A stretch of 64,000 nucleotides of DNA from Myxococcota bacterium (lineage in GTDB: Bacteria; Myxococcota_A; UBA796; JAJRTE01), in NCBI GenBank assembly GCA_024278455.1, contig JAJRTE010000133.1, forward strand, positions 9,658 to 73,657, read 5' to 3'. This document shows, one piece after another, positions 1 through 64,000 of the stretch (positions are counted from its first letter, which is position 1; every line of letters begins with the position of its first letter). The notes beneath the pieces were generated by a model that worked only from the letters and a program-made list of their open reading frames with translations, searched no databases and was not told the DNA's origin. The translations under genes and the position numbers were made by a program.

Positions 1-1066
1 GTTCCGTCGCCTTGATCTCGCCGCTGATGACGGCCTGCCCCCAATGGATGGCAGGCACATCGGCGACCGCCACCGCCGCCTGCTGGTGCGGCGGCACCAG
101 CACCCGCCCCCCCCCGTCTCCGACCACGACCTTCGTGTCGGACTCGTTGATGATCGTGACGTAAGGCCCAGCGGAAGCACCGCCGTCCGGGCGCGCCACC
201 AGGGTCTCTCCTGCCGGCACGCCGAGGCCGATACGCCCCGGCGGCATCCCGTGCAGTGCGACGACAGCTTCCTGCCCCTGCTGAGCGAATCTCGGCGTGC
301 CCGGCGTTCCCGCGGACGCTATCCAGAGCGTGCCGCCCTCCAGGTAGCCGGTCGCCTTGTTGGGGATGGCCCCCCCGGTGGACACCTCGAGCTTGAGAAC
401 GGCTCGAGGCGGCATACGGTCCGCCTGCTCGAACAGGCCGGCCAGCCCTTCCACCCCTGGATGGAAGAAGATCAGGTAGAAGGGCAGGATCACCAGGCCG
501 AACGCCATCAGGAGCCCCTGCACGAGATCGGTCCACGAAACAGCCCGGTACCCCCCCATCAAGGTGTACAGAATGGTGATGGCGGCCCCGATGATGACCC
601 CCAACCGGTAGTCGAAGTCGAACACCACCTGGAACGTTTTGCCGGCCGCCGTGAACTGGGCACCCACGTAGCCCATCATGCACAGGAAAATGATGACCAC
701 TGCCACGAGCCGCAACATGGTCCGGTCCCCGGTGACCTCCTCGAGGAAGTCCGGGATGGTGAGCGATCCCTGCCGGGCGGAAAGACGGCGCAACCGCGGC
801 GCGACGATGTACCAGTTCACCAGGAAACCCATCAGGCAGCCGAACACGAACCACATCGAGGACAGCCCCTGCGAGTACCCCATGCCCACCAATCCCAGGG
901 TCACCCAGCCACTCTCGGACGACGCTGCAGAGCTGATCGCCGTCACCCAGGCCCCCTGGCGCCGATCGGCCAGGAAGAAGCCATCCACGGATGACGGGTA
1001 CCGGGAGGCGGCATAGCCGATGGCGAGCAGCGCCACGAGATAGAGACAGAAGACGGCAACCAGCAT
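1..1066 (-). CDS. Sodium:solute symporter (SSS family, PutP-like), 5' partial: start codon ~1066, gene runs off window start
   Basis: Minus-strand translation from ATG ~1064-1066 gives MLVAVFCLYLVALLAIGYAASRY...FFLADRRQGAWVTAISSAASSESGWVTLGLVGMGYSQG...ILYTLMGGYRAVSWTDLVQGLLMAFGLVILP, which matches PutP/SSS N-terminal helices. After ~210 aa the frame continues without a stop into a non-membrane sequence (PPRAVLKLEVSTGG...VLVPPHQQ). It is not in the ORF track because no stop lies in the window. Confidence 0.6.
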   Translation of the reverse strand, partial: MLVAVFCLYLVALLAIGYAASRYPSSVDGFFLADRRQGAWVTAISSAASSESGWVTLGLVGMGYSQGLSSMWFVFGCLMGFLVNWYIVAPRLRRLSARQGSLTIPDFLEEVTGDRTMLRLVAVVIIFLCMMGYVGAQFTAAGKTFQVVFDFDYRLGVIIGAAITILYTLMGGYRAVSWTDLVQGLLMAFGLVILPFYLIFFHPGVEGLAGLFEQADRMPPRAVLKLEVSTGGAIPNKATGYLEGGTLWIASAGTPGTPRFAQQGQEAVVALHGMPPGRIGLGVPAGETLVARPDGGASAGPYVTIINESDTKVVVGDGGGRVLVPPHQQAAVAVADVPAIHWGQAVISGEIKATE

Positions 1067-1069
1067 GGA

Positions 1070-2677
1070 CTATTCCTCTCCTTTCGCCGCGGGTGTCGGG
1101 AACCCGAGCCTGCGCAAGTCACGTATCAACAACTGTTCCTCCGTCGGTGACGCCGGGGGCTCGAACGTCGGTTCCACGGCGGCCGGCGAGACCTCCACCG
1201 GCTCGCCCCGGTCGCCAGCGCCCGGCTCGAACACCGGGGACCGCTCCCCCCCGGGAATCCGGCTTGCTGGCTCCACGGGCACCGCGGCCCGGTTGTCCTC
1301 CCCCACCACGCGTCTCCGCTCAACCACGGGCTCGTCCGGAAACGCCGCGTGAATCAGCCGGTAACGGGCGGCACTGCTCCTCTTCAGCGCATCGACGATG
1401 GGCATCGCCGCACCATTGAGCGAAGGCCGGGCCGCCAGCTTGAGAAACATCTGCACGGTTGCCAGGTCGGCGCGCGTCAACCGATCGACCAGAATGGTCT
1501 CCACGTTGACCAGACGCCGTGTCAGGGCGGCCTCGAGGACCCTGCGCGTCAAGGAAAAGCGGTCCCGGTCAGCCAGGGCGGCCTGTGCGGCCTCCGGGCA
1601 CACGACAAGAGCCGGAAGGGCCGCGTCAGCCCTGGAGGCCGTTTCCAGTTCCAGGCGCTGGATGGCCCTTTCCACCAACACGCACTGGTGATCCGCCAGG
1701 GCGAGCAGACCCTGGCGCAATTCCGGAACCGTGGCCGTCGCAGCTTCGGCCGCGTCGAGAAAGACAGCCGCCACCGAGGACACGGCGCCCGCCGAACGAT
1801 CTCGTATGTGCCTGAGCAAAAAGGCCTTCCGTGGATTCAGCGGCAGCTCGAGAAGGTCGACGGCGGAAGCGAGTTCCAGCCCGTCCAGATCTTCACGGCT
1901 CAAAGCCGCGATGGCCCCGGAGTCCCTGCCAAACACGTCCGAAAGCAAGCCCGCGGCCCTCGAGTCGCCTGCCGGACCCAAGAGCGGGGCAAGGGCGGTC
2001 AGCACCGCGTCTGCATGCGCCGAAACGATCTCCCGCACGCGCTCTCGAAGGGCCTGGGGAGCGTTGAGCAACACGTCGATGCAGGCGTCCCGGGCGCAGA
2101 GCCAGTTGAAATCGGTCTGGATACGTCGCAATCCCGCCTCGTACCCGGGACGGGAGCAGGGGAGATTGACCAGCGCCCGGACGAGCGTGCCTCGACGGGC
2201 GGACTCCCGGGCCAGGTCCTCCCGCTGTTCCCAGGTGGCCGCCACCCCGCACATCTGCTCGGCCGGAGACGCAACGGCCCGGTGGGCCAGTTCCTGGGCG
2301 TTCGGACATTGCCAGTAGAGTACGACCGCCTGCTGAGAGACTGGATCCGCGCCCCGAGACAGGTCGAGATACATCCGGACAGGAGCAGGCAGCCAGTCCG
2401 GGGCGGGACGCGACACGTCGCCGTGACGGCCCAGGTCGACGAGATCCTCGAGCACGGCCCGGCACCGTCCGGGCAGGGGCGACCTGTCCAGGGTGCAACA
2501 CTCGTAGCGCTCATCCAGCCTGAGAAACGCATCCAGTCGAGCTTGCCGCGCCCTGGCACGGTTCAGCAAGACCAGGTAGGCCGCCAAACTCGAAACAGCG
2601 GCCAACACGAGCAGACCGACCACCCACCGTTTCCAGCGCGACGCCGGCGTTCGCTTGCCATTGCCTTGTCTGGTCAT
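1070..2677 (-). CDS. Hypothetical protein with N-terminal transmembrane anchor (VVGLLVLAAVSSLAAYLVLL); no recognisable family
   Basis: 535-aa ORF, codirectional with the downstream SSS gene and separated from it by 4 nt. Hydrophobic N-terminus followed by an Ala/Leu/Arg-rich soluble region. No motif recognised. Confidence 0.35.
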   Translation of the reverse strand: MTRQGNGKRTPASRWKRWVVGLLVLAAVSSLAAYLVLLNRARARQARLDAFLRLDERYECCTLDRSPLPGRCRAVLEDLVDLGRHGDVSRPAPDWLPAPVRMYLDLSRGADPVSQQAVVLYWQCPNAQELAHRAVASPAEQMCGVAATWEQREDLARESARRGTLVRALVNLPCSRPGYEAGLRRIQTDFNWLCARDACIDVLLNAPQALRERVREIVSAHADAVLTALAPLLGPAGDSRAAGLLSDVFGRDSGAIAALSREDLDGLELASAVDLLELPLNPRKAFLLRHIRDRSAGAVSSVAAVFLDAAEAATATVPELRQGLLALADHQCVLVERAIQRLELETASRADAALPALVVCPEAAQAALADRDRFSLTRRVLEAALTRRLVNVETILVDRLTRADLATVQMFLKLAARPSLNGAAMPIVDALKRSSAARYRLIHAAFPDEPVVERRRVVGEDNRAAVPVEPASRIPGGERSPVFEPGAGDRGEPVEVSPAAVEPTFEPPASPTEEQLLIRDLRRLGFPTPAAKGEE

Positions 2678-2731
2678 GGGTCAGCTCCAGGCCGGCTTCC
2701 GGACGGCGACGCCCCCTCCGGGCCCATGCCG

Positions 2732-3370
2732 TCAATACCCCCTGGGGGGAGGGGGAGGAGGAGGAGGCCGCCGGCGGTACCGGCGCGGCGGAGGCGGCAC
2801 CTTGCGCCGAGGAGGAGGGGGCGCCCGGCGAGCGCCCGCGACCGGGAAGTTGCCGAACAACAGGCTCACCGAAACCCCACCGTAGCTCATGGCATAGTAG
2901 GTCGTCCCTGTAGGGAGCACGAGCAGACTGTAGAGCTTGGCGTCGATTGCCGTCCGGCCCAAGTTCCACTGCACCCCGAACTCGGGCCGAAGGTACATGG
3001 CTCCCGCGTTGAAAAACAACGTACCGCCACCATACCCGACACCCAGGCCGGCGAAAATATCCGCATTCGCGATATGCCCGAACACAAAGTCGCCGAAGAA
3101 GCCCCCTCGAATCGTGCCCCCGGTCTGGGACAACATGGCGGCGACATCCATCCCCGTCCGCAGGAATCGCCCGGCGTAGGAAACCCCTTGCCCGCCCAGG
3201 GAAAAATACCCGCTCGAGCTGAACTGCGTGTTCTGGTTGGAGGTCGTCCCGCCTCCCCCCACCACAATCCCTCCCCCGACCTTGGACCGTGCCCAACCTG
3301 CGTCGCTCCACCCGGCGAGCAGCATAACTGCGAGAAAAGCAACAAGAAAGCGCCTGATTCTTCCTGTCAT
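2732..3370 (-). CDS. Secreted Gly-rich protein, possibly outer-membrane beta-barrel-like, with Pro/Arg-rich C-terminal tail
   Basis: Signal-peptide-like N-terminus MTGRIRRFLVAFLAVMLLAGWSDAGWA. Gly/aromatic alternating stretches (FFGDFVFGHIANADIFAGLGVGYGGG). Tail PPPPRRKVPPPPRRYRRRPPPPPPPP. Confidence 0.4.
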   Translation of the reverse strand: MTGRIRRFLVAFLAVMLLAGWSDAGWARSKVGGGIVVGGGGTTSNQNTQFSSSGYFSLGGQGVSYAGRFLRTGMDVAAMLSQTGGTIRGGFFGDFVFGHIANADIFAGLGVGYGGGTLFFNAGAMYLRPEFGVQWNLGRTAIDAKLYSLLVLPTGTTYYAMSYGGVSVSLLFGNFPVAGARRAPPPPRRKVPPPPRRYRRRPPPPPPPPRGY

Positions 3371-3593
3371 GGGTGCACCTGCCTCGTGTTGAGAACCGAT
3401 GTCTCGATGTCGTCGCTCTCCAGTATCCCATTGGTTATCACAGCGCGGGCAGGAAGATCAAGTGATACGTCGCCCCGCTTTCCCCGGCAAGCCCGGGTCC
3501 TGCTCCGGCGACGCGAAACAGGGTCGGAGGCGTGGAAAATGGTGCCGGCCGCGTGCCGATGGATCGCCCGAGGTCCTTCCTCGTGCCCGGCGT

Positions 3594-6197
3594 TCACCAG
3601 TCGCCGCCAGGCCCCCCATAGGCTCCCATGTCCGGAGCGCTTCCGTCAGGATCCCGCCCCACATTCGGGTCCCCGGAATTGGCACAGGGACTGTCTGCCT
3701 GAAGGTGAAAATCCCAGGCGCCCAGGGACGAGGTGTCCTCGGATATGAACAGCGGGTCCGCCGTTTTGTTTCCGTCATTGCCATCGATGGTCGAAGTATC
3801 GATGCCAGCGCCCCGGTACGTCACACCCGACGCCACGAAAACATCGTTGTGGTCGATTGTGAGCGATTCCCGGGTCACGTTGTACACGGCGCTCGAGCTG
3901 TCGCCGCCACGATCCAGGACTATGTTGTTGCGGAACACGACGGTGTCCCCGTCGAAGAGGTAGAGCGCCGTCCCATTACCGCTCTCGGCCATGTTGCCCA
4001 CAAAGGTGTTGTTGACGATATCGAACCGCTCGACGTTCGTTCCGAACCCGGCCGCGTCTATGAGAATGGCGCCTCCCATGAAGGCGGCGTTTTCCACGAA
4101 GATGGAGTTCACAATCGTCGCGGTGCGCTCGAGCCCCAACGCGCCCCCGTCGGAGACCGAACCGCTGCTCGAGTCGTTCCAGGCGAAGACGCAGTGTTCG
4201 ACATAGCTGGGGTTGTGGGCGGCTCCTCCCAGGTTGGTGGAGACATGATTGCTCAAGAACCACGCGCCCCGCAGCTCGAGCAGACTGGCCTCGTCGGCGT
4301 AGGCGCCTCCGCCGTAGTATTCCGCCCTGTTGTTGGAAAAGACGGTGTCGTCAGCTACGAGAACCTGGGTGGCGTCCGCGGAACCGATCGCGGCAAGCCC
4401 GCCGCCGTGGGTTCCGGCATCATTGGCCTCGAAAAGCGTGCGTTCGACCGTGAGCGTGCACCCGGTGCACAGGACCCCGCCACCCAACTGGGCGCTGTTG
4501 TGGTCGATGGTCGTATCCAGGATCTGGACATCGCGGCTGTCGACGAGCGCGATGCCACCCCCGACCCCATCGGCGCCGGAGGCCGTCGAGTAGGCCACTC
4601 GGATTTCCTGGAACGTCACGCTGGTGCTGTTCTCCACGAGCACCGCGGCGCCGGGCCCATCAACGAGGTCGCCGGCACGGATCGTGAGGCCCTGGATGGT
4701 CAATCCCGTGGCGCGGTTCACGTAGATCGTGCGCTGGCCGCCGCTCGACAGGACATCGGTGTCCTCGAACGACCCGGTGGCGCGGAGCACGAAATCCTGA
4801 ACGTCCTGCAGGATGATGTGTCCGGTGTAGCTGCCGGGCAGGACCAGTACGACATCGCAATTCTGGGAGTCGTCGATTGCGTCCTGGATGGATGCCACCG
4901 GGTCATCGAAGGTCCCCTTTCCGTTCCTCGATCCACCGGGGGAGACGGCCATGGGGTGCTTGTTCACGTTGCCATCGTCGCAGTCGCCGCCCTCGGAAAC
5001 GTACCCTTCCGGCAGGGAACAGGCTTCGACCCTCCCGCTCGAATCTCCGAAGCCGTCGCCATCCCCGTCGGGGTAGTAGGATGACGTCAGCCCCTGGTCC
5101 GGGGTTCCATCGCAGTCGTCGTCCACGCCGTTGCACGTTTCCTGTGCGCCCGGATAGACGTCCGCGGCGCCATCGTCGCAGTCGCCGGTGACGGTGGCAA
5201 AAGAACAGCCTTCTCCGGCAGGAGCACTGCATGCATACGTAGGCTCCGCGTCGCTGGCAGCGAATCCATCGCAATCGCCGTCGGGATAGAAGAGACTCTG
5301 AACGCCCTCATCGACCTGGGCATCGCAGTCCTGGTCGACCCCGTCGCACACTTCCACACCGCCGGGATGGATGGTGGGGTCGCTGTCGTCGCAATCACCG
5401 TTGTCGAGGACGTAGGAGCCGGCGGGTGCCTGGCAGTCCGTGACGGCCCCCGCGGAATCGCCGTAACGATCGCCGTCCTCGTCCGGGTAGAAGGTCTGCT
5501 CGGTCACATCTTCGTCGATCTCTCCGTCGCAGTCGTTGTCCTTGCTGTCACAGGACTCGAGCGCTCCGGAATAGGTGAGCGGATCGGCATCGTCGCAGTC
5601 ATCCCCGGTTGCGGAAGCCCCCGCCGGAAGGCGACAATCCTCGACGACGTTGGTCGGGTCCCCGTGCCCATCCCCGTCTGCGTCAGCGTAGAACACGTTC
5701 GTGGGGAGGCCATCGTCGGCGGTGCCGTTGCAATCGTTGTCGGCGCCGTCGCACAACTCCGTGGCGCCGGGATAGATGGCGGGGTCGCCGTCGTCGCAGT
5801 CCTCCCCGGCGAGGAAGCCGTCGCCATCACGGTCCTGGAGAGGGGCGAGGGTGGGTGTCATCGCCGGCGGGGTCTCGGTCGCGGCCGCGGTGTCGTCATC
5901 CCCGGGCGATGTGTCATCGTCACCGGTGGTGCCGTCGTCGTCCTCGACAGATGTGTCATCGTCACCGGTGGTGACGTCGTCGTCCCCGACGGATGTGTCA
6001 TCGTCGCCGCTGGTGAGGTCATCGTCGCCCGGTGACTGGTCGTCATCGGCCATCGGGGAGCCTGCGGGAAGATCGCTATCCAGGACTGGAACGCAGGTGT
6101 TCACGCCAAGGCACAGCACCAGGAGGAGGAGGAAGTGGGCGATATCGAGCGCAAACCGGTTCCGCATTGCATGTCCTGCCGTTTTCTCGCCTGCCAT
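3594..6197 (-). CDS. Secreted MopE-like Cys-rich metal-binding-repeat protein with acidic DDDTS repeats and C-terminal right-handed beta-helix domain
   Basis: Hydrophobic N-terminus (FLLLLVLCLGVNTC). Repeats GDDDLTSGDDDTSVGDDD. At least 6 copies of DCDDxDPxxxPGAxExCDGxDNDCDGxxDE. C-terminal NxxGGG / parallel beta-helix-like repeats (GGGIALVD, GGGVLC, GGGLAA). Confidence 0.6.
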   Translation of the reverse strand: MAGEKTAGHAMRNRFALDIAHFLLLLVLCLGVNTCVPVLDSDLPAGSPMADDDQSPGDDDLTSGDDDTSVGDDDVTTGDDDTSVEDDDGTTGDDDTSPGDDDTAAATETPPAMTPTLAPLQDRDGDGFLAGEDCDDGDPAIYPGATELCDGADNDCNGTADDGLPTNVFYADADGDGHGDPTNVVEDCRLPAGASATGDDCDDADPLTYSGALESCDSKDNDCDGEIDEDVTEQTFYPDEDGDRYGDSAGAVTDCQAPAGSYVLDNGDCDDSDPTIHPGGVEVCDGVDQDCDAQVDEGVQSLFYPDGDCDGFAASDAEPTYACSAPAGEGCSFATVTGDCDDGAADVYPGAQETCNGVDDDCDGTPDQGLTSSYYPDGDGDGFGDSSGRVEACSLPEGYVSEGGDCDDGNVNKHPMAVSPGGSRNGKGTFDDPVASIQDAIDDSQNCDVVLVLPGSYTGHIILQDVQDFVLRATGSFEDTDVLSSGGQRTIYVNRATGLTIQGLTIRAGDLVDGPGAAVLVENSTSVTFQEIRVAYSTASGADGVGGGIALVDSRDVQILDTTIDHNSAQLGGGVLCTGCTLTVERTLFEANDAGTHGGGLAAIGSADATQVLVADDTVFSNNRAEYYGGGAYADEASLLELRGAWFLSNHVSTNLGGAAHNPSYVEHCVFAWNDSSSGSVSDGGALGLERTATIVNSIFVENAAFMGGAILIDAAGFGTNVERFDIVNNTFVGNMAESGNGTALYLFDGDTVVFRNNIVLDRGGDSSSAVYNVTRESLTIDHNDVFVASGVTYRGAGIDTSTIDGNDGNKTADPLFISEDTSSLGAWDFHLQADSPCANSGDPNVGRDPDGSAPDMGAYGGPGGDW

Positions 6198-6213
6198 CGC
6201 GTCATGGTGCCGG

Positions 6214-6810
6214 TCAAGGCGCCCGCTTGATCGACTTGATGATCACCGGTGTCACGGGAACGTTGGCCATTCCCTTCACAGTCGTGGTGGGGGTCTTCCG
6301 GATCTTGTCCACCACGTCCATGCCCTCGATCACCTTGCCGAACACGCAGTAGCCTATGCCCCGAACCGTCGAGTCCTTGTAGTCCAGGCTGCGATTGTCG
6401 CGCACGTTGATGAAGAACTGCGAGGTGGCGCTGTCCGGTACGGAAGTCCGGGCCATCGCCAGGGTGCCCCGCTCGTTTTTCAGACCGTTTGCCGCCTCGT
6501 TCTCGACCGGGGCGCGGGTCTTCTTCAGGTTGAGGTTGGCGTCGTAGCCCCCGCCCTGGATGACGAAATTGGAGACGACCCGGTGGAAGATGGTGCCGTC
6601 GTAGAACCCTTCGTCCACGTAGCCAAGGAAGTTCTTGACCGTCTTCGGGGCCTTGTCCGGATACAATTCGGCCTTGATTGCGCCCATCGACGTGTTGATC
6701 ACCACGACGGGATTGTTACCCGCCTGCAGGCGCGGTGTCGCCACCAGGATGGCAGCGGGGATTCCAATCACGAGCAGTCCATAGATGAGCGGCTTCACCA
6801 GGCTTGCCAT
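6214..6810 (-). CDS. Peptidyl-prolyl cis-trans isomerase, cyclophilin type (periplasmic/membrane-anchored)
   Basis: 198-aa product MASLVKPLIYGLLVIGIPAAILVA...FHRVVSNFVIQGGGYD...GTLAMARTSVPDSATSQFFIN carries cyclophilin signature motifs. Start set at the internal ATG by frame arithmetic; the listed 434-aa ORF has a spurious N-terminal extension. Confidence 0.85.
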   Translation of the reverse strand: MASLVKPLIYGLLVIGIPAAILVATPRLQAGNNPVVVINTSMGAIKAELYPDKAPKTVKNFLGYVDEGFYDGTIFHRVVSNFVIQGGGYDANLNLKKTRAPVENEAANGLKNERGTLAMARTSVPDSATSQFFINVRDNRSLDYKDSTVRGIGYCVFGKVIEGMDVVDKIRKTPTTTVKGMANVPVTPVIIKSIKRAP

Positions 6811-6926
6811 GGGTTCTTCCTTTCCTTCTGCTGGCCCGTTGTTCCTATTCTGTCTTCCGAACCCGCCGACTGTCGACAGGTTCCCACCTGTTTCGTCATT
6901 CCTATAGCTTGTCGGGTCTGCCCTTT

Positions 6927-8093
6927 TCAACCGGATTGTACTCCGTGGACTGGGTTCCCTTTCGGTCGCCAGGCCTGCCCAACGAGATGCCGAATGGCCT
7001 CGATCGTGCCCGGCGCATTCCCCTCGAGCCGGTTGTTGACCAGCACGTAGACCGCCCGGCCGGCCCCGACGGCCTCGAGAACCAGTTGCACGATGCCCCG
7101 CCGCACGGATGGCTGCGCCTCGCGGATACGGTCGTAGGGCTTGAACCGGTCCACCGCATCGCTGTAGGTCCGGCTCCTCGAGAGGAGGGCTCGAGCCACC
7201 GTGAACTCCGCGGTGAGAGCGCCGTCGAGGCGGAGTTGCTCGTCGATGGGCGGCATCCGTGTCCATGCGTTGAACACGTGGCTGACCCCGGCCCGCGCCA
7301 GGGCCGTGAAATAGGGGCGCTCGAGGAGTTCCGGGTTGCGCAACTCCACGGCGTATCGGCCCCCGGGCGGCAAGCTCTCGAAAAACCGCTCGAGCAGGTC
7401 TGCCCAGGCTTCGGCGCCCGGACGATCCGGTGGATACATGGCCTGGAACTCGAATATGAGCGGCCCGGCTTTCTTGCCAAGCGCCTCGATCCACGGTCCC
7501 ACGACCAGGTCGGTGCACCGCGCCGCATCGAGAAAGTCGGGGTTACGCCGTCCCGCGTCCGCCCCCCATTTCCGGTGACTGGTGAACCGGCGGATGGTGA
7601 ACCGCTCGTACACCTTGCCCAGGAATTGAAACCCTTCCGGAAGTACAGAAGCATAGGCCTCGAGCGTATCTCGACCGGGAGGCCGGTAGAACGTACTGTC
7701 GGCCCCGACGCAGTTGAAAAGCGGACAGCGCGCGTACTCCTCGAGCATGGCCACGGTGTCGCCGCTCGACCGGTATTTCCGCGAATAGACCTGTCCGAAC
7801 CATCCCGGGTAAGTCCAGCTCGAGGTGCCGAAACGAACACCGGGTGGAGCCGGGGGAAGGTCGTGCCAACCCGGTAACCGGACCCCGGGCGACACGGTAC
7901 GGGAGGTTCGGCGTTCGCTCCCGGCCGAACCCACGCCCGAGGCTCGAGAAGGCGCCGCTGATGGGGGACTCGTCACCGATTCCGCAGCACCGGATGGACC
8001 GATCTCGCCCCTCTCCCTGCCGGAGCCGGTCTCGAGGTGCCGGAACAGCGGCAGATCCGACCACGTATCCTGCTTCCCTGGTTTCCGGGCCAT
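6927..8093 (-). CDS. DUF72 (YecE/UPF0759) family protein with low-complexity N-terminal extension; start uncertain
   Basis: VRFGTSSWTYPGWFGQVY...STFYRPP matches the DUF72 N-terminal signature. The first ~85 aa are Ser/Pro/Gly-rich, so the true start may be internal. Confidence 0.6.
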   Translation of the reverse strand: MARKPGKQDTWSDLPLFRHLETGSGRERGEIGPSGAAESVTSPPSAAPSRASGVGSAGSERRTSRTVSPGVRLPGWHDLPPAPPGVRFGTSSWTYPGWFGQVYSRKYRSSGDTVAMLEEYARCPLFNCVGADSTFYRPPGRDTLEAYASVLPEGFQFLGKVYERFTIRRFTSHRKWGADAGRRNPDFLDAARCTDLVVGPWIEALGKKAGPLIFEFQAMYPPDRPGAEAWADLLERFFESLPPGGRYAVELRNPELLERPYFTALARAGVSHVFNAWTRMPPIDEQLRLDGALTAEFTVARALLSRSRTYSDAVDRFKPYDRIREAQPSVRRGIVQLVLEAVGAGRAVYVLVNNRLEGNAPGTIEAIRHLVGQAWRPKGNPVHGVQSG

Positions 8094-8298
8094 CCTGGCC
8101 TCTTCACGCCCGCTGGAATGGCACGGATTCGGTCACTCCAGCACCAGCCGACCATTCGGTCCCATGCGGAACCTGTCCTCTACAGTATAACGGGCATTCC
8201 GGCGACGGCGCACCTTGCTTCTCCCGCTGCAAAATGGCTCGAGGCCTGCTCCCCCGTGCGTGGTGCCTGGAGAGGGGTGCGCGAGCGCCCCCTTTTCG

Positions 8299-11070
8299 TC
8301 AATCTGCTGTGGAGTCGTCTGGACTGAACGAAATGCTCGACGCCTGGTTGTCCAGGACGTCCTGGCGATAGAATGGTACCACACGATACTGGTTGTCGAG
8401 GTAGGATGGCAACTGGTCGTTGAAGTGGGTGTCCTCCGGGCGTTCGGACTGCCCCCCGGGCAGGATGTCCCAGACGGTGATCTGGCCGGGCTCGAGCGCG
8501 TAGATGGTGCGTTGACTCGGACCGTTGGTCACGTCGAACGTCTCGGGGACCTGCCCCCCGGAAGTGAGCTTGAATTCGGCCACGTCCACGGTGAAGTATC
8601 CCCCGTCGATGGCGAACGGCCCGGCAGTCGCACCGGGCAGAAACGCCTCGGCAGGGTCGTTGAGCGTCAGCAGGTGGTTGGGTGCCCAGGTCCAGCTCTC
8701 CGCGCCTCCGTAACGGGCAGCCAGCGTGTCCGCCGCGTCCAGCAGTGCGTGGAGCAGGATTTCGTCGCGGGTTTCCACGGTCTCGGTGGTATGGTCGTCG
8801 AAGTAGTTGAGCCCGCTCTGGGAAGGAAAATAGGCCGTTCCCGCCTCGATATCGGCGATGGTGTCTCGAGTCGCGTCCAGGAAGTAGGCGAGCGGACGGC
8901 TCAACATGTTGATGTAGTCCGCGCCGAGTTCATCGAACAGGGCACCGATGGTCTCGTCGGCAAACACATCCCGGAGCAAGGTTGCGATCCAGACGTGGAA
9001 AAGCAGCGCCGCGCCGGCGTCGCTGGATGCCTCGTAATCCCAGTTCTCCAGCAGGGCGAGGGCGCTGGCCGCATCGTCGGTCACGAGGTCCGGCCGGTTC
9101 TGCGCGGCATCGAGGAGGTACGGGAGGAAATGGGAGGCATAGCGCATGGTGATGTCCCCCTGGATGCTGGCCATGGTGTCCATGGACACCGGGCCTTCCG
9201 CGAAGGCCGCCCCGAGCCGCTCGGTGATACGGGCCGCACGGGTGCCCAGGTCGTAGATACCGCTGAGGTACACCGGGTCATTGAACACGTCGTTGTCCTG
9301 GACGTTGCCGCCCGGGTCGTTGTTGGCCGTTGCGATGAACCCGGCCTCGGGATTGACCGCGTGGGGAATCACGTCCGGGTCCAGGTATTCCCCGGTCCAT
9401 TCGTAGCCGCCGGAACCAGGGAGGAGCGCGTAGGGGGGGTAGGCAGGGTCCAACTGCTCGCGAACAGGTATGTCGGACAGGGCGAAGTAGGCGATGTCCC
9501 CGCTGGTGTTCGCGAAGACCCAGTTCTGCGCCCCGACGCGCATGTGGCCGAGCGCGGCCTCGAAATCCTCCACGCTCTGGACTCGAGCCAGGTCGATGAA
9601 GGTCCTGAGCCCGGTGACAGGCCGGCTTCCGGTCCACTTGACGCTGACGAAGAACGGCAGTTCCCCGATGACTTCCCTCGGCAGTATCGGGCCGTGGTGA
9701 GGCACCGTGCGGATGGTGACGTACTGGTCCACGGCGTCGTCCACCGTGCCGCCGGGCTGACGCACGCGGATCGTTTCACGCCGAACGGTCATATCCACCC
9801 AATCGTTGTTGAAGAGCACCTGGTTGCCACGAACCTCCTCGAGATAGAGATCGGTGACATCGGCGAAGTTGTTCGTCACGCCCCAGGCGGCGACCTGGTT
9901 GTGGCCGAAGACCACGCCGGGCGCGCCGGCGAACGTGTATCCCATGACGTCGATGTCTCCCCCCTGCTCGGCGGTGTTGAGGTGGACCTGATAGTAGGTG
10001 GCCGGGGCGTCGACACCCTGGTGCGTGTCGTTGGCCAGCAAGGGATAGCCGCTGCTCGTACGGGCACCCGACACGACCCAGTTGTTGCTCCCGCCACCGA
10101 ACTCCGGCAGCCCGAGCAACGGTCGCTGGTGGAGATATCGCCCGAGATCCTCGACGGACACCCCCAGGTTCAGCTTCGCGGCGACTCGAGCGGTGCTCTC
10201 CGTGCCCATGCCGTCGTAGAACCCGGGCACGATGACGGCGTCATCGATCGGTTGCGGCCTGACGAGGTCCGCGACGACGAGTGGGTCGAGGGCGGCGATG
10301 ATCAACCCGACGTTGAGTTCGATGTCGGCGGTGCTCGAGAGGTCATAGGTGATTGCCTTTTCGACGGCCAGGGTATCGGTTGGGTACCATGGGTCGGGCT
10401 GGTAGCCCAGGGCCTCGATCTGCGGCGGCAGGGATGCCCCGTCCCGCGCATCGAGAGCGGCCTCGAGGTAGGCGTTCACGCCGGCGGAGAAGGCGTCGAG
10501 AATGGCGGCGAGGTCCGGGTCGGAGGTCTGCAAGCCGGTGTAAGTCTCGGCTGCGAGGCCGGCGAGGTTCATGGTCCGCGCGCCGGCGTCCGCGGCGAAC
10601 CAGGCAGCACCCAGGATCTCGGCCAGCCGGCCTCTGGCGGCGCGCCGATTGAAGTCCATCTGCCAGAGCCGGTCTCGAGCCTCGACCCACCCTTGCGCCC
10701 ACACCGCGTCGGTCAGGGTGGTTGCGTAGATGTGGGGAACTCCGGCGGTGTCGAAGATCACCTCCACCGGCGCCGAAAGGGTGTACTCGGGGGGCGGCGG
10801 GGCCGGGGTCGGTGTCGGTTCCGGCGTGGGGGTCGGAGCGGGTTCCGGCGTCGCGGTCGGGCTTGGCGCCGGAGTCGGATTTGGCGCCGGTTTCGGCGTG
10901 TCCGTCGGTTCCACGCCCTCGGTCACATCGTCGTCCCCGGTCACATCGTCGTCCCCGGCCTGTGGGGTCGCGGTGTCGATGTCGCCCGGTGTCGGAGCCT
11001 GGTCGTCGTCCTGTCCGCAACCAGGCGCCAGAGCAAGGAGGGAAAGCCAGAACAGGCAGCGGTATTGCAC
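8299..11070 (-). CDS. Penicillin amidase / N-acyl-homoserine lactone acylase family (Ntn hydrolase) lipoprotein
   Basis: Lipobox LLALAPGCGQ. Asp/Pro/Thr-rich linker. GGSNNWVVSGARTSSGYPLLANDTH is the classic penicillin acylase beta-subunit nucleophile motif. 923 aa. Confidence 0.85.
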   Translation of the reverse strand: MQYRCLFWLSLLALAPGCGQDDDQAPTPGDIDTATPQAGDDDVTGDDDVTEGVEPTDTPKPAPNPTPAPSPTATPEPAPTPTPEPTPTPAPPPPEYTLSAPVEVIFDTAGVPHIYATTLTDAVWAQGWVEARDRLWQMDFNRRAARGRLAEILGAAWFAADAGARTMNLAGLAAETYTGLQTSDPDLAAILDAFSAGVNAYLEAALDARDGASLPPQIEALGYQPDPWYPTDTLAVEKAITYDLSSTADIELNVGLIIAALDPLVVADLVRPQPIDDAVIVPGFYDGMGTESTARVAAKLNLGVSVEDLGRYLHQRPLLGLPEFGGGSNNWVVSGARTSSGYPLLANDTHQGVDAPATYYQVHLNTAEQGGDIDVMGYTFAGAPGVVFGHNQVAAWGVTNNFADVTDLYLEEVRGNQVLFNNDWVDMTVRRETIRVRQPGGTVDDAVDQYVTIRTVPHHGPILPREVIGELPFFVSVKWTGSRPVTGLRTFIDLARVQSVEDFEAALGHMRVGAQNWVFANTSGDIAYFALSDIPVREQLDPAYPPYALLPGSGGYEWTGEYLDPDVIPHAVNPEAGFIATANNDPGGNVQDNDVFNDPVYLSGIYDLGTRAARITERLGAAFAEGPVSMDTMASIQGDITMRYASHFLPYLLDAAQNRPDLVTDDAASALALLENWDYEASSDAGAALLFHVWIATLLRDVFADETIGALFDELGADYINMLSRPLAYFLDATRDTIADIEAGTAYFPSQSGLNYFDDHTTETVETRDEILLHALLDAADTLAARYGGAESWTWAPNHLLTLNDPAEAFLPGATAGPFAIDGGYFTVDVAEFKLTSGGQVPETFDVTNGPSQRTIYALEPGQITVWDILPGGQSERPEDTHFNDQLPSYLDNQYRVVPFYRQDVLDNQASSISFSPDDSTAD

Positions 11071-11245
11071 TTCAAAACCTCCATGTTATGTGGTATGAAG
11101 AGTGTCTGCATGGTAGCATGGTCGCAGCGGGAGAGCAACAGCATTGCGTGGAGATATCCGTGACAATCGCCATGTCGGCGCTGACTCTCGAGAGGCCCTG
11201 GCGCTCTCGTGGGACACCACTTCGAGACGATATGGGAGGTCCATC

Positions 11246-13180
11246 GTGATTCGGTACGGGGTCCAGGGACTATCGAAAAAGGCGGCGGGACGCCCGACCC
11301 GGATCCGGGTGGCGTTGGCGACGTGCCTGTTCATCGTGCTGGCGGTGGGGCAACCGGCGGCGGGCTCGAGCGGCGAGGCGGGTTCTCTCTACGCCTGGGG
11401 CGACGAGGCTTTGCTTCCGTTTCCCAACGATGTGTATACGCGGCCGGATCCCAACACCCCCACCGGCCGGCACCTGGTGATCCCCTCAGGCGTGTGGACC
11501 GACGACTTGCTGGACCAGGCACCGTTCGACGCCCGGGCCGTCGTCGAGCGGCTCGAGGCCCAGGACGGCTTTTCGCCCAACCTCCCCATCCTGTTAACCG
11601 TGCCGGCGGCGTTGGCGCCCGACATGCTGCCGGACCTCGAGGCGAGTCGTCGCGCGGACAGTCCGGTCGCGCTCATCAACCTCGACGCGCTGAGCCGGCT
11701 GCCGTTTCGCGTCTTCAGTCAGACCAGGGAGGAAGATGGAAAGGTCGTCACCTTGCTCGTACTCTCCCCCTACGATCGCCTCGAGCACGGTCGCCGCTAC
11801 GCCGTGATCGTCAGACGCGGACTGACCGACACCGCCGGACAGCCTGTTCCGCCCCCCGAACAGCTCTCCAAGGTGCTTTCCGGCGCGTTCGACACTGCTG
11901 CGGAGGACGCGGCGTGGGATCCCGCGCAGGTGGCCGCGGTGTCGGACCTGGCCGGCGCCATCGAGCCACTGGGGTACGCCCGGACGGACATCGCGCTTCT
12001 GTTCGCCTTCACCGTCGAATCGCGTGAAAGCTACGTGCGCCCGTTGAAAGCGCTCGACGCCTTCGTGGAGCAAAGGCGGGATGAGGTCCGGTACACGGTC
12101 AACGACCTGGACATCCGGCCCCGGCCGCTCAAGGGCAAGGATTCGGCGAGAATCCAGGGTAGAGGCACATTCACGGCCTTGCGTTTCGTCAACGACGAGG
12201 GGAGGCTTCTCGAGCAGCCGGTCGAGCAGGACCTGGTTTTCTTGCTGCGCCTCCCCGAACAATGCCCTCGAGGCGGCTGTCCAGTGGCCATTTTCGGACA
12301 CGGACTATCCGCGACGCGGGGCACCATGTTCCAGGTCTCGGACGCGCTCGCGTCTCGAGGCATCGCCACGATCGCGACGAATACCATCTGGCACAACAAC
12401 TTCATACAGCCGTTCAAGGTCGTGCTCGGCGCTCGGAAGAACCTGGACCTGTTTCTGGCCACGTTCCTCGAGCACATCCTGCGGAACGCCCAGCTCGTGG
12501 AGGTGATCCGCCAGGACCTGGCGCTGCGGGACCTGAGACCCACGACCTGGATCCAAGATGGGCGCGGCGAGCCGGTACGGTTGCGCCCGGACCGCATATT
12601 CTACATCGGGCAATCCCTGGGCGGCCTGTGCGGCGTGGCCACCTGCTTCCTGGCGCCCGATATCAAGGCCGCCGTGTTCGACGTGGCCGGTGGATCGGCG
12701 GTGGACATGCTCTTCGACAGCCGGCTGATGGACCTCATGGGCGTGCCGCTCTACACGTTTCCAGGTCTCGACGAGCGAGACAGTCTGCTCCTCATGCCCC
12801 TCGCTGCCTACCTCTTCGACGCCGTCGACCCTCTCGGCTACGCCCCTTTCCTGCGGGAGGCGCCGGCGGACGGCCAGTATCCCCGGCTCGTCACCCAACA
12901 GGCCGGTCTCGGCGACGGCCTCGTCCCCAACTGGACCACCGACAAGCTGGCTCGAGCCCTCGGGCTTCCCCTGGCATGGGATCGGGCCGATGCGCCGGAC
13001 GACCTGTTGGAGGCCCCGTTCGGCGGCCCAGCGCTTCGCTACTTCCACTTCAACAACAACTGGTTCCTTGCACACCTCGAGCTGTTCCACACGGCCCCCG
13101 TGGTGGCGGATTTCTTCGAATGGTCCACGCGCTGGCTGGGGACGGACGAAGATGTCGCCGGCCTGCGCCCCGGACGCTGA
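11246..13180 (+). CDS. Secreted alpha/beta-hydrolase-fold lipase/esterase-like protein
   Basis: GTG start 6 nt after GGGAGG. Signal peptide VALATCLFIVLAVGQPAAG. GHGLS and GQSLGG (GxSxG) nucleophile-elbow motifs. The listed ORF start 11144 is probably an upstream extension. Confidence 0.5.
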   Translation: MIRYGVQGLSKKAAGRPTRIRVALATCLFIVLAVGQPAAGSSGEAGSLYAWGDEALLPFPNDVYTRPDPNTPTGRHLVIPSGVWTDDLLDQAPFDARAVVERLEAQDGFSPNLPILLTVPAALAPDMLPDLEASRRADSPVALINLDALSRLPFRVFSQTREEDGKVVTLLVLSPYDRLEHGRRYAVIVRRGLTDTAGQPVPPPEQLSKVLSGAFDTAAEDAAWDPAQVAAVSDLAGAIEPLGYARTDIALLFAFTVESRESYVRPLKALDAFVEQRRDEVRYTVNDLDIRPRPLKGKDSARIQGRGTFTALRFVNDEGRLLEQPVEQDLVFLLRLPEQCPRGGCPVAIFGHGLSATRGTMFQVSDALASRGIATIATNTIWHNNFIQPFKVVLGARKNLDLFLATFLEHILRNAQLVEVIRQDLALRDLRPTTWIQDGRGEPVRLRPDRIFYIGQSLGGLCGVATCFLAPDIKAAVFDVAGGSAVDMLFDSRLMDLMGVPLYTFPGLDERDSLLLMPLAAYLFDAVDPLGYAPFLREAPADGQYPRLVTQQAGLGDGLVPNWTTDKLARALGLPLAWDRADAPDDLLEAPFGGPALRYFHFNNNWFLAHLELFHTAPVVADFFEWSTRWLGTDEDVAGLRPGR

Positions 13181-13232
13181 CCGGCCGAACAAGCCCACGG
13201 CCGCCTCGATCAACCCCGAACCGGAGGTCCTG

Positions 13233-14642
13233 ATGTCCCTGTTCAAATGGATGGCACCCCTCATCGTGCTCATCGCCCCATCAGCCACCCTTTCCGAGTG
13301 TCCGGAGGGCGGTGACCAAACGCCGACACCCCGCCCCGACATGCCTCGAGCCGCCTGTGACATGGCCCCGTACGACTTGGTGCCGCGCGCCGAGGTTGGA
13401 CACGTGGTGGACTGGGAGGAGCTGAGCATGTTCGACCTGAGTGCCGCGGCGGTCGATGCACTGCTCGCGTCAAGCGGCTACGACGCGCTATCACCTGTGC
13501 CCTACGGGTGCCGGGTGTTCCGATACCGGTACACGACCCAGGACCGTGGTCAGGTGGTGGAAGCGACCGCGGTGCTGGGGGTCCCTGCCAACGCGCTGCT
13601 GCCCCCGGAGCCGTTCCCGTACGCCTTGTACCTCCACGGCACGACCGGCTATTCGGATCCTTGCGCGCCGAGCGCGATGATCCCGGACGGACCTTCCCAG
13701 CCGGCCCTGGTGGCCGCGCTCGGTTTCGTGGCCGTGGCGCCGGACTACATCGGCATGAACGGCATGGGAGAGCCGTCCACGACCACCCACGGGTACCTCG
13801 TCGGCGAACAGGTGGCTATCGGCTCGTGGGATGCGTTGCGGGCCGGCAAGGAACTCCTCGAGGGTCCTCTCGGCTTGCTCGAGGCGAAGGGAGGGAACGA
13901 TGTCGTTCTGTGGGGCGGGTCTCAAGGCGGCCACGCGGCGCTCTTCACCGAGTTGTACGGCCCCTACTACGCACCGGAGTTCCCGGTCGTCGCCGCCGTC
14001 GCCGCGGTGCCGCCGTCGACGATCCCGCCGCTGGTCGAAATCGGCCTCGAGGCGTTTGGCCCCCCGACCATCGCGCTGGCTGCCGCGGTCACCACGATGA
14101 GGGCCTGGTACGGCGCCCCGGATGATCTGTACAGCGTGTTCACCAACGAGGACCCCTACTACCTCGCGGACAACGCGGAAGCCTACGTGTTCGTCGAGGA
14201 CGAATGCAACCCGGGTGAGGGGCTCGACGCGGACACCGTGGAGGCGATCTATGTCCAGCCCTTCATCGATGCGGTGCTCGAGGGCCGTTGGGACGAGGTC
14301 GAGCCCTGGACCTGCTACTTCCAGGAGAACTCCCTGGCCACATCGTCGCTCGCGCCGCTGCGTTTCACGCCCACGCTGATGGCATACGCCGAGAACGACG
14401 ACCTGGTAGTCACCGAACCGCAGCGGGAGGATTTCGTTCAATTGTGTAAGATGGGGTACCAGTTGGAGTATCGTGAATGCCAGGGCGCCGGCCATTCGGA
14501 GGGGGCGTTGTGGTCGTTACCTTACCAACTGCAATGGCTCAGGGACAGGCTGGCCGGGCTTGAGATTCCGCCGGAGAAACTTTGCCAGGTGACTGCCCCG
14601 GTCTGTTGTTCCGCGTCACCGGAAGAGGTGTGCACGCCCTGA
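13233..14642 (+). CDS. Secretory lipase (LIP) family-like alpha/beta hydrolase
   Basis: ATG preceded by GGAGG. Signal peptide MSLFKWMAPLIVLIAPSA. YLHGTTGY ... WGGSQGGHAAL motif typical of the secretory lipase family. Tandem with the previous hydrolase. Confidence 0.5.
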   Translation: MSLFKWMAPLIVLIAPSATLSECPEGGDQTPTPRPDMPRAACDMAPYDLVPRAEVGHVVDWEELSMFDLSAAAVDALLASSGYDALSPVPYGCRVFRYRYTTQDRGQVVEATAVLGVPANALLPPEPFPYALYLHGTTGYSDPCAPSAMIPDGPSQPALVAALGFVAVAPDYIGMNGMGEPSTTTHGYLVGEQVAIGSWDALRAGKELLEGPLGLLEAKGGNDVVLWGGSQGGHAALFTELYGPYYAPEFPVVAAVAAVPPSTIPPLVEIGLEAFGPPTIALAAAVTTMRAWYGAPDDLYSVFTNEDPYYLADNAEAYVFVEDECNPGEGLDADTVEAIYVQPFIDAVLEGRWDEVEPWTCYFQENSLATSSLAPLRFTPTLMAYAENDDLVVTEPQREDFVQLCKMGYQLEYRECQGAGHSEGALWSLPYQLQWLRDRLAGLEIPPEKLCQVTAPVCCSASPEEVCTP

Positions 14643-14681
14643 GCCCCCGGGCGGCTTGGCCGTGGCCGGCTGCGCGGCCGC

Positions 14682-15965
14682 CTACTGCTCTCCCTTGTCG
14701 ATCACGAAACGCGCGTTGTGGATTTCCATGGTGGACGTGAAGTTCTCCCCTTCCGACGTGAAAGAATCGCTCACGTACCAGACCTCATAGCGATCCGTGC
14801 TTTCCTCCGCACTGTAGTAGACCCAGTCCAGGTCGGAACTGTCGGCATCTTCATCGTTGTCGAGGGTGCCCGTGACGGTGATCATGCCCGCGGCGACAGT
14901 CATCTCCGCCCACACCACGTCGGTGCCGTCCGTGCCCGTGCCCCTCGAGAAGCACATCTTCAGCTCTCGAGTGTCGGTCTCGCCTTCCCACGCGCCGATG
15001 AAGTAGGTGGGCTCGAAATAGAGACAGTTTGCCGGCCAGCCATCCGGGATACCGAGGCCCGGCGCATGGCCGCCGCCCAGCAGCGTCTGCTCGAACACGT
15101 CGGTCTGAGGATTGCCGCCGAAGGTGTAGTCGCTGACAAGGACCTCGATCTCACCCCCCACGACCATGTCGTAGCCGGCGCAGCCGTTGTTGAGCGTCTC
15201 GAGACCGGCGGCATTGTCGCCCCAGTCGTCGGCGGTGTCCACCAACCCGTCGCAATCGTCGTCGTACCCGTTGCAGATCTCGGCGGCTCCCGGATTGATG
15301 GACCACATCTTGTCGTCGCAGTCGTCGTCCGTAGCCGCGTAGCCTTCGGGGATCGTGCAGTACGTCTTGGTGTCGGCGTCGGTGCCGTAGCCGTCGCCAT
15401 CCTCGTCGAGGTAGTAGGTCGCGGTGGTCAGCTCTTCGTCCACGCTCCCGTCGCAGTCGTTGTCCTTGCCATCGCAAAGCTCCGGCACACCGGGACGCAC
15501 GGCCGAGTCTTCGTCATCGCAATCGTCGCCACCCGCATCCACCGCATCGTGGCCGTCCCCGTCCACGTCCACGAGATCGCTCCCATCGCAGTCCTGGTCG
15601 ATCCCGTCGTAGGGCGTCTCGGGCGCGCCTGGATAGACGGTCGGATCGTCGTCATCGCAATCGCTATCGGCCGGATGGCCGTCGGCGTCGGCATCGTTTC
15701 CTGCCACGGGGGTCGGCGTGGTCTCGGGGGCGGCGGTCGGCGTGACATCGGGCGCGGCGGTCGGCGTGGCCATGGACATCGGCGTCGGGGTCACAGCCGG
15801 GGGTTCGGTGGGCGCCGGCGTGCTGTTGTCAGGCCGCGCCGTGGGGGTGGCTTCCGGAGTCGGCGACGGGGTTTCCTCACCGCCCCCTTCTCCGCAGCCC
15901 GGAGCGCTGATGAACAGGACGGCGCCGGCCGCCAAAGTGAACAGGGAATAGCGTAGAGTCATCAT
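14682..15965 (-). CDS. MopE-like Cys-rich metal-binding-repeat lipoprotein
   Basis: Lipobox FISAPGCGEG. Pro/Thr/Ala linker. Repeats CDDDDPTVYPGAPE..DQDCDG and CDDEDSAVRPGVPELCDGKDNDCDGSVDE. C-terminal domain of unknown fold. Confidence 0.55.
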   Translation of the reverse strand: MMTLRYSLFTLAAGAVLFISAPGCGEGGGEETPSPTPEATPTARPDNSTPAPTEPPAVTPTPMSMATPTAAPDVTPTAAPETTPTPVAGNDADADGHPADSDCDDDDPTVYPGAPETPYDGIDQDCDGSDLVDVDGDGHDAVDAGGDDCDDEDSAVRPGVPELCDGKDNDCDGSVDEELTTATYYLDEDGDGYGTDADTKTYCTIPEGYAATDDDCDDKMWSINPGAAEICNGYDDDCDGLVDTADDWGDNAAGLETLNNGCAGYDMVVGGEIEVLVSDYTFGGNPQTDVFEQTLLGGGHAPGLGIPDGWPANCLYFEPTYFIGAWEGETDTRELKMCFSRGTGTDGTDVVWAEMTVAAGMITVTGTLDNDEDADSSDLDWVYYSAEESTDRYEVWYVSDSFTSEGENFTSTMEIHNARFVIDKGEQ

Positions 15966-16337
15966 GGGGAACTCCTCTCGAAAACTGACGTGAATCGACT
16001 ACGACACAACAAGTACGCACGTGAAACCCGGCCGCGGCTTGGCAACCCGGGTGCCACGTTGGTGTGGCCGGAAGATGGCGTCTCCACGGGGCGACCGGAT
16101 GATTCGAGCGTACCAGCACGGGCGTAGTCAGCACAACTATCTGCGGGACTGCATGATGGTGAGACAGCAACCTGGCAAAGAATCTGGCTTGATACGCTCA
16201 ATCGTGGGTATCAAAGGTAAAATCATGGTGCCTGGTCTGTCAATCCCTGCAAGATACGCGGGGGTGCAATTCCGGCAATGCCGGAATTCTGGTCTCAGGC
16301 TCCCCCGACATGGAAACGGTCCTGCGGCAAGACGAGA

Positions 16338-16392
16338 CGGGACGGAAGAAAGTAGGAACCCCGCTAAAACCCTTGAAGATCCCAGCGAGTCC
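16338..16392. repeat. Direct repeat copy 1 (~55-60 nt, hairpin-forming) of the element also found at 17122-17179
   Basis: gacggaagaaagtaggaaccccgctaaaacccttgaagatcccagcgagtcc versus gacggaagaaagcaagaaacccgctgaaacccttgaagattccagcgggtttgcc (~85% identity). Copy 1 is followed by a T-run (ccctttttcg). Confidence 0.6.
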
Positions 16393-16568
16393 CTTTTTCG
16401 ATGCGCATCGCAGGAAGCCAAGAGTGCTCGCACGGTCAGCATTCCATGTCGGATTGAGAATTCGATGTGGGGCGAGAGGATCGTTCTTGGAGGCAACTAC
16501 ACAGGTATCTGTGCCGGGCCTTGACCGGCCATCAGGAAGAGTCGGTCCGCGTGGTGACGGAATCGGTC

Positions 16569-16670
16569 TTAGCCGGCGTAACGGTGAAAGTACAGATCGA
16601 GGGCTTCATCACCAGACTTGAAACTCTGGCGGTCGTCGTTGTTCCGAAGGACTCGAATCTCAACGGTCAT
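16569..16670 (-). pseudogene. Truncated GNAT-family toxin (TacT-like) remnant, only ~33 codons
   Basis: MTVEIRVLRNNDDRQSFKSGDEALDLYFHRYAG* resembles the N-terminus of TacT-type acetyltransferase toxins (HDRSQFDCGNEALNxWL). It overlaps the 3' end of the upstream antitoxin by 11 nt. A stop follows after 33 aa and no GNAT core is present. Confidence 0.4.
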
Positions 16671-16926
16671 TGAACAACCGCTGCATGGCCTCGGTTGGTG
16701 CGGGAGGGTGAAAGGTGAGATCACGCACCCGCTCGGCGCTCTCTCTCGAGAGCACGACCCGGACCGGAACAATGATGTCCTGTGGGATCTCATCCAGCGC
16801 CTGCAGGTGGTGCAGTAGTGCCTGTTCCACCAGGTGCGCTCGAGTCACACCGGTCGCACGCACATGGCGCCCCATGCGTGCCTTGGTTTCCTCGGAAACA
16901 ACGGCGGAAATCTCTGTTCTTGCCAC
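16660..16926 (-). CDS. DUF1778/TacA-like ribbon-helix-helix antitoxin
   Basis: 88 aa. Terminal IVPVRVVLSRESAERVRDLTFHPPAPTEAMQRLF matches the TacA C-terminal pattern (VLSxRDxExFLxALxNPPxPNEALxRA). Confidence 0.55.
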   Translation of the reverse strand: MARTEISAVVSEETKARMGRHVRATGVTRAHLVEQALLHHLQALDEIPQDIIVPVRVVLSRESAERVRDLTFHPPAPTEAMQRLFNDR

Positions 16927-17121
16927 AGGAACCTCCCTTGCTCGGACCAGGTTCTACAATATCCTAGAACCTACCAAACACACTGTCGAGGACAAGAGAA
17001 GCAAGCCTTCCAGCGAACGACGACTGCCGTAAAGGACTATCGAGCGGGGTCATGTCCGGGCCGCGATACGCTGTAGCCTTCGGTGCCAATCGGGGTACGG
17101 GGACGACTCGAACTGGAGGCG

Positions 17122-17179
17122 GGGACGGAAGAAAGCAAGAAACCCGCTGAAACCCTTGAAGATTCCAGCGGGTTTGCCC
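17122..17179. repeat. Direct repeat copy 2; on the minus strand forms a 10-bp hairpin (AAACCCGCUG...CAGCGGGUUU) followed by a U-rich tract, terminator-like just downstream of tRNA-Ala
   Basis: aaacccgctg aaacccttgaagattc cagcgggttt is a perfect inverted repeat. The reverse-strand downstream sequence is CUUGCUUUCUUCC. Confidence 0.55.
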
Positions 17180-17191
17180 AAGGACGCGATG

Positions 17192-17267
17192 TGGTGGAGC
17201 TAAGGAGGATCGAACTCCTGACCTCATGACTGCCAGTCATGCGCTCTCCCAGCTGAGCTATAGCCCC
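17192..17267 (-). tRNA. tRNA-Ala (anticodon GGC), CCA encoded
   Basis: Reverse complement GGGGCTATAGCTCAGCTGGGAGAGCGCATGACTGGCAGTCATGAGGTCAGGAGTTCGATCCTCCTTAGCTCCACCA. 7-bp acceptor stem with G3:U70 Ala identity pair. D-loop AGCTCAGCTGGGAGAGC. Anticodon loop CTGGCAG. T-loop GGTTCGATCC-like. Confidence 0.9.
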
Positions 17268-17810
17268 GCACCGCTCGAGAACGCTTGATCGTCTCAGAAT
17301 GTGTATGTAGCCCCATCGAACGCTTTCGTCAACCCTTTATTGCGAGAAAGCGGCAGAGTGGCACGTTCCCCCCCTCTACAATCCGCCGAGTTCCTCCTCG
17401 AGCGCCTGGATACGGTCATCGAGTTCCTGGAGAACTTCGAACGGCCGCTGGAACCCCGGCAGCCTGGGGATGGCGCCGTCCTGGAGCTGCGCGTATGCCT
17501 CCCTCCCCAATCGCTCGAACACCTGCCTCCGGTCCTTCTCGAGGCTTCTCAGCTCCAGCCGGAGCTTGCCCATGCTCGCCTGCTGGGCCACGATTTCTCG
17601 ACCTTTCGCCAGGATCTGCTTGAATTCCCCCATGGCTGCTCCCCTCAGTTACGGCCTTCGACGCCTGGCAGCGCGAGAAGAGGCTTCCAGTTTGCCTCGA
17701 TCCAGCGAACGCACAGTGCTTCAACCGTTTATACTCCTCGATCGGCGGGGCGTCAACCTCGAGGCGTCCCCTTTTTGGTTGAAGCCGACGTGCCCCTTTG
17801 CTATGAATGC

Positions 17811-19589
17811 ATGAACGAGAAGAGAGGAGTTCGGTCGATATTGCGCGCACACCTGCCAATCATCGTAACCTTGTCCGCCTTCCTTGCCACGACGGCGGGG
17901 ATGAGCGAGCGGTCGCTCGTTGCCGCCGGGCAATCCACGGACGCGCCGGGGGCGCTCTCGAGCGCCGGGTCGGCTTCCGCGCCGCCGGCCGGGCACGATG
18001 AGGACTCGAGCACTCCGGCCCTGCTCGACATCGAAACGGTGCACTTGAGCAACGGGCTGACCGTCATCGTGGCGCCCCAACCGGGACGCCCATCGTTCTC
18101 TGCCACCATCCACTACAAAGTCGGCGCGAGCCGGGAGTGGCAAGGGCTCCTGGGAGCCACGGAACTGGTCGGAAAACTGCTCCTGGACGGCTCTCCGACG
18201 CTGGGAACCCGAAGCCCGCAACGCGAGAAGAGCCTTCTCTACCGGCTCGACCGGCTCGACGCCGAGATCCGCGCAAGATCCTCGGCAGATCATGCCGGTG
18301 CTTCGCCCTCGTTCTCCCCGACGCCGGACCTTGCCAGGCTCCTGGCAACCCGCGACCGGCTCATGACGGAACTCGAGCGGATCTCCAGTGCGGGGGTCTA
18401 CAGCCAGCTCTATCGCGACCGCGGCGCCAGCGGACCGACCGTCCATGTATCGCCCACGGAGGTCCAGGTTCGGGTGACCCTGCCGGCAAACCAGCTTTCC
18501 TACTTCTTCGCCGTCGAAGCCGCACGCATCTCGAGCTTCTCCACGCGCAATTTCTACCTCGAGCGGGAAGCGCTGGCGCGTTCGCGTGCCGAGTCATTCT
18601 CCGATCCCGGATTCCAGCTCATGCAAGGGCTCGTGGCCGAAGCGTTCCACGTCCACCCGTTCGGACGCTATCGCGCGGACCCGGATTCGATACGAGGTGT
18701 CGGCCGGGCCGAACTCGAGTACTATCATCGCCTCTACTTCAAGCCGTCCCAGACGATTGTCGCCATCGCGGGAGGTGTCACTGCGCAGGACGTGCGCAGG
18801 CTGAGCTGGCGATACCTGGGCGCTATTCCGTTTCGGGGCGGCCCTGCCGGACGCCTCGAGCCGGTCGAACCCCCTCAGCAGGGTGAGCGGCGGCTGTACG
18901 TGGGAGGAGCGGACCACGCCGAGGTGCTCCTCGCGTTCCACCTGGATGCAGCGGGTATCGGCCCGGGCGACCCCACCTTGCCCGTGCTGGTCGAACTCCT
19001 CCAGGACCCATGGCTCGGGACCTTCTCCCCCCTGTGGCTCGCCCAGCCAGCCGAGCGTGTTGCCGACCGGATCGTTGCGACCGAGTACCCGCCCTCCCCG
19101 CCCCTGGGAGCAGAGTATCCGAGCCTGCTCATCGTCGGGGCTCGAGCCGCCGGCTCGACGCAGGCAACGAGGCTCGAGGCCGCGCTACGCGAACGACTCG
19201 CCGCGCTTGCTGTCAGCGGTCCTGGCGAAGACGCCGTGGACGCGGCCCGAAAGCGTGCGAGAAGCGCCCTGGCCGAGTCCATGGCTCGCGCTTCCGTCCT
19301 GTCATCCCTGCTCGCTCGAGCCTGTGCCACGACGGGCCGGCCCGAGGCACTCCTGGGCCTGTATGAGGCCATCCCCGGCGTGAGCGCTTCCCGGCTGCTC
19401 GAAGTGGCGAAAACACTGTTTGCTCCCACCAACACGACCGTGGCGGTCATGGCCGGACAAGAGCGGCCGGGCGGCACCGATGGTGGCCCGGCGGTGCGGC
19501 CGGCACCTCGGCCGGATGGTTCGCCCCCCCCTGCCCGTGCCGGAGCCGGGGCGGAGGCGCACGCACCGGCCGGAGAGGGGGTCCAATGA
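17811..19589 (+). CDS. M16 (insulinase/pitrilysin)-like protein, apparently non-catalytic (no HxxEH)
   Basis: TVHLSNGLTVIVAPQPGRPSFSATIHYKVGASREWQGLLGATELVGKLLLDGSPTLG follows the M16 N-terminal domain layout, but the zinc motif is replaced by ATELV. Start chosen at the in-frame ATG (MNEKRG...). Signal/TM segment AHLPIIVTLSAFLATTAG. Confidence 0.5.
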   Translation: MNEKRGVRSILRAHLPIIVTLSAFLATTAGMSERSLVAAGQSTDAPGALSSAGSASAPPAGHDEDSSTPALLDIETVHLSNGLTVIVAPQPGRPSFSATIHYKVGASREWQGLLGATELVGKLLLDGSPTLGTRSPQREKSLLYRLDRLDAEIRARSSADHAGASPSFSPTPDLARLLATRDRLMTELERISSAGVYSQLYRDRGASGPTVHVSPTEVQVRVTLPANQLSYFFAVEAARISSFSTRNFYLEREALARSRAESFSDPGFQLMQGLVAEAFHVHPFGRYRADPDSIRGVGRAELEYYHRLYFKPSQTIVAIAGGVTAQDVRRLSWRYLGAIPFRGGPAGRLEPVEPPQQGERRLYVGGADHAEVLLAFHLDAAGIGPGDPTLPVLVELLQDPWLGTFSPLWLAQPAERVADRIVATEYPPSPPLGAEYPSLLIVGARAAGSTQATRLEAALRERLAALAVSGPGEDAVDAARKRARSALAESMARASVLSSLLARACATTGRPEALLGLYEAIPGVSASRLLEVAKTLFAPTNTTVAVMAGQERPGGTDGGPAVRPAPRPDGSPPPARAGAGAEAHAPAGEGVQ

Positions 19590-20992
19590 AAGCGCCAGGC
19601 TGGATCTGCTCGATGGCCGCATGCGTTCTCCTGCACGCCTTGTCTCCCGGCATCGCGCACGCCGGCCGGGCGCCTGGCCGGCCATGGCTCGTGCCCCCCG
19701 ACCCTACCCGCCTCACGTCCCCGGATCTCCGCACGATCGAGGTCGACGGCCTGGAGATCCGCTGGGTACAGGCCCCGGCGCCGTCTTTCGAAGCCCGCTT
19801 GCTCATGCCGATCCCGGACGATATGCCGGTGGCCGCGTCGTTGCTCCAGTCGGTCCTTTTCCGGACTGAGGGCACGTCCGCTTGCCCAGGCGCTGAATGG
19901 CCAGTGTGCCTCGCCCGGGAGGGCGTTGCGTTCGATGCCGCGGTGGACGCCGACTTTCTGACCTTGACGGTGCGGAGCGACGCGGAGCAGGCCCGGGAAG
20001 CCCTGGCACTGCTGGGAGAACTCGTCGTCCACCCGCGCATCACCGAACAGGGACTGAGTCGAGCCCGGCTAACGCTTCGCGAATGGGTCGCCAGCCGTCT
20101 CAACGATCCCCTTGCCGTCGCGACGGACAGGTTGTTCCGACAGCTCTTCGGCGCCCATCCCTACGCATCCCAGATCGAATACGCCGCGATCGCCAGCATA
20201 TCCTTCGAGGACATGAGCCATTGGCGCCGCATCACAGCTTGTCCGGATCGGAGCTTGCTCGTGACCGCAGCGCCCGTTGGGGAGGACACCCTGCGGGCGT
20301 GGGTGGCCTCGAGCTTCTCCGGGTGGCAGTCATGCACCGATGACGAAGCCACCGACACGCCGCGCGGCCTGGTGACCCCAGTGCCCGATGCCACGGGCGT
20401 GCGCCTCGAAGCCCACCTTGCCGGTGACAGGACCGCGGTGGCCGTTGGCCGCGCGCTGGACGTGAGCGACTGCGAGCAAGTTGCTGTGGCTGGTGTGGTG
20501 GCACAGCTTGTGTCACAGCGTCTCCGGAATGTGGCCCCGGCGGACGCCGATGTCGGCGCGGAAGCAAGGGTGTATCGCGCCGGCGGCGCCTGGTGGGCAT
20601 GGGCCGGAGCGTCCAGCGCCGACGATACCGATAGCCTGTGGGAAGCGACGGCTCGAATCAGGCGTGGTGAGGTAACACGTCGCGAGATCAACGAGGCCGT
20701 GCGAGCGGAAATCGCGGTCACTCTCGAAGCCGCCGACAGCCTGGCCGTGCTGGCGGCGCTCGAGGCGAGGTCCGCCCGGTCATCGACCTGCGCCGCTGGG
20801 CCGTCGAGCTACCTGGCCTGGCTGCAAAAGGTCTCGCCTGGCCGGATTGCGGTGCTCGCCCAGAAGCTGTTGGACCTCGAGACACTCGTGGTGGTGAGCT
20901 GTGGGCCGCAATCCGGGATGCCGGGTGACACCGGGACAGCAGTGGGACTGGACGATACGCCTGAGCCCGGGGCTCCCCCCCCCCACCCGTGA
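19586..20992 (+). CDS. Second M16-like protein (non-catalytic partner), secreted
   Basis: 4-nt overlap with the upstream gene (operon). Signal peptide MKAPGWICSMAACVLLHALSPGIAHA. M16-like layout (LEIRWVQAPAPSFEARLLMP...) without HxxEH. Confidence 0.45.
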   Translation: MKAPGWICSMAACVLLHALSPGIAHAGRAPGRPWLVPPDPTRLTSPDLRTIEVDGLEIRWVQAPAPSFEARLLMPIPDDMPVAASLLQSVLFRTEGTSACPGAEWPVCLAREGVAFDAAVDADFLTLTVRSDAEQAREALALLGELVVHPRITEQGLSRARLTLREWVASRLNDPLAVATDRLFRQLFGAHPYASQIEYAAIASISFEDMSHWRRITACPDRSLLVTAAPVGEDTLRAWVASSFSGWQSCTDDEATDTPRGLVTPVPDATGVRLEAHLAGDRTAVAVGRALDVSDCEQVAVAGVVAQLVSQRLRNVAPADADVGAEARVYRAGGAWWAWAGASSADDTDSLWEATARIRRGEVTRREINEAVRAEIAVTLEAADSLAVLAALEARSARSSTCAAGPSSYLAWLQKVSPGRIAVLAQKLLDLETLVVVSCGPQSGMPGDTGTAVGLDDTPEPGAPPPHP

Positions 20993-21049
20993 TCGGCTCG
21001 ATGCGCACCGAGCAGACCAGCGCTATCCTCCGACGCGGCGGGTCGTCGT

Positions 21050-22579
21050 TCACCTTTCGATCGTGTCTCCGGGCGTGAGGTCCCGGCCCGCGAGGCCTGG
21101 GTAGTCCGGGGAATAGCGTCTCGCCTTGAACACCGCGTTCATCATCTGCCCCTGGGCCGTACCCTCTGGCGCTTCGGGGACTTCCTGCCCCTGGGCGAGA
21201 GGTCCGGTATCGATCACCGGGTTTACGTACTTCCACACCATGTCGCTGTCCTCGGTCACCTCGAACAGGATGCCTGCCGGGCCCTGGCACACCAGGGTGT
21301 CGCCGTTGGGCTGGCGCTGCGCCCCGGAGATGTTTGCCGCGTAGAAATCCTCCGGCGGGTCGGCGACATAACGCCATACCGGCGCCTCCGGGCCATAGGC
21401 CGTACCCGGCGTGTAGGCGTAGGTGCCGTCCTCCTGGATCGGCGGCACGATCTCGTCGACGGTGGAGTATTCCCCATCGGGCCGGTCCGCACCGTTGTTG
21501 AACACGAGGATGTGTCCGGCGCCAGGAAGACCTTCGGAGATCCACTGTGCGTCATGCTGGTAGAAAAGTTGCTGGTCCGAGGCGTCGCCGGCCCGGTACG
21601 TCCGCGGGTTGCCCCAGCGATAGAGAAGGTCGCCGCCACGGCCGTATCTTCCCCCCTCGTGCCCCCTGGCCTGTTCCACGGTGGTGGAATGATCGATGAT
21701 CCAGAATTCGCTGAACACGCGCGAGCTGATGATGATCTGGTCGAGTTCCGGGTTGTAGTCGATCCCGTTGCAATGGTTCCAGTCCTCGGCACCCCCGTGA
21801 AGCGTGTAGTTGATGTCTATCAACTCCGGATGGTCTCCGACCACGCCATAGTTGTCCTTGGTCTCGTCGTAATCCTGGACCAGGTGGTCCCACACGTGCC
21901 AGTGCCACACGACCTGGCCCCCGTCCTCCCCCTGAGGGGCAATCTCGATCACGTGGTCCGGCCACAGCCCCGAGTTCGTGACCAGGTCGGGCCGGCGGCC
22001 GGCGGCGAGCGCCTCTTCCTGGGTCTTGTATTCCCACACCAGGGCCAGGACGTTGCCGTTGGGCATGGGCGCCACATCGTGGTGGGAAAAGAACATGTCG
22101 CTAGAAATAGTGAACTCCCAGTTCATGGTACCGTCCCAGTCGAACCGCTCGATACGGCCGGCAGAACCGCCGCCGTGGAAACGAGGGTTCACGCCGTCGC
22201 CCACGTAGGCCGGTCTGAGGAGTTCACCGGTCTCGAGGAGATAGGCCGACTGACCCGGAGTGAAGTTGCTGGCCCATGAACGAATGATCCTTCCGTCGTT
22301 GTCGATCAAGTAGGTTTCGGTGTACCGAAGCGGCGGAAACAGGGTATAGCCCTCGTATGCGCCACCTTCGTTGAGCAGCACCCCGATGGTGTTCTGTTCG
22401 GACACTGGCGTTGCTGTCGCCCCGATTGCAGCCGGGGTGGGCGTGGCGGTACCGGGTGATGTGGCGTCGTCATCGCCGGGTACCGTGGCGTCGTCATCGT
22501 CGCCTTCGTCGCCGCAATCGGCGGCGACGGCCAGGCAGGCGACGAGCACCAGGGGGAGGGTCTTGGGCCAGTCTTTCAC
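21050..22579 (-). CDS. Arylsulfotransferase (ASST) family-like lipoprotein
   Basis: GTG start after GGAGG. Lipobox LVLVACLAVAADCGDEG plus acidic linker. FFSHHDVAPMPNGNVLAL, FWIIDHS and beta-propeller-like repeats typical of the ASST family. Confidence 0.55.
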   Translation of the reverse strand: MKDWPKTLPLVLVACLAVAADCGDEGDDDDATVPGDDDATSPGTATPTPAAIGATATPVSEQNTIGVLLNEGGAYEGYTLFPPLRYTETYLIDNDGRIIRSWASNFTPGQSAYLLETGELLRPAYVGDGVNPRFHGGGSAGRIERFDWDGTMNWEFTISSDMFFSHHDVAPMPNGNVLALVWEYKTQEEALAAGRRPDLVTNSGLWPDHVIEIAPQGEDGGQVVWHWHVWDHLVQDYDETKDNYGVVGDHPELIDINYTLHGGAEDWNHCNGIDYNPELDQIIISSRVFSEFWIIDHSTTVEQARGHEGGRYGRGGDLLYRWGNPRTYRAGDASDQQLFYQHDAQWISEGLPGAGHILVFNNGADRPDGEYSTVDEIVPPIQEDGTYAYTPGTAYGPEAPVWRYVADPPEDFYAANISGAQRQPNGDTLVCQGPAGILFEVTEDSDMVWKYVNPVIDTGPLAQGQEVPEAPEGTAQGQMMNAVFKARRYSPDYPGLAGRDLTPGDTIER

Positions 22580-22887
22580 GTCGAAACCTCCTTCGAAGCA
22601 GGGTTGGCTTCCAACCGCGCGGGTCTTGAGGGACAAGGAACCACCCCGGCAACATACCACGATTTTCGGAATGGTTCTGCCAGAAGATGCTGAAGGTGTG
22701 GTGCGGGCCGGGGTACCCCGAACTCCGGGGTGCCCCGTGGGCCGCGCCTCGTTTGTTGGCCGGGGCGATGCGGCGGCGGCAGGCGGGGTTTTCCCGAAGT
22801 CACGGAGGGCGGAACCGTTCGCGGGGACGGCCGATTTGCCGTACCGGGGATTCCAGGCTACCATAACCCGGGTCGCAACATGGCCGT

Positions 22888-23220
22888 GTGGAGCCCCTGC
22901 CGCGAACAGGTCACCGGAGAGCAACCGTTGTGGAGAAACAGATCCTGTACCACTCGCCCGATCCTGCCAACTTCCGACGACTCATGTCGCTTTTTTCCCG
23001 CGCCGAGGGCGTGGCTGCGCGGGAGGGGGTCGAGCGGAGTCTTTGCTTCCTGGAGACCATGGATCGTGAGCCGAACGTAGAGGCTCGCTACGACTTCAAC
23101 CTCCTTTACGCCTTCTTCCCCGGCGGGCAGGTCGCGATCAAGACCCCGGCGCTCTGGTGGCAACGGCCGTTCCCGGGCGAAATCGACACCGAGGCCGTCC
23201 GGCAGCCGGGGTGGGCTTGA
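22888..23220 (+). CDS. Hypothetical small protein (110 aa) upstream of the deoxyhypusine synthase-like gene
   Basis: Non-biased composition (VVEKQILYHSPDPANFRRLMSLFSRAEGVAAREG...NLLYAFFPGGQVAIKTPALWW), unlike surrounding GC-artifact ORFs. No known family. Confidence 0.3.
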   Translation: MEPLPRTGHRRATVVEKQILYHSPDPANFRRLMSLFSRAEGVAAREGVERSLCFLETMDREPNVEARYDFNLLYAFFPGGQVAIKTPALWWQRPFPGEIDTEAVRQPGWA

Positions 23221-23279
23221 CACCAAATCCTGAAAGCTGCCATCCGGAACCACGTTCCAGGAAGGGAAGGGAGGACACA

Positions 23280-24434
23280 TTGAAAGATCACGCACCGAGT
23301 GGCGCCGGGACCCGTCAGACCACGGCCGCCTTCCACCGGGAAATGCACGACGGCGCCACGGACGGGCTCACGCCGCTCGAGTCACTCGACATCGACAAGA
23401 TCCGGGATTTCGATCAACTCCTCGAAGCCATGGCCCTCACCGCCTTCGGAGGCCGGAACGTCGGTGAAGCCGCGGAAGTCCTCGAGGCCATGGTCACCGA
23501 CCCGGAGTGCTCGGTCGTGCTCACCCTCTCCGGGGCCATGACGGTCGCCAAGATGGGCCTCGTCATCACGGAGATGATCGAGAGGGGCTGGGTCCAGGTC
23601 ATCGTCTCCACCGGCGCCCTGATGACCCATGGGCTCGTGGAGCTGGCCGGCATGGAACACTACAAGGCCCGCGCCGGCGCTCGAGACGACGAGTTGTTCC
23701 GCTTGGGCTACAACCGGGTCTACGACACTTACGAAATGGAGAAGAATCTCAACGCGCTCGAGCGGCTTCTCGAGGAGGTGTTCCGCACCCTGCCTCGAGA
23801 CCGGCGGTTCGGTAGCAGCGACATCTGCGCGGCCATCGGCCGGTACCTCGACAGGCCCGGCGTGCGAGGCGTCATGGCAGCGGCCCATCGCCGCCAGGTG
23901 CCCATCTACATCCCCGCCTTCACCGACAGCGAACTGGGCCTGGACCTGGCAACGTTCCTGCTCAGGCAGGACATGGCCCGCTCGGGAAGCAGTATCGACG
24001 AGGCACTCAACGTGCTCGAGTCCGCGTTCGACCCGTTCAAGGACCTTGGGCGGTACGCCCGGTTCGTCTCGCGGAGTCCGAGGCTGGGGATCTTCACCAT
24101 CGGGGGCGGGGTTCCCAGGAACTGGGCGCAACAGGGTCCCCCCTTCCTGGACGTGCTCACCACGGCCACGAGCAAGCATGTGCGCCTGAACCGGTTCCGG
24201 TACGGGGTGCGTATCTACCCGGAACCGGTCCACTGGGGAGGGCTGAGCGGGTGTACCTACTCCGAAGGGGTGAGCTGGGGCAAATTCCTCCCTCCCGCAG
24301 AGGGCGGAAGGTACGCGGAAGTCTACGCCGACGCCACCATCGCCTGGCCCATGCTCATCAAGGGCGTCGCCCAGCGACTGGAAAAGAAAGGGAAACCTGC
24401 ACGGCACCCCGACATCGAGAGCCGCGAAAACTAG
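23280..24434 (+). CDS. Deoxyhypusine synthase (DHS) family protein; start uncertain (TTG 23280 after GGGAGG, or ATG 23343)
   Basis: VVLTLSGAMTVAKMGLVITEMIERGWVQVIVSTGALMTHG and QVPIYIPAFTDSELGLDLATFL match DHS core motifs (L..S.....G.R.....L...VDVLVTTAG; NIPVF.PA.TDGS.G). Confidence 0.7.
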   Translation: MKDHAPSGAGTRQTTAAFHREMHDGATDGLTPLESLDIDKIRDFDQLLEAMALTAFGGRNVGEAAEVLEAMVTDPECSVVLTLSGAMTVAKMGLVITEMIERGWVQVIVSTGALMTHGLVELAGMEHYKARAGARDDELFRLGYNRVYDTYEMEKNLNALERLLEEVFRTLPRDRRFGSSDICAAIGRYLDRPGVRGVMAAAHRRQVPIYIPAFTDSELGLDLATFLLRQDMARSGSSIDEALNVLESAFDPFKDLGRYARFVSRSPRLGIFTIGGGVPRNWAQQGPPFLDVLTTATSKHVRLNRFRYGVRIYPEPVHWGGLSGCTYSEGVSWGKFLPPAEGGRYAEVYADATIAWPMLIKGVAQRLEKKGKPARHPDIESREN

Positions 24435-24470
24435 CACCTGCCCCGAACAGCGATCGAAGCCGCCTCGCGC

Positions 24471-27400
24471 CTACTTGTTGCGCATGGCTTCCAGCTTGGC
24501 GCTCAACTCCGGCGACGTGGCGTGGATGGCGGCGCTCATCGTGTACCGCAACTCCTCCATCTCCCGCGCGATGTTGGCGAGCTGCGCCGCGGAATCCGTC
24601 GGGGAGACAGCACGCTCGAGCGCAACCACGGCCCGGTCCAGCCGCTCCGTGATACGATCCAGCCGGCTCACGAACGCTGGCCCGATACCGTCCCCCAGCC
24701 CCTTCCGGATGCCATAGGCCTGGTGCGCCAGCGCCACGAGTGGCCTGTACAAGAGCTTGGGAGCTTCCTCGCGAATCTGCTTCACCTCCATGGCAAGGCT
24801 CTCCAGCCGCCCGCCGAGTTCCTGGGCGGACCCATCAGCGGCCAGTTGCCGCCGGAGCGCATCGATCTGCTCTCCCACGTGGCGAACCTGTACCGCAAGC
24901 ACCCTGTCCACCGCCTCGACGGTGGCCGCGCTCGACCCCTCGATCTGCTGCGCCAACGCCTTGAGCGGCCCGCTCAGATCCTGGTCGACCGACGCGCGGA
25001 TCTCCTTGCCCGCCCTGGCCAACTGCTCCACGAGCGCGGCGAGCGGCCGTGCCAGGTCTTGGGCCAACGACGCCTGGACCCCTTCCCTGGACTGGGCCAG
25101 TTGCTGCTCGATGCCTGCCAGCGACTGCGACACCTCGCCCGATACGGCACGCGCCATCCCCTCCCGCGCAAGGTGCACCTGCTCGACCAGTGCCCCGAGC
25201 GTCTGCCCAAGGTGCTCCGATACGCCCGATTGCACGTCGGACCGGGCCGCCTCGACCTGCCCGACCAGGGCCGCGAGAGGGGCTCCAAGACCATCCGCCA
25301 ACGCGGATTCCAGTCCCCCCTGCGCTCGAGATACCCGCTCCACCAGGGCGGCCAGGGGCGCGTGAATCGCCTCGTTCACCGAAGCCTCGAGGCCGGCATG
25401 GGTCCTGCCCAGCTCCTCGACAAGCTGGTCCAACCTCGCCGCCAGGGTGTCCACCACCGACGCACCAGTGTCGCCGACGCCCGAGACTACCCGCTCCCCC
25501 AGTGCAGCGAGCGGCATGCCGACCTCGGCATGGACGGCCTTGGACCAGTCGGCCGACGCCGCCTCTAGCTGCTCGGCCAGCGCGCTCAACGGCCCGCGCA
25601 CGTCCTCGCTCACCGCCGCCTTCACGCCCGCACGGGCCGCCTCTAGCTGCTCGGCCAGCGCGCTCAACGGCCCGCGCACGTCCTCGCTCACCGCCGCCTT
25701 CACACCCGCACGGGCCGCTTCTAGCTGCTCGACGAGAGAGGTGAGAGGCTTGTGGAGATCGTTGGCGATCGATGCGTCGATGCCCTGACCCACCTCACCA
25801 ATCTGGTGGACGAGAGCGTCGACGCGGGCGACGAGTTCGTGGCGCACCGGGTCGTCGATGCTGGATCTTACGTCTCTCACCTCCTGGACCAGTGCACCAA
25901 GGGGTGAAAGGAGCCGGGTGACGGGGTCATCCTCCTTGCCACCCATCATCTGGAGCCGGCCGTAGGATTTCTTGATCTCGTTCCACCTTTCGGCCTGGGT
26001 CTGGGTGAGTGTTCCGCGGAGTTCGGCGAACTTGAGGAGGTTCTGTTCGGCGCCGGAGGTGAGCGTCTGTGCCTCGCCGACGTAGTGATCCTCGATCACG
26101 GCCTCCAGTTCCTCGTCGTTCATGACCGGAACGATCTTTTCGGCGATCTTGTTCATGTTCCGGTAGCTTCCCTGGAGCTTGAACGGTGGCTCGGTACGGT
26201 ACTCCTCGGCCTGGGAAGCGCTGGCGATGTACTGGCGATTGACCTCGAGGACGGTCTTCTGCACAACGAAGAGCTTTTGCAAGACCGAGAGGATCTCGTC
26301 CAGTTCAGCCTGGGTGTAGTCGTGGGCCAGGTCGGTCCTGGCGATCTCCCGTCCTCGCGCCATGTCTATCAGGAGGTAGATGTCCTTGGGGTCGCGTGAG
26401 GCCAGCGGGGCGAGCACGGGGTTGGAGGTAAGAGCGTTCTCGACGTAGCTCAGCTCGAACACGGCCTCCTTGCCCTGGAGGATGTCGCCGAGGTTGTAGG
26501 TATCGGCCCGGTTGGCCAGCATGTCGGGGATCTGGAACTTTTCGCCCGACTCGGTGTAGGGATTGCCGGCCATGACCACGCAAAAACGCTTACCCCGGAG
26601 ATCGTGGGTGCGCGTTCTCCCCCGCCAGACGCCCTCGATCTTGCGCTGGGCGTCGCACAGCGAAATGAACTTCTGGAGGAACTCTGGATTGGTATGCTGG
26701 ATGTCATCGACATAGAGCATCACGTTGTTGCCCATCTCCAGCGCGAGATTGAGCTTTTCGACTTCCTGCCGTGCAGTCGCGTTGGGCGCCTCGCCCGGGT
26801 CGATGGAGGTGACCGCGTGCCCCATGGCGGGACCGTTTATCTTCATGAAGATGAGGCCAAGGCGGTTGGCGACGTACTCCATCAGGGTGGTCTTGCCATA
26901 CCCCGGGGGAGAGATGAGCAGGAGCATGCCCATCAGGTCGGTACGCTTGCCTGCGCCGAGCGCGCCCATCTGCTTGGCCAGGTTGTCGCCGATGAGCGGG
27001 AGGTAGACCTCGTCGATGAGCCGGTTGCGCACGAACGAGGTGAGGACTCGGGGCCGGAACTCGTCGAGACGAAGGGCGGTCCTCTCCCGCTCGATGATCC
27101 GCTGCCGGAGCTTCCTGTAGGCACGAAAACGAGGTACGACCTCCTGGACGTAGTCTCCCAGGCGCGTAAGGAACTCGTCGAGCCGCAAGGTCATGCGCCC
27201 CTTGCGTATGCGGCCGTGCTGGCCGAGCAGCCCCGTGACGACCGTGGTCCCGGCCGCGTTCGAGGGGGCACGCTCGATGCGGGTGTCGGTGAGCAGCCAG
27301 GCGGCGGTCTCGGGTGCGGCAGGAGCCAGGGCGCGCGTCTCCTCGTCCTCGGCGGCCTCGAGAACGGCGTCGATCCACGCGATGGCCAGATGGTAGCGCC

Positions 27401-30400
27401 CGGCCAAGTCCTCTTCCAGCGCCTGCAGGTCGGCAAGCACGGCTTCCCGGTGCCCGTGGCGGTCGAGCTGCTGGAGCAACCGGTCCTTGAGCTTGACGGC
27501 TTCGTCGGCGAGCGCGAACCGGGGTTTGGGCGCGGCCAGTTCCTCTGCCAGGTAGTTCCCGGTCCGTTCGGCATCCGCCTCCCCGACCGCCAGCCCCTGC
27601 TTCCGGAGGAATCCGGCCGCCTGGGTCCCAAGGTCGTGGGCGAACCGGGCGAACTCCGGGGAGTGTTCGAAAGCGTCACGAAGGCGCCCGAGGTTGCGCG
27701 CCTTGAGCACGAGGCGGGACCTGGCCTTGTCGTCGTCGAACGCGGCCCAGAAGAGCGCCGCGAACGCCCGTGCTCGAGGCGGGTACTTGAGCAGCCCGGC
27801 GTCGGCGCGCATGGCGAGCAAGGCCTCGAGAATGATGGCGGCGTCGGCGTCGTGGACGCCCCGTTCATATCCCTCGTCGTAGCGTGACTCTGCATACTTC
27901 CTGACAAGGTTCAGCAACCCGTCATCCTGGCCGGTGGCGGCGCGGAGTGCGGTGAACGAGAGGTCGTTGGCGCGACTCTCGGCGTCGAAGAGAATCGATG
28001 CGGCGAGGAACTCGCCTCGATAGACCTGGTCATTCTCGGACACGAGCGCCTGGTCCCAGAAGGGACGGGTCGCCTCGAGTTCCGGGTCCTCGATGGGGTC
28101 GTAGAAGTCGGTGCCGGTGAGATGGATCATCATGCGTCCATCTCGAGGCATCAGGGTCAGATCCATGGGCTCGGTGTTGACCGTGAATCGGTGTCTTCCG
28201 AGCCTGATGGCATTATCCTCGTCGAAGAGGTAGGCACGGTCCCGCTGTGCTCGAGCGGCTTCCTGGGTGGAAGACTTGAGCTTGCCGAGGAGTTCGTCGG
28301 CCTTGACGCCTTCCCCCATCTCGCGCAGGTCGGACGCGATGTCGCGGACCTTGGCGACCATGGGGTCGGAGACGAAGAATGTGTTGAGTTCTTCGGATGT
28401 CTTGAACGCCGATGCCCGGCGGACTATCCCCTCGAGGATGCGGTCCGCGGCCTTGAGCATGTTGTGGGAACGGCGCTGCCGTTCCTCGAGGAGGCCCTGC
28501 TTGCGGGTCTCGAAAGCCTCGTAGACTTCGGCGCGCTTGGCGGCCAGGTCGTCGAGGAACTGGTCGAACTCGCCGAAACGGGTCTCGAGCTGTTCCAGTT
28601 GTACGGTAAGGCGGGAGAGCTGTTCGTCGCACTTCTCCGGCGTGTCGCAGGCGGCCAGGCTGTTGGCGACGCTCTGGCCGAACAGCTTGAACTCGACGCC
28701 GAACTGGGCAACCCCTTCTGCGCCCAGCAGCTCCTTGTAGGTGCCGTCGACGTGGGCCTTGGTGCGGTTGAGCTGGGCGTAGACCTCGGAGACGCGCTCG
28801 AGGATCCGGGTGCGAACGGTCGGGTCGTCGACCTTGAGCCCGCTGATGATCTCGGTGAGAACGTCGAACCCTGTCCCGATTCTCTCGACGGCCTCCTTGA
28901 GAGGGAGGAGGTCGGCCGTCTTCTCGATGCCTTCCACCTGTTCGTGGATGGCGGCGATCTCGTGCTTGTACGGGTCGAGGGAGTCGTCCCCCAGGAGGAA
29001 CTCGACGGTTGCCTTGCTGAGTGCCTCGAACTGTTCCCGAGCCTCGGTCTCGAGCCGGTCTATCTCGGCTACGTCGATGTAGCGCAGCTCCCTGAGAGAG
29101 AAGAGGAGGCCCATCTGGCGGCGCCAGGCGGTGAGGGTGTCGACATACTGCCTGGCCTCGCTCCACCCGCTGGGGCTGGAATCCCTGCGCAGCTCCGTCT
29201 GTGCCCTTTCTGCTTCGAGCAGGGCCTGCCGGGAGCGCTCGCGGATCGCAAGGACCTTCTCGAACTCGTCGATGATCTTCTCAGCGGTGGAGAGGGCAGC
29301 CTTGAGGGTGCCCAGCATGTCCCCGACTTCCTCGGCGCCGAGCCAGTAGTAGGTGTCGATGGTGCGATGGATGGCAGCGATGAGGTCTTCATAGACCTGG
29401 ACCGTCGGCTGCTGATTCTCGATCATGCGGACGACGGTATTGACGTCGGAGATCCCCCTGACCAGTTCGGGGTTGCCCACCTTGCCGAGGAACGAGGTGT
29501 CCTGGGGCGCCTTGGCAGCGAACTCGTCGCTCTCGAACGGGGTCTGCCACACCTGCATGGGGTGCACACGGGTAGGCTCGGCGGAATCGTAGCGGAAGAC
29601 GATCATCCTCCCGTCCTCGAATATGCTGTATCCGTGGACGGATATGGGATTCTGCACCTCCTTGCGGATCAGGTTGTACGGGAGGAGGATCGAGAGTCCA
29701 TCCTTCGATTCGTAGAAGGTATAGAGGACATCCTCCCCGTTGGGGGAACGCACCACTGACTCGAACTTGAGGTTCTCCGCCTCGGTGGCGAAGATCCGGG
29801 TCTCGCCGGTATTGAGGTAGTACCCGCCCGGAAAGATGATCCCGTGGTCGCCCGGGAGCTGAATGCACGCGAGACCGATGGCGTCGATGCGCTTGACGTC
29901 CTGGGTGCGGGTGTTGAACACGAAATAGCGATAGGCGTCCTCCCGGTAGGGGCGCACCTTGAGGAGGATCAGGACGCCGACCTCGGCATACTGTATGTCG
30001 GCGTCATCCAGGGACTGGTGGAGGTCTTCCACGGGCTCGGCATAGATGCCTTCCCCGGTCTCGGTGCTGTCCTCCACCTTGATGGTCAGGTCTCCACCGG
30101 TGGTCTCCACGAAGACCTTGTCGAGGATCGAGACATGGGGAAAGCGCCCGAGGACGTGGTCTTCGCGGGTCGCTTGCGTCCACTCGAAATCGTGGGGAGG
30201 AGGGAAGCGATAGTCGCGCTCGCCCCGGTTGTCGATGTACTTGACGCTGCCATCGGGCTCGACGGCCCACCGCAGGACCTTCACGTCACGTTCCGAGTCC
30301 CCGGTCTTGAACACCGCGAGCATTTGCAGTTCGTTGCGGAGCAGGTGGACGAGTTCGGCGTCCTTGTAGTACCGATAGAGTTCGCCGAAGTCCCGAACGA

Positions 30401-30584
30401 ACTCGGGATCATGGAGGAAGTCGTTCTCGTCCTGGGGGATGCGCTCCAACTCGGGGCCGTTCTCGGTATCCACGAGACGATGGAGGCTGAACACGTCCTC
30501 CACGTCGGTCTGGCGCTTGAGCCCCAGGAACACGTTGTAGCCGAACAGCAGCCTGTCGCCGAGGGGCACGATGTCTCGAGGCAC
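24471..30584 (-). CDS. Giant (~2037 aa) multidomain protein: ~1150-aa N-terminal region of unknown fold, central MoxR/dynein-type AAA+ ATPase domain, C-terminal ~600-aa coiled-coil region of ~26-aa tandem repeats
   Basis: Walker A LLLISPPGYGKTT. Walker B VMLYVDDIQH. MoxR-like sensor region FCVVMAGNPYTESGEKFQIPDMLANRADTYNL. C-terminal repeats PLSALAEQLEAARAGVKAAVSEDVRG ×~12, including a perfect 78-nt tandem duplication at 25561-25716. Start is GTG at 30582-30584, 3 codons after an in-frame TAG. Confidence 0.75.
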   Translation of the reverse strand: MPRDIVPLGDRLLFGYNVFLGLKRQTDVEDVFSLHRLVDTENGPELERIPQDENDFLHDPEFVRDFGELYRYYKDAELVHLLRNELQMLAVFKTGDSERDVKVLRWAVEPDGSVKYIDNRGERDYRFPPPHDFEWTQATREDHVLGRFPHVSILDKVFVETTGGDLTIKVEDSTETGEGIYAEPVEDLHQSLDDADIQYAEVGVLILLKVRPYREDAYRYFVFNTRTQDVKRIDAIGLACIQLPGDHGIIFPGGYYLNTGETRIFATEAENLKFESVVRSPNGEDVLYTFYESKDGLSILLPYNLIRKEVQNPISVHGYSIFEDGRMIVFRYDSAEPTRVHPMQVWQTPFESDEFAAKAPQDTSFLGKVGNPELVRGISDVNTVVRMIENQQPTVQVYEDLIAAIHRTIDTYYWLGAEEVGDMLGTLKAALSTAEKIIDEFEKVLAIRERSRQALLEAERAQTELRRDSSPSGWSEARQYVDTLTAWRRQMGLLFSLRELRYIDVAEIDRLETEAREQFEALSKATVEFLLGDDSLDPYKHEIAAIHEQVEGIEKTADLLPLKEAVERIGTGFDVLTEIISGLKVDDPTVRTRILERVSEVYAQLNRTKAHVDGTYKELLGAEGVAQFGVEFKLFGQSVANSLAACDTPEKCDEQLSRLTVQLEQLETRFGEFDQFLDDLAAKRAEVYEAFETRKQGLLEERQRRSHNMLKAADRILEGIVRRASAFKTSEELNTFFVSDPMVAKVRDIASDLREMGEGVKADELLGKLKSSTQEAARAQRDRAYLFDEDNAIRLGRHRFTVNTEPMDLTLMPRDGRMMIHLTGTDFYDPIEDPELEATRPFWDQALVSENDQVYRGEFLAASILFDAESRANDLSFTALRAATGQDDGLLNLVRKYAESRYDEGYERGVHDADAAIILEALLAMRADAGLLKYPPRARAFAALFWAAFDDDKARSRLVLKARNLGRLRDAFEHSPEFARFAHDLGTQAAGFLRKQGLAVGEADAERTGNYLAEELAAPKPRFALADEAVKLKDRLLQQLDRHGHREAVLADLQALEEDLAGRYHLAIAWIDAVLEAAEDEETRALAPAAPETAAWLLTDTRIERAPSNAAGTTVVTGLLGQHGRIRKGRMTLRLDEFLTRLGDYVQEVVPRFRAYRKLRQRIIERERTALRLDEFRPRVLTSFVRNRLIDEVYLPLIGDNLAKQMGALGAGKRTDLMGMLLLISPPGYGKTTLMEYVANRLGLIFMKINGPAMGHAVTSIDPGEAPNATARQEVEKLNLALEMGNNVMLYVDDIQHTNPEFLQKFISLCDAQRKIEGVWRGRTRTHDLRGKRFCVVMAGNPYTESGEKFQIPDMLANRADTYNLGDILQGKEAVFELSYVENALTSNPVLAPLASRDPKDIYLLIDMARGREIARTDLAHDYTQAELDEILSVLQKLFVVQKTVLEVNRQYIASASQAEEYRTEPPFKLQGSYRNMNKIAEKIVPVMNDEELEAVIEDHYVGEAQTLTSGAEQNLLKFAELRGTLTQTQAERWNEIKKSYGRLQMMGGKEDDPVTRLLSPLGALVQEVRDVRSSIDDPVRHELVARVDALVHQIGEVGQGIDASIANDLHKPLTSLVEQLEAARAGVKAAVSEDVRGPLSALAEQLEAARAGVKAAVSEDVRGPLSALAEQLEAASADWSKAVHAEVGMPLAALGERVVSGVGDTGASVVDTLAARLDQLVEELGRTHAGLEASVNEAIHAPLAALVERVSRAQGGLESALADGLGAPLAALVGQVEAARSDVQSGVSEHLGQTLGALVEQVHLAREGMARAVSGEVSQSLAGIEQQLAQSREGVQASLAQDLARPLAALVEQLARAGKEIRASVDQDLSGPLKALAQQIEGSSAATVEAVDRVLAVQVRHVGEQIDALRRQLAADGSAQELGGRLESLAMEVKQIREEAPKLLYRPLVALAHQAYGIRKGLGDGIGPAFVSRLDRITERLDRAVVALERAVSPTDSAAQLANIAREMEELRYTMSAAIHATSPELSAKLEAMRNK
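25561..25716. repeat. Perfect 78-nt tandem duplication (2 full units plus a partial third) inside the giant ATPase coiled-coil region
   Basis: gcctctagctgctcggccagcgcgctcaacggcccgcgcacgtcctcgctcaccgccgccttcac(g/a)cccgcacgggcc repeated head-to-tail. It encodes the identical 26-aa unit twice. Confidence 0.8.
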
Positions 30585-30593
30585 GCAGTTGTG

Positions 30594-30812
30594 CTAGGTG
30601 CGGACCCGTGTGTTCCCCAGAACCGTGAGGGTCGTGGCGCCGAACTTCTCTTGCCGCCTCCGGTTGAGAGCAGCAGCCTTCTCGCTCAGCTCCCGGGCGT
30701 GCGCGACGAGCCGGTCACGGATGATCTCGTAGTTCCCCGCGTCGATGGCTCCGCCCGCCGGGGCCCGGGTATCTGTCTGCTCAATCTCGGGTGACTTGTC
30801 CATGGCACGCAC
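30594..30812 (-). CDS. Small ORF (72 aa) in the same frame as the giant ATPase, separated by one TAG; a separate small gene or a disrupted/extended N-terminus
   Basis: MRAMDKSPEIEQTDTRAPAGGAIDAGNYEIIRDRLVAHARELSEKAAALNRRRQEKF... Coordinates from the ORF track show the stop at 30594-96 and the next start codon at 30582-84, in the same frame. Confidence 0.3.
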   Translation of the reverse strand: MRAMDKSPEIEQTDTRAPAGGAIDAGNYEIIRDRLVAHARELSEKAAALNRRRQEKFGATTLTVLGNTRVRT

Positions 30813-30947
30813 TCACACGTTGGTGCACTAATGGTGGATGCCGGTCGAACCGGCCGGGCGGCGGATTGCACGAAGCAACCCCACCACCGGCTTCGCCTGC
30901 CGGCCGGTTCCAAGGCGAGGCACGGGACCGCCGCACGCGGCCCCGCC

Positions 30948-33053
30948 CTACCCTGCTGGCTGGTCGAGCCCCAGCTTCCGGGCATGCTCGAGAAGGCTCG
31001 AGAGCTTCTCCTTGCTGGCCTCGTCCTTGGTTCCGGCAACCATCCGCGCCAGGAACGCGGATATCGAGAGCTGCTGCAAGGACTCGGCGTCCACGGCAGG
31101 ACGACTCAGCACGGCCTTGAGGTCGTCCGGCAGGCTCTTCTCGCCGCTCAGGTACTCCTTGAACAGGGTCCGCGTCGATTCGCTGGCATCGACGAACCCG
31201 TCGATGGACTTGCCCAGGGTGATGGCCTTGGTGAACTGGTCGAAGAAAGCGCCGTCCCCACCGACGATGTGGAAGTTGGCCGACTTGAAGGCCTGGCCCA
31301 GGATCTCCGCCTGGTACCGCGCAATCTCCTGCTGCGCCTCGATCGCCTTCACCTTGACCAGCTTGTTCATCTCGAGCCGCAGGCGGAACTCCTCGTGCTC
31401 GCGGCCTACGCCGTCGAGGAGCTTCATGGCCTCGGCCTTCTGGGAAAGACCCGCCGCCTCGGCGGTCAGTTTCGCCTGGATCGCCACCGATTCCGCCGTT
31501 CCCTTCTTCTCTATCGCAACCGCTTCGGCTTCCTGGACTCGAGCACGCGCAAGGCCCTGCTCCTCTTCGCCGGTCGCCTGGGCCTTCATCCTTTCCTGCA
31601 AGGCACGGGCTTCGGCAAGGCCTTGCTTCTCCAGCGCCGCCGCCTTGGCTTCCATGACCGTGGCTTCGGCAAGACCGGAAGCAGCCTGCTCCGCCTGAAG
31701 CCCTTCGGCCAGCCTCGCCCTGGCCTTGGCTTGCTTCTCCGCCGCTCCCATCTCCGCCTCGGCCAGCGTAATCTGCTCCCGCGCCTTGCACTTGGCAGCC
31801 TGTTCCTTCGCCTCCGCCTCCTTGAGTTCCTTCACCAGATTCTCTTGCGCCTCGGCCTCCGCGCCAAGGATGGCCGTCTCCTTCAGACGCTTCGCCTCCG
31901 CGATCGCACGCAGGTCCTTGATCCGCTCCTCCTCCTCGGCCACGGTCTTCTCCACCGCCACCCGCTCGCGAACCACGTCCTGGATCTCTTTCTGCTCCTT
32001 CTCGACCACCTTCTGCTTCTCGAGGGTCTTGACAGCCACTTCCCGCTCCCGCGCAACCGCCTCGAGCGCCCGATCCTTCTCCACTCGCTCGGTCTCGATG
32101 GCAATCACGCGCTCACGATTCTTCTGCGCCACCTCCACCTGCCGCTGCTTGTTCTCGGTGGCTATCTCGATCTCCTCCTGGGCCCGAAGCTTGGCCTGCT
32201 CCGCCCGCTGCCACTCCTCGGCACGGACCTTGGCCGTCTCGGCCTCCTCCCGGGCCTTCATGGTCTCGATCTCCCGCACCTGCTTCGCCTCGGCATCAGC
32301 CTTCTGCCGATCGAGCGCCAGGATGGCTTCCTGGGTCTCCACGTCCTGCTTCTTGATCTGCTTCTCTTCGTTGTTCCGGGTCAGGTTGGTGTGGATGTGC
32401 TGCTCGGCGGTGAGCTGCGTGATCTTCCGGATACCCTGCGAGTCCAGGATGTTCTCCGGATCGAGCTTCGAAACCGGGGTCTGCTCCAGGTAGTCGATCG
32501 CAGCGTCCTCGAGCACGTAGCCATTCAGGTCCGTACCGATTACCGCGATGATCTGATCCTTGAACGAGTCCCGCTCCTGGTACAGGGAAACGAAGTCCAT
32601 GCGCTTCCCCACGGTCTTCAACGCCTCGGAAAACTTCGCACTGAACAACTCCTCGAGGGTTTCTTGCTGCGACGCTCGCTCGCACCCGATGGACATGGCC
32701 ACCTTCAGCACATCCTCCTCGGTCTTGTTGACCCGGACAAAAAAGGTCACCTTGATGTCCGCCCGAATGTTGTCCTGGCAGATCAGACCCTCCTTGCTCG
32801 TCCGGTCGATCTCGATGGTCTTCACCGAGATGTCCATGACCTCGGCTTTGTGAATGACCGGAAGCACGAGCCCGCCGGTGAACGATACCGTTGTGACACC
32901 ACCGGTCTTGTTTATGATCAACGCCTTGCCCTGCTCCACTTTTCGGTAGAACTTCTTGATGAGCAACAAGAAGCCGAACCCGAAGATGGAGAGGGCGGCG
33001 ATAACCACAACCACCGCAACAATGACAGGCAGATAGTTTTCCAAAGGACCCAT
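30948..33053 (-). CDS. Flotillin (SPFH/band-7 domain) with long EA-rich coiled coil, FloT/YqiK-like
   Basis: N-terminal TM MGPLENYLPVIVAVVVVIAALSIFGFGFLLL. SPFH core (ALIINKTGG...VLPVIHKAEVMDISVKTIEI...ICQDNIRADIKVTFFVRV). Roughly 350 aa of AEAKxxREIE-type coiled coil. Flotillin C-terminal region. Confidence 0.85.
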   Translation of the reverse strand: MGPLENYLPVIVAVVVVIAALSIFGFGFLLLIKKFYRKVEQGKALIINKTGGVTTVSFTGGLVLPVIHKAEVMDISVKTIEIDRTSKEGLICQDNIRADIKVTFFVRVNKTEEDVLKVAMSIGCERASQQETLEELFSAKFSEALKTVGKRMDFVSLYQERDSFKDQIIAVIGTDLNGYVLEDAAIDYLEQTPVSKLDPENILDSQGIRKITQLTAEQHIHTNLTRNNEEKQIKKQDVETQEAILALDRQKADAEAKQVREIETMKAREEAETAKVRAEEWQRAEQAKLRAQEEIEIATENKQRQVEVAQKNRERVIAIETERVEKDRALEAVAREREVAVKTLEKQKVVEKEQKEIQDVVRERVAVEKTVAEEEERIKDLRAIAEAKRLKETAILGAEAEAQENLVKELKEAEAKEQAAKCKAREQITLAEAEMGAAEKQAKARARLAEGLQAEQAASGLAEATVMEAKAAALEKQGLAEARALQERMKAQATGEEEQGLARARVQEAEAVAIEKKGTAESVAIQAKLTAEAAGLSQKAEAMKLLDGVGREHEEFRLRLEMNKLVKVKAIEAQQEIARYQAEILGQAFKSANFHIVGGDGAFFDQFTKAITLGKSIDGFVDASESTRTLFKEYLSGEKSLPDDLKAVLSRPAVDAESLQQLSISAFLARMVAGTKDEASKEKLSSLLEHARKLGLDQPAG

Positions 33054-33122
33054 AGGCCAAACCCCCGATATGTTGTTGATCCTACTGGCATTCCATGGTG
33101 TTTCCCCAAAACCGGCTGGAAA

Positions 33123-34034
33123 TCAGGACGTTGCAGAGTCGTCCCGCTCCCGCCTCTCCACCGGCACCCCCCGCACCGGCTCGGCACCTCGCTCGGCCAA
33201 GCCCTGCCCCACCCGCGGCAACGGCTCAACCTGGTAGAACCCGGACTTCCGGTCGTACCCCACTATCAAGGCCTCGCTGCCCTTGCTCAGGTCGTTGTCC
33301 CGAGGACACCGGACCTGCAGGAGCAACCCGGCGGCTCCGTCATCGTACTCGCCCATGCCGAACGTCCTGTCCACCCTGAGACTCCGTATCCGGCACGTCC
33401 TTCCGACCAGGGTGCCCTCCACCCGCGTGGTCTCCCTCTCGAACAACCGCTCCAGGGGACGAACGGTGAACGATGTCGCCGGGACCGCCAGGCCCAGCCC
33501 GGCCACTCCCACAACCGCCGCAGCCAGCGCGAACAGGATCCCCCCGAACCCGCCCCGGAGAATCCCGAACGACCCCATGAAGGTGAAGAGCCACGACCAG
33601 AGAACCAAAACGCTGAGCACCACGGTCACGGGCACCTTGCCCACGCGGAGAAAGGCCAGTAGACCCGCCACCGCACCTGCACCCTCGATCGACCCCTCAG
33701 CGCTCCCCTCGACCGCGCCGTCCGCGGCGCCTTCCACCACGCCGTCCGCGGCGCCTTCCACCACGCCGTCCGCGGCGCCTTCGAGCACGCCGTCCGCGGC
33801 GCCTTCGAGCACGCCGTCCGCGGCGCCTTCCAGCACGCCGTCCGCGGCGCCTTCCAGTACGCCGTCCGCGGCGCCTTCCAGCACGCCGTCCGCGGCGCCT
33901 TCGGCACTGCCGCCGAGACCCTCGATGTCGAGGGCACCGAGGATGACCAGGATCCAGTAGCCGAGCACGGTGCCGAGCAGCGTAGTGAACAGCACGGTCG
34001 GCAAGGACAAGGCGATCTGGAGGAACTCGATCAT
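33123..34034 (-). CDS. NfeD/YqiJ-like membrane protein with internal (GAADGV[LV]E)n 8-aa tandem repeat and C-terminal OB-fold-like domain
   Basis: TM helices (LSLPTVLFTTLLGTVLGYWILVILGAL; VTVVLSVLVLWSWLFTFMG). C-terminal TLVGRTCRIRSL...GLLLQVRCPRDNDLSKGSEALIVGYDRKSGFYQVEPL is NfeD-like. Immediately upstream of, and codirectional with, the flotillin gene (classic nfeD-flotillin pairing). Confidence 0.6.
   Translation of the reverse strand: MIEFLQIALSLPTVLFTTLLGTVLGYWILVILGALDIEGLGGSAEGAADGVLEGAADGVLEGAADGVLEGAADGVLEGAADGVLEGAADGVVEGAADGVVEGAADGAVEGSAEGSIEGAGAVAGLLAFLRVGKVPVTVVLSVLVLWSWLFTFMGSFGILRGGFGGILFALAAAVVGVAGLGLAVPATSFTVRPLERLFERETTRVEGTLVGRTCRIRSLRVDRTFGMGEYDDGAAGLLLQVRCPRDNDLSKGSEALIVGYDRKSGFYQVEPLPRVGQGLAERGAEPVRGVPVERRERDDSATS
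33700..33920. repeat. Perfect/near-perfect 24-nt tandem repeat (~8-9 units) within the nfeD-like gene
   Basis: gccgtccgcggcgccttcca(c/g)cac repeated head-to-tail. Only the 3rd/6th codon positions vary (His/Gln/Glu codon), giving GAADGVLE/GAADGVVE. Confidence 0.8.
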
Positions 34035-34258
34035 GGGCGGGAACCTTTTGGGGGCGTTCGCAACGTCTCGGTCCAGAATCCCCCCTCACCTGGAGCGTCA
34101 ACCAACTCGAATGCTTTCTTGTACCAACGTCACGCATTGCATGTCAAGCAGCGAAAGCGCACAATCGGAAACGAAAACCCTGTTGCGGCCGCCGGTCGCG
34201 ACAAGTATGTTTCGTTCAGCAACGTTTCAACCTTTTCAGCGCAAAGGAGAGCGGCGCC

Positions 34259-35923
34259 GTGCACGTCCTACGTCACAGACATTCGACAGCCATTGTCCTG
34301 CTGGGGTTGGTGGTTGCCCAACAGCGGGGGGAGCTGGGGGCTCAGGAGACGGAGATGTCTCTTTGTTCAGACCCTGTCGATACGTCGGCGGGCCTGGTAT
34401 CAGGGGTCCTGGAAGAGGAGACGGGGACCTGCAATTGGAAAGGGGTGCCGTTCGCCGCGCCCCCGGTGGGTGCCCTGCGATGGCGCCCGCCAGCCCCTCC
34501 CGGCACCTGGGACGGCATCAGGGATGCGACCGAGTTTGCGCCCCGCTGCATGCAAACGGGTGTAATGTTCGCGGTCAACGCGGACCCGAGCGGGTCGATG
34601 TCCGAGGATTGCCTGTTCCTGAACATCTGGCGCCCGGTGGAACCCGCGGAACCCCTCCCGGTCCTGGTCTGGATTCACGGGGGCGGCTACAGCGGGGGCA
34701 CCCCGAACACGCCCATGTACCATGGGGGCAACCTGGCGTCTCGAGGCGGGCTCGTGGTGGTATCGGTGGCTTACCGGCTGAACATTTTTGGATTCTTCGC
34801 GTCGGAGGCCCTGGTCGAGGAGGACCCGGGTGGGTCCGCGGGCAACTACGGCCTTCTGGACCAGATCGCCGCCCTGGAGTGGATCCGGGACAACATCGGG
34901 GCGTTCGGCGGGGACCCGTCCCGGGTGACGGTGATGGGGGAGAGTGCCGGCGGGTGGTCGGTATGCAACCTGCTGGCGACTCCGCTAGCCAAGGGACTTT
35001 TCCACCGGGCCATCATGGAAAGCGGCGGCTGTCACGACGCCACGACGATGGATCGGGGCTTCGAGGTATCGACGGAGGCCGCGGGCCGGCTCGGGCTGGA
35101 CCCGAACGACCTGGAAGGACTCCGGGCGGTGAAGGCCAAGAAGCTCCTGCGCCGGGGGGTGGAGTGGGAAAACGCCGGTTTCAAGTGGCTTCCGCGCATC
35201 GACGGCGTGGTGCTGGCTGCGCAACCCATCGACATCCTCGAGTCCGGGGACTACAACAGCGTCCCCCTCATCGCCGGGGCGAACCGGGACGAGGTCAACG
35301 ACACGGTGTATCTCCATCCGTTCCAGTTCTTCCACGGCCAGAAGCGGTATCGCAAGCGTCTCGAGAAGATGTTCGGGGCGGACGCCGCACCACAGATCTC
35401 CGCGCTCTATCCTCGAGATGCCTTCGACCGTACCGTGCACGCCTACCAGAAGGTCACCACCGACGTGGCCCTGCTGTGCCCGACGATGGCCGGGGCTCGA
35501 GCCGTCGCCGCCCACCAACTGGATGTCTGGCTCTACCGTTTCGACTACGACGACTTCCGGTTCGGGGGCATGCTCGGCGCCTTTCACGGCTCGGAACTCC
35601 CGTTCGTGTTCGGCAATTTCGACGGGTGGCCGGCACGCATGTTCTTCAACAAGCGCCGAGCCAGGCACGCCGCCCCGCTCTCGGACACCATCATGGACTA
35701 CTGGATCAGGTTCGCACACCGGGGCGACCCCAACGGTCCCGGCGCCACGACCTGGCCGAGCCTGGCCGAACAGAACAGCTTCATGCGGTTCGACGAAATC
35801 CCGGAGGTGAAGCCGCTGACCGAACAGGCCATCGCGCGCTGCACCTTCTGGCGCGCGTATGCGGACGAGAACCCCTGGATCGTGGAGACGTTGGGCATCG
35901 TCGGCCACGCGCCCGGGGGTTAG
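34259..35923 (+). CDS. Carboxylesterase type B (para-nitrobenzyl esterase-like), secreted
   Basis: EDCLFLNIWRP, GGGYSGG, GESAGG (nucleophile elbow), LLDQIAALEWIRDNIGAFGGDP. Signal peptide AIVLLGLVVAQQ. Confidence 0.85.
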   Translation: MHVLRHRHSTAIVLLGLVVAQQRGELGAQETEMSLCSDPVDTSAGLVSGVLEEETGTCNWKGVPFAAPPVGALRWRPPAPPGTWDGIRDATEFAPRCMQTGVMFAVNADPSGSMSEDCLFLNIWRPVEPAEPLPVLVWIHGGGYSGGTPNTPMYHGGNLASRGGLVVVSVAYRLNIFGFFASEALVEEDPGGSAGNYGLLDQIAALEWIRDNIGAFGGDPSRVTVMGESAGGWSVCNLLATPLAKGLFHRAIMESGGCHDATTMDRGFEVSTEAAGRLGLDPNDLEGLRAVKAKKLLRRGVEWENAGFKWLPRIDGVVLAAQPIDILESGDYNSVPLIAGANRDEVNDTVYLHPFQFFHGQKRYRKRLEKMFGADAAPQISALYPRDAFDRTVHAYQKVTTDVALLCPTMAGARAVAAHQLDVWLYRFDYDDFRFGGMLGAFHGSELPFVFGNFDGWPARMFFNKRRARHAAPLSDTIMDYWIRFAHRGDPNGPGATTWPSLAEQNSFMRFDEIPEVKPLTEQAIARCTFWRAYADENPWIVETLGIVGHAPGG

Positions 35924-35985
35924 GGGCGTATCGCCATGCGCCCCAACCGGGTTCAGACGCCATACGCCAAAACCAGGAGGAGATC

Positions 35986-36912
35986 ATGGGCAGTCGTATT
36001 CTGAAGGCCGCTGCAACGGCCGCCATCCTGCTGCTCCCGGTGCCGAGCAGCCAGGGGGCCACTGACACGCGGGCAGACGATGATCCCGGCACCGACACAT
36101 CGGAGCGTGCGCCTGGAGGCATGGTCCTCATCCCGGCAGGAACCGCGTTCATCGGTATTGACGAAGACGAGCTGGACCAGTTGGTGGAGATGGGTTCGGA
36201 CGTCCCGCACATGGACGGCCTCCATGCCCTGCAGTGGTTCGGCGACGAGACGCCACGCCACGAGGTGGCCATCGCCCCCTTCTACCTGGACATCCGCGAG
36301 GTGACCAACGGCATGTTCCAGGCGTTCGTGGAGACGACGGGGTATGAGGCCGAGGGAGACTGGCGCGCCTACGCCGGCGAAGGACGCGAGGCCCACCCGG
36401 TGGTCAACGTCACCTGGCACGACGCGAACGCCTATGCCCAGTGGGCCGGGAAGCGGCTTCCGACCGAGGCGGAGTGGGAGTATGCGGCCAGGGGCGGCAG
36501 CAGCTTCCGCTGGTTTCCATGGGGAGACAGGCCCGACCCCGCCCTGGCCAACTGGCGGCACGAGGGGGAGTCCTTCCTCGACGGCCTGGGCCGCCTGGTC
36601 TTCGGCCGGAAGATCCGGACCACGCCCGCGGGCGTGTTTCCCCCCAACGGATTCGGCCTCCACGACATGGTGGGCAACGCGGCCGAGTGGTGCGCCGATA
36701 CCTACGGTGTCTATCCCGGCTTCGCCCTCGAGGAGCGGTTGGGCGAAGAACAGGGTCCGGACGGGGAAAACGAGACGCCGCGGCGTGTCGTTCGGGGCGG
36801 TTCGTGGGATGCGCCCAACCCCGTGTTCGTCAGGATCACCGCTCGCAACGCATTCCCTGAAACCCATGCGTCCTCTCGCATCGGGTTTCGCTGCGCTCGA
36901 GACGCACGATGA
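35986..36912 (+). CDS. Formylglycine-generating enzyme (FGE-sulfatase/SUMF1) family protein, secreted
   Basis: AGGAGG RBS 5 nt upstream of the ATG. Signal peptide MGSRILKAAATAAILLLPVPSSQG. Motifs VTWHDANAYAQWAGKRLPTEAEWEYAARGG, NAAEWCAD, RVVRGGSW. Confidence 0.8.
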   Translation: MGSRILKAAATAAILLLPVPSSQGATDTRADDDPGTDTSERAPGGMVLIPAGTAFIGIDEDELDQLVEMGSDVPHMDGLHALQWFGDETPRHEVAIAPFYLDIREVTNGMFQAFVETTGYEAEGDWRAYAGEGREAHPVVNVTWHDANAYAQWAGKRLPTEAEWEYAARGGSSFRWFPWGDRPDPALANWRHEGESFLDGLGRLVFGRKIRTTPAGVFPPNGFGLHDMVGNAAEWCADTYGVYPGFALEERLGEEQGPDGENETPRRVVRGGSWDAPNPVFVRITARNAFPETHASSRIGFRCARDAR

Positions 36913-38681
36913 AGGCTCGAGGATATAGGACCGGACGCCAGGGACTCATCATGCTCACCGCCTTCGGATGGTTTCTTGCCGGGCACCCGGGATCCGCCCG
37001 GGGGGAGAGCGGCCCGCCGGACACGATCTATTACCACGGCAACGTCTTGACCATGGATGAAGACCAGCCTCGAGCCCAGGCCATCGCGGTCAAGGGGGGA
37101 CGCATTCTCGCGGTCGGCCGGGACGAAGCCATCCTGCCCCTGGCCGGGCAGGGGACGACGCGAATCGACCTGGACGCCAGGACCGTTGTTCCTGGCTTCA
37201 ATGACAACCACGTCCACACGTTCGCGACGGGTTCCTTCCGAGGTTCTCCTGTGTTGTGGGGACTGACGTGCGAGGAGGTGGCCGAGGTGGTCAGGACCGC
37301 GGCACTCGAGGCGGGCCCTGGTGTGCGCATCACCGGGAACGCCTGGGACTACCCCACATGCCCCCGCCCGCACAGGTCGATCCTGGACGAGGCGGCGCCG
37401 GACAACCCGGTATTCCTCGTCCAGTATTCGGGCCACGCCGCCTGGGTGAATTCTCGCATGCTCGAGGCGATGGGGATCGACGCGGACACGCCCGATCCGG
37501 AGGGAGGGCAGATCGTCCGCGACGATGATGGGGAGCCGACGGGGATCTTGCGCGACCGTGCCATGGGGTCCTACCAGTTGCAGAACTACAGGCGAGAACT
37601 GCTGTCCCGGAAGGCGCACCGGGCCGCCGTGGACCGGGCGCTCGAGCTGTACCGCCGAGCGGGCATCACCAGCGTCCAGGACAACACGTGGGAACCGCTG
37701 ACAGCTCACCTGCTGGTCACCTACCGGCGCCACGACCGGTTGACGTGCCGGGTTTCGGTGTGGCCTTACGGCGAGTCGCCCTGGCTTCGTCCGCTCATGA
37801 AGCTCGTCGCATACGACGATACCTGGATCCGGCCAGGGCCGACGAAGTACTTCGCCGACGGGGCCTTCTCCACGCGGACCGCCTGGCTCACCGAACCCTA
37901 TGCCGACGAGCCAGACAACACGGGTACCGCCTACCATGACCCGGACGACCTGGCCGACCTGGTATCCAAAGCCGCCCGGAAGCGGCGGAGGCTCGCCATT
38001 CACGCCATCGGCGACCGGGCGGTGCACGAGGTTCTGAACGCCCTCGAGGCCGCCCAAGCCCGCTATCCCTGGACGAAGACCCTGCGGATGCGCCTGGAGC
38101 ACGTGCAACTCGTCCGGCGGGACGACATTCCCCGGATGAAGGCGCTGGGCGTGGTGGCCTGCGTCCAGCCCTTCGCCCTCGCCACGCCCGGCAAGGATGT
38201 CGTACTGCTCGGGGAGGAGCGCGCCACGAGGGCCTACCCCTACAAGACGCTGCTGGACGCCGGTATCCCGGTCTCGTTCGGCTCGGACAACCCGGCGGAA
38301 GTGGACTACGAGCCCCTGCTTGGCGTCTACTACGCCGTCACGCGCCAGGACAAGCGCGGAGAGTTCGAGGCGTTGGCCCCGGCGGAGCGCATGACGCCGG
38401 AAGAGGCCATCCGGTGCTACACGATGGGGTCCGCCTACGCGGAGTTCATGGAACAGGAGAAGGGGTCGATCACGCCCGGGAAGCTCGCGGACTTAGTCGT
38501 GCTCTCCGACGATCCGACCTGGGTGGACGCCTCGAGGATCCCCGACATCACGGTGCTGCGGACCGTGGTGGGTGGCCGGACGGTCTTCTCGAGGATGCCT
38601 GCCACCGAATGGTCCGACGCCGTCGGGGGAGGGGCAGCGGCTCCAGCGACCCTGAGTAGGCCGGGAGTGACCGGGGCATGA
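36909..38681 (+). CDS. Amidohydrolase family (amidohydrolase-3/YtcJ-like) metal-dependent hydrolase
   Basis: ATGA overlap with the FGE gene. GFNDNHVHT metal-binding start motif. LAIHAIGDRAV, VQPFA and FGSDNP are typical amidohydrolase-3 motifs. Confidence 0.8.
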   Translation: MKARGYRTGRQGLIMLTAFGWFLAGHPGSARGESGPPDTIYYHGNVLTMDEDQPRAQAIAVKGGRILAVGRDEAILPLAGQGTTRIDLDARTVVPGFNDNHVHTFATGSFRGSPVLWGLTCEEVAEVVRTAALEAGPGVRITGNAWDYPTCPRPHRSILDEAAPDNPVFLVQYSGHAAWVNSRMLEAMGIDADTPDPEGGQIVRDDDGEPTGILRDRAMGSYQLQNYRRELLSRKAHRAAVDRALELYRRAGITSVQDNTWEPLTAHLLVTYRRHDRLTCRVSVWPYGESPWLRPLMKLVAYDDTWIRPGPTKYFADGAFSTRTAWLTEPYADEPDNTGTAYHDPDDLADLVSKAARKRRRLAIHAIGDRAVHEVLNALEAAQARYPWTKTLRMRLEHVQLVRRDDIPRMKALGVVACVQPFALATPGKDVVLLGEERATRAYPYKTLLDAGIPVSFGSDNPAEVDYEPLLGVYYAVTRQDKRGEFEALAPAERMTPEEAIRCYTMGSAYAEFMEQEKGSITPGKLADLVVLSDDPTWVDASRIPDITVLRTVVGGRTVFSRMPATEWSDAVGGGAAAPATLSRPGVTGA

Positions 38682-38732
38682 AAAAAGCGCCCCGAACCGT
38701 TTCGGTCACGGTGGGAGCACGCTGAAACGCGC

Positions 38733-39236
38733 CTAGCCGGGGTTCGGTGTCCAGGTCCGCTTGCCCGAGAAGTCCGATACCTTGTCCCAGAGGCCGTCTG
38801 GGCAATCGCCGAACACGTGGCCCTCGAGCCTGTCGTAGTAGCCGTCTCCGTCGTCGTCGATACCGGTGCCGTTGACGACGTCCGTGCAGTAGACCGGTAC
38901 ACCGTTCATGTAGTAGTAGGCCGTCATCTCCCACTGGAACCGGTTGTCGCTCCAGACCCCGCGGCAATCGAGTTCCTCGAGATCGTACCCGAAGATGTCG
39001 TCCTCCGGGGTCCAGTCGGTGAACCAGCAGATCAGGTCACCATCGGCGTACTGGTAGAGATCGTAGTACGAATCCATGTAGTCGAACGCATTGTCTCCCC
39101 ATTCCTGGTGACACGAGAATGTCCCGGTGAACCCCGTCAACTCGAACGGCTCCCCGCAACTGTCGATGCCCATCGACAAGAACGCCGTGACCGCGGCGAG
39201 GATGACCGGGAGATAGCGCTTCGTGCCTTGTCTCAT
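38733..39236 (-). CDS. Small secreted Cys/aromatic/Asp-rich lipoprotein-like protein (167 aa), unknown function
   Basis: ATG preceded by GGAGG. Signal peptide MRQGTKRYLPVILAAVTAFLSMGIDSC. Six Cys. Repeated D-rich/W/Y segments (GTGIDDDGDGYYD). Confidence 0.4.
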   Translation of the reverse strand: MRQGTKRYLPVILAAVTAFLSMGIDSCGEPFELTGFTGTFSCHQEWGDNAFDYMDSYYDLYQYADGDLICWFTDWTPEDDIFGYDLEELDCRGVWSDNRFQWEMTAYYYMNGVPVYCTDVVNGTGIDDDGDGYYDRLEGHVFGDCPDGLWDKVSDFSGKRTWTPNPG

Positions 39237-39454
39237 GTCCTCTGCTCCTCCATTCAGATTGCTACGATGAGTACCGTGCAGCGCGCCCAGGTTGCCGATG
39301 TCGACGACGCGCGGAACGGCGCCAGCCATGGCCCGCGTCCCCTTGCCGGCAGGCTCGTCGTCCCTATTGTTGTTCATAGGCAAGGAACAGACCGATCCAG
39401 GACCGCTGATCGGAACTGCCTCGGCCCCATCGAAGCCAAACAAGGGAGCGGAAA

Positions 39455-40558
39455 ATGTCCTATCATGATACCAGGCAATTGTCCAGGGAACCCGTCGTAC
39501 CAGCCGCCATCGGCCCGTGGGTGAACACGCTCGCCTTCCTGGCCGCCATGGTCGCGCTGGCCGGCTGGGTCGGCTTCCTCGTCGCCGGACGGCCAGGGGC
39601 CTTCGTCGCGCTGGCATTGGCCATCGGGTCGAGCTACGTGGGCTCCCGTCACGCAGACCTGGTGCTGTTGCGGCGCGTGCATGCGCGGCCCATATCGCCG
39701 GCCGCGGCGCCCCAGTTGTGGTCCATCGTTCGGAGCCTCGCGGAACGTGCCGGGGTGCCGGCTCCGAGACTCTGGCTGATGCCGTCCGATCAACCGAACG
39801 CTTTCACCGTGGGCCGGGACCCGGAGCATGCAAGTATCGCCGTGACACACGGGTTGCTGCAGGCACTGGATTCTCGAGAACTGGCCGGCGTCCTGGCGCA
39901 CGAAGTGGCCCACATCCGCAATCGCGACATCCTCCTGATGTCGTTCGCCAGCACGATCACCGCGATGTTCGCATCGATGGGACGCCCGCTGTGGGCGCTC
40001 ATCCTGTTCGCCGCGCCGCTGCTCCTGGTCCTGTCCCCGGGCATTTTAGTGCTGGCCGCCCTGTTCGGCCTGGCGACGATCGGCGCCCTGCTGCTCCAGT
40101 CGGCGCTGTCTCGAGAACGGGAGTTCGCCGCCGACACCACCGCGGCCTGGCTGACCGGAGACCCGGTGGGGCTCGCCACCGCACTTCGCCGGATCGAGCG
40201 GTCCAACACGACCTTCTGGCGCCTCCTGTTCGGCGGGTTGTCCCAGGATGAATCCGCCTCCCCGTTCCAGAGCCACCCGCCCACCTCCGAACGGGTGGCA
40301 CGGCTGCTGAGCACCGCCCAGGCTCGAGACGCGTTGCCGCACCGGGCGTCTTCCCAGGCCGGACAGGTCCTGGACATCTCGCCCGGAACACGGACGTGGC
40401 CGTTCGAGGGGGCCGCCGGTCCGTTCCAGCGAACGAGACGCCGGAGGACGTGGCCGTTCGATTTTCAGGACGACCTCTTCTTCACCGGCGAGGTTGGCGC
40501 GGTCGAGGGATGGCAGCCCGTCCGCCCGGTCCACTGGGTTGTGTGGCGAAGCTGCTGA
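39455..40558 (+). CDS. htpX: M48-family zinc metalloprotease, HtpX-like
   Basis: Two N-terminal TM helices. QPNAFTVGRDPEHASIAVTHGLLQALDSRELAGVLAHEVAHIRNRD contains HExxH. Two additional TM helices. REFAADTTAA (third zinc ligand region). Confidence 0.75.
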   Translation: MSYHDTRQLSREPVVPAAIGPWVNTLAFLAAMVALAGWVGFLVAGRPGAFVALALAIGSSYVGSRHADLVLLRRVHARPISPAAAPQLWSIVRSLAERAGVPAPRLWLMPSDQPNAFTVGRDPEHASIAVTHGLLQALDSRELAGVLAHEVAHIRNRDILLMSFASTITAMFASMGRPLWALILFAAPLLLVLSPGILVLAALFGLATIGALLLQSALSREREFAADTTAAWLTGDPVGLATALRRIERSNTTFWRLLFGGLSQDESASPFQSHPPTSERVARLLSTAQARDALPHRASSQAGQVLDISPGTRTWPFEGAAGPFQRTRRRRTWPFDFQDDLFFTGEVGAVEGWQPVRPVHWVVWRSC

Positions 40559-40622
40559 TCCGGGGGTGTCTCCCCGCAGGTCTCCCGCCGTTCGAGCCCC
40601 CCCTGCCCGGATAGACCGTCAT

Positions 40623-42596
40623 TCATTCCACGTAGATGACGAGATCGAGGAAATCGCAGCCGCCCTCGGAGCAGTGCATGCCCACACGACCAGAGCGGAC
40701 CATCGTGTCGGCACTGCCCAGGTGGACCGTGTTGCCCCCGTAGGTCAGGTCGAAATAGGCGCCCGAGGAGTCCATCTCCACCGACAGGTCGTAGGTCTCG
40801 TTCTGCCAGGTGCCGGTGTTTTCGATGTCCAGGATCTGGGAGGCATTCTTGGTGATGGAGGGACAGGTGTCCCCGTGGGAGCACTGCGCTCCCTGCTGCG
40901 CGTCATAGGGGTCGCTGAGGAAGAATGCGTAGCCGAACGTGGGGCCCCACGCGGAAAACCCGGTGCCGAAATCGATACCGATCCTCGGCCCGGCATCGTT
41001 CCACCGGTCCGTGTAGAGCGACAGGTCGATTCGAACGAGGGAGGCGTTGTCCACCAGGAAGTTGTACCAGCAGACGATGTCCCTATTGTCCGGACACCAG
41101 ACGCTGAGCGCCCCGTCCACGATCCCGTCGTTGGTGCACCCATTGGTCTCGCAGACCAGATGGCTCATGACGTCCGGATCGTCGAACGAGATCACGGTGG
41201 TGCACGGGCCGTAGTCGCCGTCACAGTCCTGGTCCACGTCGTCGCAGGCTTCCGGCGCGTCCGGATGGATCTCCGCGTCCCCGTCGTCGCAATCACCGGC
41301 AGGGTCGCCAGATTGCGCTTCCCCGCTGTCGAGGCAAGACGTGTCGTCAGACGCCACCACGGACGTGTCATCCGGCCGATAGCCATCCCCGTCCTCGTCC
41401 ACGTAGCAGGTCTCGGTACCGTCGCAGTCTTCGTCGACGCCGTCTCCCACCACTTCCGTGGCGCCCGGGTGGATGTCAGGGGCTCCGTCATCGCAGTCGG
41501 TGGCATCGGCCACGTGGCCGACCGGCGCGCCGCACGCCAGGGCTTCCGTGCCAGGATCCCCGTAGCCATCTCCGTCGGCGTCCGCGTAGAACACCTCGAG
41601 AACGCCTTCATCGATATCGCCGTCGCAATTGTCGTCCTTTGCGTTGCACGTCTCTTCCGCCAACGGATTGACGCCGGGATCCTGGTCGTCGCAGTCGCCG
41701 TCCGCGGCGACAAAGCCTTCCGGTGCCTCGCAGGCCTGGGCCGCCACGTCCGCGGTGCCGAAGGCGTCGCCGTCACTGTCCTGGTAGAAGGTCGCCAACA
41801 CACCCTCGTCCACATCCAGGTCACAGTCGTTGTCCCGACCGTCGCACACCTCATCGGCCCCGGGATGGCTCGAGGCGTCGCTGTCATCGCAGTCGTCCCC
41901 GTTTGGAACGCATGTCTCGCACAGTTCGCACGCCGTGCCAGCCTCGATCGGATCACCGTACCCATCTCCATCGAGATCGTAGTGGAAGGGCAAGGCGTCC
42001 ACAGCGTCGTCCTCGTCGATCGTCCCGTCACAGTCGTCGTCCTCGCCGTTGCAGCGTTCGTCCGCGCCGGGATACTGGAGGGGGTCGCCATCGTCGCAGT
42101 CGAGCGCCGCGACGGCCCCGTCTCGATCCAGGTCCACCGCAGGCGTCGAGGTCGGCGGCACCGGCGTGGGGGTCGGCGGCACCGGCGTGGGGCTCGGCGG
42201 CACCGGGGTTGGGGTCGGCGGCACCGGGGTCGAGGTCGGCGGCTCCGGCGTGGGGGTAAGGGGCGCTGCGGTCGGGGCCGGGGGAACGACCGTCGGCGTT
42301 GCCGGTTCCGGCGTGGGCGCGACCGGGTACGGTGATGGTGTCGCAGCCTGAAGCGGGGGGGTCGGCGCGGGTGCAGAAGGCGTGGGTGTGGCCGACCCCG
42401 CGGGCGGCGTGACAGTCGGAGATACGACCACCTGGGTGGGCGTTGCCGCGGCCGGGGTGGGCGAACGCACAGGCGCGGGAGACACGGGGGGACTCGAGGC
42501 ATCGTCGTCCGACGTATCAGGGCAACCGGTCAGAGCAAAGCAGGTTGCGAGCGTCAGGACTCGGCGGGCACGATGGAGCCATCTCCAGGAAAACAT
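40623..42596 (-). CDS. MopE-like Cys-rich metal-binding-repeat lipoprotein with Pro/Thr-rich linker and C-terminal beta-sandwich-like domain
   Basis: Lipobox [10 protein letters not shown]. Roughly 130-aa PT-rich linker ([20 protein letters not shown]). At least 6 repeats of DCDDxDxxxxPGAxExCDGxDxDCDG. 657 aa. Confidence 0.55.
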
Positions 42597-42726
42597 GACA
42601 ACCTCCGGAAGAAGTGCTTCAGCGGACTACAAGAGGACCAGGATTGCGGGGGAGCATACCATCCTGTCCTGGATCGCGATTCGTTCGCAATCTTTTCTGT
42701 TCGGCCGGACCGACTTCTCCTCCATC

Positions 42727-42830
42727 CGGCCCGACAGCAAGATGGACAAGCGGAAGGTTATCGCGGTACACTGGGCCTTGGTCAGGGGCTGTACCGTCTG
42801 TCGAACGTGTTCGGTCACGAAGATAGGACC
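42727..42830. repeat. Direct repeat copy A (~105 nt) immediately upstream of the HEPN/MNT pair
   Basis: ccggcccgacagcaagatggacaagcggaaggttatcgcggtacactgggccttggtcaggggctgtaccgtctgtcgaacgtgttcggtcacgaagatagg. About 85% identical to 43672-43775, with a 37-nt perfect core (ggggctgtaccgtctgtcgaacgtgttcggt). Confidence 0.6.
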
Positions 42831-42855
42831 GTTCGTGCAACCTGGAGGCTGGCCC

Positions 42856-43269
42856 ATGAGCAGCGCAGAGAACATCCGGTGGCGGCAAAGGCTGGAGAGT
42901 TTCCGCAAGGCCCTGGCACAACTGGAAGCAGCGTGCGAGCTGGAAGAGTACTCGGAACTCGAACGCGCCGGGCTGGTGCAGATGTTCGCGTTTTCTTTCG
43001 AACTGGCATGGAAAACCCTCAAGGACAAGCTCTTCTACGATGGTTTCGACGAAAAAACACCGCGCTCGGTCGTGCGCAGAAGCTTTGAAGCCGCGTATCT
43101 CTCGGAGGAAGACTCGGAGATTCTCCTCGACGCTCTTCGCAGGCGAAACCTGCTTGCCCACACATACGACGAGGATGTCGCCGAAAGAGCTGTCAAGCTC
43201 ATCAAAGAAACCTATTTCCCTGTCTTGAAAAGGGCTTGTAGCAAACTGCAGGATACAGACGACGCATGA
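42856..43269 (+). CDS. HEPN-domain protein, nucleotidyltransferase substrate-binding (HI0074/HepT-like) toxin component
   Basis: GGAGG RBS. 137 aa. RQRLESFRKALAQLEAA...FELAWKTLKDKL...RNLLAHTYDEDVAE has the Rx4-6H HEPN motif and HI0074-family layout. Confidence 0.7.
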   Translation: MSSAENIRWRQRLESFRKALAQLEAACELEEYSELERAGLVQMFAFSFELAWKTLKDKLFYDGFDEKTPRSVVRRSFEAAYLSEEDSEILLDALRRRNLLAHTYDEDVAERAVKLIKETYFPVLKRACSKLQDTDDA

Positions 43270-43616
43270 CAGATGGGCTGAAGGACACGTATCGCGAAGC
43301 GATCATTGCGCTTTTCGCAGCATGTCCGCGGGTGGACCGGGCGGTGCTGTTCGGCTCCCGCGCGATGGGCACGTTCAGACGCACGTCGGATGTGGATATC
43401 GCGCTGTTCGGGGACGAGTTGACTATGGCCGACCAGGCCAAGTTGAAAGAACAAATCGAAGACCTGTCCATGCCCCAGTCGATCGATTTGCTGTTGTACC
43501 GGACCCTCGAGAACGACAACCTCCGGGAGCACATCCGCAGGCACGGCGTGGAGTGGTTCAGACGAACCGCCCCAGAGGATGTCCTCTCCACGAACGAAAT
43601 GGGGCGGCGAGACTGA
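43266..43616 (+). CDS. Minimal nucleotidyltransferase (MNT/MntA-like) antitoxin component
   Basis: ATGA overlap with the HEPN gene. AVLFGSRAMGTFRRTSDVDIALFGD carries the GSx10-13DxD nucleotidyltransferase motif. 116 aa. Confidence 0.75.
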   Translation: MTDGLKDTYREAIIALFAACPRVDRAVLFGSRAMGTFRRTSDVDIALFGDELTMADQAKLKEQIEDLSMPQSIDLLLYRTLENDNLREHIRRHGVEWFRRTAPEDVLSTNEMGRRD

Positions 43617-43671
43617 GGTGGGGTCGCCCCGGGCCTGAATGGAAGAGAAAAGGCATTCACGGGTGGCATGG

Positions 43672-43775
43672 CGGCCCGACAACAGGATGGACGGACGGAA
43701 CGTCATCGCGCTACACTGGGCCTGGGTCGGGGGCTGTACCGTCTGTCGAACGTGTTCGGTTCGGAAGAGAGGGGG
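43672..43775. repeat. Direct repeat copy B (~105 nt) immediately downstream of the HEPN/MNT pair
   Basis: gcggcccgacaacaggatggacggacggaacgtcatcgcgctacactgggcctgggtcgggggctgtaccgtctgtcgaacgtgttcggttcggaagagaggg. Confidence 0.6.
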
Positions 43776-44208
43776 ATCCGCCAATCGCCAGTCGGCAAAC
43801 GGGCAACACCCCGTCTGTCCAAGCGTGGAACGAGCCGGACCCGAAGGCCACAGATGGAGACGCGTGACATGTCGATCGTGGACAAACTGGCGTCGATGCA
43901 AAACAGGGCAGATGATCTCCCAAACCAGGAACTGGCCCGAGGAATCGCCGAAAGCAAGGATTCCGGGGCCATCGAGGAGATCGTTTGAGAAGGTGCCGTC
44001 CAAAGGACGTGGCACGGCATGCTGAATCTATCTCGGTAGCCGTGACCGGGAACGCGCGATCTGAGTTCCTGGACGTGTTGGAAGCTCGAAAGGACACGTT
44101 GACCACATCGCGACTGAAAAGAGTCAACAAGGTGCTCAGGGCTTCTCCCGCCGCGATCGAGGCGCCAAAATGGCCCCAGCGGGCAACCTTGCCACCTGGA
44201 GTTCGCCC

Positions 44209-44898
44209 ATGACAGGTCCGAAACGTGTCCTCGTCGTCTACTACTCCCTCACCGGACAGATGGAGCGCGTGCTCGACGCCCTCGTGCCGCGGCTCGAGGA
44301 GGCCGGGCACCAGGTGGACCGGCGCAAGGTCGTTCCGGTCCACGAATGGACGCTGCCTTTCGACCCGGTTCGCTTCTACGTGTACTGGGCCAGGACCTGG
44401 GCCGGAAAGACGCTTACGCAGCCCCTCGAGCCCATGGATTTCCAGGGGATCGAGCCGGATTGCGTGCTGCTGGGATTCCAACCCTGGTACCTGGCGCCGT
44501 CGATCCCGGTCAACAGCTTTCTCCACGGCGAGCATTCGGCGATCTTCCGCGACCGGCCGGTCATTGCGGTGATGACCTGTCGGAACCGCTGGGAGCGGGC
44601 GCTTCGTATCGCAAGAGACAGGATCGACGAGGCGGGTGGCCGGCTGATCGACGCGCTCGTCGTGCAGGACCAGGTACCCGAGCCGGCCAACATGGCGACC
44701 ACCTACTACCGCCTGATGGAGAACCGTGTGCCTCCTCCTGGCCACTGGATCGCGAGATTCCAACCGTTCGGTATCGGAGACCCGGCGGTGGATGTCGTGC
44801 GGGATTGGGGGCGGGACTTGGCCGTCCGCCTGACCGAAGACCGACTCGGCGACCGCCTCGGGTGGCGTATCGTCAACGGGCGGTTGAAGCTGGTGTGA
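44209..44898 (+). CDS. Flavodoxin-like fold protein (flavodoxin/NAD(P)H-dependent oxidoreductase-like), function unknown
   Basis: N-terminal KRVLVVYYSLTGQMERVLDAL is the classic flavodoxin-like first beta-strand/P-loop. 229 aa. Start chosen at the internal ATG after GGAG. Confidence 0.4.
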   Translation: MTGPKRVLVVYYSLTGQMERVLDALVPRLEEAGHQVDRRKVVPVHEWTLPFDPVRFYVYWARTWAGKTLTQPLEPMDFQGIEPDCVLLGFQPWYLAPSIPVNSFLHGEHSAIFRDRPVIAVMTCRNRWERALRIARDRIDEAGGRLIDALVVQDQVPEPANMATTYYRLMENRVPPPGHWIARFQPFGIGDPAVDVVRDWGRDLAVRLTEDRLGDRLGWRIVNGRLKLV

Positions 44899-45014
44899 AG
44901 ACGGGATGCCGTGTGCGCTCGAGAGGCCTGAAGCGAGCCGCGGCGGGCTGGTGTCCGCCCTGGGGGGGGAACCACTGCCACTCCGCCCGTCCCGGGTGCT
45001 CATCGAGCCTGCCA

Positions 45015-46850
45015 TCAACCGGCCTTGGACAGCAAAACGTCCCACTCCGCGGTCCTGACCGAGGATGGCAGGCCCCCATCCCCCCTTTCGGTCATCGCCG
45101 CCCGCCCCTCGTCCAGCCACGACGCGGGCGTCCACCACGGTTCGGCGGTCGCATCGGAGGCGGCCTGGCTCCCGGCCGTGTTCGCTCGAGCCAGCTTGGG
45201 CGACCCCCTGGTCCGGGACAGCCGACTGTGGCTGGATTCGGACACCGGGAGCGCCGGGCGGGCACCGGCCGCCCCCGCGGCTCGAGGTATCGGCGCAGCG
45301 GTGCCCTCGGTCCGCTTCGGATCGGGCTCCCAGAAGTGTGAAGGGACCCACCAGAAATCCCCGTACCGTTCCAGTGCCCCGCCGCCGTTGGAGCGCGCGC
45401 TCGAGGCGGCCGCGCGACCAGTGCCCGGCGCTGCCTCCCCGGTCGCTCGCCACGCCGTTCGAGCGTCCTCGAGCCACGAATCGAACACGATCGACGGTTC
45501 CCCACCGTCGAAGGCGATGCGCGCAAAGTCACGGTAGCCGGGCTCGAGGCGTTCCGGCCGGTCCTTTCGCGTCACCGGCGCCCATGCCCCTGTGTCGATG
45601 AAGGTGACATCCCTGGACAGGGGGTGCATACGCGGCACGTGCGTGTGGCCGAAAGCGACCACGCGGACCGGGACCAGGCGGCTGATGGCTCGAGCCACTC
45701 GAGGCAAGCGTTCTTCGATACTGAAAACCGTCTCGCCTTCCGTGACCTTTTCGTAGAGGACCACGATTGCCGGGGCCAGGCAAACGGTCGCGGCGATCTT
45801 GGCCCACAGCGGCGTTGCGCTCGCCCACAACGTCACGACCCCTGCCGCCACCGCCAGCACGACAAGCACCCTGTCCATCCACAACTCCCTGACCATCCGG
45901 AACACGCGGCTCGTGATCGGAGGCTGCTGCAGACGGTGCAACGACCGGAGCGTAGCCGGGTCGAGCCCGTACCGCCGGGCGACTCGAGACAGGAACCTGC
46001 CCGCGCTGGGAGGATGGGCCAACTGGCGTCTGGTGACCTCGAGGGACCGGAAGATGACGGCCAGGCTCCCGAACAGCCAGGTGAGTGCCAGGCTGCGCCG
46101 CGTGAACGCGTAGTGCTTCACCCAGTGTTTGAAGTAGCAGAACAGGTTGAGAATGTAGTCGGTGTTGTGCGGGTTGAAAAAGCCCATCCGCGTCATCAAG
46201 TAGCGGTTGGCGAGGTTGCCCATGGGGATGGCCAGCACCTCCTCCCCGCGCATTTTCACTGTCGGAGCGAGCAGGTAACGGAAAGTCGTGTACGAATCAT
46301 ACTGGTGGCCGTGTTCGACATAGATCTCACCCGGAACGACGTAGAACCAGGGCTCGATCACGATCGCATCTTCGGCAAAATACCCCCCCGAATCCTCTGC
46401 ACACCCCCGGAGCCAGCGAAAGAACGCCTGCTGCACCGCGGGGAAATGGAATTCCCGGTCGTGGTTGCCCATCACGTACACCACGCGGTGGCCGCCGCAC
46501 AGAAACCCCACCAGTGCATGAACGAACCGGGGATGGTGCGCCAGGATCCGCTCGAGCTTCCACACCGATTTGTCCTCGGTGGCGTCGAGCCCCCGCTTAC
46601 GCTCCGCGCGCCGCACCGGCCAGGGGGGGGAATCCGGCACTGCCCGGACCAGGTCGAAGTCGAAGATGTCGCCGTTGAGCACGAGCGTGAGAGGTCCTCG
46701 TCCAGCTTCCCGGGCCACGAAGTCCGCCAGCAGGTCGGCGAACGGACCGTCGAAGAGGTAGCGCGAACTCTTGTGGTACATCCACCCATCCGGATGGTCC
46801 TCCACGTCGCACAAATGGAGATCGGAGACGATGAGGTATCGGTTTCCCAT
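45015..46850 (-). CDS. Membrane-associated calcineurin-like metallophosphoesterase with low-complexity C-terminal tail
   Basis: MGNRYLIVSDLHL (motif I). LNGDIFD (motif II). MGNHD (motif III). VAFGHTHVP (motifs V/VI). Two internal TM helices (LVVLAVAAGVVTLWA; IAATVCLAPAIVVL). Confidence 0.7.
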   Translation of the reverse strand: MGNRYLIVSDLHLCDVEDHPDGWMYHKSSRYLFDGPFADLLADFVAREAGRGPLTLVLNGDIFDFDLVRAVPDSPPWPVRRAERKRGLDATEDKSVWKLERILAHHPRFVHALVGFLCGGHRVVYVMGNHDREFHFPAVQQAFFRWLRGCAEDSGGYFAEDAIVIEPWFYVVPGEIYVEHGHQYDSYTTFRYLLAPTVKMRGEEVLAIPMGNLANRYLMTRMGFFNPHNTDYILNLFCYFKHWVKHYAFTRRSLALTWLFGSLAVIFRSLEVTRRQLAHPPSAGRFLSRVARRYGLDPATLRSLHRLQQPPITSRVFRMVRELWMDRVLVVLAVAAGVVTLWASATPLWAKIAATVCLAPAIVVLYEKVTEGETVFSIEERLPRVARAISRLVPVRVVAFGHTHVPRMHPLSRDVTFIDTGAWAPVTRKDRPERLEPGYRDFARIAFDGGEPSIVFDSWLEDARTAWRATGEAAPGTGRAAASSARSNGGGALERYGDFWWVPSHFWEPDPKRTEGTAAPIPRAAGAAGARPALPVSESSHSRLSRTRGSPKLARANTAGSQAASDATAEPWWTPASWLDEGRAAMTERGDGGLPSSVRTAEWDVLLSKAG

Positions 46851-47220
46851 GCCTGCTTCCGTATGTTGTCGAGGCCGGCGGACCTCACCGGCACGGCCCC
46901 GTTGCTATCCAACCGCGTTCTCGAGGCCTTCGCGCCTGACCTTGGATCGGATCTCATGGCGCCGAACTCGAGTTCTGATCCCATGGCGCCTCGCCGAATC
47001 GACCGCCATTCTCACGGAGCGCCCGTTTCGGACACAGCGGCCATGGTCCGTGACGGCGTGCTTCAGAGGCGTACAGCGCCCCCCCCTTTCCTGCCACTCC
47101 TCGCGCCGCGGGCAAAGTGCATGACAGACTCAGGCCGATTCGGGTAAATGGATGTAGAAGGGTACCGGTATGCGGACCGGCGCCTGAAAACCGGCCCACA
47201 CCTGCGCGGGAGAATCGCCG

Positions 47221-48801
47221 ATGACACGACACCTGCCCTCGACGCCCCTTTCCCACTGTTCGACTGGCGGATCACCACGCCTGCCGCTGCCCGGACGGCT
47301 GGCCATCGGCCTCGCCACGGTCTGTTGCGCCTGGAGCATCGCCGCCTCGAGCACGACCCTGGCCGACAGCGTGGTTGAGGAGCGCGGTTGGGTCCCCATG
47401 CATGGTGTCATGCACGCCCACACCCCCTATTCCCACGACGCATGCGACGATAACGGCCTGAGCGAAGACGGGACCCCCAACCCGGAATGTCTTGCCGACC
47501 TGCGTGCCGGCGCGTGTGCCTCGAGACACCAATTCATCTTCTTCACCGACCATCCGTCGTACATGCGGGACTATCCCATCGAAAGCCTGGTCCTCTACGA
47601 CCCGGCCCAGGGCGACCGGCTGCTCTACGGCGACGCGGGTATCCTGGCCAACGAGCTGACGTGCAGCGATGGCACGGAAACCTGGCACATCTGGATCACC
47701 AACGGGGCCGAGGGGGGCCACAACATGCCCATCGGGCTCGAGGCGCACCTGGCCGACCCGGACCTCTATTCCGTGGGTTTTGCCGACGACGACGATTTGG
47801 CCGCGGGGCAGGAGGAAGTGGAACAGATTCACGGCGCGGGCGGCGTGGCGCTCCTGGCCCACGCCGAGGCGGCGGAAGTGTCTGCGGCACGCATGGTCGA
47901 ACTGGGGATCGACGGTGTGGAGTTGTACAATGCGCACGCCAACTTCGAATATGTGCTCACCCATAATCCGTTCCAGATCCTGGACCTCGAGACATGGATG
48001 GGCACTGGCCCGGGGAGTCCGACCGACTACGACCTCGTCGCCCTGGTGATGATTCCCTACATTTCGGCCGCCCCCATCGAGAAGTGGGACGAAACCCTGG
48101 CCCAAACCCGGATGACCGGGGTCATCGGCACCGATGTCCACCAGAATGTGGTGCTGGACCCTTATTGTGAGCCGAGTTCACCTCTCGCGGTGCTGTGCCA
48201 GCGGCTGAAGGCGTTTTTCCCGAACATGATCACCTACCTGGAGACCGGGGGACCCATCCCCATGGGCGATGGCGAACGGCTCGACAGCTACCGCCGAATG
48301 TTTCGGTGGTTCTCCAACCACGTGCTGGCTTCGACCCGCGACCTCGCCGCGGTCAAGGAGGCGGTGGCCGCCGGAAGAATGTTCGCAGCCTACGACATCC
48401 TCGGGCTTCCCGACGGATTCGACCTGTTCGCGCGGAACGAGGTGACCGGGGCCCTGTTCGAGATGGGAGACGAGGCGAAGTACACCCCCGACCTGAAACT
48501 CTGGGTCACCCTGCCCGTGGTCTCCATGGCCGACCCCTATGCGACCTGGACGGCCGAACAAGCGGCCCAAGCCGCTGTCCGGGCCGAGGTCATCCGGATC
48601 GACGCATCGGGGGCCAACGTGATAGCCACCGCAGTGGGATCGGGCGGCCGGGTCGCCGTGCAAGTGCCCGGTACGGGAGCCTACCGGGTCGAAGTCTACA
48701 TCCAACCACGCCACCTCATCCCGGCGCTCGGGGGCGAGCGGGCCTTGGGCCTCGAGGAATACCTCTGGATCTGGTCCAACCCGGTCTACGTCGCACGCTG
48801 A
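47221..48801 (+). CDS. PHP-domain (polymerase/histidinol phosphatase-like) metal-dependent phosphoesterase, secreted
   Basis: MHGVMHAHTPYSHDA is the PHP motif I (HxH...SHD). Later His/Asp-rich motifs (FFTDHP, LLAHAE, ELYNAH). Signal peptide LAIGLATVCCAWSIAASS. Confidence 0.6.
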   Translation: MTRHLPSTPLSHCSTGGSPRLPLPGRLAIGLATVCCAWSIAASSTTLADSVVEERGWVPMHGVMHAHTPYSHDACDDNGLSEDGTPNPECLADLRAGACASRHQFIFFTDHPSYMRDYPIESLVLYDPAQGDRLLYGDAGILANELTCSDGTETWHIWITNGAEGGHNMPIGLEAHLADPDLYSVGFADDDDLAAGQEEVEQIHGAGGVALLAHAEAAEVSAARMVELGIDGVELYNAHANFEYVLTHNPFQILDLETWMGTGPGSPTDYDLVALVMIPYISAAPIEKWDETLAQTRMTGVIGTDVHQNVVLDPYCEPSSPLAVLCQRLKAFFPNMITYLETGGPIPMGDGERLDSYRRMFRWFSNHVLASTRDLAAVKEAVAAGRMFAAYDILGLPDGFDLFARNEVTGALFEMGDEAKYTPDLKLWVTLPVVSMADPYATWTAEQAAQAAVRAEVIRIDASGANVIATAVGSGGRVAVQVPGTGAYRVEVYIQPRHLIPALGGERALGLEEYLWIWSNPVYVAR

Positions 48802-48979
48802 CGAGCAGGCACCGGCCGCGGAACGAGCGGCCCAATGACGGCAACTGAACAGGGACTGGCGGCAGGCCCGGGGATCCTGCAAGATAGGGGTATGTGCCGG
48901 CCGGGAGCCGGCACGGTACCGAGAGGTGTTTCCATCAACCTCCTGCCCAATCGGTGCAGGACGACCAGGAGAAGCCACC

Positions 48980-49900
48980 ATGCCGAATCGAGCCCGTCGA
49001 GCCCCAGGCTATCGCCACTCGAACCAACGAGGCATCATCAGGATCTCCCTGCTCACGATGATGACCGCGATGGCCGCGACAACGGCCGACGACTGCCAGC
49101 AACCCACCACGCAGGGTGACACCGTCTGCTACCCGGGCGCCGACCAGCGCTACAACACCTGCTACACTCTCGATCCCATGCCCGCGCCCCCCCCTTCCGA
49201 CTACGTCTACCCATCGACCTGCGAACCGTCCTACGGCTCGAACTACCAGACGCCCGCGTACCTGCTCGACCTGTCCTCGGCCGATCCGTCGGAGTACCTG
49301 GCGCCCAATTTCCAGCTCGGAGAACTGGCGCAGGAGTGGAAAGGCCAATACGCCGTCCTCCAGGTCCACGCCGTGGAGAGCTTGCAACGGATCCGCGATA
49401 TCGTCGGGCCGCTCAACGTCAATTCGGGATACCGGAGCCCAGGGTACAACGCTTCGGTGGACGGCGCCACCTGCTCGAGGCACATGTACGGAGACGCCTT
49501 CGACATGTATCCCAGCTACGCTTCACTTGGCGAACTCGCCGACGCCTGTCGAACCGTGGGCGCCGATTTCGTACAGGTCTATGCCACCTGGGTCCATTGC
49601 GACTGGCGATACGACAGACTCGACGACGCCTACTACCGCATGGCCGGCGCGCCCGGGATCTTCGACGATATCCCCGTCATGGACGCCCGTATCGTGTTGG
49701 AGAATGGACGCTGGTCCGCCCCGGCCACCGGATGGGACGAAGGGGAACCGCTCAGGCAGTGGACCGCCTTCGACGCCAGGGGCAACGTGCTGCTCGAGGC
49801 CACCGGGACCTCGTTCGTCGCCCCGACCGGCACCGCCGAAGTCTCCGTCGTGGTGGGCCTCGAGTTCACCCTCCGCGCACCCGTCCCCGACACCATCTAG
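48980..49900 (+). CDS. Peptidase M15A / DUF882 (YcbK-like) family zinc metallopeptidase, secreted
   Basis: AGGAG RBS. LQVHAVESLQRIRDIVGPLNVNSGYRSPGYNASVDGATCSRHMYGDAFD matches the M15A/DUF882 signature (SGYR..N...GG...S.H..G.A.D). Signal peptide ISLLTMMTAMAATTA. Confidence 0.6.
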   Translation: MPNRARRAPGYRHSNQRGIIRISLLTMMTAMAATTADDCQQPTTQGDTVCYPGADQRYNTCYTLDPMPAPPPSDYVYPSTCEPSYGSNYQTPAYLLDLSSADPSEYLAPNFQLGELAQEWKGQYAVLQVHAVESLQRIRDIVGPLNVNSGYRSPGYNASVDGATCSRHMYGDAFDMYPSYASLGELADACRTVGADFVQVYATWVHCDWRYDRLDDAYYRMAGAPGIFDDIPVMDARIVLENGRWSAPATGWDEGEPLRQWTAFDARGNVLLEATGTSFVAPTGTAEVSVVVGLEFTLRAPVPDTI

Positions 49901-50006
49901 ATAACGCTCGCCGGTCTATTCCACCAGACAGCCGCACTGGATTTCTCCTGCCGTCCATGGCATCATGGCTACCGGGACAACCTGCAACCGGCACGAGGAG
50001 AAAACC

Positions 50007-53000
50007 ATGCGACCGCACCGGGACAAGCCCATCCTTGCACACTACACCGTCCTGATCCTCATTTTCGCCCTGATCTCCGCCTGCTCGAGCGATGACGACG
50101 ACAGCAGCCGGGTGGGCTCCAGCCCCACGCCCACGACCGCGCCGGGCGACGACGACCTCTCTCCCGGCGACGACGACCTCTCTCCCGGCGACGACGACCT
50201 CTCCCCGGGCGACGACGACCTCTCCCCGGGCGACGACGACCTCTCTCCCGGCGACGATGACACACCGGCCACGGATGCCGACCTGGACGGCTACTTTCCC
50301 CCGGGAGATTGCGACGATACCGACCCGCTCGTCAATCCGGGCGTCGAGGAGGTGTGCGGGGACGGCATAGACAACAACTGCGATGGATGGGTAGACAAGG
50401 GCGGAAAGGTGGTCACCTGGTATCCGGACCAGGATGGCGACGGCTACGGCGACGACGCCCTGGCCGTACCCGCTTGCGCGCAACCAGAGAAATTCATCCT
50501 CACCGGCGGTGATTGCGACGACACCCGATCCGACGTCAACCCGTCCGCGGAGGAGGTCTGCGACGACCCGGCGACCGGCGCCATGGACAACGATTGCGAC
50601 GGAGAGATCGATGAAGGGCTGATCAACGCCTGCGGGGAATGCGGCCCCCTCCCGGAGGAGACCTGCAATCACATTGACGACGACTGCAATGGGCTGGTGG
50701 ACGACATCGATCTGAACGGCGACGGGATCTTCGACTGCTCCGACTATGACGGGGACGGAGTCGACTCGGACGACGGAGACTGCGACGACAGCGACGCCAC
50801 CGTCTACCCCGGCGCAGAGGAGTCGTGCGACGGATACGACAACGACTGCGACGGCCAGGTCGATGAGGAAGGTGCCGGATGTGAATGCGTGGTCGAGCCG
50901 GTCAGCGGCCCTTACGTATCGATCCCGGCCGTGCTCGCAGACATCCTCGAGGGTACCGTCTCCTGCACCGTCATCGTGGTTCAGCCCGGAACCTACCGCG
51001 GAACGGTCGATTTCACGGGCATCCATGGACCCCTGCGCGTCGTCGCCGCCGAGGGCCCCGAAAACACGATCCTCACCCTCGCAGACGGAGAAAGCGGCAG
51101 TGTCATCTTCTTTCCGGACGACGATATCCAGGCCGACGTGGCCCTCGTGGGTTTCACGATTACCGGCGGGACCGGAAGCGGTGGAGGCACCTGCCCGGCC
51201 GAAACCTGCGGGGGAGGTATCCACATCGACGGCTGCGCCGCTCCCCGGCTCGAGGGCAACCGTATCGTCGGCAACCAGGCAGACATCGGCGGGGGCCTGT
51301 TCATCGGCGACTGCGCGAACCCCTCCGCACCGGGACCCAACCTGGCTGACAACCGTATCGGTGACGAAGGCGTGCCCAACCGCGCGCTGGAGTGCCACGG
51401 CGGCGGCGTCTACATCGGTGCGGCCAACGTCACCCTCGAGGCGGATACCGACATACGGATTAGCTTCAACACCATCGGGCAGGACGACGGGACCTGCGAC
51501 CAGAACGACGGAAGGGGCGTCGGCCTGCACGTCACCGGGGGCACCCTCACCGCAAATCGAGCCCGTCTCGAGGTGTCATCGAACCACTTCGCAACCTCCA
51601 TCTACAACACATCGGGCGGCGGCGCCTTCCTCCAGGACGCCCGTCTCGATCTGACCGGCGGCACATGGGTCCTCGAGGCCAACCGCATCGACTGCGGTGA
51701 CAACGCTACCTGCCGGGGCGGCGGCCTCTTCGCTACCGGCAGCGACATCGACCTGGACGGAACCACCCTGGTCGTGCGGGCCAACTACTCCTCCGACGAT
51801 GGGGGCGGTGTCTACCTCTCGAGCAACACGTTGACCCTGGAGGGCGATGCGACCGCTGTCTTCGACGCCAATGAGGCCGGGAGAAGCGGCGGCGCGTTCC
51901 ACGTGGGAGCCGGTGGCCGTGCGCAGTTGGCGAGCGTCACCTTCTCAGACAATATCGCGGACCTGGGCGGCGCCGCCTACAACGCCGGCGAACTCGCCGT
52001 GGAGGGCGCCAGTGTCGAGGACAACGCCGCCGGATCGGACGGCGGCGGGATCGTGAGCGTGGGGTTGCTCGACCTGGGCGGAAGTGTCTTCACCGGAAAC
52101 AGCGCCAGCGGCGGCGGGGGCGCCATCCATGCCGGGGGCACGCTCAGGATGTCATCCTGCACGTTTGCCAGCAACGGTGCCGGCATCGACGGAGGCGCCA
52201 TCGAGATCGCCGGCAACACCAACCTCGAAGACCTCGCCGACCTGATCTTTTCGCAGAACACGGCCGCAGGAAACGGGGGCGCCGTGGAAGCACACGCGTC
52301 GCGCTTGACCCTCGCCCGCTCGACCTTCGAGGACAACGAAGCCGGGCTCGACGGGGGTGCCATCCACGGTGAAGGTCCTCTCGCCGTGACGAGCAGTCTA
52401 TTCCGAAACAATACCGCTGCAACCAGCGGCGGTGCGATCCGCATGGCCCCCGGTTCGCCCGGCGTCACGCTCGACGGCGTCCAGTTCTCGAGCAATGTCG
52501 CCGGAAGTAGCGGTGGCGCCATCTCGATCGACGCCGACCTCCTGGAACTCTCTTTCGCCGTCCTCGATCGCAACGAGGCGGCCGACTGCGCCGCCACGGA
52601 CATCCTGGGCGGTTCGTCGTCCATCGCGTTCGCGCATGTCTACTCCAATGGGGCAACGGCGGGTGGAAACGGCGCTATCGTGTGCCTCGATGGGACCGAG
52701 GTGGACCTGCACCATGTCATTCTGGCGGACAATGCCACGGCGGGCACTTCGGGTGGGACGCTGCGGGTCTCGGCGACTGCCAGCCGTCTCGAGTACCTCA
52801 CCCTGCTCCGCTCCGGTCTCGCCGACGAAGCTGCAGCCGACGTCCGTGTCGAGGGGAGTACGGCCACGGTCTCGCACGACATCCTCGTGGGCAGCGGCGC
52901 GGGCATCGGGTTGTCCGCCGGCGCGGCGTCGACAGTGGACGGCTGCGACCTCAACGACATCTCGGGGTATGGCGCCGCGGTCAGTGGTCTCGAGTGCACC

Positions 53001-53378
53001 GGGTTCGGCACATTGACGCCTCCCTTCGTGGCCAGCAGCGACGACGGGAACTACTGCAACGAAGACCTCCACCTCGAGTCGATAGCGGAACACCCCGAAT
53101 ACGGCGCCTATGGTGGGCCGGACGGCGACTGGACCCTGGTGCCGGCGGAGTGCGGCGGGTGCGAGACGACGGAGCTGTCCCGCTGGTATCGCGACGAGGA
53201 TGGAGACACTTACGGCGACGCGGCGTCCCCTGTCCTGGCGTGCGACCGCCCTCCTGGCTACGTCTCGAACGGCGACGACTGCGACGACCACAACATGACC
53301 ATCCACCCCGGCGCGAGCGAGGTGTTGCGCAACGGCAAGGACGACGATTGCGACGGGGTCGTGGACGAGCGGAACTGA
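50007..53378 (+). CDS. Large MopE-repeat + polymorphic-membrane-protein-like beta-helix lipoprotein with (GDDDLSP)6 acidic tandem repeat
   Basis: GGAGA RBS. Lipobox LILIFALISACSSDD. Six 21-nt tandem repeats encoding PGDDDLS. Five MopE-type repeats at both termini. Central ~700 aa of Gly-rich beta-helix repeats (GGGAIHAGG, DGGAIEIAG, NGGAVEAH, DGGAIHGEG, SGGAIRM, SGGAISID). Confidence 0.6.
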   Translation: MRPHRDKPILAHYTVLILIFALISACSSDDDDSSRVGSSPTPTTAPGDDDLSPGDDDLSPGDDDLSPGDDDLSPGDDDLSPGDDDTPATDADLDGYFPPGDCDDTDPLVNPGVEEVCGDGIDNNCDGWVDKGGKVVTWYPDQDGDGYGDDALAVPACAQPEKFILTGGDCDDTRSDVNPSAEEVCDDPATGAMDNDCDGEIDEGLINACGECGPLPEETCNHIDDDCNGLVDDIDLNGDGIFDCSDYDGDGVDSDDGDCDDSDATVYPGAEESCDGYDNDCDGQVDEEGAGCECVVEPVSGPYVSIPAVLADILEGTVSCTVIVVQPGTYRGTVDFTGIHGPLRVVAAEGPENTILTLADGESGSVIFFPDDDIQADVALVGFTITGGTGSGGGTCPAETCGGGIHIDGCAAPRLEGNRIVGNQADIGGGLFIGDCANPSAPGPNLADNRIGDEGVPNRALECHGGGVYIGAANVTLEADTDIRISFNTIGQDDGTCDQNDGRGVGLHVTGGTLTANRARLEVSSNHFATSIYNTSGGGAFLQDARLDLTGGTWVLEANRIDCGDNATCRGGGLFATGSDIDLDGTTLVVRANYSSDDGGGVYLSSNTLTLEGDATAVFDANEAGRSGGAFHVGAGGRAQLASVTFSDNIADLGGAAYNAGELAVEGASVEDNAAGSDGGGIVSVGLLDLGGSVFTGNSASGGGGAIHAGGTLRMSSCTFASNGAGIDGGAIEIAGNTNLEDLADLIFSQNTAAGNGGAVEAHASRLTLARSTFEDNEAGLDGGAIHGEGPLAVTSSLFRNNTAATSGGAIRMAPGSPGVTLDGVQFSSNVAGSSGGAISIDADLLELSFAVLDRNEAADCAATDILGGSSSIAFAHVYSNGATAGGNGAIVCLDGTEVDLHHVILADNATAGTSGGTLRVSATASRLEYLTLLRSGLADEAAADVRVEGSTATVSHDILVGSGAGIGLSAGAASTVDGCDLNDISGYGAAVSGLECTGFGTLTPPFVASSDDGNYCNEDLHLESIAEHPEYGAYGGPDGDWTLVPAECGGCETTELSRWYRDEDGDTYGDAASPVLACDRPPGYVSNGDDCDDHNMTIHPGASEVLRNGKDDDCDGVVDERN
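50143..50265. repeat. 21-nt tandem repeat ×~6 (cgggcgacgacgacctctctc) inside the lipoprotein gene
   Basis: Head-to-tail near-identical units visible in the sequence, with only ccc/ccg synonymous variation. Confidence 0.8.
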
Positions 53379-53712
53379 GCCGTGCGCCACCCTGGCGTCC
53401 ACGACGTGGTGCACCCGGCGGCGTGGCCCGCAACTGCTTCGACATGCTCGTGGAACCCCACCGGATACCGGGCAGCCGCGAGGTCTCCGCTCCCACTCCC
53501 GAAGAGGCGACGCCGACGGTGGCATGCGCAGCACTTCCTCCAGGCCGGCCAGGAGGCCCAGTAGGATTCCCTCTGACCACGCGCCGCACGGTTCGGGTGG
53601 AAACCCGGCTCGAGCCGGACTATAGTTGTCCTCGATCGGAGTCTGGGGCGGTCACGCTCGTCGAGAGACCCCGGATCCCCTCACCGCCCGCGCTTCTCGC
53701 TGGAGGCTCCCC

Positions 53713-55512
53713 ATGTTGCACGAACGACGCGACTTTTCTGTGGTCCTCACCCTGGTCCTCCTGCCGGGGCTCCTCGCCGCCTGCCCGCCGAATGACGACG
53801 GCGCCGAAACGCCGGGGGCCGCCACCCCCTCGCCGAATCCCGGGACACCCACCCCCCGGCCCACACCGCTGCCTACACCGGTCCCGGACGCCTTCTCCTG
53901 GGACAACGCAACCGTCTACTTCGTGATGACAGACCGTTTCCTCGACGGCGATCCGTCCAACAACACCTCCTACGGCCGCGCACCGGATGGCGACAAGGAA
54001 ATCGGGACCTTCCACGGCGGCGACCTGGCCGGCCTGACCCAGAAGGTGCGGGAGGGATTCTTCACCGACCTGGGCGTCACGGCCATCTGGTTCACCGCGC
54101 CCTACGAACAGGTTCACGGCTGGGTCGTCGGCGGAAACAACGAGTTCCAACACTACGCCTACCATGGCTACTACGCACTCGATTTCACGCGCATGGACGC
54201 CAACATGGGCACCGAGGAGGACCTCGCCACCTTTGTCGACGCCGCGCACCGCCGTGGCATCCGCGTCGTGATGGATGTCGTCATGAACCATCCGGGCTAC
54301 GCCACGATCAAGGATCTCGACGAGTTCGGTGTAGACGTCCTGTTGGACGGTTGGGAGAACGCCACCGTCACCGACTACTACGACTACATCGACTTCGAGA
54401 GCGCGAATTTCGCCGACTGGTGGGGCGTGGACTGGATACGCGCCGGGTTGGGAGGAGGCTACGAGACGGGAGGCACGGACGACCTGACCATGGGCGTGGC
54501 CTACCTGCCCGATTTCAAGACAGAATCCACCGACATCGATATCGGGCTGCCCCCCTTCTATGCCAACAAGCCGGACACGGGCGCCGTTGCGGATCCGACC
54601 TTCACGGTCCGGGACTACCTCGTCGCCTGGCTGACGGATTGGGTCGAGCGGTTCGGCATCGACGGGTTTCGCTGCGATACGGTCAAGCACGTGGAAAAGG
54701 AGGCCTGGGCGGAACTCAAACAGGCTGCTGATGAGGCGCTCGCCACGTGGCGCGCCGCGAACCCCGACAAGGCCTTTCCCGATGAAGACTACCCGGACCC
54801 GGACAGCCCTTTCTGGATGACCGGGGAGGTGTTCCCCCACGGCGCCTACAAGGACGACTACTTCTCCTACGGATTCGACTCCCTCATCAACTTCGATTTC
54901 CAGACCCTGGCCGCCGGGGCGCTGGACGACGTCGCATCCATCGACGCCACCTATCAATCCTACGCCGACAAGATCAACGCCGACCCGGAGTTCAACGTGC
55001 TGAGCTACCTCTCCTCCCACGACACCTACCTGTTCTTCTCCCAGTTCGCCAAGGGAGACCTCGAAAAGCAGAAGCTCGCCGGGGCCATCCTCCTACTGAC
55101 TCCAGGTGGCGTCCAGATCTTCTACGGCGACGAAAACGCTCGACCCAAGGGCCCCTCGAGCACCGATTCGACCCAGCCCACACGGTCGGACTATGTATGG
55201 GGCGACAACCCGGACATCCTCGATCACTGGGCCAGGATCGCTCGATTCCGGCGAGCACACCTGGCGGTCGGCGCCGGGTCCCACACCAGGATCGCGGCAT
55301 CACCCTACACGTTCCGGCGGGCCAAGGATGACGACGTGATCTACTGCGTGCTCGGCGCCTCGGGCACCATCACGGTGGACGTGTCGTCCGACTTCCAGGA
55401 TGGCACACTTCTACGCGATTACTATGCCGGCGGCGTCGCAACCGTGACCGGCGGGCAGGTGGCGTTCGACGCGGACCCTAACGGGGTGGTCTTGATCGAG
55501 CGGGCCGAGTAG
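53713..55512 (+). CDS. Alpha-amylase family glycoside hydrolase (GH13) lipoprotein
   Basis: GGAGG RBS. Lipobox LVLLPGLLAACPPND plus Pro/Thr linker. GH13 regions FVMTDRFLDGDPSNN, GGDLAGL, RVVMDVVMNH, GFRCDTVKHV, EVF, LSSHD. Confidence 0.85.
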   Translation: MLHERRDFSVVLTLVLLPGLLAACPPNDDGAETPGAATPSPNPGTPTPRPTPLPTPVPDAFSWDNATVYFVMTDRFLDGDPSNNTSYGRAPDGDKEIGTFHGGDLAGLTQKVREGFFTDLGVTAIWFTAPYEQVHGWVVGGNNEFQHYAYHGYYALDFTRMDANMGTEEDLATFVDAAHRRGIRVVMDVVMNHPGYATIKDLDEFGVDVLLDGWENATVTDYYDYIDFESANFADWWGVDWIRAGLGGGYETGGTDDLTMGVAYLPDFKTESTDIDIGLPPFYANKPDTGAVADPTFTVRDYLVAWLTDWVERFGIDGFRCDTVKHVEKEAWAELKQAADEALATWRAANPDKAFPDEDYPDPDSPFWMTGEVFPHGAYKDDYFSYGFDSLINFDFQTLAAGALDDVASIDATYQSYADKINADPEFNVLSYLSSHDTYLFFSQFAKGDLEKQKLAGAILLLTPGGVQIFYGDENARPKGPSSTDSTQPTRSDYVWGDNPDILDHWARIARFRRAHLAVGAGSHTRIAASPYTFRRAKDDDVIYCVLGASGTITVDVSSDFQDGTLLRDYYAGGVATVTGGQVAFDADPNGVVLIERAE

Positions 55513-55558
55513 CCGGGGGGAGACGAGTCCCGCGAACGGTACCAGGGGGCCCCGCTAC

Positions 55559-57322
55559 CTACGAGCCTGGGTCGAACACCCGCTCCTCGAGGCGCCTCAC
55601 ATGTCCCTTCAACACCAGGAAATTGAAGTACCCATGCGCGTTGTTGCGGCGGTCCCGCATGAACACGCTGACAGCGACGTAGCCGTCGAAGTAGGACAGG
55701 AGCCACGCCGGACGGCCCCGCAACAGCGCGAACCGGGGTATCGGACGCAAGGTCAGGTCTCGGTTCACCATGATGAAGGTCGGTCGCTTCAGCAGCGAGT
55801 AGGCGTAGTCCCCCTTTTCGTGCCCCGGTAGTCCCCGCCCCAGGCCCGGAATGTCCAGGTGGGCGATGTGGGTGTCCACCAGGCCGTGCTCGCCATAAAC
55901 CCGGATACCGGAGTAGTAGGAAATCGCACCGATCGCGTTCGTCAACACCGAATCCTGGGGAGATCTTGCATAGCGGCCGAAAAACTTCCCCAGAAGTGTC
56001 AGCCGCGCTGCGTGCCACCGCTCGAGATTCACCCCGTCCGCGTATCCGTGCATCCAGGCCGGCTTCCGGTACAGGTCGACCGCCCAAGCCGGCACCCCGA
56101 GCGCTCGCATCTGTGCTCGAGTCAAGCTGGGAAACGCGGTGTATGCCAGCATGCAGACCAACCACGCCCACAGGAACACACGCCCCCCCCGACCCGCCCC
56201 CCGGGATATCGCCCGCAGAGCCTCTTGTACCACGAAGTAAAGCAGGGGAAGTACCGGGACCAGGAACCGGAACATCGCCATGTAGTCCCCGCCGACATAG
56301 ACGACATAGAGAAGATATGGAACGACGACCAGGCCGACAGGCAGACTCCAGGACGCACCAGTGGCCCGGCTCACCTCACCGCGCGCGTCGCCTGTCACCC
56401 GGGCTTCTCTTTCCGGCTGGCGCTCCGTTCCCCATCGCCCCCAAAGCCTGACGACCGCCCAGGCCGGCAACAGCAATGCCGCCGGGAGGAGATAGACTCG
56501 AGCAAACAGGATGAGGTAGGAGACGCCCCGCTCTGCCTGGTGCACGCCGCCCCCTCCCTTGGCGTAGAAGGTGTTGGGGAGCAGAAAGCCGAACAGGCTG
56601 TATCGCCAGAGGAAGTAGGCCAGTCCGGGCCCCGCGAACACCGCGGTCCAGGCCAGGAACCGCCGCCGCTCATCCGTTCGCTCCTGCTCCTTGCCCAACC
56701 GGTACACGGTATGACCCCAAAACAGGAGAAAAACGAGAACCCCTTCAGGGCGCGTCAGCCCGGCGAGGAGAAGCAGGAACGGGACGGCCATGCCCAGCCG
56801 CTGCCTGCGCAGGCCAGCCACGTAGTGCACCACTGCCGCGGTCACGAAACAGGTGAACAAGTTGGTTTCCATGCCCGAGGTGGCCCAGGTGGCCACCGGA
56901 CCGGACACGGCGAGCAACGCTGGGGCAACGAGGCCAAGAAGCCCGGCCCCGTCTCCGTGCACCGTTCGTGACAGCCGGTACACCTCGAGCATCAGCCAGG
57001 CAGTGGCGGCCGTGCCCAGGACCTGGGCCACAAGGCCCGGCTCGAGGTCCAGTTTCATGGCGATGGCGAGGAGAATCACCCACAGAAAATTCGTGTACCC
57101 CTCGACAGGGGGTTCACCGATGTTCCACACCAGCCCGTGCCCCCCGGCCAGGTTCCGGGCGAATCGAAACGAAATTAAGGCGTCTTCGGCGACACAGGCC
57201 AGGTGGACCGCATGCACCACCATGATTGCGACCAGGCATGCCAGTCCAACCCATTCCCATCGATGCGAACGCGGCACGCGCTCCGCCACGACCTCCCCTT
57301 CCTTCCCGATAGCCACGTCCAC
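55559..57322 (-). CDS. Polytopic integral membrane protein, GT-C-fold glycosyltransferase-like (ArnT/PMT/arabinosyltransferase-like)
   Basis: More than 12 predicted TM helices. N-terminal DALISFRFARNLAGGHGLVWNIGEPPVEGYTNFLW. Family assignment is tentative. Confidence 0.4.
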   Translation of the reverse strand: MDVAIGKEGEVVAERVPRSHRWEWVGLACLVAIMVVHAVHLACVAEDALISFRFARNLAGGHGLVWNIGEPPVEGYTNFLWVILLAIAMKLDLEPGLVAQVLGTAATAWLMLEVYRLSRTVHGDGAGLLGLVAPALLAVSGPVATWATSGMETNLFTCFVTAAVVHYVAGLRRQRLGMAVPFLLLLAGLTRPEGVLVFLLFWGHTVYRLGKEQERTDERRRFLAWTAVFAGPGLAYFLWRYSLFGFLLPNTFYAKGGGGVHQAERGVSYLILFARVYLLPAALLLPAWAVVRLWGRWGTERQPEREARVTGDARGEVSRATGASWSLPVGLVVVPYLLYVVYVGGDYMAMFRFLVPVLPLLYFVVQEALRAISRGAGRGGRVFLWAWLVCMLAYTAFPSLTRAQMRALGVPAWAVDLYRKPAWMHGYADGVNLERWHAARLTLLGKFFGRYARSPQDSVLTNAIGAISYYSGIRVYGEHGLVDTHIAHLDIPGLGRGLPGHEKGDYAYSLLKRPTFIMVNRDLTLRPIPRFALLRGRPAWLLSYFDGYVAVSVFMRDRRNNAHGYFNFLVLKGHVRRLEERVFDPGS

Positions 57323-57386
57323 CCCGTCCCTGCGACCTCCCGCAATCCTGTCGGTGTTGGGCGACGCGCCCGATGAGACCGCGCGC

Positions 57387-58223
57387 TCACTCGAACAGGG
57401 CGTCCTTGTCGGGCAGGCTGTTCATGGTGGCGCAGTCCATCGGTGTGTCGAGTGCCTGGAGGATGAAGTAGTTGTGCTCCGGCACGCCGTCCGGACGTGT
57501 GCCGTAACCGTCTCCGGAGGCCCAGTCGTCGCCCTCGCTCGCCCCCAGCACGGTCTGCTCCACCACCTGGTCGATGTATCCCTCGATCCGCCCCGCGCTG
57601 ATGACCCGGCCATCGAGGACCGTGTGGGCACGCTGAGTCACGTAGACTTCAGCGTACCCATCCCCGAGCCATCCCTCGATGATCGATGTGATGCCTGGAT
57701 GACCGTCCAGGTCGGTGTCCTCGACTCGAGGGTCGTCTGGATCGGTGGGGAGGTCCTCCTCCCAGGGGTCGCCGAGCGCTGCGCCGTACAGCGTGAACAC
57801 GTCGGCCGAATAGTCCGCGCCCACAACCATGTCGCTCAAGGTCGCGTCGGTGGTGCGGCTGGCGCAACAATCGAAGAACTGTTGCGGCATGCTGGCCTGG
57901 ATGCCGACCACTTCGCTGATCTCGAGGGCGCACTTGGTTTCGTGCTGATACACGTGTCCCCCCGTTTCCTCCCACTCGAGAACGTAGTAGTCACGGCTTT
58001 GAGTGGCGAGGAATTCGAACGAACTCAGGATCGGGGCATCGATGACAGTAGTCGTCACCCACAGCATGGCCCAGTAGCGTGCCGGCTGGAAGGTATCACC
58101 GCGTTCCTCCTCGACGACACCGGCAGGCTCATAGCTGGTGATCCGGTCACTGCACGCCGTCACGGCAAGGCCGCATACGGCGGCGAAGGCCAGTAACCAG
58201 GGGGTCGGACGCATTCCTCTCAT
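57387..58223 (-). CDS. Hypothetical acidic lipoprotein (278 aa)
   Basis: GGAGG RBS 6 nt upstream. Lipobox WLLAFAAVCGLAVTACSDR. No recognised family. Confidence 0.4.
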   Translation of the reverse strand: MRGMRPTPWLLAFAAVCGLAVTACSDRITSYEPAGVVEEERGDTFQPARYWAMLWVTTTVIDAPILSSFEFLATQSRDYYVLEWEETGGHVYQHETKCALEISEVVGIQASMPQQFFDCCASRTTDATLSDMVVGADYSADVFTLYGAALGDPWEEDLPTDPDDPRVEDTDLDGHPGITSIIEGWLGDGYAEVYVTQRAHTVLDGRVISAGRIEGYIDQVVEQTVLGASEGDDWASGDGYGTRPDGVPEHNYFILQALDTPMDCATMNSLPDKDALFE

Positions 58224-58486
58224 ATTGCCTCCTGTCCGCGCTCGCGACGCGCGGTCCTTCGGAGTTGCTGCGCGGTTCGAGCCGCCCCTGTCCGGGCGAC
58301 CGATGCTCGTTGCCGGGTCGTTCACGCAGTGCCACGGAGTCGACGGCCGTCTGCACGGCAGGTATATCTTCCTACGAAGGTTCCACATTCACAAGGGGAT
58401 TCCGGCCATCGCCCGGGGGAGGGACGCCATCTCGAGGTGCCGGATGGAGGAATCGGTGAGAAGGCCTTGGACCAGGGAGCGCAGGC

Positions 58487-59440
58487 TCACACGACCTGAC
58501 CGGCGAGCACGAGGATCCAGCGAAGGGCGAGTCCTCCTACCAGGATCAACACCGGGGCGAGCAGGGTGGGCCGGAGGTTCCGGCGACTCTCGATGACTTC
58601 CAACGCGAGCGGCGTGGCCAGGCCAACGGCAACGACCAGGGTCCAGAAAACAGCGGTGAACCGCCCCCCCAGGAACAGGTGGACAGCCTCGGCCCCTCGA
58701 CTCCCCCCGCTCGCGCCAAGGCTCAAAAGGAACAGGAACACGAACACCACCTCGGTGACGATGGCCGCGACATCCCAACGCCGCAACTGATGGTGACCGT
58801 CCTCACCTACCGGAAAGAGCATCATGAATGCCGCGCCGGTGGAGATACCGGACACGAGGAACAAGGGCGCGAGGATGATCGAGTTCCACGCCGGGCGCGC
58901 TGCCAGGGTGCCGAGCAGGAGGCCGGTGTAGGCACCCAGCCCGATACCCAGCACGATATTGGTCCAGTACAGCCCAACACGGTGCGCATCGGCCACGCCT
59001 CGAGCCCATGTCACGAGCCGGTCCAGCCGAAGCGCACGCACCGGACGCCAGGCGTTGACAGCCACCACCTCCTCCGTCGTCAAGCCGGACAGACCGAGAA
59101 GCAACGTGGCGGGATAGATGGCAACCAGGATCCAAGCACCCCACGACATCGGCGACGTGGGCCGAAAGGCGAGGTAGAACCGGAACACGTATTCCCGGTG
59201 CGCGAGATCCAGGAACAACGCCAGCATGCCGATCGAGATCGCTATCGGCGCTGCGAACGGCAGCCATCGCTCCCAGCGGGAGGAGCGGTTCTCCCCTTGG
59301 CGCATGCGCAAAAGAGGCCACAGGATCATGATGCCTGCAGCGACCCCGCCGAGGAAGAGGTAGAGAGGAATCTCCCACCTCCAGATCGTGAGGTGAGGGT
59401 CGATCTGGAGATTGTTTCGAACCACATCGATTTCTTGCAT
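58487..59440 (-). CDS. NrfD/PsrC-family polysulfide/thiosulfate reductase membrane anchor subunit
   Basis: IWRWEIPLYLFLGGVAAGIMIL is the NrfD-family first-helix signature. 8 TM helices. 317 aa. Confidence 0.7.
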   Translation of the reverse strand: MQEIDVVRNNLQIDPHLTIWRWEIPLYLFLGGVAAGIMILWPLLRMRQGENRSSRWERWLPFAAPIAISIGMLALFLDLAHREYVFRFYLAFRPTSPMSWGAWILVAIYPATLLLGLSGLTTEEVVAVNAWRPVRALRLDRLVTWARGVADAHRVGLYWTNIVLGIGLGAYTGLLLGTLAARPAWNSIILAPLFLVSGISTGAAFMMLFPVGEDGHHQLRRWDVAAIVTEVVFVFLFLLSLGASGGSRGAEAVHLFLGGRFTAVFWTLVVAVGLATPLALEVIESRRNLRPTLLAPVLILVGGLALRWILVLAGQVV

Positions 59441-59574
59441 GGATGACTCTCCTGGTCCTTGTCACGTTCGCGCCGGAGTCTGAAGTGGTGGCGCAAGCGA
59501 ATCGACGCTCCGGAAACCCACGCCGGCTGGGCCAGGACGGCTCCCAGGAGGCCGTCCCTTCCGCCAGTCAGGCG

Positions 59575-60789
59575 TCAACCACTGCACCCGCCTCCCTTGC
59601 GCGGCTTGGGGGGCACATACTGCTGCACGGGTGCCGCCGGCGGCGGTGGAGCAGCCCGTCCAGTGAGCGCGCCGTTGACCGCCGCACGGAACCGATACGC
59701 GATCCTCTCCGCCTCCGATACCTCGGGCCCAGGTGGCTCGGGCGTCTCGAGCGCCCACTGCCGCCATGCGCCGAACCCACCCTCCAGCAGCAGGATGTCT
59801 CCCTTGTAACCCATGGCTTCCACCGGCACACTCGAGGGGCCGGATTCGTCCATCAACACCAGTGCGCGCGTGCCGGGACTGTACTGCAGGCCGAGATTGC
59901 CCAGCGTCTCCCGCGGAACACATTCCGCTCCGGGAACCCGTTCCTTGGCACACGCTTCTCGAGCACGCAGGTCGACAATCTTGAGCTGCCACGGCATGTC
60001 GATGATCCGCCGCGCCAATTCGCTCGGGCTGATACGCACCGGCTCGACAGGACGCGCGGCCTCCGACTGCCCTACCGGCAGAAAAAGCGCCCCGACCGCC
60101 AGCAGGCCGGCAACCCCGTAGAGCCCGAACGCCAGGCGGCGGGGTGCAGAAGCCGAACGGCGTTCCTCGTCGACGACCGACGCGGCCACCGCGATCCGTT
60201 GCGTCATGATCTTCTCCACCTTCTCGGCCCCCACGAAGGCCCCAATCGCCATGAGCGCAATCGCCACCGCCACGATTTCCGGTGGCACGCCCAACACCTG
60301 GTACAAGAAGAGCTGTCCCTTGTCTCCACTGAGATAGAAGCCCTCGAGAACCGGGTACAGCTCTCCGAACAGCAGCGTGCCGAGAAGGACACCGGCCGCG
60401 GTCAGCAGGGCATCGAGGTTCCCCGACGCGGTGCCCACCAGCGATGTCCCCGGACAGTAGCCCGACATGATGAATCCGGCGCCGAGCAGCAGGCCGCCAA
60501 ACAGCATCGGCCACACGTAGGTCGCGGACACCGCCCCTTCCGACAGCGACACCAGGTCCACCAGGCCCAGACCAGCGGCAACGACCACCCCCAACATCGC
60601 GGTCACGATGGCGCCGAACATGACCTTGAACACCGTCATGTCGTACAGGTAGAACTGGGCTGCCAGCTTGGGAGCACGCCCGAATCCGGCACGCTCGAGC
60701 ACGAAACCGAATCCGAACCCCACCAGGAGACCCACCACCAGGCCGACTTCGCGATACCCTTCCACCAGAGATTCGACCGGCAACATCAT
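59575..60789 (-). CDS. YeeE/YedE-family sulfur-compound transporter half fused to C-terminal rhodanese-like domain
   Basis: GAGGAGGG RBS. GFIMSGYCPGTSLVG is the YeeE/YedE conserved Cys motif. C-terminal ARRIIDMPWQLKIVDLRAREACAKERVPGAECVPRE...LVLMDESG is rhodanese-like, but no catalytic CxxGxR was seen, so it is possibly non-catalytic. Confidence 0.6.
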   Translation of the reverse strand: MMLPVESLVEGYREVGLVVGLLVGFGFGFVLERAGFGRAPKLAAQFYLYDMTVFKVMFGAIVTAMLGVVVAAGLGLVDLVSLSEGAVSATYVWPMLFGGLLLGAGFIMSGYCPGTSLVGTASGNLDALLTAAGVLLGTLLFGELYPVLEGFYLSGDKGQLFLYQVLGVPPEIVAVAIALMAIGAFVGAEKVEKIMTQRIAVAASVVDEERRSASAPRRLAFGLYGVAGLLAVGALFLPVGQSEAARPVEPVRISPSELARRIIDMPWQLKIVDLRAREACAKERVPGAECVPRETLGNLGLQYSPGTRALVLMDESGPSSVPVEAMGYKGDILLLEGGFGAWRQWALETPEPPGPEVSEAERIAYRFRAAVNGALTGRAAPPPPAAPVQQYVPPKPRKGGGCSG

Positions 60790-61313
60790 GTCCACTCCCT
60801 CCTCACGAAGTAGGCCACAGCGTAGCCACCGGCAAACACCGCGAGCATGAATATCCAGCTCCCGGCCGACATCAACGCCCCTCCGCTGAGCGCCTGACCC
60901 GACGTGCAGCCTCGAGTCAGCCTGGCGGCGAACCCCATCAGGACGCCTCCGGTCACCGCCAACGCCAGCCGGGCCGGCACGCCTATCCGCGGACCCTTCC
61001 GGACCCCCACCTTCATCCGGCCGGCGGCGTAGGACGACACGAGACCACCCAGGAACACGCCCACGACCATGAAGATGTAGAAGTTGTCCAGCGCACTGCG
61101 GCCCCCAGACACCACGTGAGAGAAATGCGGGTTGCGGGCCACGTGTTCGGGAGCCACGGCACCGAGGGCCGCCACGCCGAAACGATAGACGGCTCCGGAC
61201 GCCCCGAGGCCTTGCCCCATGATCAGGAACGACGCCAGCAGGACCAGGCCCAGGGCCACACCCGCCAGGTAGGGATTCCAAAATCGCTGCTCCTGGTTCT
61301 CCATCTGTGCCAT
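60786..61313 (-). CDS. YeeE/YedE-family sulfur transporter, N-terminal half (175 aa)
   Basis: FAARLTRGCTSGQALSG is the conserved YeeE/YedE Cys motif. 4 TM helices. ATGA overlap with the downstream half. Confidence 0.65.
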   Translation of the reverse strand: MAQMENQEQRFWNPYLAGVALGLVLLASFLIMGQGLGASGAVYRFGVAALGAVAPEHVARNPHFSHVVSGGRSALDNFYIFMVVGVFLGGLVSSYAAGRMKVGVRKGPRIGVPARLALAVTGGVLMGFAARLTRGCTSGQALSGGALMSAGSWIFMLAVFAGGYAVAYFVRREWT

Positions 61314-61320
61314 CCTCCTC

Positions 61321-61863
61321 TCAGAGCAGGAAATAGAGGTTCGGCTTCAAACCCAGCTCCGGCTTGAGCACCTTGTACTTCCGGGATCGAAGCGCTTTCG
61401 ATACATCGCTGCCTGGATCGGACAGGTCGCCAAAACGCAACGCCGACGTGGGACAGATGTCCACACATCCCGGCTTCTCCCCCCTCTGGACCCGGTGCAG
61501 GCAGAACGTACACTTGTCCACGTAGCCCTCGCTGTGGACGTACCGGGCGTTGTAGGGGCAGGCGGCGATGCAGGCCTTGCAACCACTGCACTTGTAGTGG
61601 GTCACCAGCACGGCGCCCCCCTCGGCCACATGGCTCGCACCGGTCGGACAGGCCGACACACACGGGGGATCGTCACAGTGGTTGCACCGCTCCGACCGGT
61701 TCTCCTGTACCAGCGTCGGGAACTCGCCTCGAGTCTCACTGACAACCCAGTCCCGATACCCCTTCTCCGGCAAGGCGTTCTCCGCCTTGCACGCAAGCAC
61801 ACAAGCCTGGCACCCGACGCACAACCGGGTGTCCATCGTCATGGCATACCTTGGTGATTTCAT
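61321..61863 (-). CDS. 4Fe-4S ferredoxin-type iron-sulfur subunit of a molybdopterin oxidoreductase (PsrB/PhsB/NrfC/DmsB-like)
   Basis: Four Cys clusters: CVGCQACVLACKAEN, CNHCDDPPCVSACPTGA, CSGCKACIAACPYNA, CTFCLHRVQRGEKPGCVDICP. Confidence 0.85.
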   Translation of the reverse strand: MKSPRYAMTMDTRLCVGCQACVLACKAENALPEKGYRDWVVSETRGEFPTLVQENRSERCNHCDDPPCVSACPTGASHVAEGGAVLVTHYKCSGCKACIAACPYNARYVHSEGYVDKCTFCLHRVQRGEKPGCVDICPTSALRFGDLSDPGSDVSKALRSRKYKVLKPELGLKPNLYFLL

Positions 61864-64000
61864 GTCGTACTCGCTGTTGCTCGCTCAATGCGCACGAAGT
61901 TGACGTTCATTCCGGTGCCGCCCATGATCGGGTCGACTTTGTACCGGGTGATCAACTCACTGTCCGAGGCACCCCGGCCCCGGGCAAACGTCAGGCCCTT
62001 GGCCGTGTGGCCGAATCCGTGGACCATGTACACGCAATCGCCGCGAATGCGCTGCGTCACCTTCGCCTTCACCGGTTGCGACCGCACGCCGTCCTGGTTC
62101 ACGAGCACGACCAGCTCCCCGCTCTTCAACGGCCCCCCGAGTCCCGGCAGGTCGCGCGCCACCGACGCATTGACCCACACTTCGTTCTCCGGGTCTGCCA
62201 GCGCCAGGAAACGGTTGTTGGTCGAACGCCCGAAACTGTGGACCGGCGACCGCCCGAACAGCAGCCGGAACATCCCCGGTGGCGGCTCGTCAGGCGCTCG
62301 ATAGACCGGCATCGGGTCGTGGCCGAGCATCTCCAGGGGCTTGCTGTACAACTCGATCTTTCCACTCCCGGTCGCGAACGACAGTGCCACCCCCTCCTCC
62401 TCGGTCACCGGTACCGGCTTGCCACGGATGACGCCGGTGCGCTTGAGTTCCTCGCAGTCGTAGCCACCGGCCTTGACCCGCGCCAGGGCATACTCCACGC
62501 TGTCCTTCCACGGAAAGTAGTCCTCGAGCCCCAGCCGCCGGCCGAGTTCGCGCGCTATCCACCAGCCGGGCTTCGAATCGTACATCGGTTCCACGACCGG
62601 CTGGCGGACCGCGATGAACGGCTCCTTGTACCGGGCCACGTGGAGGTCGTCGCACCGCTCGAGGTAGGTGCTCTCCGGCAACACCACGTCGGCCCAACCA
62701 GTCAACTCGACGGGCAGAACGTCGATCGCCGCAATGAATTCGAGCTTCTGGATCGCTTCCTTGGTCTGCCTGGGGTCGGGCAGCGACTGTAGCAGGTTGG
62801 TCCCGTATACCAGCCATGCCTTGATGTCGTAGACCGACTTGCCGGGTATGGTCGCGTCGCACAGTCCTGACGCCAGCGTCTCGTCGGCGAGAGGATAGAG
62901 GCTCCCGGGCCGGTCCGCCTTCTCCCTAGGATGATAGGCATACGCCGTGTAGGGGAACCGGGGCAGCGACATCTTCGAAGGAAGCAGGTACCCTCCCCGG
63001 CGCCCCCAACTACCCAGAAGTGCGGCAACGATGGCCATGGCCCGGATGCGCTGGGTATCGTCGCCGTACCAGGTCGTCCGCCGACCCGGATGGATCAACG
63101 ACGCCGGCTTGAACGACGCGATGAACCTGCCCGTCTCGCGAATCCGTTCCGGCTCGATCCCGGTGTGCGGATAGGCCCACTCCGGCGTCTTGTCCGCCAC
63201 GTGCGCTCTCAACTCGTCGAAACCTGTCGTGTACTTCTCCACGTAGTCGATGTCGTACCGCTTTTCCGTGATGATCACGTTCATCCAGGCGAGAAGCAGG
63301 GCGATGTCCGACCCCGGCTTGATTGGAAGCCAGTACCGGGCCTTCCCGGCCGCCGTCGAAAACCTCGGATCCACCACCACCAGTTCCGCTCCGCGAGCAA
63401 TCGCCCGCGACATGTCCTGCACCTGCGTGTTGTGCATGTTCTCGCCCAGGTGCGAACCTATCAACACCAAGCACCGCGTGTGCTCCATGTCGATGGCCTC
63501 CGGAGACCCCAGCCCCTGCCCGAACGTGAGCCAGTAGCCAACCTCTCGAGGCCCCCGGCACTGCGCATAGGACGGCGCCGCGATGTTGGGCGACCCGTAG
63601 GCCTTGATCAAATGGCTGAACCAGCTTCCACCGAATCCGTGCGTGAACAACGCCAGCGCCTCCGGACCATGCTTCTCCCGAATCGCCAACATCTTCCCGG
63701 CGACTTCGTCCAGCGCCGCATCCCACGAAACCTCCTCGAATACTTGCTCCCCACGCTTCTCAACCCGGATCATCGGGCGCTTCAGCCGGTCCGGATCGTA
63801 CAGCAACCCCGTGCCCCCGGTACCTCGAGGACAAAGCTTGCCCCGAGACAACGGATGCGCCGGATTGCCCTTGAGCTTGGTCACCCGCCCGTCCTTCACG
63901 TGGGCAAGCACCCCGCATTTCCAGAAACACAACTCGCAAAACGTCGGGACAACCTTCGTCCCCTCCGTGCCGGGATCGTGGACCGGGTCCTTGTCCAACC
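61860..64000 (-). CDS. Molybdopterin oxidoreductase catalytic subunit (PsrA/PhsA/TtrA-like polysulfide/thiosulfate/tetrathionate reductase), N-terminus beyond window
   Basis: N-terminal FeS motif CELCFWKCGVLAHVKDGRVTKLKGNPAHPLSRGKLCPRG. Molybdopterin-binding regions LVLIGSHLGENMH, VVVDPRFS. C-terminal domain VVLVNQDGVRSQPVKAKVTQRIRGDCVYMVHGFGHT. The frame is still open at 64000. Confidence 0.85.
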   Translation of the reverse strand, partial: LDKDPVHDPGTEGTKVVPTFCELCFWKCGVLAHVKDGRVTKLKGNPAHPLSRGKLCPRGTGGTGLLYDPDRLKRPMIRVEKRGEQVFEEVSWDAALDEVAGKMLAIREKHGPEALALFTHGFGGSWFSHLIKAYGSPNIAAPSYAQCRGPREVGYWLTFGQGLGSPEAIDMEHTRCLVLIGSHLGENMHNTQVQDMSRAIARGAELVVVDPRFSTAAGKARYWLPIKPGSDIALLLAWMNVIITEKRYDIDYVEKYTTGFDELRAHVADKTPEWAYPHTGIEPERIRETGRFIASFKPASLIHPGRRTTWYGDDTQRIRAMAIVAALLGSWGRRGGYLLPSKMSLPRFPYTAYAYHPREKADRPGSLYPLADETLASGLCDATIPGKSVYDIKAWLVYGTNLLQSLPDPRQTKEAIQKLEFIAAIDVLPVELTGWADVVLPESTYLERCDDLHVARYKEPFIAVRQPVVEPMYDSKPGWWIARELGRRLGLEDYFPWKDSVEYALARVKAGGYDCEELKRTGVIRGKPVPVTEEEGVALSFATGSGKIELYSKPLEMLGHDPMPVYRAPDEPPPGMFRLLFGRSPVHSFGRSTNNRFLALADPENEVWVNASVARDLPGLGGPLKSGELVVLVNQDGVRSQPVKAKVTQRIRGDCVYMVHGFGHTAKGLTFARGRGASDSELITRYKVDPIMGGTGMNVNFVRIERATASTT

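Follow-up and report, generated by a model that had tools for sequence, protein, structure and literature searches.

A decayed GNAT toxin–antitoxin module between two copies of a predicted tRNA-Ala terminator hairpin in a Myxococcota bacterium

Classical integration at a tRNA gene duplicates the 3′ end of the tRNA, and the identity segments of att sites are typically ~50 nt long (58 bp in pSAM2, for example). The toxin–antitoxin operons TacA–TacT of Salmonella, AtaR–AtaT of E. coli O157 and KacA–KacT of Klebsiella are antitoxin-first, with overlapping genes, and toxins of the TacT/AtaT/KacT type acetylate aminoacyl-tRNAs (PMC9177977, PMC6698736). Modules with an inactivated toxin and an intact antitoxin ORF have also been described (Mine et al. 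2009, as cited in PMC3184786; PMC7192599; PMC10790755). The locus examined here lies in a 64-kb stretch of Myxococcota DNA (64,000 nucleotides, hereafter the window), where an antitoxin gene and the beginning of a GNAT toxin gene follow tRNA-Ala(GGC) between two copies of a hairpin repeat. In the direction of transcription its parts are:

17192–17267 (minus strand): tRNA-Ala(GGC), 76 nt (ARAGORN; Rfam RF00005, 64.8 bits; L007 alignment)
17122–17173 (minus strand): tRNA-proximal repeat copy, predicted native intrinsic terminator of tRNA-Ala (repeat, terminator scan, folding, comparison with L007/L008/L011)
16990–17121 (minus strand): spacer between proximal repeat and promoter region, GC 0.58 (blastn, composition)
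16948–16989 (minus strand): putative promoter/operator region (promoter scan, upstream palindromes of homologues, direct reading)
16660–16926 (minus strand): antitoxin gene, 88 aa, GTG start, ORF intact, now an orphan (homologues, family profile, conserved columns)
16551–16670 (minus strand): remnant of a GNAT toxin pseudogene, codons 1–40 (tblastn, toxin HMM, DNA homology to L001–L006)
16391–16550 (minus strand): 160 nt from the toxin breakpoint to the distal repeat (tblastn, alignment to the tRNA 3′ end)
16339–16390 (minus strand): distal repeat copy, a second and diverged version of the tRNA terminator (repeat comparison, folding)

The tRNA-Ala(GGC) is where the earlier note had placed it (judged by ARAGORN and Rfam), is the only match of the window in an Rfam scan, and has the same sequence in the nearest relative (L007, by alignment). 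The proximal repeat copy forms a 16-bp hairpin (17140–17175) with loop UCAA and tail CUUGCUUUCUUCC. Seven of the 16 pairs are G–C, the folding energy is −26.0 kcal/mol (z = −4.5), and the terminator scan flagged the unit, with its 4-nt loop and tail CTTGCTTTCT. It thus shows a stable GC-containing hairpin, followed by a U-tract, 3′ of a transcription unit, as intrinsic terminators do. Because hairpin and T-tail stand directly past the tRNA, and a related single hairpin does likewise in L007/L008/L011, we predict that this is the native terminator of tRNA-Ala. It resembles other Rho-independent tRNA terminators in its GC-containing 16-bp hairpin, its U-rich tail immediately 3′ of the tRNA and a position kept in the relative, and differs from them in having a second, diverged copy 783 nt downstream, past the putatively inserted operon.

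That the module beside tRNA-Ala is bracketed by two hairpin copies was borne out. The direct repeat (16339–16390 and 17122–17173) is 52 nt long, identical at 46 of 52 positions (88%), with 783 nt from start to start, and encloses 731 bp a short way past tRNA-Ala(GGC). Transitions account for five of the six differences, and the longest exact runs common to both copies are 14 nt. A degenerate 49-mer pattern of the repeat finds exactly two sites in 64 kb, and none in 100 shuffles. The flanks on both sides are unrelated (semi-global alignments, p = 0.36–0.93), so the 52-nt unit is sharply bounded; on the same dissimilarity we rejected a longer repeat that would reach the tRNA 3′ end or run past the tail. 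The distal copy has kept its hairpin, with three Watson–Crick pairs turned into G–U and one pair broken. It is weaker (−21.5 kcal/mol, z = −1.7) and was not flagged by the terminator scan; it may still be able to end the antitoxin transcript.

The antitoxin has more than 428 homologues of 88–89 aa, the best of them 75–78% identical across the full length, and is predicted from these to comprise an N-terminal ribbon-helix-helix (RHH) and a C-terminal GNAT-neutralising segment. The window protein itself scores 17 bits against Pfam RHH_1 (E = 0.006), below the 20.5-bit cut-off; 35 of 42 family members match that model (best 5e-9), and the family profile also matches the RHH proteins CopG and Rv0298. 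A DUF1778/TacA-like identity, as the earlier note proposed, did not hold: the window protein has no match to Pfam DUF1778/TacA1 (PF08681) at E ≤ 1 and is not among the family members that match it weakly (18 of 42, best 3.7e-4), and NCBIfam gives no specific family name for it. The family profile aligns with AtaR (E = 3e-4) and KacA (E = 0.011) over their C-terminal 30–35 residues alone, which are the toxin-binding segment. Kinship of the family with DUF1778 appears to be remote homology at best, below the curated membership threshold. The likeness to TacAT, AtaRT and KacAT lies in a putative N-terminal RHH joined to a C-terminal segment alignable with the toxin-binding part of AtaR and KacA; the differences are an antitoxin that falls short of PF08681 and, in the window copy, the lack of a functional toxin.

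Upstream of the gene, the promoter scan found a promoter-like site (TCGACA-17-TAGGAT, 16989–16961). Read directly, a palindrome at 16948–16975, AGGTTCTA-N8-TAGAACCT, overlaps it and is followed by a Shine–Dalgarno sequence (GGGAGG) and the GTG start. This palindrome includes the family's operator-like motif, TCTA(G/C)G-ATAT-TGTAGA, and palindromes of the form TCTAC-N-GTAGA stand 20–50 nt upstream of homologous antitoxin genes (L001, L005, L014, L023, L024 and L047). The motif is a putative operator, conserved in the family, and a palindromic putative operator lying over the promoter would be a further likeness to TacAT, AtaRT and KacAT. One substitution in the DNA-contacting β-strand, Q5E, is unique to the window antitoxin, and operator binding could have been lost with it. 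Relaxed selection on the protein was considered and rejected: it deviates at two of 25 conserved columns, as do 29 of 112 homologues, and is no outlier.

The module is a bicistronic antitoxin-then-toxin operon in layout. The toxin gene starts with ATG at 16670 and shares 11 nt with the end of the antitoxin gene (stop codon 16660–16662), as in L001–L006, L014–L020 and L024. The toxin ORF ends after 33 sense codons at a TAA (codon 34, 16569–16571), a CAA-to-TAA change in place of a conserved glutamine, Gln34 (YAGQNQFRHH). The figure of ~33 codons before a stop, given in the earlier note, was right; a plain cut at codon 33 was not, since homology to intact toxins reads through the stop to codon 40 (~16551; 28 of 40 identical, tblastn E = 7e-17) and ~130 codons are missing beyond it. 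An HMM of 59 intact toxins matches the remnant at positions 3–43 alone, and its DNA homology to L001–L006 stops at ~16550. The deleted part is the acetyl-CoA-binding core, so the window holds no complete GNAT fold, and a search for the core elsewhere, which the note had suggested, found nothing in the 64 kb. A decayed GNAT/RHH module is thereby confirmed, with the antitoxin ORF retained and the toxin dead, and the window module would be incapable of any toxin activity. By its homology, the lost toxin would have acetylated aminoacyl-tRNAs, as a GNAT enzyme like TacT, AtaT and KacT. The pattern is that of known decayed modules, here at a plastic intergenic site, with the differences that the toxin is a GNAT rather than CcdB, that the site is a tRNA terminator and that the insert lies within a 52-nt duplication.

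Apart from the module there are no genes between the repeats. The spacer (16990–17121) has no similarity in the window or in any locus compared (blastn of the cassette). The 160 nt beyond the toxin breakpoint may represent the distal end of what was first inserted. A C-terminal toxin remnant was looked for there and rejected as unproven: several toxins give weak tblastn matches (for example, IEFSIRHGMLTVRALLASCDA against VDFYGRYGFIPVEALEGQSDA), the best with 21.2 bits, a score that 7% of 400 dinucleotide shuffles also attain (p = 0.07), and nothing is recognised there by the toxin HMM. A candidate remnant of the tRNA 3′ end at 16462–16483 was likewise not significant (score 18, null 15.1 ± 1.9). 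GC3 of the two module genes is 0.66 and 0.63, versus 0.77–0.83 in neighbouring genes; this, and the occurrence of the antitoxin family in many unrelated contexts, fits a foreign origin.

Intact relatives of the module show what was lost. At all 12 loci fetched by exact protein the antitoxin is followed by an intact Acetyltransf_1 gene of 169–177 aa, mostly with the same 11-nt overlap. Among 80 metagenome loci of the family, 66 were assessable for a partner; 59 of these have an ORF of 150 aa or more behind the antitoxin, and one further locus has a 146-aa ORF that can be aligned to the toxin over most of its extent. An intact partner toxin matches solved TacT, AtaT and KacT structures (E = 5e-13 to 1e-7), which extends the likeness to those systems to the toxin chains. 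Toxin-first decay is also seen elsewhere in the family, in L084 (~33 codons), L086 and L072/L073. Flanking direct repeats are absent from 12 of 12 exact-protein loci. Of 48 metagenome loci that could be assessed, 46 lack them as well, while the other two (L053 and L037) carry longer and unrelated repeats. No general mechanism that moves the cassette is therefore evident from the other loci. The sub-family is divergent and mostly environmental. A phage or plasmid origin was rejected, with no phage records, no viral contigs and a single record among 72,556 plasmid records.

Comparison of the tRNA-Ala locus across related genomes, also suggested earlier, could be made with one relative. In this lineage (L007/L008/L011) one related hairpin (CCGCTGGGATC...CAGCGG plus TTTCTCTTGCC) stands after the identical tRNA and occurs once in 13.7 kb, with neither a toxin–antitoxin module nor a second hairpin copy after the tRNA. 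Synteny with the window persists on the right side of the tRNA and breaks exactly at the terminator. The relative is distant (55–57% amino acid identity in the adjacent M16 peptidase), and the bipA gene downstream in it is absent from the window. Among 5.8 billion proteins, the M16 peptidase beside the tRNA has only two homologues with E ≤ 1e-30 (55% and 47% identity), and a genome scan with its alignment returned that single lineage again; exact searches for the window's own proteins matched no record. The single hairpin of the relative may show the ancestral state; gene order differs there, so the locus is not a true empty site.

On balance we consider it somewhat probable that a foreign type II toxin–antitoxin cassette inserted at the terminator of tRNA-Ala(GGC), duplicating the terminator, and that its toxin then decayed. 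The insertion event itself would have made the second terminator, either because the chromosomal hairpin recombined (Campbell-type or site-specifically) with a similar one carried by a circular donor, or because a staggered break across the hairpin was filled in; both routes would leave direct repeats resembling attL and attR. The cassette, and any other cargo of the donor, would later have shrunk by deletion. Today the proximal hairpin would terminate the tRNA, and the antitoxin would be transcribed from its own promoter, which it would repress through the TCTAGG-ATAT-TGTAGA palindrome, its transcript stopping at the weakened distal hairpin or close to it, ahead of the promoter region of a MopE-like gene. 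The orphan antitoxin may be neutral debris heading for decay, or may provide cheap immunity ('anti-addiction') against incoming related GNAT toxins.

The locus resembles tRNA-linked islets and integrative elements in that 731 bp of lower-GC3, apparently foreign DNA stands immediately 3′ of tRNA-Ala within direct repeats of ~50 nt, with a break of synteny at the tRNA. It differs from them in the small size of the insert, in a repeat without the tRNA 3′ end and in the lack of an integrase. The repeat begins ~18 nt past the tRNA 3′ end (17173 versus 17192), and the 20–45 nt on the tRNA side are dissimilar (p = 0.38–0.88); exclusion of the tRNA 3′ end and dissimilar flanks both speak against the insertion reading. 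Recombinase Pfam models find no integrase or transposase, either in the bracketed DNA or in the main ORFs at 3.4–24.4 kb. For a duplication of recent date, 12% divergence between the copies is high, so the event would be old, or the differences would have been inherited from attP and attB. The integration scar at a tRNA envisaged in the earlier note is thus plausible, as a repeat-bounded, lower-GC3 insert beside a tRNA, and unproven, given the missing tRNA 3′ end and integrase and a nearest relative too distant to serve as an empty site.

That same divergence would suit an unlikely alternative in which tandem terminators, or an independent local duplication, came first and the cassette landed between them by illegitimate recombination, leaving the repeats unrelated to the insertion. 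An old duplication, no integrase, other family loci free of flanking repeats and two copies that both still fold on the transcribed strand would all be expected of it. The sole relative has a single hairpin, however, and the insert would have had to hit exactly between adjacent hairpins, with 731 nt of cassette-related or unassignable DNA now separating the copies. Quite improbable is that the 52-nt hairpin is a dispersed REP/MITE-like or mobile terminator-like element, the bracket being coincidental or the repeats mediating rearrangement. It is a discrete, palindromic unit, sharply delimited at either end, and REP-like units commonly occur in pairs at plastic intergenic sites (PMC3184786). 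Yet only the two copies were found in 64 kb, whether by a 3-mismatch pattern, blastn or a covariance model with filters off, and the exact 23-mer pattern GGRATCTTCAAGGGTTTYAGCGG has no match among species-representative genomes totalling 596 Gb, nor in JGI metagenomes, both collections apparently being without the source genome. The unit is also absent from ~90 other loci of the antitoxin family, and so appears to be no part of that cassette family. The proximal copy, moreover, is orthologous by position and sequence to the relative's tRNA terminator, which is single in 13.7 kb. The copy count that the earlier note had proposed thus gave two, as far as the window reaches, and no number of the MITE/REP kind; its mobile terminator-like element is not supported, and neither is a REP/MITE-like nature, as far as the 64-kb window and the public scans show.

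Two further readings carry very little weight. Toxin–antitoxin cassettes with promoters of their own are typical cargo of chromosomal integrons, and a homologue from a metagenome, L053, sits in a multi-module array with direct repeats of 131 nt and 78 nt, so the hairpins might be attC sites, belonging to a small cluster that lacks an integrase (CALIN). We think this very improbable: direct reading finds no R″ (RYYYAAC) or R′ (GTTRRRY) cores, the candidates GGCAAAC and GTTTCTT (distal GTTCCTA) being misfits, the near-perfect 16-bp stem with its 4-nt loop is unlike the imperfect, bulged attC fold, one supposed attC is the tRNA's own conserved terminator, and there is no tyrosine recombinase nearby. 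That the finding is spurious, with a repeat arising by chance, a MAG assembly joined chimerically or a stop codon due to sequencing error, is scarcely credible. The window does come from a metagenome-assembled contig (85,963 nt), and a single C-to-T change suffices for the TAA; but such a repeat arises in 0 of 100 shuffles, exact runs of at most 14 nt are too short for a contig mis-join, ~130 missing toxin codons are inexplicable by base-call error, and similar truncated toxins occur in independent assemblies.

A bolder version of the insertion reading is a long shot: the tRNA-Ala terminator hairpin could serve as attachment site for an uncharacterised mechanism, independent of an integrase or acting in trans, that inserts small self-promoted toxin–antitoxin cassettes 3′ of tRNA genes and duplicates the whole 52-nt terminator, the antitoxin (with Q5E) being kept as immunity against incoming GNAT toxins. 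Were this so, tRNA and newcomer would both be properly terminated. The idea draws on L047/L048, of an unrelated metagenomic lineage, where the antitoxin family lies ~200 nt downstream of tRNA-Glu in the same orientation.

The locus is ordinary genomic debris, with the duplicated terminator as its sole mildly unusual detail. It is one more case of the usual chromosomal life cycle of toxin–antitoxin modules, acquired at a plastic tRNA-linked site, losing the toxin first and with the antitoxin surviving for a while, and carries little weight alone. The DUF1778 model is commonly used to find GNAT toxin–antitoxin pairs; as it misses this antitoxin sub-family (88–89 aa, more than 400 members, TacT-like GNAT partners), surveys built on that model under-count such pairs. 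The clean 52-nt terminator duplication may be a checkable trace of how mini-cassettes enter chromosomes with no visible recombinase.

A single tRNA gene lies within the window by ARAGORN and Rfam, a tRNA-Ala(GGC). The small module beside it is, as first described, bracketed by hairpin repeats of roughly 60 nt, which resolve into two 52-nt copies, one proximal and one distal to the tRNA.

Features of the locus and its surroundings (window coordinates)
3594–6197, minus: secreted/lipoprotein-like protein, repeated Cu-binding_MopE motifs (E = 1.4e-38) and a β-helix domain
14682–15965, minus: secreted/lipoprotein-like protein, repeated Cu-binding_MopE motifs (E = 1.7e-30)
16339–16390: distal repeat copy, 88% identical to the proximal copy, 783 nt apart
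16660–16926, minus: antitoxin ORF, 88 aa, GTG start preceded by GGGAGG
17122–17173: proximal repeat copy
17175..17140, minus: proximal hairpin, 16 bp, loop UCAA, T-rich tail, 16 nt after tRNA-Ala
17192–17267, minus: tRNA-Ala(GGC) (ARAGORN, Rfam)
21056–22393, minus: arylsulfotransferase gene
24471–30584, minus: 2037-aa ORF (ORF list)

The two copies form the only direct-repeat family detected in 15900–17500, and a degenerate 49-mer matches both sites, no others in 64 kb and none in 100 shuffles. The proximal hairpin and tail score as terminator-like in a consensus scan; their RNA fold has −26.0 kcal/mol, with z = −4.5 relative to shuffled sequences. All but one of the six differences between copies are transitions. 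Because three of the four in the stem convert Watson–Crick into G-U pairs on the transcribed strand, folding is retained in the distal copy but is no longer exceptional (−21.5 kcal/mol, z = −1.7). Flanks show no similarity between copies on either side (p = 0.36–0.93); the duplication covers the hairpin with its tail and nothing else.

Two further elements were seen nearby. A TTGACG-17 nt-TACATA element, picked out by eye upstream of the tRNA gene (17304–17332, minus) and unflagged by the consensus promoter scan, is conserved in the relative discussed below (L007, ~5450–5480) and is probably the tRNA promoter. Fifty nucleotides past the distal repeat, where the sequence upstream of the MopE-like gene is comparatively AT-rich, lies a perfect palindrome with 10-bp arms, AATTCCGGCA-A-TGCCGGAATT (16266–16286; −15.6 kcal/mol, z = −3.1). 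No T-tract follows it; a regulator might bind it, or it might serve as an insulator hairpin.

The earlier note read the module as a decayed TacA/TacT-like pair, and its core stands: the antitoxin ORF is intact and the toxin dead. The DUF1778/TacA1 assignment does not, with no match for the window antitoxin and a below-threshold hit to RHH_1 (E = 0.006). Its homologues number more than 428 (88–89 aa; best 75–78% identity, full length); among 42 family members, 35 match RHH_1 and 18 match PF08681 weakly. In AtaR (E = 3e-4) and KacA (E = 0.011) it is the C-terminal toxin-binding segment to which the family profile can be aligned. These placements suggest that the antitoxin would work like TacA/AtaR; by the curated cut-off it falls outside DUF1778. 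Compared with 112 homologues, it departs at 2 of 25 columns conserved at 85% or more, and is not an outlier. One residue stands out: position 5 (16912–16914), predicted to contact DNA from the RHH β-strand, is Gln in 109 of the 112 and Glu uniquely in the window protein, a change that could alter or abolish operator binding in an orphan antitoxin. Upstream, a promoter-like TCGACA-17-TAGGAT (consensus scan) is overlapped by a palindrome, AGGTTCTA-N8-TAGAACCT. Homologous genes carry TCTAC-N-GTAGA-type palindromes in the same place, and the window TCTAGG-ATAT-TGTAGA is nearly identical to TCTACG-ATAT-TGTAGA at L023, the locus of one such homologue; promoter and operator thus probably arrived with the cassette.

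The toxin remnant shares 11 nt with the end of the antitoxin gene, as in most intact homologous pairs. Only its first ~33 codons had been recognized, and a TAA indeed occupies codon 34, in place of the conserved Gln of a YAGQNQFRHH motif; homology, however, reaches codon 40 (28/40 identical to the toxin of L001, an intact pair elsewhere; E = 7e-17). It ends at ~16550 in protein and DNA alike, and an HMM built from 59 intact toxins matches only over positions 3–43. The missing ~130 codons, including the acetyl-CoA site, for which the earlier note proposed a search elsewhere, were found nowhere in the window. A stop and a lost core each kill the toxin, and a base-calling error is impossible. Between breakpoint and distal repeat lie 160 unassigned nt, where two candidates were rejected: a toxin C-terminus match (score attained by 7% of shuffles) and a tRNA 3′-end fragment (within noise).

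Elsewhere the partner is usually whole. The next gene is an intact 169–177-aa Acetyltransf_1 in all loci from exact-protein look-up, most with the 11-nt overlap. A further 80 metagenomic loci gave 66 assessable for the following gene, 59 with an ORF of 150 aa or longer and one more with 146 aa aligning with the toxin along most of its length. The L001 toxin matches solved TacT, AtaT and KacT (E = 5e-13 to 1e-7), GNAT toxins that acetylate aminoacyl-tRNAs (PMC9177977, PMC6698736). Independent assemblies also pair intact antitoxins with cut-down toxins of ~33 codons (L084, 929–1290), ~38–74 codons (L086) and 96 codons (L072/L073). Losing the toxin first is a well-known way for chromosomal modules to decay (Mine et al. 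2009 as cited in PMC3184786; PMC7192599), and the window module follows it. At L084 an unrelated gene on the opposite strand follows the stump. In an unrelated metagenomic lineage (L047, 2725–3264; L048, 372–911), tRNA-Glu(CTC) is followed ~200 nt downstream by a like-oriented member of the same cassette family, repeating the tRNA-then-cassette layout of the window; each contig stops within the toxin gene, short of where a downstream repeat would lie. On a low-GC contig (L053, 730–3370), the homologous RHH–GNAT pair and a second small two-gene module lie between direct repeats of 131 nt that are 91% identical and spaced 1855 nt apart, with a further 78-nt pair (97% identical) nearby, resembling an integron-like cassette array.

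The window lineage is poorly sampled. For the M16 peptidase two genes away from the tRNA, just two relatives turned up (55% and 47% identity), and scanning 185,579 species genomes led back to one and the same lineage. Comparison of the tRNA-Ala locus, as proposed earlier, was made with this relative (~55% identity; L007/L008/L011). Its tRNA-Ala is identical, and the gene order to the right is shared: an 85-aa coiled-coil protein, two M16 peptidases, an arylsulfotransferase and a patatin. A single hairpin follows the tRNA at the same place, its arms and tail related to those in the window (CCGCTGGGATC...CAGCGG plus TTTCTCTTGCC; −27.4 kcal/mol), with neither a toxin–antitoxin module nor a second hairpin copy; the next gene is bipA, absent from the window. 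A covariance model of the three hairpins finds two copies in the window with filters off, one per relative locus and none in ~90 loci of the cassette family. It is thus to the tRNA-Ala locus, not the cassette, that the hairpin belongs, and the proximal copy is the native terminator. The proximal copy agrees with the relative at three of four comparable differences, weak evidence at such a distance. At the protein level the arylsulfotransferase and that of L007 share 84% identity, against 48–67% for adjacent syntenic genes, which suggests unusually strong conservation or recent exchange.

We put at slightly better than even the chance that the tRNA terminator was the entry point of a foreign cassette, in an event that duplicated the 52-nt unit. 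The earlier idea of an integrated-cassette scar survives in part: GC3 is lower in the antitoxin (0.66) and toxin remnant (0.63) than in neighbour genes (0.77–0.83), repeats bracket the module and the relative lacks it. The family spans many unrelated contexts, nearly absent from plasmid records and missing from phage records. A classical tRNA-island scar is argued against, since the repeat excludes the tRNA 3′ end, its copies differ by 12% and no integrase is present; the main ORFs from 3.4 to 24.4 kb carry no recombinase or transposase domains. An older tandem terminator duplication, into which the cassette landed by chance, is unlikely but the most credible of the other readings. The repeat had also been taken for a mobile terminator-like element; a dispersed REP/MITE-like origin is improbable, with two copies only in the 64-kb window, the proximal one orthologous to the relative's terminator, and none in the cassette-family loci. 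An integron attC pair is very improbable, the core-site consensus being unmet, and an artefact slightly more so; unlisted scenarios take the remaining probability.

Entry of a foreign cassette at the terminator could have proceeded by recombination, Campbell-type or site-specific, with a circular donor that carried a hairpin, or alternatively by staggered-break repair; a deletion and a nonsense mutation would afterwards have killed the toxin. The locus today is most likely a normally terminated tRNA beside a predicted autoregulated orphan antitoxin transcript, which would end near the weakened distal hairpin. It has no toxin activity. The antitoxin may be kept as immunity against incoming related toxins, or may simply not have decayed so far. 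GNAT/RHH toxin–antitoxin modules at tRNA-linked plastic sites are already known, and the window holds a decayed member; all that is out of the ordinary is that a complete tRNA terminator has been cleanly duplicated around an insert of 731 bp that lacks a recombinase.

Follow-up and report, generated by a model that had tools for sequence, protein, structure and literature searches.

Introduction

In bacteria, SPFH cages are found with an AAA+ protease, as in HflK/C-FtsH, or with an NfeD partner, as in QmcA-YbbJ. The closest described system to the locus reported here is the flotillin-NfeD-ATPase operon of Ravi et al. 2024 (mSystems), of which abbreviated operons devoid of the CesT/Tir-PspA genes were stated to be widely distributed (PMC11237479). 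In P. aeruginosa, the sigma54-dependent bacABCDEF operon, or "biofilm-associated cluster" (PA3732-PA3727), is co-transcribed, as seen by RT-PCR, and the Bac proteins are co-regulated, with a 7- to 13-fold increase when bacA is mutated (PMC10948618). Biofilm, rhamnolipid and virulence phenotypes were described for bacA and bacB of this cluster, and not for the three genes that it shares with our locus. Deletion of the flotillin gene paFlo3 in P. aeruginosa resulted in only ~20% less biofilm and in no stress phenotype, and the distribution of the system within Pseudomonas is patchy (PMC13086221).

Results

We analysed a stretch of 64,000 nucleotides from a Myxococcota bacterium, hereafter the window. 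The original prediction, made from the sequence alone, had described four codirectional genes on the minus strand. The ORF list and the translations agree with four such ORFs at the same coordinates, but these represent three genes. The first one (33123-34034) encodes an NfeD/YqiJ-type membrane protein of 303 aa and is followed, after a gap of 69 nt, by the gene of a flotillin-type SPFH protein of 701 aa (30948-33053). Then, after a gap of ~135-144 nt, come an ORF of 72 codons (30594-30812, with a mechanically assigned GTG start at 30812) and the main body of a giant ATPase gene (24471-30584, 2037 codons). All genes, domains and motifs located below lie on the minus strand. On its two sides, the operon is bordered by a deoxyhypusine-synthase-like gene, which is convergent, and a carboxylesterase gene, which is divergent; neither of them occurs in any of the 80 loci compared below. 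A scan for promoters and terminators gave a result no better than chance. The locus is probably a three-gene operon, nfeD/yqiJ - flotillin - giant DUF3686/AAA+ ATPase.

The 72-codon ORF does not represent a separate gene but the beginning of the ATPase gene, detached from the rest by a single TAG codon. Indeed, it lies in frame with the giant ORF and is separated from it solely by the TAG at 30594-30596. Counted from an ATG at 30803, this 5' end of the gene comprises 69 codons (30597-30803), which specify the N-terminal helix of DUF3686 and its first beta-strand. Residues 41-72 of the 72-aa ORF match positions 1-32 of the Pfam model PF12458 (DUF3686), and the giant ORF resumes at position 38 of the same model. 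In addition, the 72-aa ORF aligns with the N-termini of all homologues, and the full-length homologues carry 55-100 residues ahead of the point at which the giant ORF of the window starts. The junction reads ...GNTRVRT*HNCVPRDIV, and the 12 homologues inspected all read ...RT(E/D/Q)(N/H)NC(V/I/L/T)P(R/Q)DI..., with a Glu at the position of the TAG in 10 of them. GAG to TAG is a one-base change, and it falls here in the motif RTE(N/H)NC, where most homologues have this Glu. Reassignment or suppression of TAG was considered and rejected: TAG is the normal stop codon of both the flotillin and the ATPase genes, and there is no suppressor tRNA in the window, the only tRNA there being tRNA-Ala(GGC).

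In this genome, either the ATPase gene was inactivated only lately or one of its bases was misread in sequencing; the window sequence is known from a single NCBI contig of 86 kb, and the intact gene would encode ~2110 aa. Beyond the TAG, we observed 2037 codons without further stops or frameshifts and with a strong codon bias (GC3 0.85); all the residues invariant in the family are kept, and both partner genes are intact. The change is therefore either very recent or a single-base assembly error. These observations also argue against the idea that the module is, in this organism, a decaying pseudogene locus which does nothing. Such a decay would be consistent with the TAG lying in frame at codon 70 of ~2110, with the loss of 76 residues, among them a helix and the opening beta-strand of the DUF3686 fold, with the lack of an obvious ribosome-binding site ahead of the downstream GTG codons, and with the 79 of the 80 other loci in which the N-terminal extension lies within one ORF and the ATPase gene is intact. 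We consider this decay doubtful, although far from implausible. Since the ATPase ORF is interrupted in the window, the module may not function here. For annotation, the 72-aa ORF is best left out as a gene, and the ATPase of the window deserves a flag as a possible pseudogene or a sequencing error.

We compared 80 homologous loci from Myxococcota, Actinomycetota and Proteobacteria. The flotillin gene is found directly upstream of the ATPase gene, on the same strand, in 78-79 of them, the two exceptions being contig ends, and an NfeD gene was detected upstream of the flotillin gene in 72-74. Apart from these two, no other neighbour gene is conserved across the 80 loci. In the window the three genes are likewise adjacent and codirectional, in the order nfeD, flotillin, ATPase. 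The idea that these genes form one unit, and that the homologues of the giant ATPase would be syntenic with flotillin and NfeD, is thus borne out by an order conserved across phyla. The module is widespread and vertically well conserved among bacteria; it has more than 6000 database relatives and is part of the P. aeruginosa core genome.

It had been suggested that this arrangement corresponds to no known system. In fact, the window has the same three proteins as the operon of Ravi et al., each alike in architecture and all lying next to each other in the same way, and our survey reproduces the wide spread of the abbreviated operons (PMC11237479). In P. aeruginosa, the gene order is DUF2170, PspA_IM30, a 213-aa protein, a 688-aa protein, a 1746-aa DUF3686 protein and PLDc_2, with yaeQ, recJ and an M4 protease beyond; it corresponds to bacA-bacF, PA14_16140-16200. 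Within the PA3732-PA3727 cluster, the gene number PA3728 is one that we presume from gene order. Searches of the literature for DUF3686, for flotillin with "DNA repair ATPase" or MoxR, and for PA3728 retrieved nothing functional. The ATPase of the window is 51% identical over 1607 aa to P. aeruginosa P0131 (BacE, PA14_16190), and the flotillin is 53% identical over 640 aa to the 688-aa protein (BacD/PaFlo3). The NfeD protein is 27% identical (E=1e-17) to the 213-aa protein encoded between the PspA and SPFH genes (BacC). As judged from these alignments, the trio of the window is orthologous to bacC-bacD-bacE, while bacA (DUF2170), bacB (PspA) and bacF (PLD) are without counterpart in it. The window thus differs from the full proteobacterial form by the absence of the CesT/Tir(DUF2170)-PspA dyad and of the PLD/HKD gene, and from the operon of Ravi et al. 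by the nonsense codon in the ATPase gene and by lineage-specific repeat expansions in the ATPase tail and the NfeD loop.

The giant is a typical member of a large family named "DNA repair ATPase" in databases. It has 6595 database relatives at E<=1e-10, which bear the names "DNA repair ATPase" or "MoxR-like ATPase", and at least 570 species were matched in one scan. Its layout runs from DUF3686 and DUF7902 through a helical region to a single AAA_5-like ATPase, with a variable tail at the end. The N-terminal ~1150 aa had been described as uncharacterised. They do match two Pfam families, DUF3686 (PF12458; aa 2-413 of the long ORF, 29346-30581, E=6e-191) and DUF7902 (aa 534-617, 28734-28985, E=1.8e-25, inside a helical middle region of ~760 aa), but both are families of unknown function. 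For the N-terminal part, the structure of an intact homologue, P0002, was modelled in place of the interrupted protein of the window; the DUF3686 model (pLDDT 85) gave propeller matches, and the domain is predicted to be beta-propeller-like, then a helical bundle.

The only P-loop/AAA region in the giant is a single AAA+ ATPase core (aa 1221-1346, 26547-26924). The three motifs noticed in the original prediction are present and invariant in 20 homologues, namely the Walker A GYGKTT (aa 1228-1233, 26886-26903), the Walker-B-like DDIQH (aa 1293-1297, 26694-26708) and AGNP (aa 1339-1342, 26559-26570). The core had been proposed to be of MoxR/dynein type. AAA_5, a dynein/MoxR-related model, is indeed the best match in 18 of 18 family members, although a weak one (E 1e-5 to 1e-8, best 1.3e-8); with 2-127 of its 139 profile positions covered, it is the only model that spans the whole core, PF00004 matching the first half only. 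However, dynein/midasin-type motors have several concatenated AAA modules, and with its single AAA domain the ATPase is not dynein-like in architecture. With the MoxR ATPases (RavA, NorQ, CbbQ) it has in common a single core, AAA_5-like on this weak match, and an "AGNP...IPDMLANRAD" segment after the sensor-1 strand, and NorQ gave the best target-normalised TM-scores among the weak fold matches of the ATPase model. Unlike the MoxR family, it has Asp-Asp and not Asp-Glu at the Walker B position, a feature invariant across its own family, and its core is set in a protein of ~2100 aa with a propeller and long helical regions. A vWA partner, typical of MoxR and proposed as a check, was found neither in the 80 loci nor beside the operon in the window. 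Given the Asp-Asp at Walker B, ATP turnover may be slow or regulatory.

For the AAA region (aa 1080-1600), the AlphaFold model is poor (pLDDT 65). Foldseek on this low-confidence model returned RuvB, p97, HslU, ClpX, NorQ and MCM with low TM-scores, which points to an AAA+ fold without favouring a clade. When the giant and an AAA-region profile were searched against PDB sequences, only the P-loop stretch was matched, by Cdc48/p97/NVL and RuvB. No hydrophobic segment was detected in the ATPase (maximum KD19 1.33), whereas the flotillin and NfeD proteins have such segments.

The first ~1560 aa of the ATPase are 51-59% identical across phyla, and the homologue alignment spans only the first 77-80% of the protein. 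The C-terminal tail (aa ~1560-2037, ~480 aa) varies by lineage. It was said to contain 26-aa repeats over ~600 aa; the periodicity is real, with prominent offsets of 26, 52, 78 and 104, but the repeats extend over only ~310 aa of the tail. The periodicity analysis and the unit list give ~12 Pro-punctuated helical repeats of 26 aa (aa ~1587-1900, 24885-25826), and the tandem repeat finder reported a 78-nt repeat in 2.2 copies in the same tail (25558-25731). The hydrophobic moment of the tail repeat is only modest (0.26), so that we propose no lipid-binding role for it.

The flotillin consists of an N-terminal membrane segment (its one hydrophobic segment, aa 1-36), a Band_7/SPFH domain (E=4e-11 on the first 250 aa), a long Ala/Glu-rich coiled-coil region and a C-terminal domain. 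The whole protein gave no match in Pfam, the C-terminal model "Flot" included, and none among PDB sequences. The NfeD protein has ~3 hydrophobic segments (about 5-41, 121-159 and 156-191), arranged as TM1, an acidic repeat loop, at least two further TM segments and a C-terminal soluble domain; YqiJ_N matches it weakly, under the Pfam cut-off (E=1.4e-3). Both the EA-rich region of the flotillin and the GAADGVLE repeats of NfeD, pointed out previously, were recovered: the former has 22% Ala and 20% Glu over aa 241-545, and the latter correspond to a 24-nt tandem repeat in 7.8 copies (33716-33902, tandem repeat finder). These octapeptides form an insertion of ~65 aa in the loop after TM1, which in the pairwise alignment faces a gap in the P. 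aeruginosa orthologue. Among PDB sequences, NfeD showed only a non-significant similarity of the octapeptide repeats to the beta-helix of T4 gp5 (E~0.4).

Discussion

Our best guess for the function of the ATPase is that it uses ATP for remodelling at membrane assemblies of flotillin and NfeD when the envelope is under stress. The flotillin and its NfeD/YqiJ partner would form, at the inner membrane and on its cytoplasmic side, an SPFH cage or microdomain, on which the soluble giant would dock via its beta-propeller/helical N-terminal part or via its helical tail. Its single AAA_5-like ATPase, presumably oligomeric, would then build, dismantle or load protein assemblies at this site, as one element of maintenance under envelope or membrane stress. 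In Proteobacteria, the PspA polymer encoded alongside would be among its clients. This mechanism is drawn from gene linkage only, binding of the ATPase to flotillin, NfeD or PspA being hypothetical. The Asp-Asp at Walker B, the low confidence of the AAA model, the mild phenotype of the paFlo3 deletion and the interrupted ORF of the window speak against it. HflK/C-FtsH and QmcA-YbbJ, with their SPFH-NfeD pairing and an SPFH assembly genetically coupled to an AAA+ machine, provide a working analogy. Our ATPase differs in that it has neither a TM segment nor a protease domain, belongs to another AAA+ lineage and reaches ~2100 aa.

To our knowledge, neither bacterial flotillins nor PspA have so far been assigned a motor of this kind. 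As these lack a known energy-consuming partner, the strict linkage of the three genes is a testable lead; this lead is already in the literature, and the window adds to it only a myxobacterial member with an interrupted ATPase gene. More speculatively, and with low confidence, we propose the DUF3686-AAA+ giant as a candidate for the ATP-driven remodeller that is missing for membrane-scaffold polymers in bacteria, with a function analogous to that of Vps4 or FtsH. It would dock on flotillin/NfeD cages, and on PspA/ESCRT-III polymers where present, and drive assembly or disassembly in membrane repair, with the Pro-punctuated tail as a spacer or lattice element.

The ATPase could also be primarily a Vps4-like disassembly motor for PspA/ESCRT-III-type polymers, with flotillin and NfeD as mere membrane recruiters, and act here on a PspA encoded elsewhere. 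A DUF2170-PspA pair is indeed present upstream in 19 of the 80 loci and in P. aeruginosa. On the plasmid pQBR103, a PspA/polyamine operon lies directly ahead of an unnamed 217-aa protein (in the position of NfeD), an SPFH protein and the ATPase. Moreover, a review points out that bacterial PspA is without a known Vps4-like ATPase (PMC7619361). However, the universally linked partners are flotillin and NfeD, and not PspA. The 19 loci are all proteobacterial, as are all matches to the PspA, DUF2170 and PLD profiles; in none of the Myxococcota or Actinomycetota loci did PspA occur within 10 kb, and it was also not among the genes scanned around the operon in the window. In addition, the core is AAA_5-like, which sets it apart from the classical Vps4 clade, and the domain searches revealed no MIT domain. 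We therefore regard a primarily Vps4-like motor as unlikely.

Remodelling at flotillin/NfeD assemblies also accounts better for the locus than a system for defence against phages or for other conflicts, with its anchor in membrane microdomains, a role that the original prediction had envisaged and that we find very improbable. The size of the ATPase, its variable repeat-rich tail and the patchy occurrence within Pseudomonas (PMC13086221) would fit defence, and the tail has a weak similarity in PADLOC-DB to the coiled-coil region of ZorA (E=3.5e-7). This match, however, is of coiled-coil level and limited to the helical tail, without a MotA-like channel, and flotillin and NfeD have no PADLOC match; nothing points to defence. 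Unlike fast-evolving defence genes, the ATPase keeps its cross-phylum identity over the first ~1560 aa; the flanking genes are housekeeping genes and not conserved, and the module has no universally linked effector, such as a nuclease or a protease. Finally, there were only 13 matches in 72,556 plasmid records and none in 50,697 phage records.

A DNA repair ATPase, as suggested by the Pfam title of DUF3686 ("ATPase involved in DNA repair"), by the NCBI name, by weak RuvB_N matches confined to the P-loop (E ~1e-4 to 3e-5) and by recJ lying two genes downstream in P. aeruginosa, can be dismissed as hardly credible, given that Pfam and NCBIfam reveal no DNA-binding, nuclease or helicase domain, that the RuvB similarity is generic to AAA+, that the only conserved neighbours are two membrane proteins and recJ is not a conserved neighbour, and that in the literature searched no paper uses DUF3686, or "DNA repair ATPase" with flotillin. 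The database name of the largest component of this highly conserved module is misleading.

The operon consists of three genes, one of which is interrupted by a TAG codon

Four minus-strand ORFs had been proposed to form an operon, and ORF calling and translation largely confirmed this observation. The ORFs encode an NfeD/YqiJ-like protein of 303 aa (33123-34034), a flotillin of 701 aa (30948-33053), a small product of 72 aa (30594-30812) and a giant ATPase of 2037 aa (24471-30584). Since third-position GC reaches 0.84-0.86 in the three long ORFs, these are real coding frames. The operon is bounded by a deoxyhypusine-synthase-family gene convergent with the ATPase gene (23157-24434, plus strand) and by a divergent carboxylesterase gene (34259-35923, plus strand), so that the transcription unit cannot extend further. 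A scan for consensus promoters and terminators did not exceed chance level.

The 72-aa ORF had been counted as a gene of its own. We had to reject this assumption, as it is the beginning of the giant ATPase gene, and the operon has three genes, not four. Indeed, Pfam maps positions 1-32 of PF12458 (DUF3686) to residues 41-72 of the small ORF and positions 38-448 to residues 2-413 of the giant one. The two ORFs share one frame, only TAG-CAC-AAC-TGC lying between them, and translation across the junction reads ...GNTRVRT*HNCVPRDIVPLGDRLLFGY. In 12 homologues from several phyla the corresponding motif is ...RT(E/D/Q)(N/H)NC(V/I/L/T)P(R/Q)DI..., with Glu at the position of the stop in 10 of them; a single GAG-to-TAG change would thus explain the stop inside the gene. 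In addition, 79 of 80 related loci have a single ORF across this point, starting 141-333 nt upstream of the start of the long ORF, and full-length proteins (~1600-2000 aa) among the best 50%-identity representatives generally carry 55-100 residues ahead of it. The only other split gene among the 80 loci (L055, ORFs of 294 and 1275 aa) is from an uncultured Actinoplanes and may be an assembly artefact, since its source is a metagenome-assembled genome.

The flotillin and ATPase genes both end in TAG as their ordinary stop, and no suppressor tRNA is encoded in the window, which makes the internal TAG a plain nonsense codon of the assembly. The public protein from the same contig (P0001, 2032 aa, 100% identical) has its annotated start after the TAG. 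A single 86-kb NCBI contig is the only known source of the interrupted sequence. This TAG is the basis for considering a local pseudogenisation of the ATPase locus, a reading that we regard as possible but doubtful. The 2037 codons beyond the TAG are intact, with all family-invariant residues kept, which indicates either a very recent change or an error of one base.

Architecture of the ATPase

In the 2037-aa ORF, Pfam detects DUF3686 at aa 2-413 (E=6e-191), DUF7902 at aa 534-617 and a single P-loop ATPase at aa 1221-1346. A helical region rich in Ala, Leu, Arg and Glu extends to ~aa 1180; by comparison of homologues, the ATPase is followed by a conserved helical region to ~aa 1560 and a variable tail (aa 1560-2037). 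No hydrophobic segment was found in the protein. The 26-aa periodicity described for the tail is real, but it spans only ~aa 1587-1900. With these repeats the tail is unusually long, the reconstructed ATPase reaching ~2110 aa versus a median of ~1750 in the 80 loci.

The core contains the GYGKTT, DDIQH and AGNP motifs, all invariant across the family. AAA_5, detected in 18 of 18 members with E values down to 1.3e-8, is the sole Pfam model spanning the entire core; PF00004 and RuvB_N cover its P-loop half only, and PDB sequence matches of the giant protein are restricted to ~35 residues around Walker A. The predicted structure of the AAA region is poor (pLDDT 65) and its fold matches, RuvB, p97, HslU, NorQ and MCM, establish an AAA+ fold and nothing narrower. 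The label "MoxR/dynein-type" from the original prediction is consequently reasonable but weak, and is limited to the core. Walker B has Asp-Asp instead of Asp-Glu as its acidic pair (DDIQH, aa 1293-1297, window 26694-26708), an Asp replacing the usual catalytic Glu, and is invariant in 20 of 20 aligned homologues from several phyla, suggesting unusual ATPase kinetics across the whole family.

The ATPase is encoded with a flotillin and an NfeD protein across phyla

A protein database search returned 6595 relatives of the ATPase at E<=1e-10, which align with the first ~77% of the query at 55-59% identity; those that bear a name are annotated as 'DNA repair ATPase', 'MoxR-like ATPase' or hypothetical. 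Clustering at 50% leaves 619 representatives with DUF3686, and in the best 150 of these the domain is nearly always N-terminal in full-length (~1600-2000 aa) proteins. By scanning one genome per species we obtained at least 570 loci and compared the best 80, from Myxococcota, Actinomycetota, Gamma- and Betaproteobacteria and others. The N- and C-terminal parts of the flotillin matched in 78 and 79 of them, in every case immediately upstream and in the same orientation, and the loci without a match are contigs that end no more than 560 nt from the ATPase gene. NfeD matched in 72. When all ORFs were clustered without bias, the near-universal families numbered exactly three: ATPase (80), flotillin (78) and NfeD (74). 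The operon is thus real and strongly conserved, and its linkage is near-universal in these loci.

The next commonest real families are DUF2170 (YjfI/CesT-like) and PspA/IM30, directly upstream of nfeD in 19 proteobacterial loci; 10 loci have a PLD/HKD gene downstream. No conserved vWA gene, which a MoxR type could have had as partner, and no further conserved partner were detected in the 80 loci. The ATPase family has no match in 50,697 phage records, and among 72,556 plasmid records only 13, for the most part megaplasmids or chromids, contain it. In the P. fluorescens megaplasmid pQBR103 (L082, NC_009444.1, 85617-101005), a yjf-like PspA/polyamine operon (PspA, rhomboid, DUF2491, DUF350, DUF1190, glutathionylspermidine synthase) directly precedes an unnamed protein of 217 aa that takes the place of NfeD, an SPFH protein and a 'DNA repair ATPase', which adds a third arrangement tying the triad to PspA.

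Polyamine genes are often coupled to PspA-linked operons (PMC11237479), as in pQBR103. In the window, the deoxyhypusine-synthase-family gene, whose enzyme family uses spermidine, lies 36 nt from the ATPase gene; since the 80 related loci contain no homologue of it, this proximity looks coincidental. The carboxylesterase gene likewise has no homologue there.

The module corresponds to a known operon

The triad had been said to correspond to no familiar system, yet it is already described. Ravi et al. (2024, mSystems, PMC11237479) reported operons joining CesT/Tir-PspA with three further components, including a 3TM YqiJ/YuaF protein, and sometimes a PLD/HKD hydrolase. [quoted passage not shown] The window locus is of this abbreviated type. 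We are highly confident in identifying the module as this NfeD-flotillin-ATPase operon.

The P. aeruginosa homologue P0131 (1746 aa, in a 90%-identity cluster of 3222 sequences) is encoded in the order DUF2170, PspA, 213-aa protein, 688-aa protein, ATPase, PLDc_2, then yaeQ, recJ and an M4 protease, which matches bacA to bacF (PA14_16140-16200). The window ATPase shares 51% identity with BacE over 1607 aa, the flotillin 53% with BacD over 640 aa, and NfeD 27% with BacC (E=1e-17). The bac operon structure was shown by RT-PCR, a bacA mutant has all downstream operon products increased 6- to 13-fold, and the sequence led to the proposal of a sigma54 promoter (PMC10948618). Biofilm, rhamnolipid and virulence phenotypes come from bacA and bacB (PMC10948618); deletion of the flotillin alone (paFlo3) has marginal effects (PMC13086221). 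We found no paper on the ATPase itself in the literature searched.

A possible role for the ATPase

A soluble giant AAA+ protein is strictly linked, genetically, to a membrane SPFH protein and the NfeD partner of the latter; the triad is repeatedly joined to PspA operons in Proteobacteria, and in one species its genes are co-transcribed and co-regulated. SPFH proteins build membrane-attached cages, NfeD proteins bind SPFH proteins, and the AAA+ protease FtsH resides inside HflK/C cages. The ATPase could dock on the flotillin/NfeD assembly and spend ATP remodelling it or its clients, among them PspA polymers wherever PspA is co-encoded, in the service of envelope or membrane maintenance. We propose this mechanism, as a whole, only tentatively.

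Somewhat improbable is a Vps4-like motor acting chiefly on PspA: according to a review, bacteria have no known Vps4 equivalent (PMC7619361), but PspA is not the conserved partner in the 80 loci. A defence system is very unlikely, as the sole PADLOC match is a coiled-coil likeness of the ATPase tail to ZorA, the gene context is housekeeping and the ATPase core evolves slowly. A function in DNA repair comes from the database name only, with no backing from domains or gene context, and can practically be dismissed.

Particular features of the window

Besides the interrupted ATPase gene and its long 26-aa-repeat tail, the window adds a 65-aa insertion of GAADGVLE octapeptide repeats in the NfeD loop (33716-33902, NfeD aa ~45-108), which the P. 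aeruginosa orthologue lacks. These repeats have a weak, non-significant likeness to the octapeptide beta-helix found in the gp5 needle of phage T4 (E about 0.4).

Two minus-strand genes encode proteins with multiple Cu-binding_MopE repeats (14682-15965, E=1.7e-30; 40623-42596, E=1.3e-40) unrelated to the operon. With the filter applied, no high-GC3 ORF was detected between 15965 and 23157. A tRNA-Ala(GGC) gene (17192-17267, minus strand) sits in the sole clearly lower-GC stretch (16001-18000, GC 0.597 versus about 0.65).

Follow-up and report, generated by a model that had tools for sequence, protein, structure and literature searches.

The locus examined here lies in a 64,000-nt stretch of DNA from a Myxococcota bacterium (hereafter the window), where a short non-coding sequence, R, occurs in two direct copies, one immediately before the start of a HEPN/MNT gene pair and the other immediately before that of a run of small ORFs. 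The question is what R is and why it stands in front of both. A preliminary description had proposed a duplicated promoter/leader, with an sRNA or regulatory element of a toxin–antitoxin (TA) family as a variant, a cassette-type duplication, or recombination sites.

The repeat search of the window returned R as a two-copy family of 101 nt with 86% identity and a spacing of 945, and the position-by-position count gave 87 identical positions out of 101, which bears out the earlier estimate of ~105 nt and ~85% identity. Copy A (R-A, 42727–42827, + strand) is non-coding, and copy B (R-B, 43672–43772, + strand) ends 96 nt upstream of the ATG of the pseudogene described below. The copies differ at positions 42737, 42740, 42748–50, 42756, 42759, 42766, 42779, 42784, 42816–18, and 42824, and blastn aligned them with E = 4e-23. 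In the pairwise alignment, the similarity was sharply bounded, starting at CGGCCCGACA and ending at GAAGA(T/G)AGG. A 30-nt core of R occurred twice in the window and never in 100 shuffled sequences. The perfect core was shorter than previously thought, since the longest uninterrupted run is 31 nt (42785–42815) rather than 37 nt, and it does not significantly exceed what 14 randomly placed mismatches would leave (p = 0.06, or p = 0.22 if the two 3-nt mismatch clusters are counted as single events, giving 10 events). Neither blastn-short nor nhmmer (--max, with the two-copy profile) found a third copy of R in the 64-kb window.

The gene behind R-A (42856–43269, + strand) encodes a predicted HEPN toxin of 137 aa, which matched PF08780 with 110.9 bits (cutoff 31.8; E = 5e-32) and TIGR01987 (HI0074) with 80.5 bits (cutoff 55.8). 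The translation of 42856–43266 reads R97-N-L-L-A-H102, so that the catalytic Rx4–6H motif is intact (R97-x4-H102, RNLLAH). It is followed by the gene of an MNT antitoxin-type nucleotidyltransferase of 116 aa (43266–43616, + strand; PF18765/PF01909) carrying the motif G30-S31-x10-D42-x-D44, which matched PF18765 with 55.4 bits (cutoff 26.9; E = 7e-15), and the start codon of this second gene overlaps the stop of the first (ATGA, 43266–43269). The gene order is thus HEPN → MNT, and the PF08780, TIGR01987, and PF18765 matches confirm that an HI0074-type HEPN gene is followed here by an MNT gene, as had been proposed. The NCBIfam equivalog models gave scores under their cutoffs (HepT_toxin, 15.2 bits vs 60; MntA_antitoxin, 46.4 bits vs 60), which places the pair in the HI0074/HI0073 branch and not in the Shewanella equivalog. 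The pair shares the Rx4H HEPN, the GSx10DxD nucleotidyltransferase, and the overlapping ORFs with HI0073/HI0074-type pairs (type VII HepT/MntA, e.g., SO_3165/SO_3166 of Shewanella oneidensis), in which the RNase toxicity is neutralised by AMPylation of the toxin by MNT; the pair of the window may be likened to them on the basis of its sequence. In HI0073/HI0074 and SO_3165/3166, the MNT gene precedes the HEPN gene, whereas the HEPN gene comes first in the window.

The HEPN-first arrangement had been regarded as the less common order. Measured against the HI0073/HI0074 and SO_3165/3166 pairs it does differ, but in the clade to which the pair belongs it proved to be the rule. The HEPN protein shares only 70% identity with its nearest relatives, which two look-ups covering six contigs placed in type I restriction–modification operons with the order hsdM – HEPN – [MNT domain fused to HsdS]; since the nearest homologues are such hsdM-HEPN-MNT::hsdS operons, HEPN-first is the normal order in the clade. 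The MNT protein of the window likewise has its nearest relatives there, aligning to residues 1–101 of the MNT::HsdS fusions with 60–62% identity. In the contigs L004 (204–3677), L015 (860–4538), and L016–L019, the MNT domain (residues ~11–98) was found fused N-terminally to HsdS (PF01420). In contrast to these modules, the MNT protein of the window is free-standing with its 116 aa, and no hsdM or hsdS remnant was found flanking the pair. In the closest HEPN homologues (70%), the upstream sequence codes for HsdM, so that elsewhere R does not belong to the TA module. Considering these results, the locus is a stand-alone HI0074-type HEPN/MNT pair, a predicted TA module of a known kind.

The small ORFs behind R-B were said to look like pieces of a disrupted gene, and they turned out to be the two ends of a single one. 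In an exhaustive HMMER search, the 75-aa ORF at 43985–44212 (+ strand) hit 45 proteins, the full-length ones being 207–225 aa long, and matched their last ~55 residues (about 152–207) with E values down to 4e-8; only its residues 1–~55 take part in this alignment, while its tail runs into the leader of the flavodoxin-like gene that follows. The N-termini of the full-length proteins (e.g., MSVLSRLASAQGQRSDLPNQALARELAAGKDKKAIREV in P0152) aligned to the other small ORF (43869–43988, + strand), which consists of 39 codons followed by TGA and corresponds to residues 2–40 of these ~210-aa proteins. As the N-terminal and C-terminal alignments point to one family, the two ORFs, which lie in different frames, are the two ends of one ~210-aa gene, named X' here, from which, judging by these alignments, ~113 internal codons are missing and whose reading frame is disrupted. 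The concatenated fragments had no match in the word-indexed protein search, and it was the exhaustive HMMER search that identified the pseudogene; annotation pipelines might otherwise call two small ORFs here. Neither Pfam nor NCBIfam has a model for the family, which gave only weak, sub-threshold matches of ARM/HEAT type; its members include the uncharacterised ~210-aa proteins P0122, P0125, P0137, P0150, P0152, and P0154. The closest member (on contig L012) is encoded in an operon of four genes, together with small proteins lacking any significant Pfam match, and a different ORF lies upstream of it. That the X family might be linked to HEPN/MNT pairs was considered and rejected, the 138-aa and 100-aa genes that follow this closest homologue being neither HEPN nor MNT.

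These identities bear on the simplest account of two direct repeats, namely that one gene unit was duplicated in tandem and its second copy then decayed. The repeats are 945 bp apart, and the gene behind the second one has indeed decayed; however, the genes behind the two copies (HEPN/MNT and a member of an ARM/HEAT-like ~210-aa family) are unrelated, which refutes this account, and the similarity breaks off sharply on either side of the 101 nt. We therefore regard it as scarcely credible. The combination envisaged earlier, two copies only and a tandem gene duplication with a decayed second copy, thus holds in its first half, as no further copy was detectable in the window or in the collections scanned, and fails in its second.

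Both copies of R carry promoter-like hexamers in the same register. R-A contains a sigma-70-like pair consisting of a −35 box TGGACA (42743–42748) and a −10 box TACACT (42767–42772) with an 18-nt spacer, and R-B contains TGGACG (43688–43693) and TACACT (43712–43717). The promoter scan called one site in 2.2 kb, the one in R-A, against 0.2 expected in shuffled sequences, with a 9/12 match to the consensus; the pair in R-B scores 8/12, under the scan threshold, and keeps the −10 box and five of the six positions of the −35 box. R-A ends 28 nt before the HEPN ATG and so does occupy the place of the promoter and 5′-UTR of the pair, as the preliminary description had it. From this consensus match, we infer that R-A and R-B may be active as promoters.

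A transcribed leader could also act as an RNA. If R encoded or contained a functional RNA, such as an sRNA, an RNA antitoxin-like regulator, or a shared cis-regulatory leader (riboswitch or attenuator), the 31-nt perfect run at 42785–42815, which is downstream of the putative −10 box and includes the small palindrome CGAAC-GT-GTTCG, would lie in the transcribed leader. Rfam 15 matched only a tRNA in the whole window at gathering thresholds, and in 42500–44300 the best hits (E ≤ 10) had E = 3.2–7.1, far under the gathering scores. (The tRNA gene, 17195–17267, − strand, RF00005, 64.8 bits, is the single one of the window; it is ~25 kb from the repeats, and no link to the island was seen.) The MFE z-scores of the RNA from both strands of both copies were not significant (−1.16, +0.56, −0.58, and −0.58), the two copies fold differently, and the one notable stem of R-A, CGGTACA/TGTACCG, is broken in R-B by a G-to-C change at 42766 with no compensation. 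No terminator-like site was called on the + strand, and the 31-nt run, as shown above, is not beyond chance. Moreover, HEPN/MNT systems are neutralised by a protein antitoxin. The idea of an sRNA or structured regulatory RNA thus found no support, and we consider a functional RNA distinctly improbable.

Nor does R seem to be translated. It contains several open frames, as expected at this GC content, but the substitutions between R-A and R-B are mostly non-synonymous in every one of them, and for this reason both a small ORF and an in-frame N-terminal extension of HEPN (MDKRKVIAVHWALVRGCTVCRTC...) were rejected.

The palindromic CGAACGTGTTCG, which follows the −10-like hexamer and lies within the core of perfect conservation, could alternatively belong to the operator of one transcription factor, in which case the similarity of the copies would have been kept by selection or gene conversion for co-regulation instead of stemming from a recent duplication. 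The arms of the palindrome are only 5 bp long, the extra conservation of the core falls short of significance, the 86% identity over 101 nt far exceeds what an operator needs, and one of the two "regulated" genes is a pseudogene. A shared operator would also be compatible with a duplication, to which it adds little, and we hold it to be improbable as an explanation of its own.

The remaining proposals concern mobility. The locus resembles integron cassettes (attC-bounded, in chromosomal integrons or CALINs) in that small gene units of about 0.5–0.95 kb are each accompanied by a ~100-nt repeat, and TA pairs are common integron cassettes. An attC site has imperfect inverted repeats (R''-L''...L'-R') through which its bottom strand folds into a single long hairpin, and a GTTRRRY core at its 3′ end. 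The locus differs from these cassettes in that R lies 5′ of each unit and lacks imperfect dyad symmetry, and direct reading found no RYYYAAC/GTTRRRY (R''/R') pair at its ends. The ssDNA folds of both strands of both copies had z-scores between −1.12 and −0.04, with no element-spanning hairpin. Two copies of R in 64 kb do not make an integron array, and no intI was present in the neighbouring ORFs from 33970 to 55020; Pfam scans of the same ORFs revealed no integrase, transposase, or resolvase within ~8 kb on either side. With dyad symmetry, core sites, a third copy, and a nearby integrase or transposase all missing, the notion of an integron-like cassette or recombination site found no support. 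That R could be the boundary or recombination site of an undescribed, integrase-distant gene-cassette system in an uncultured high-GC lineage is highly improbable in our judgement; if it were true, each of the two units, the 945-bp HEPN-MNT one and that of X, would be independently mobile with its own promoter, and more R-bounded cassettes would be expected elsewhere in the genome. In Tn3-family transposons, TA pairs, including one HEPN-MNT case, adjoin res sites or promoters and borrow local promoters (PMC7157771). The pair in the window is similarly placed directly at a putative regulatory or recombination region, while tnpA, tnpR, and terminal inverted repeats of the Tn3-family type were absent from the locus.

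The origin of the arrangement was approached by comparison with an orthologous locus lacking the TA pair, as had been suggested. The first gene downstream of the pseudogene (44209–44898, + strand) is intact and encodes a flavodoxin-like protein of 229 aa, which has a 76%-identical ortholog on a 44.9-kb contig of a related MAG (L005). The tblastx comparison showed that 44182–53372 of the window is collinear with 9974–19110 of L005; the collinearity starts 27 nt upstream of the flavodoxin-like gene and extends rightwards, and the shared genes encode the flavodoxin-like protein, a metallophosphoesterase, a 516–526-aa protein, a peptidase M15, and a MopE-repeat protein. Leftwards of the insertion, tblastx detected no collinearity with L005. 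The intergenic region upstream of the flavodoxin-like gene is 354 bp in L005 and 1612 bp in the window, and the 354-bp region contains no TA pair, no X gene or pseudogene, and no R. The GC content is 0.53–0.60 across 42500–44100, compared with 0.65–0.75 or more in the flanking genes. The absence of the TA pair, X, and R from L005 together with the low GC content marks 42597 to ~44180 (1.6 kb) as a lineage-specific insertion at a synteny breakpoint. The left neighbour differs between the loci, being a 657-aa MopE-repeat lipoprotein in the window (40623–42596, − strand) and a 1556-aa peptidase M36/PA/MopE protein in L005 (4976–9646, − strand), and the genes further left are not collinear with L005; thus, the TA/pseudogene island marks a rearrangement breakpoint. 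The HEPN/MNT pair was most likely acquired horizontally, and the locus is most likely an ordinary small insertion scar.

Some features of the surroundings may be recorded here. The 229-aa flavodoxin-like protein belongs to no Pfam family and gave weak TIGR01753/TIGR01754 matches, and its gene adjoins a convergent metallophosphoesterase gene (601–611 aa) both in the window (44209–46850) and in L005 (10001–12572). More distant flavodoxin-like homologues have other neighbours (a divergent epimerase, a peptidase M1) and likewise lack X upstream, and the related-locus search of one genome-contig collection with this protein returned no relative. In-frame tandem repeats occur at 42121–42351 (21 nt), 33655–33927 (24 (12) nt), and 50121–50282 (21 nt); the first codes for the Pro/Thr-rich linker that follows the lipoprotein signal in the MopE-repeat protein at 40623–42596, and the last lies within the second MopE-repeat protein (49965–53378), where it encodes (D-D-D-L-S-P-G)n.

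An insertion of this kind could have arrived in one piece, that is, the whole 1.6-kb R-A/HEPN-MNT/R-B/X block could have been imported from a donor in which R was a repeated intergenic element, for example a family-specific promoter/operator or the cassette boundary of an unidentified recombination system, and the duplication would then not have taken place in situ. The low, foreign-like GC content of both gene units, the absence of R from orthologous loci, the position of the stretch at a synteny breakpoint, and the occurrence of the "R + gene(s)" unit twice in tandem would all fit such an import. Searches outside the window gave no true copy of R: the 20-nt core CGTCTGTCGAACGTGTTCGG had no match in GTDB species genomes or viral contigs, and the whole island had no match among plasmids (distant blastn). 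In JGI metagenome contigs, the core had three matches, all within coding sequence spelling 'RLSNVFG', two of them in apparent epimerase-type genes and one in another gene, with no similarity past the seed; they were rejected as true R copies, being coding coincidences that arose by chance, and an origin of R as an epimerase gene remnant was rejected, too. A one-piece import is further disfavoured by the lack of a recombinase, integrase, or transposase within ~8 kb on either side and by R itself, which lacks dyad symmetry and attC-type core sites and does not recur behind the second unit. The translation-initiation region of the HEPN gene, considered below, also resembles that of the resident gene and speaks for a local origin. 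We judge the import rather unlikely; it is nevertheless the main alternative to a local duplication, and more likely than an RNA function or than a shared operator as the main cause of the similarity.

The resemblance in question lies between R-A and the HEPN gene. The initiation region of HEPN, TGCAACCTGGAGGCTGGCCCATG (42836–42858, + strand), is identical at 19 of 23 positions to TGCGACCTGGAGCGTGACCCATG (9981–10003), the RBS/start region of the flavodoxin-like gene in L005, a post hoc observation that covers 23 nt, 7 of which (GGAG, ATG) are functionally constrained. This was the top score among the 1521 ATG-ending 23-mers in the window, the runner-up reaching 16. Direct reading against the RBS/start region of the resident flavodoxin-like gene, TGCCACCTGGAGTTCGCCCATG (44190–44211, + strand), which lies just inside the point at ~44182 where the collinearity with L005 begins, gave 20/24 identities with one gap. 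The identity of this RBS box (~83%) resembles that of R-A and R-B (86%). The HEPN start region thus looks like a paralogous copy of the one in front of the flavodoxin-like gene. This suggests that a resident translation-initiation region was duplicated and that the foreign TA ORF became attached to the copy. R gave no alignment better than shuffled sequences with the orthologous intergenic regions of L005 and L008, and L005, the nearest orthologous locus, has diverged too far for non-coding sequence to be aligned past the RBS box. Since R is undetectable in these two intergenic regions, the evidence that points to its resident origin is the linked similarity of the RBS box.

The −35/−10-like pair in both copies and the likeness of the RBS regions make a duplicated promoter/leader the best fit among the three explanations originally offered. 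We consider it somewhat probable that R is the duplicated non-coding promoter-plus-leader of the resident flavodoxin-like operon, which now serves two inserted cassettes. According to this local duplication, R and the RBS box would have formed the original promoter-leader-start region of the flavodoxin-like gene, and two foreign pieces, a stand-alone HEPN-MNT module and a ~210-aa ARM/HEAT-like gene, would have landed in the short intergenic region. On capture of the HEPN-MNT module, the resident promoter, leader, and RBS/start region would have been duplicated, possibly by tandem duplication or by illegitimate recombination at the insertion junction, and the foreign module would have gained local expression signals. 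The X gene with its own 96-nt leader would have been inserted between R-B and the resident RBS and would later have lost its middle and its frame. If R and the RBS box are regarded as one 132-nt unit, its second copy must have been split later by the X insertion, an extra event in the order that we infer. At present, R-A and the copy of the resident RBS would drive the HEPN-MNT bicistron, and R-B would drive a transcript running through the dead gene X' into the flavodoxin-like gene.

The arrangement is therefore most likely not a new RNA or mobile-cassette system but an ordinary by-product of gene insertion, and the locus opens no new question. It may have consequences for the stability of the module, as RecA-dependent recombination between the repeats, with their 31-nt core, could delete exactly the 945-bp unit consisting of one repeat and the TA pair, and an active TA pair, being addictive, would counteract such a deletion. 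The locus offers an example of how a TA module that is usual in type I restriction–modification operons may turn into a free-standing chromosomal pair equipped with a duplicated resident promoter, leader, and RBS: the module would have landed where synteny breaks, in a short intergenic region, and the direct repeats that bracket it there could also delete it again.
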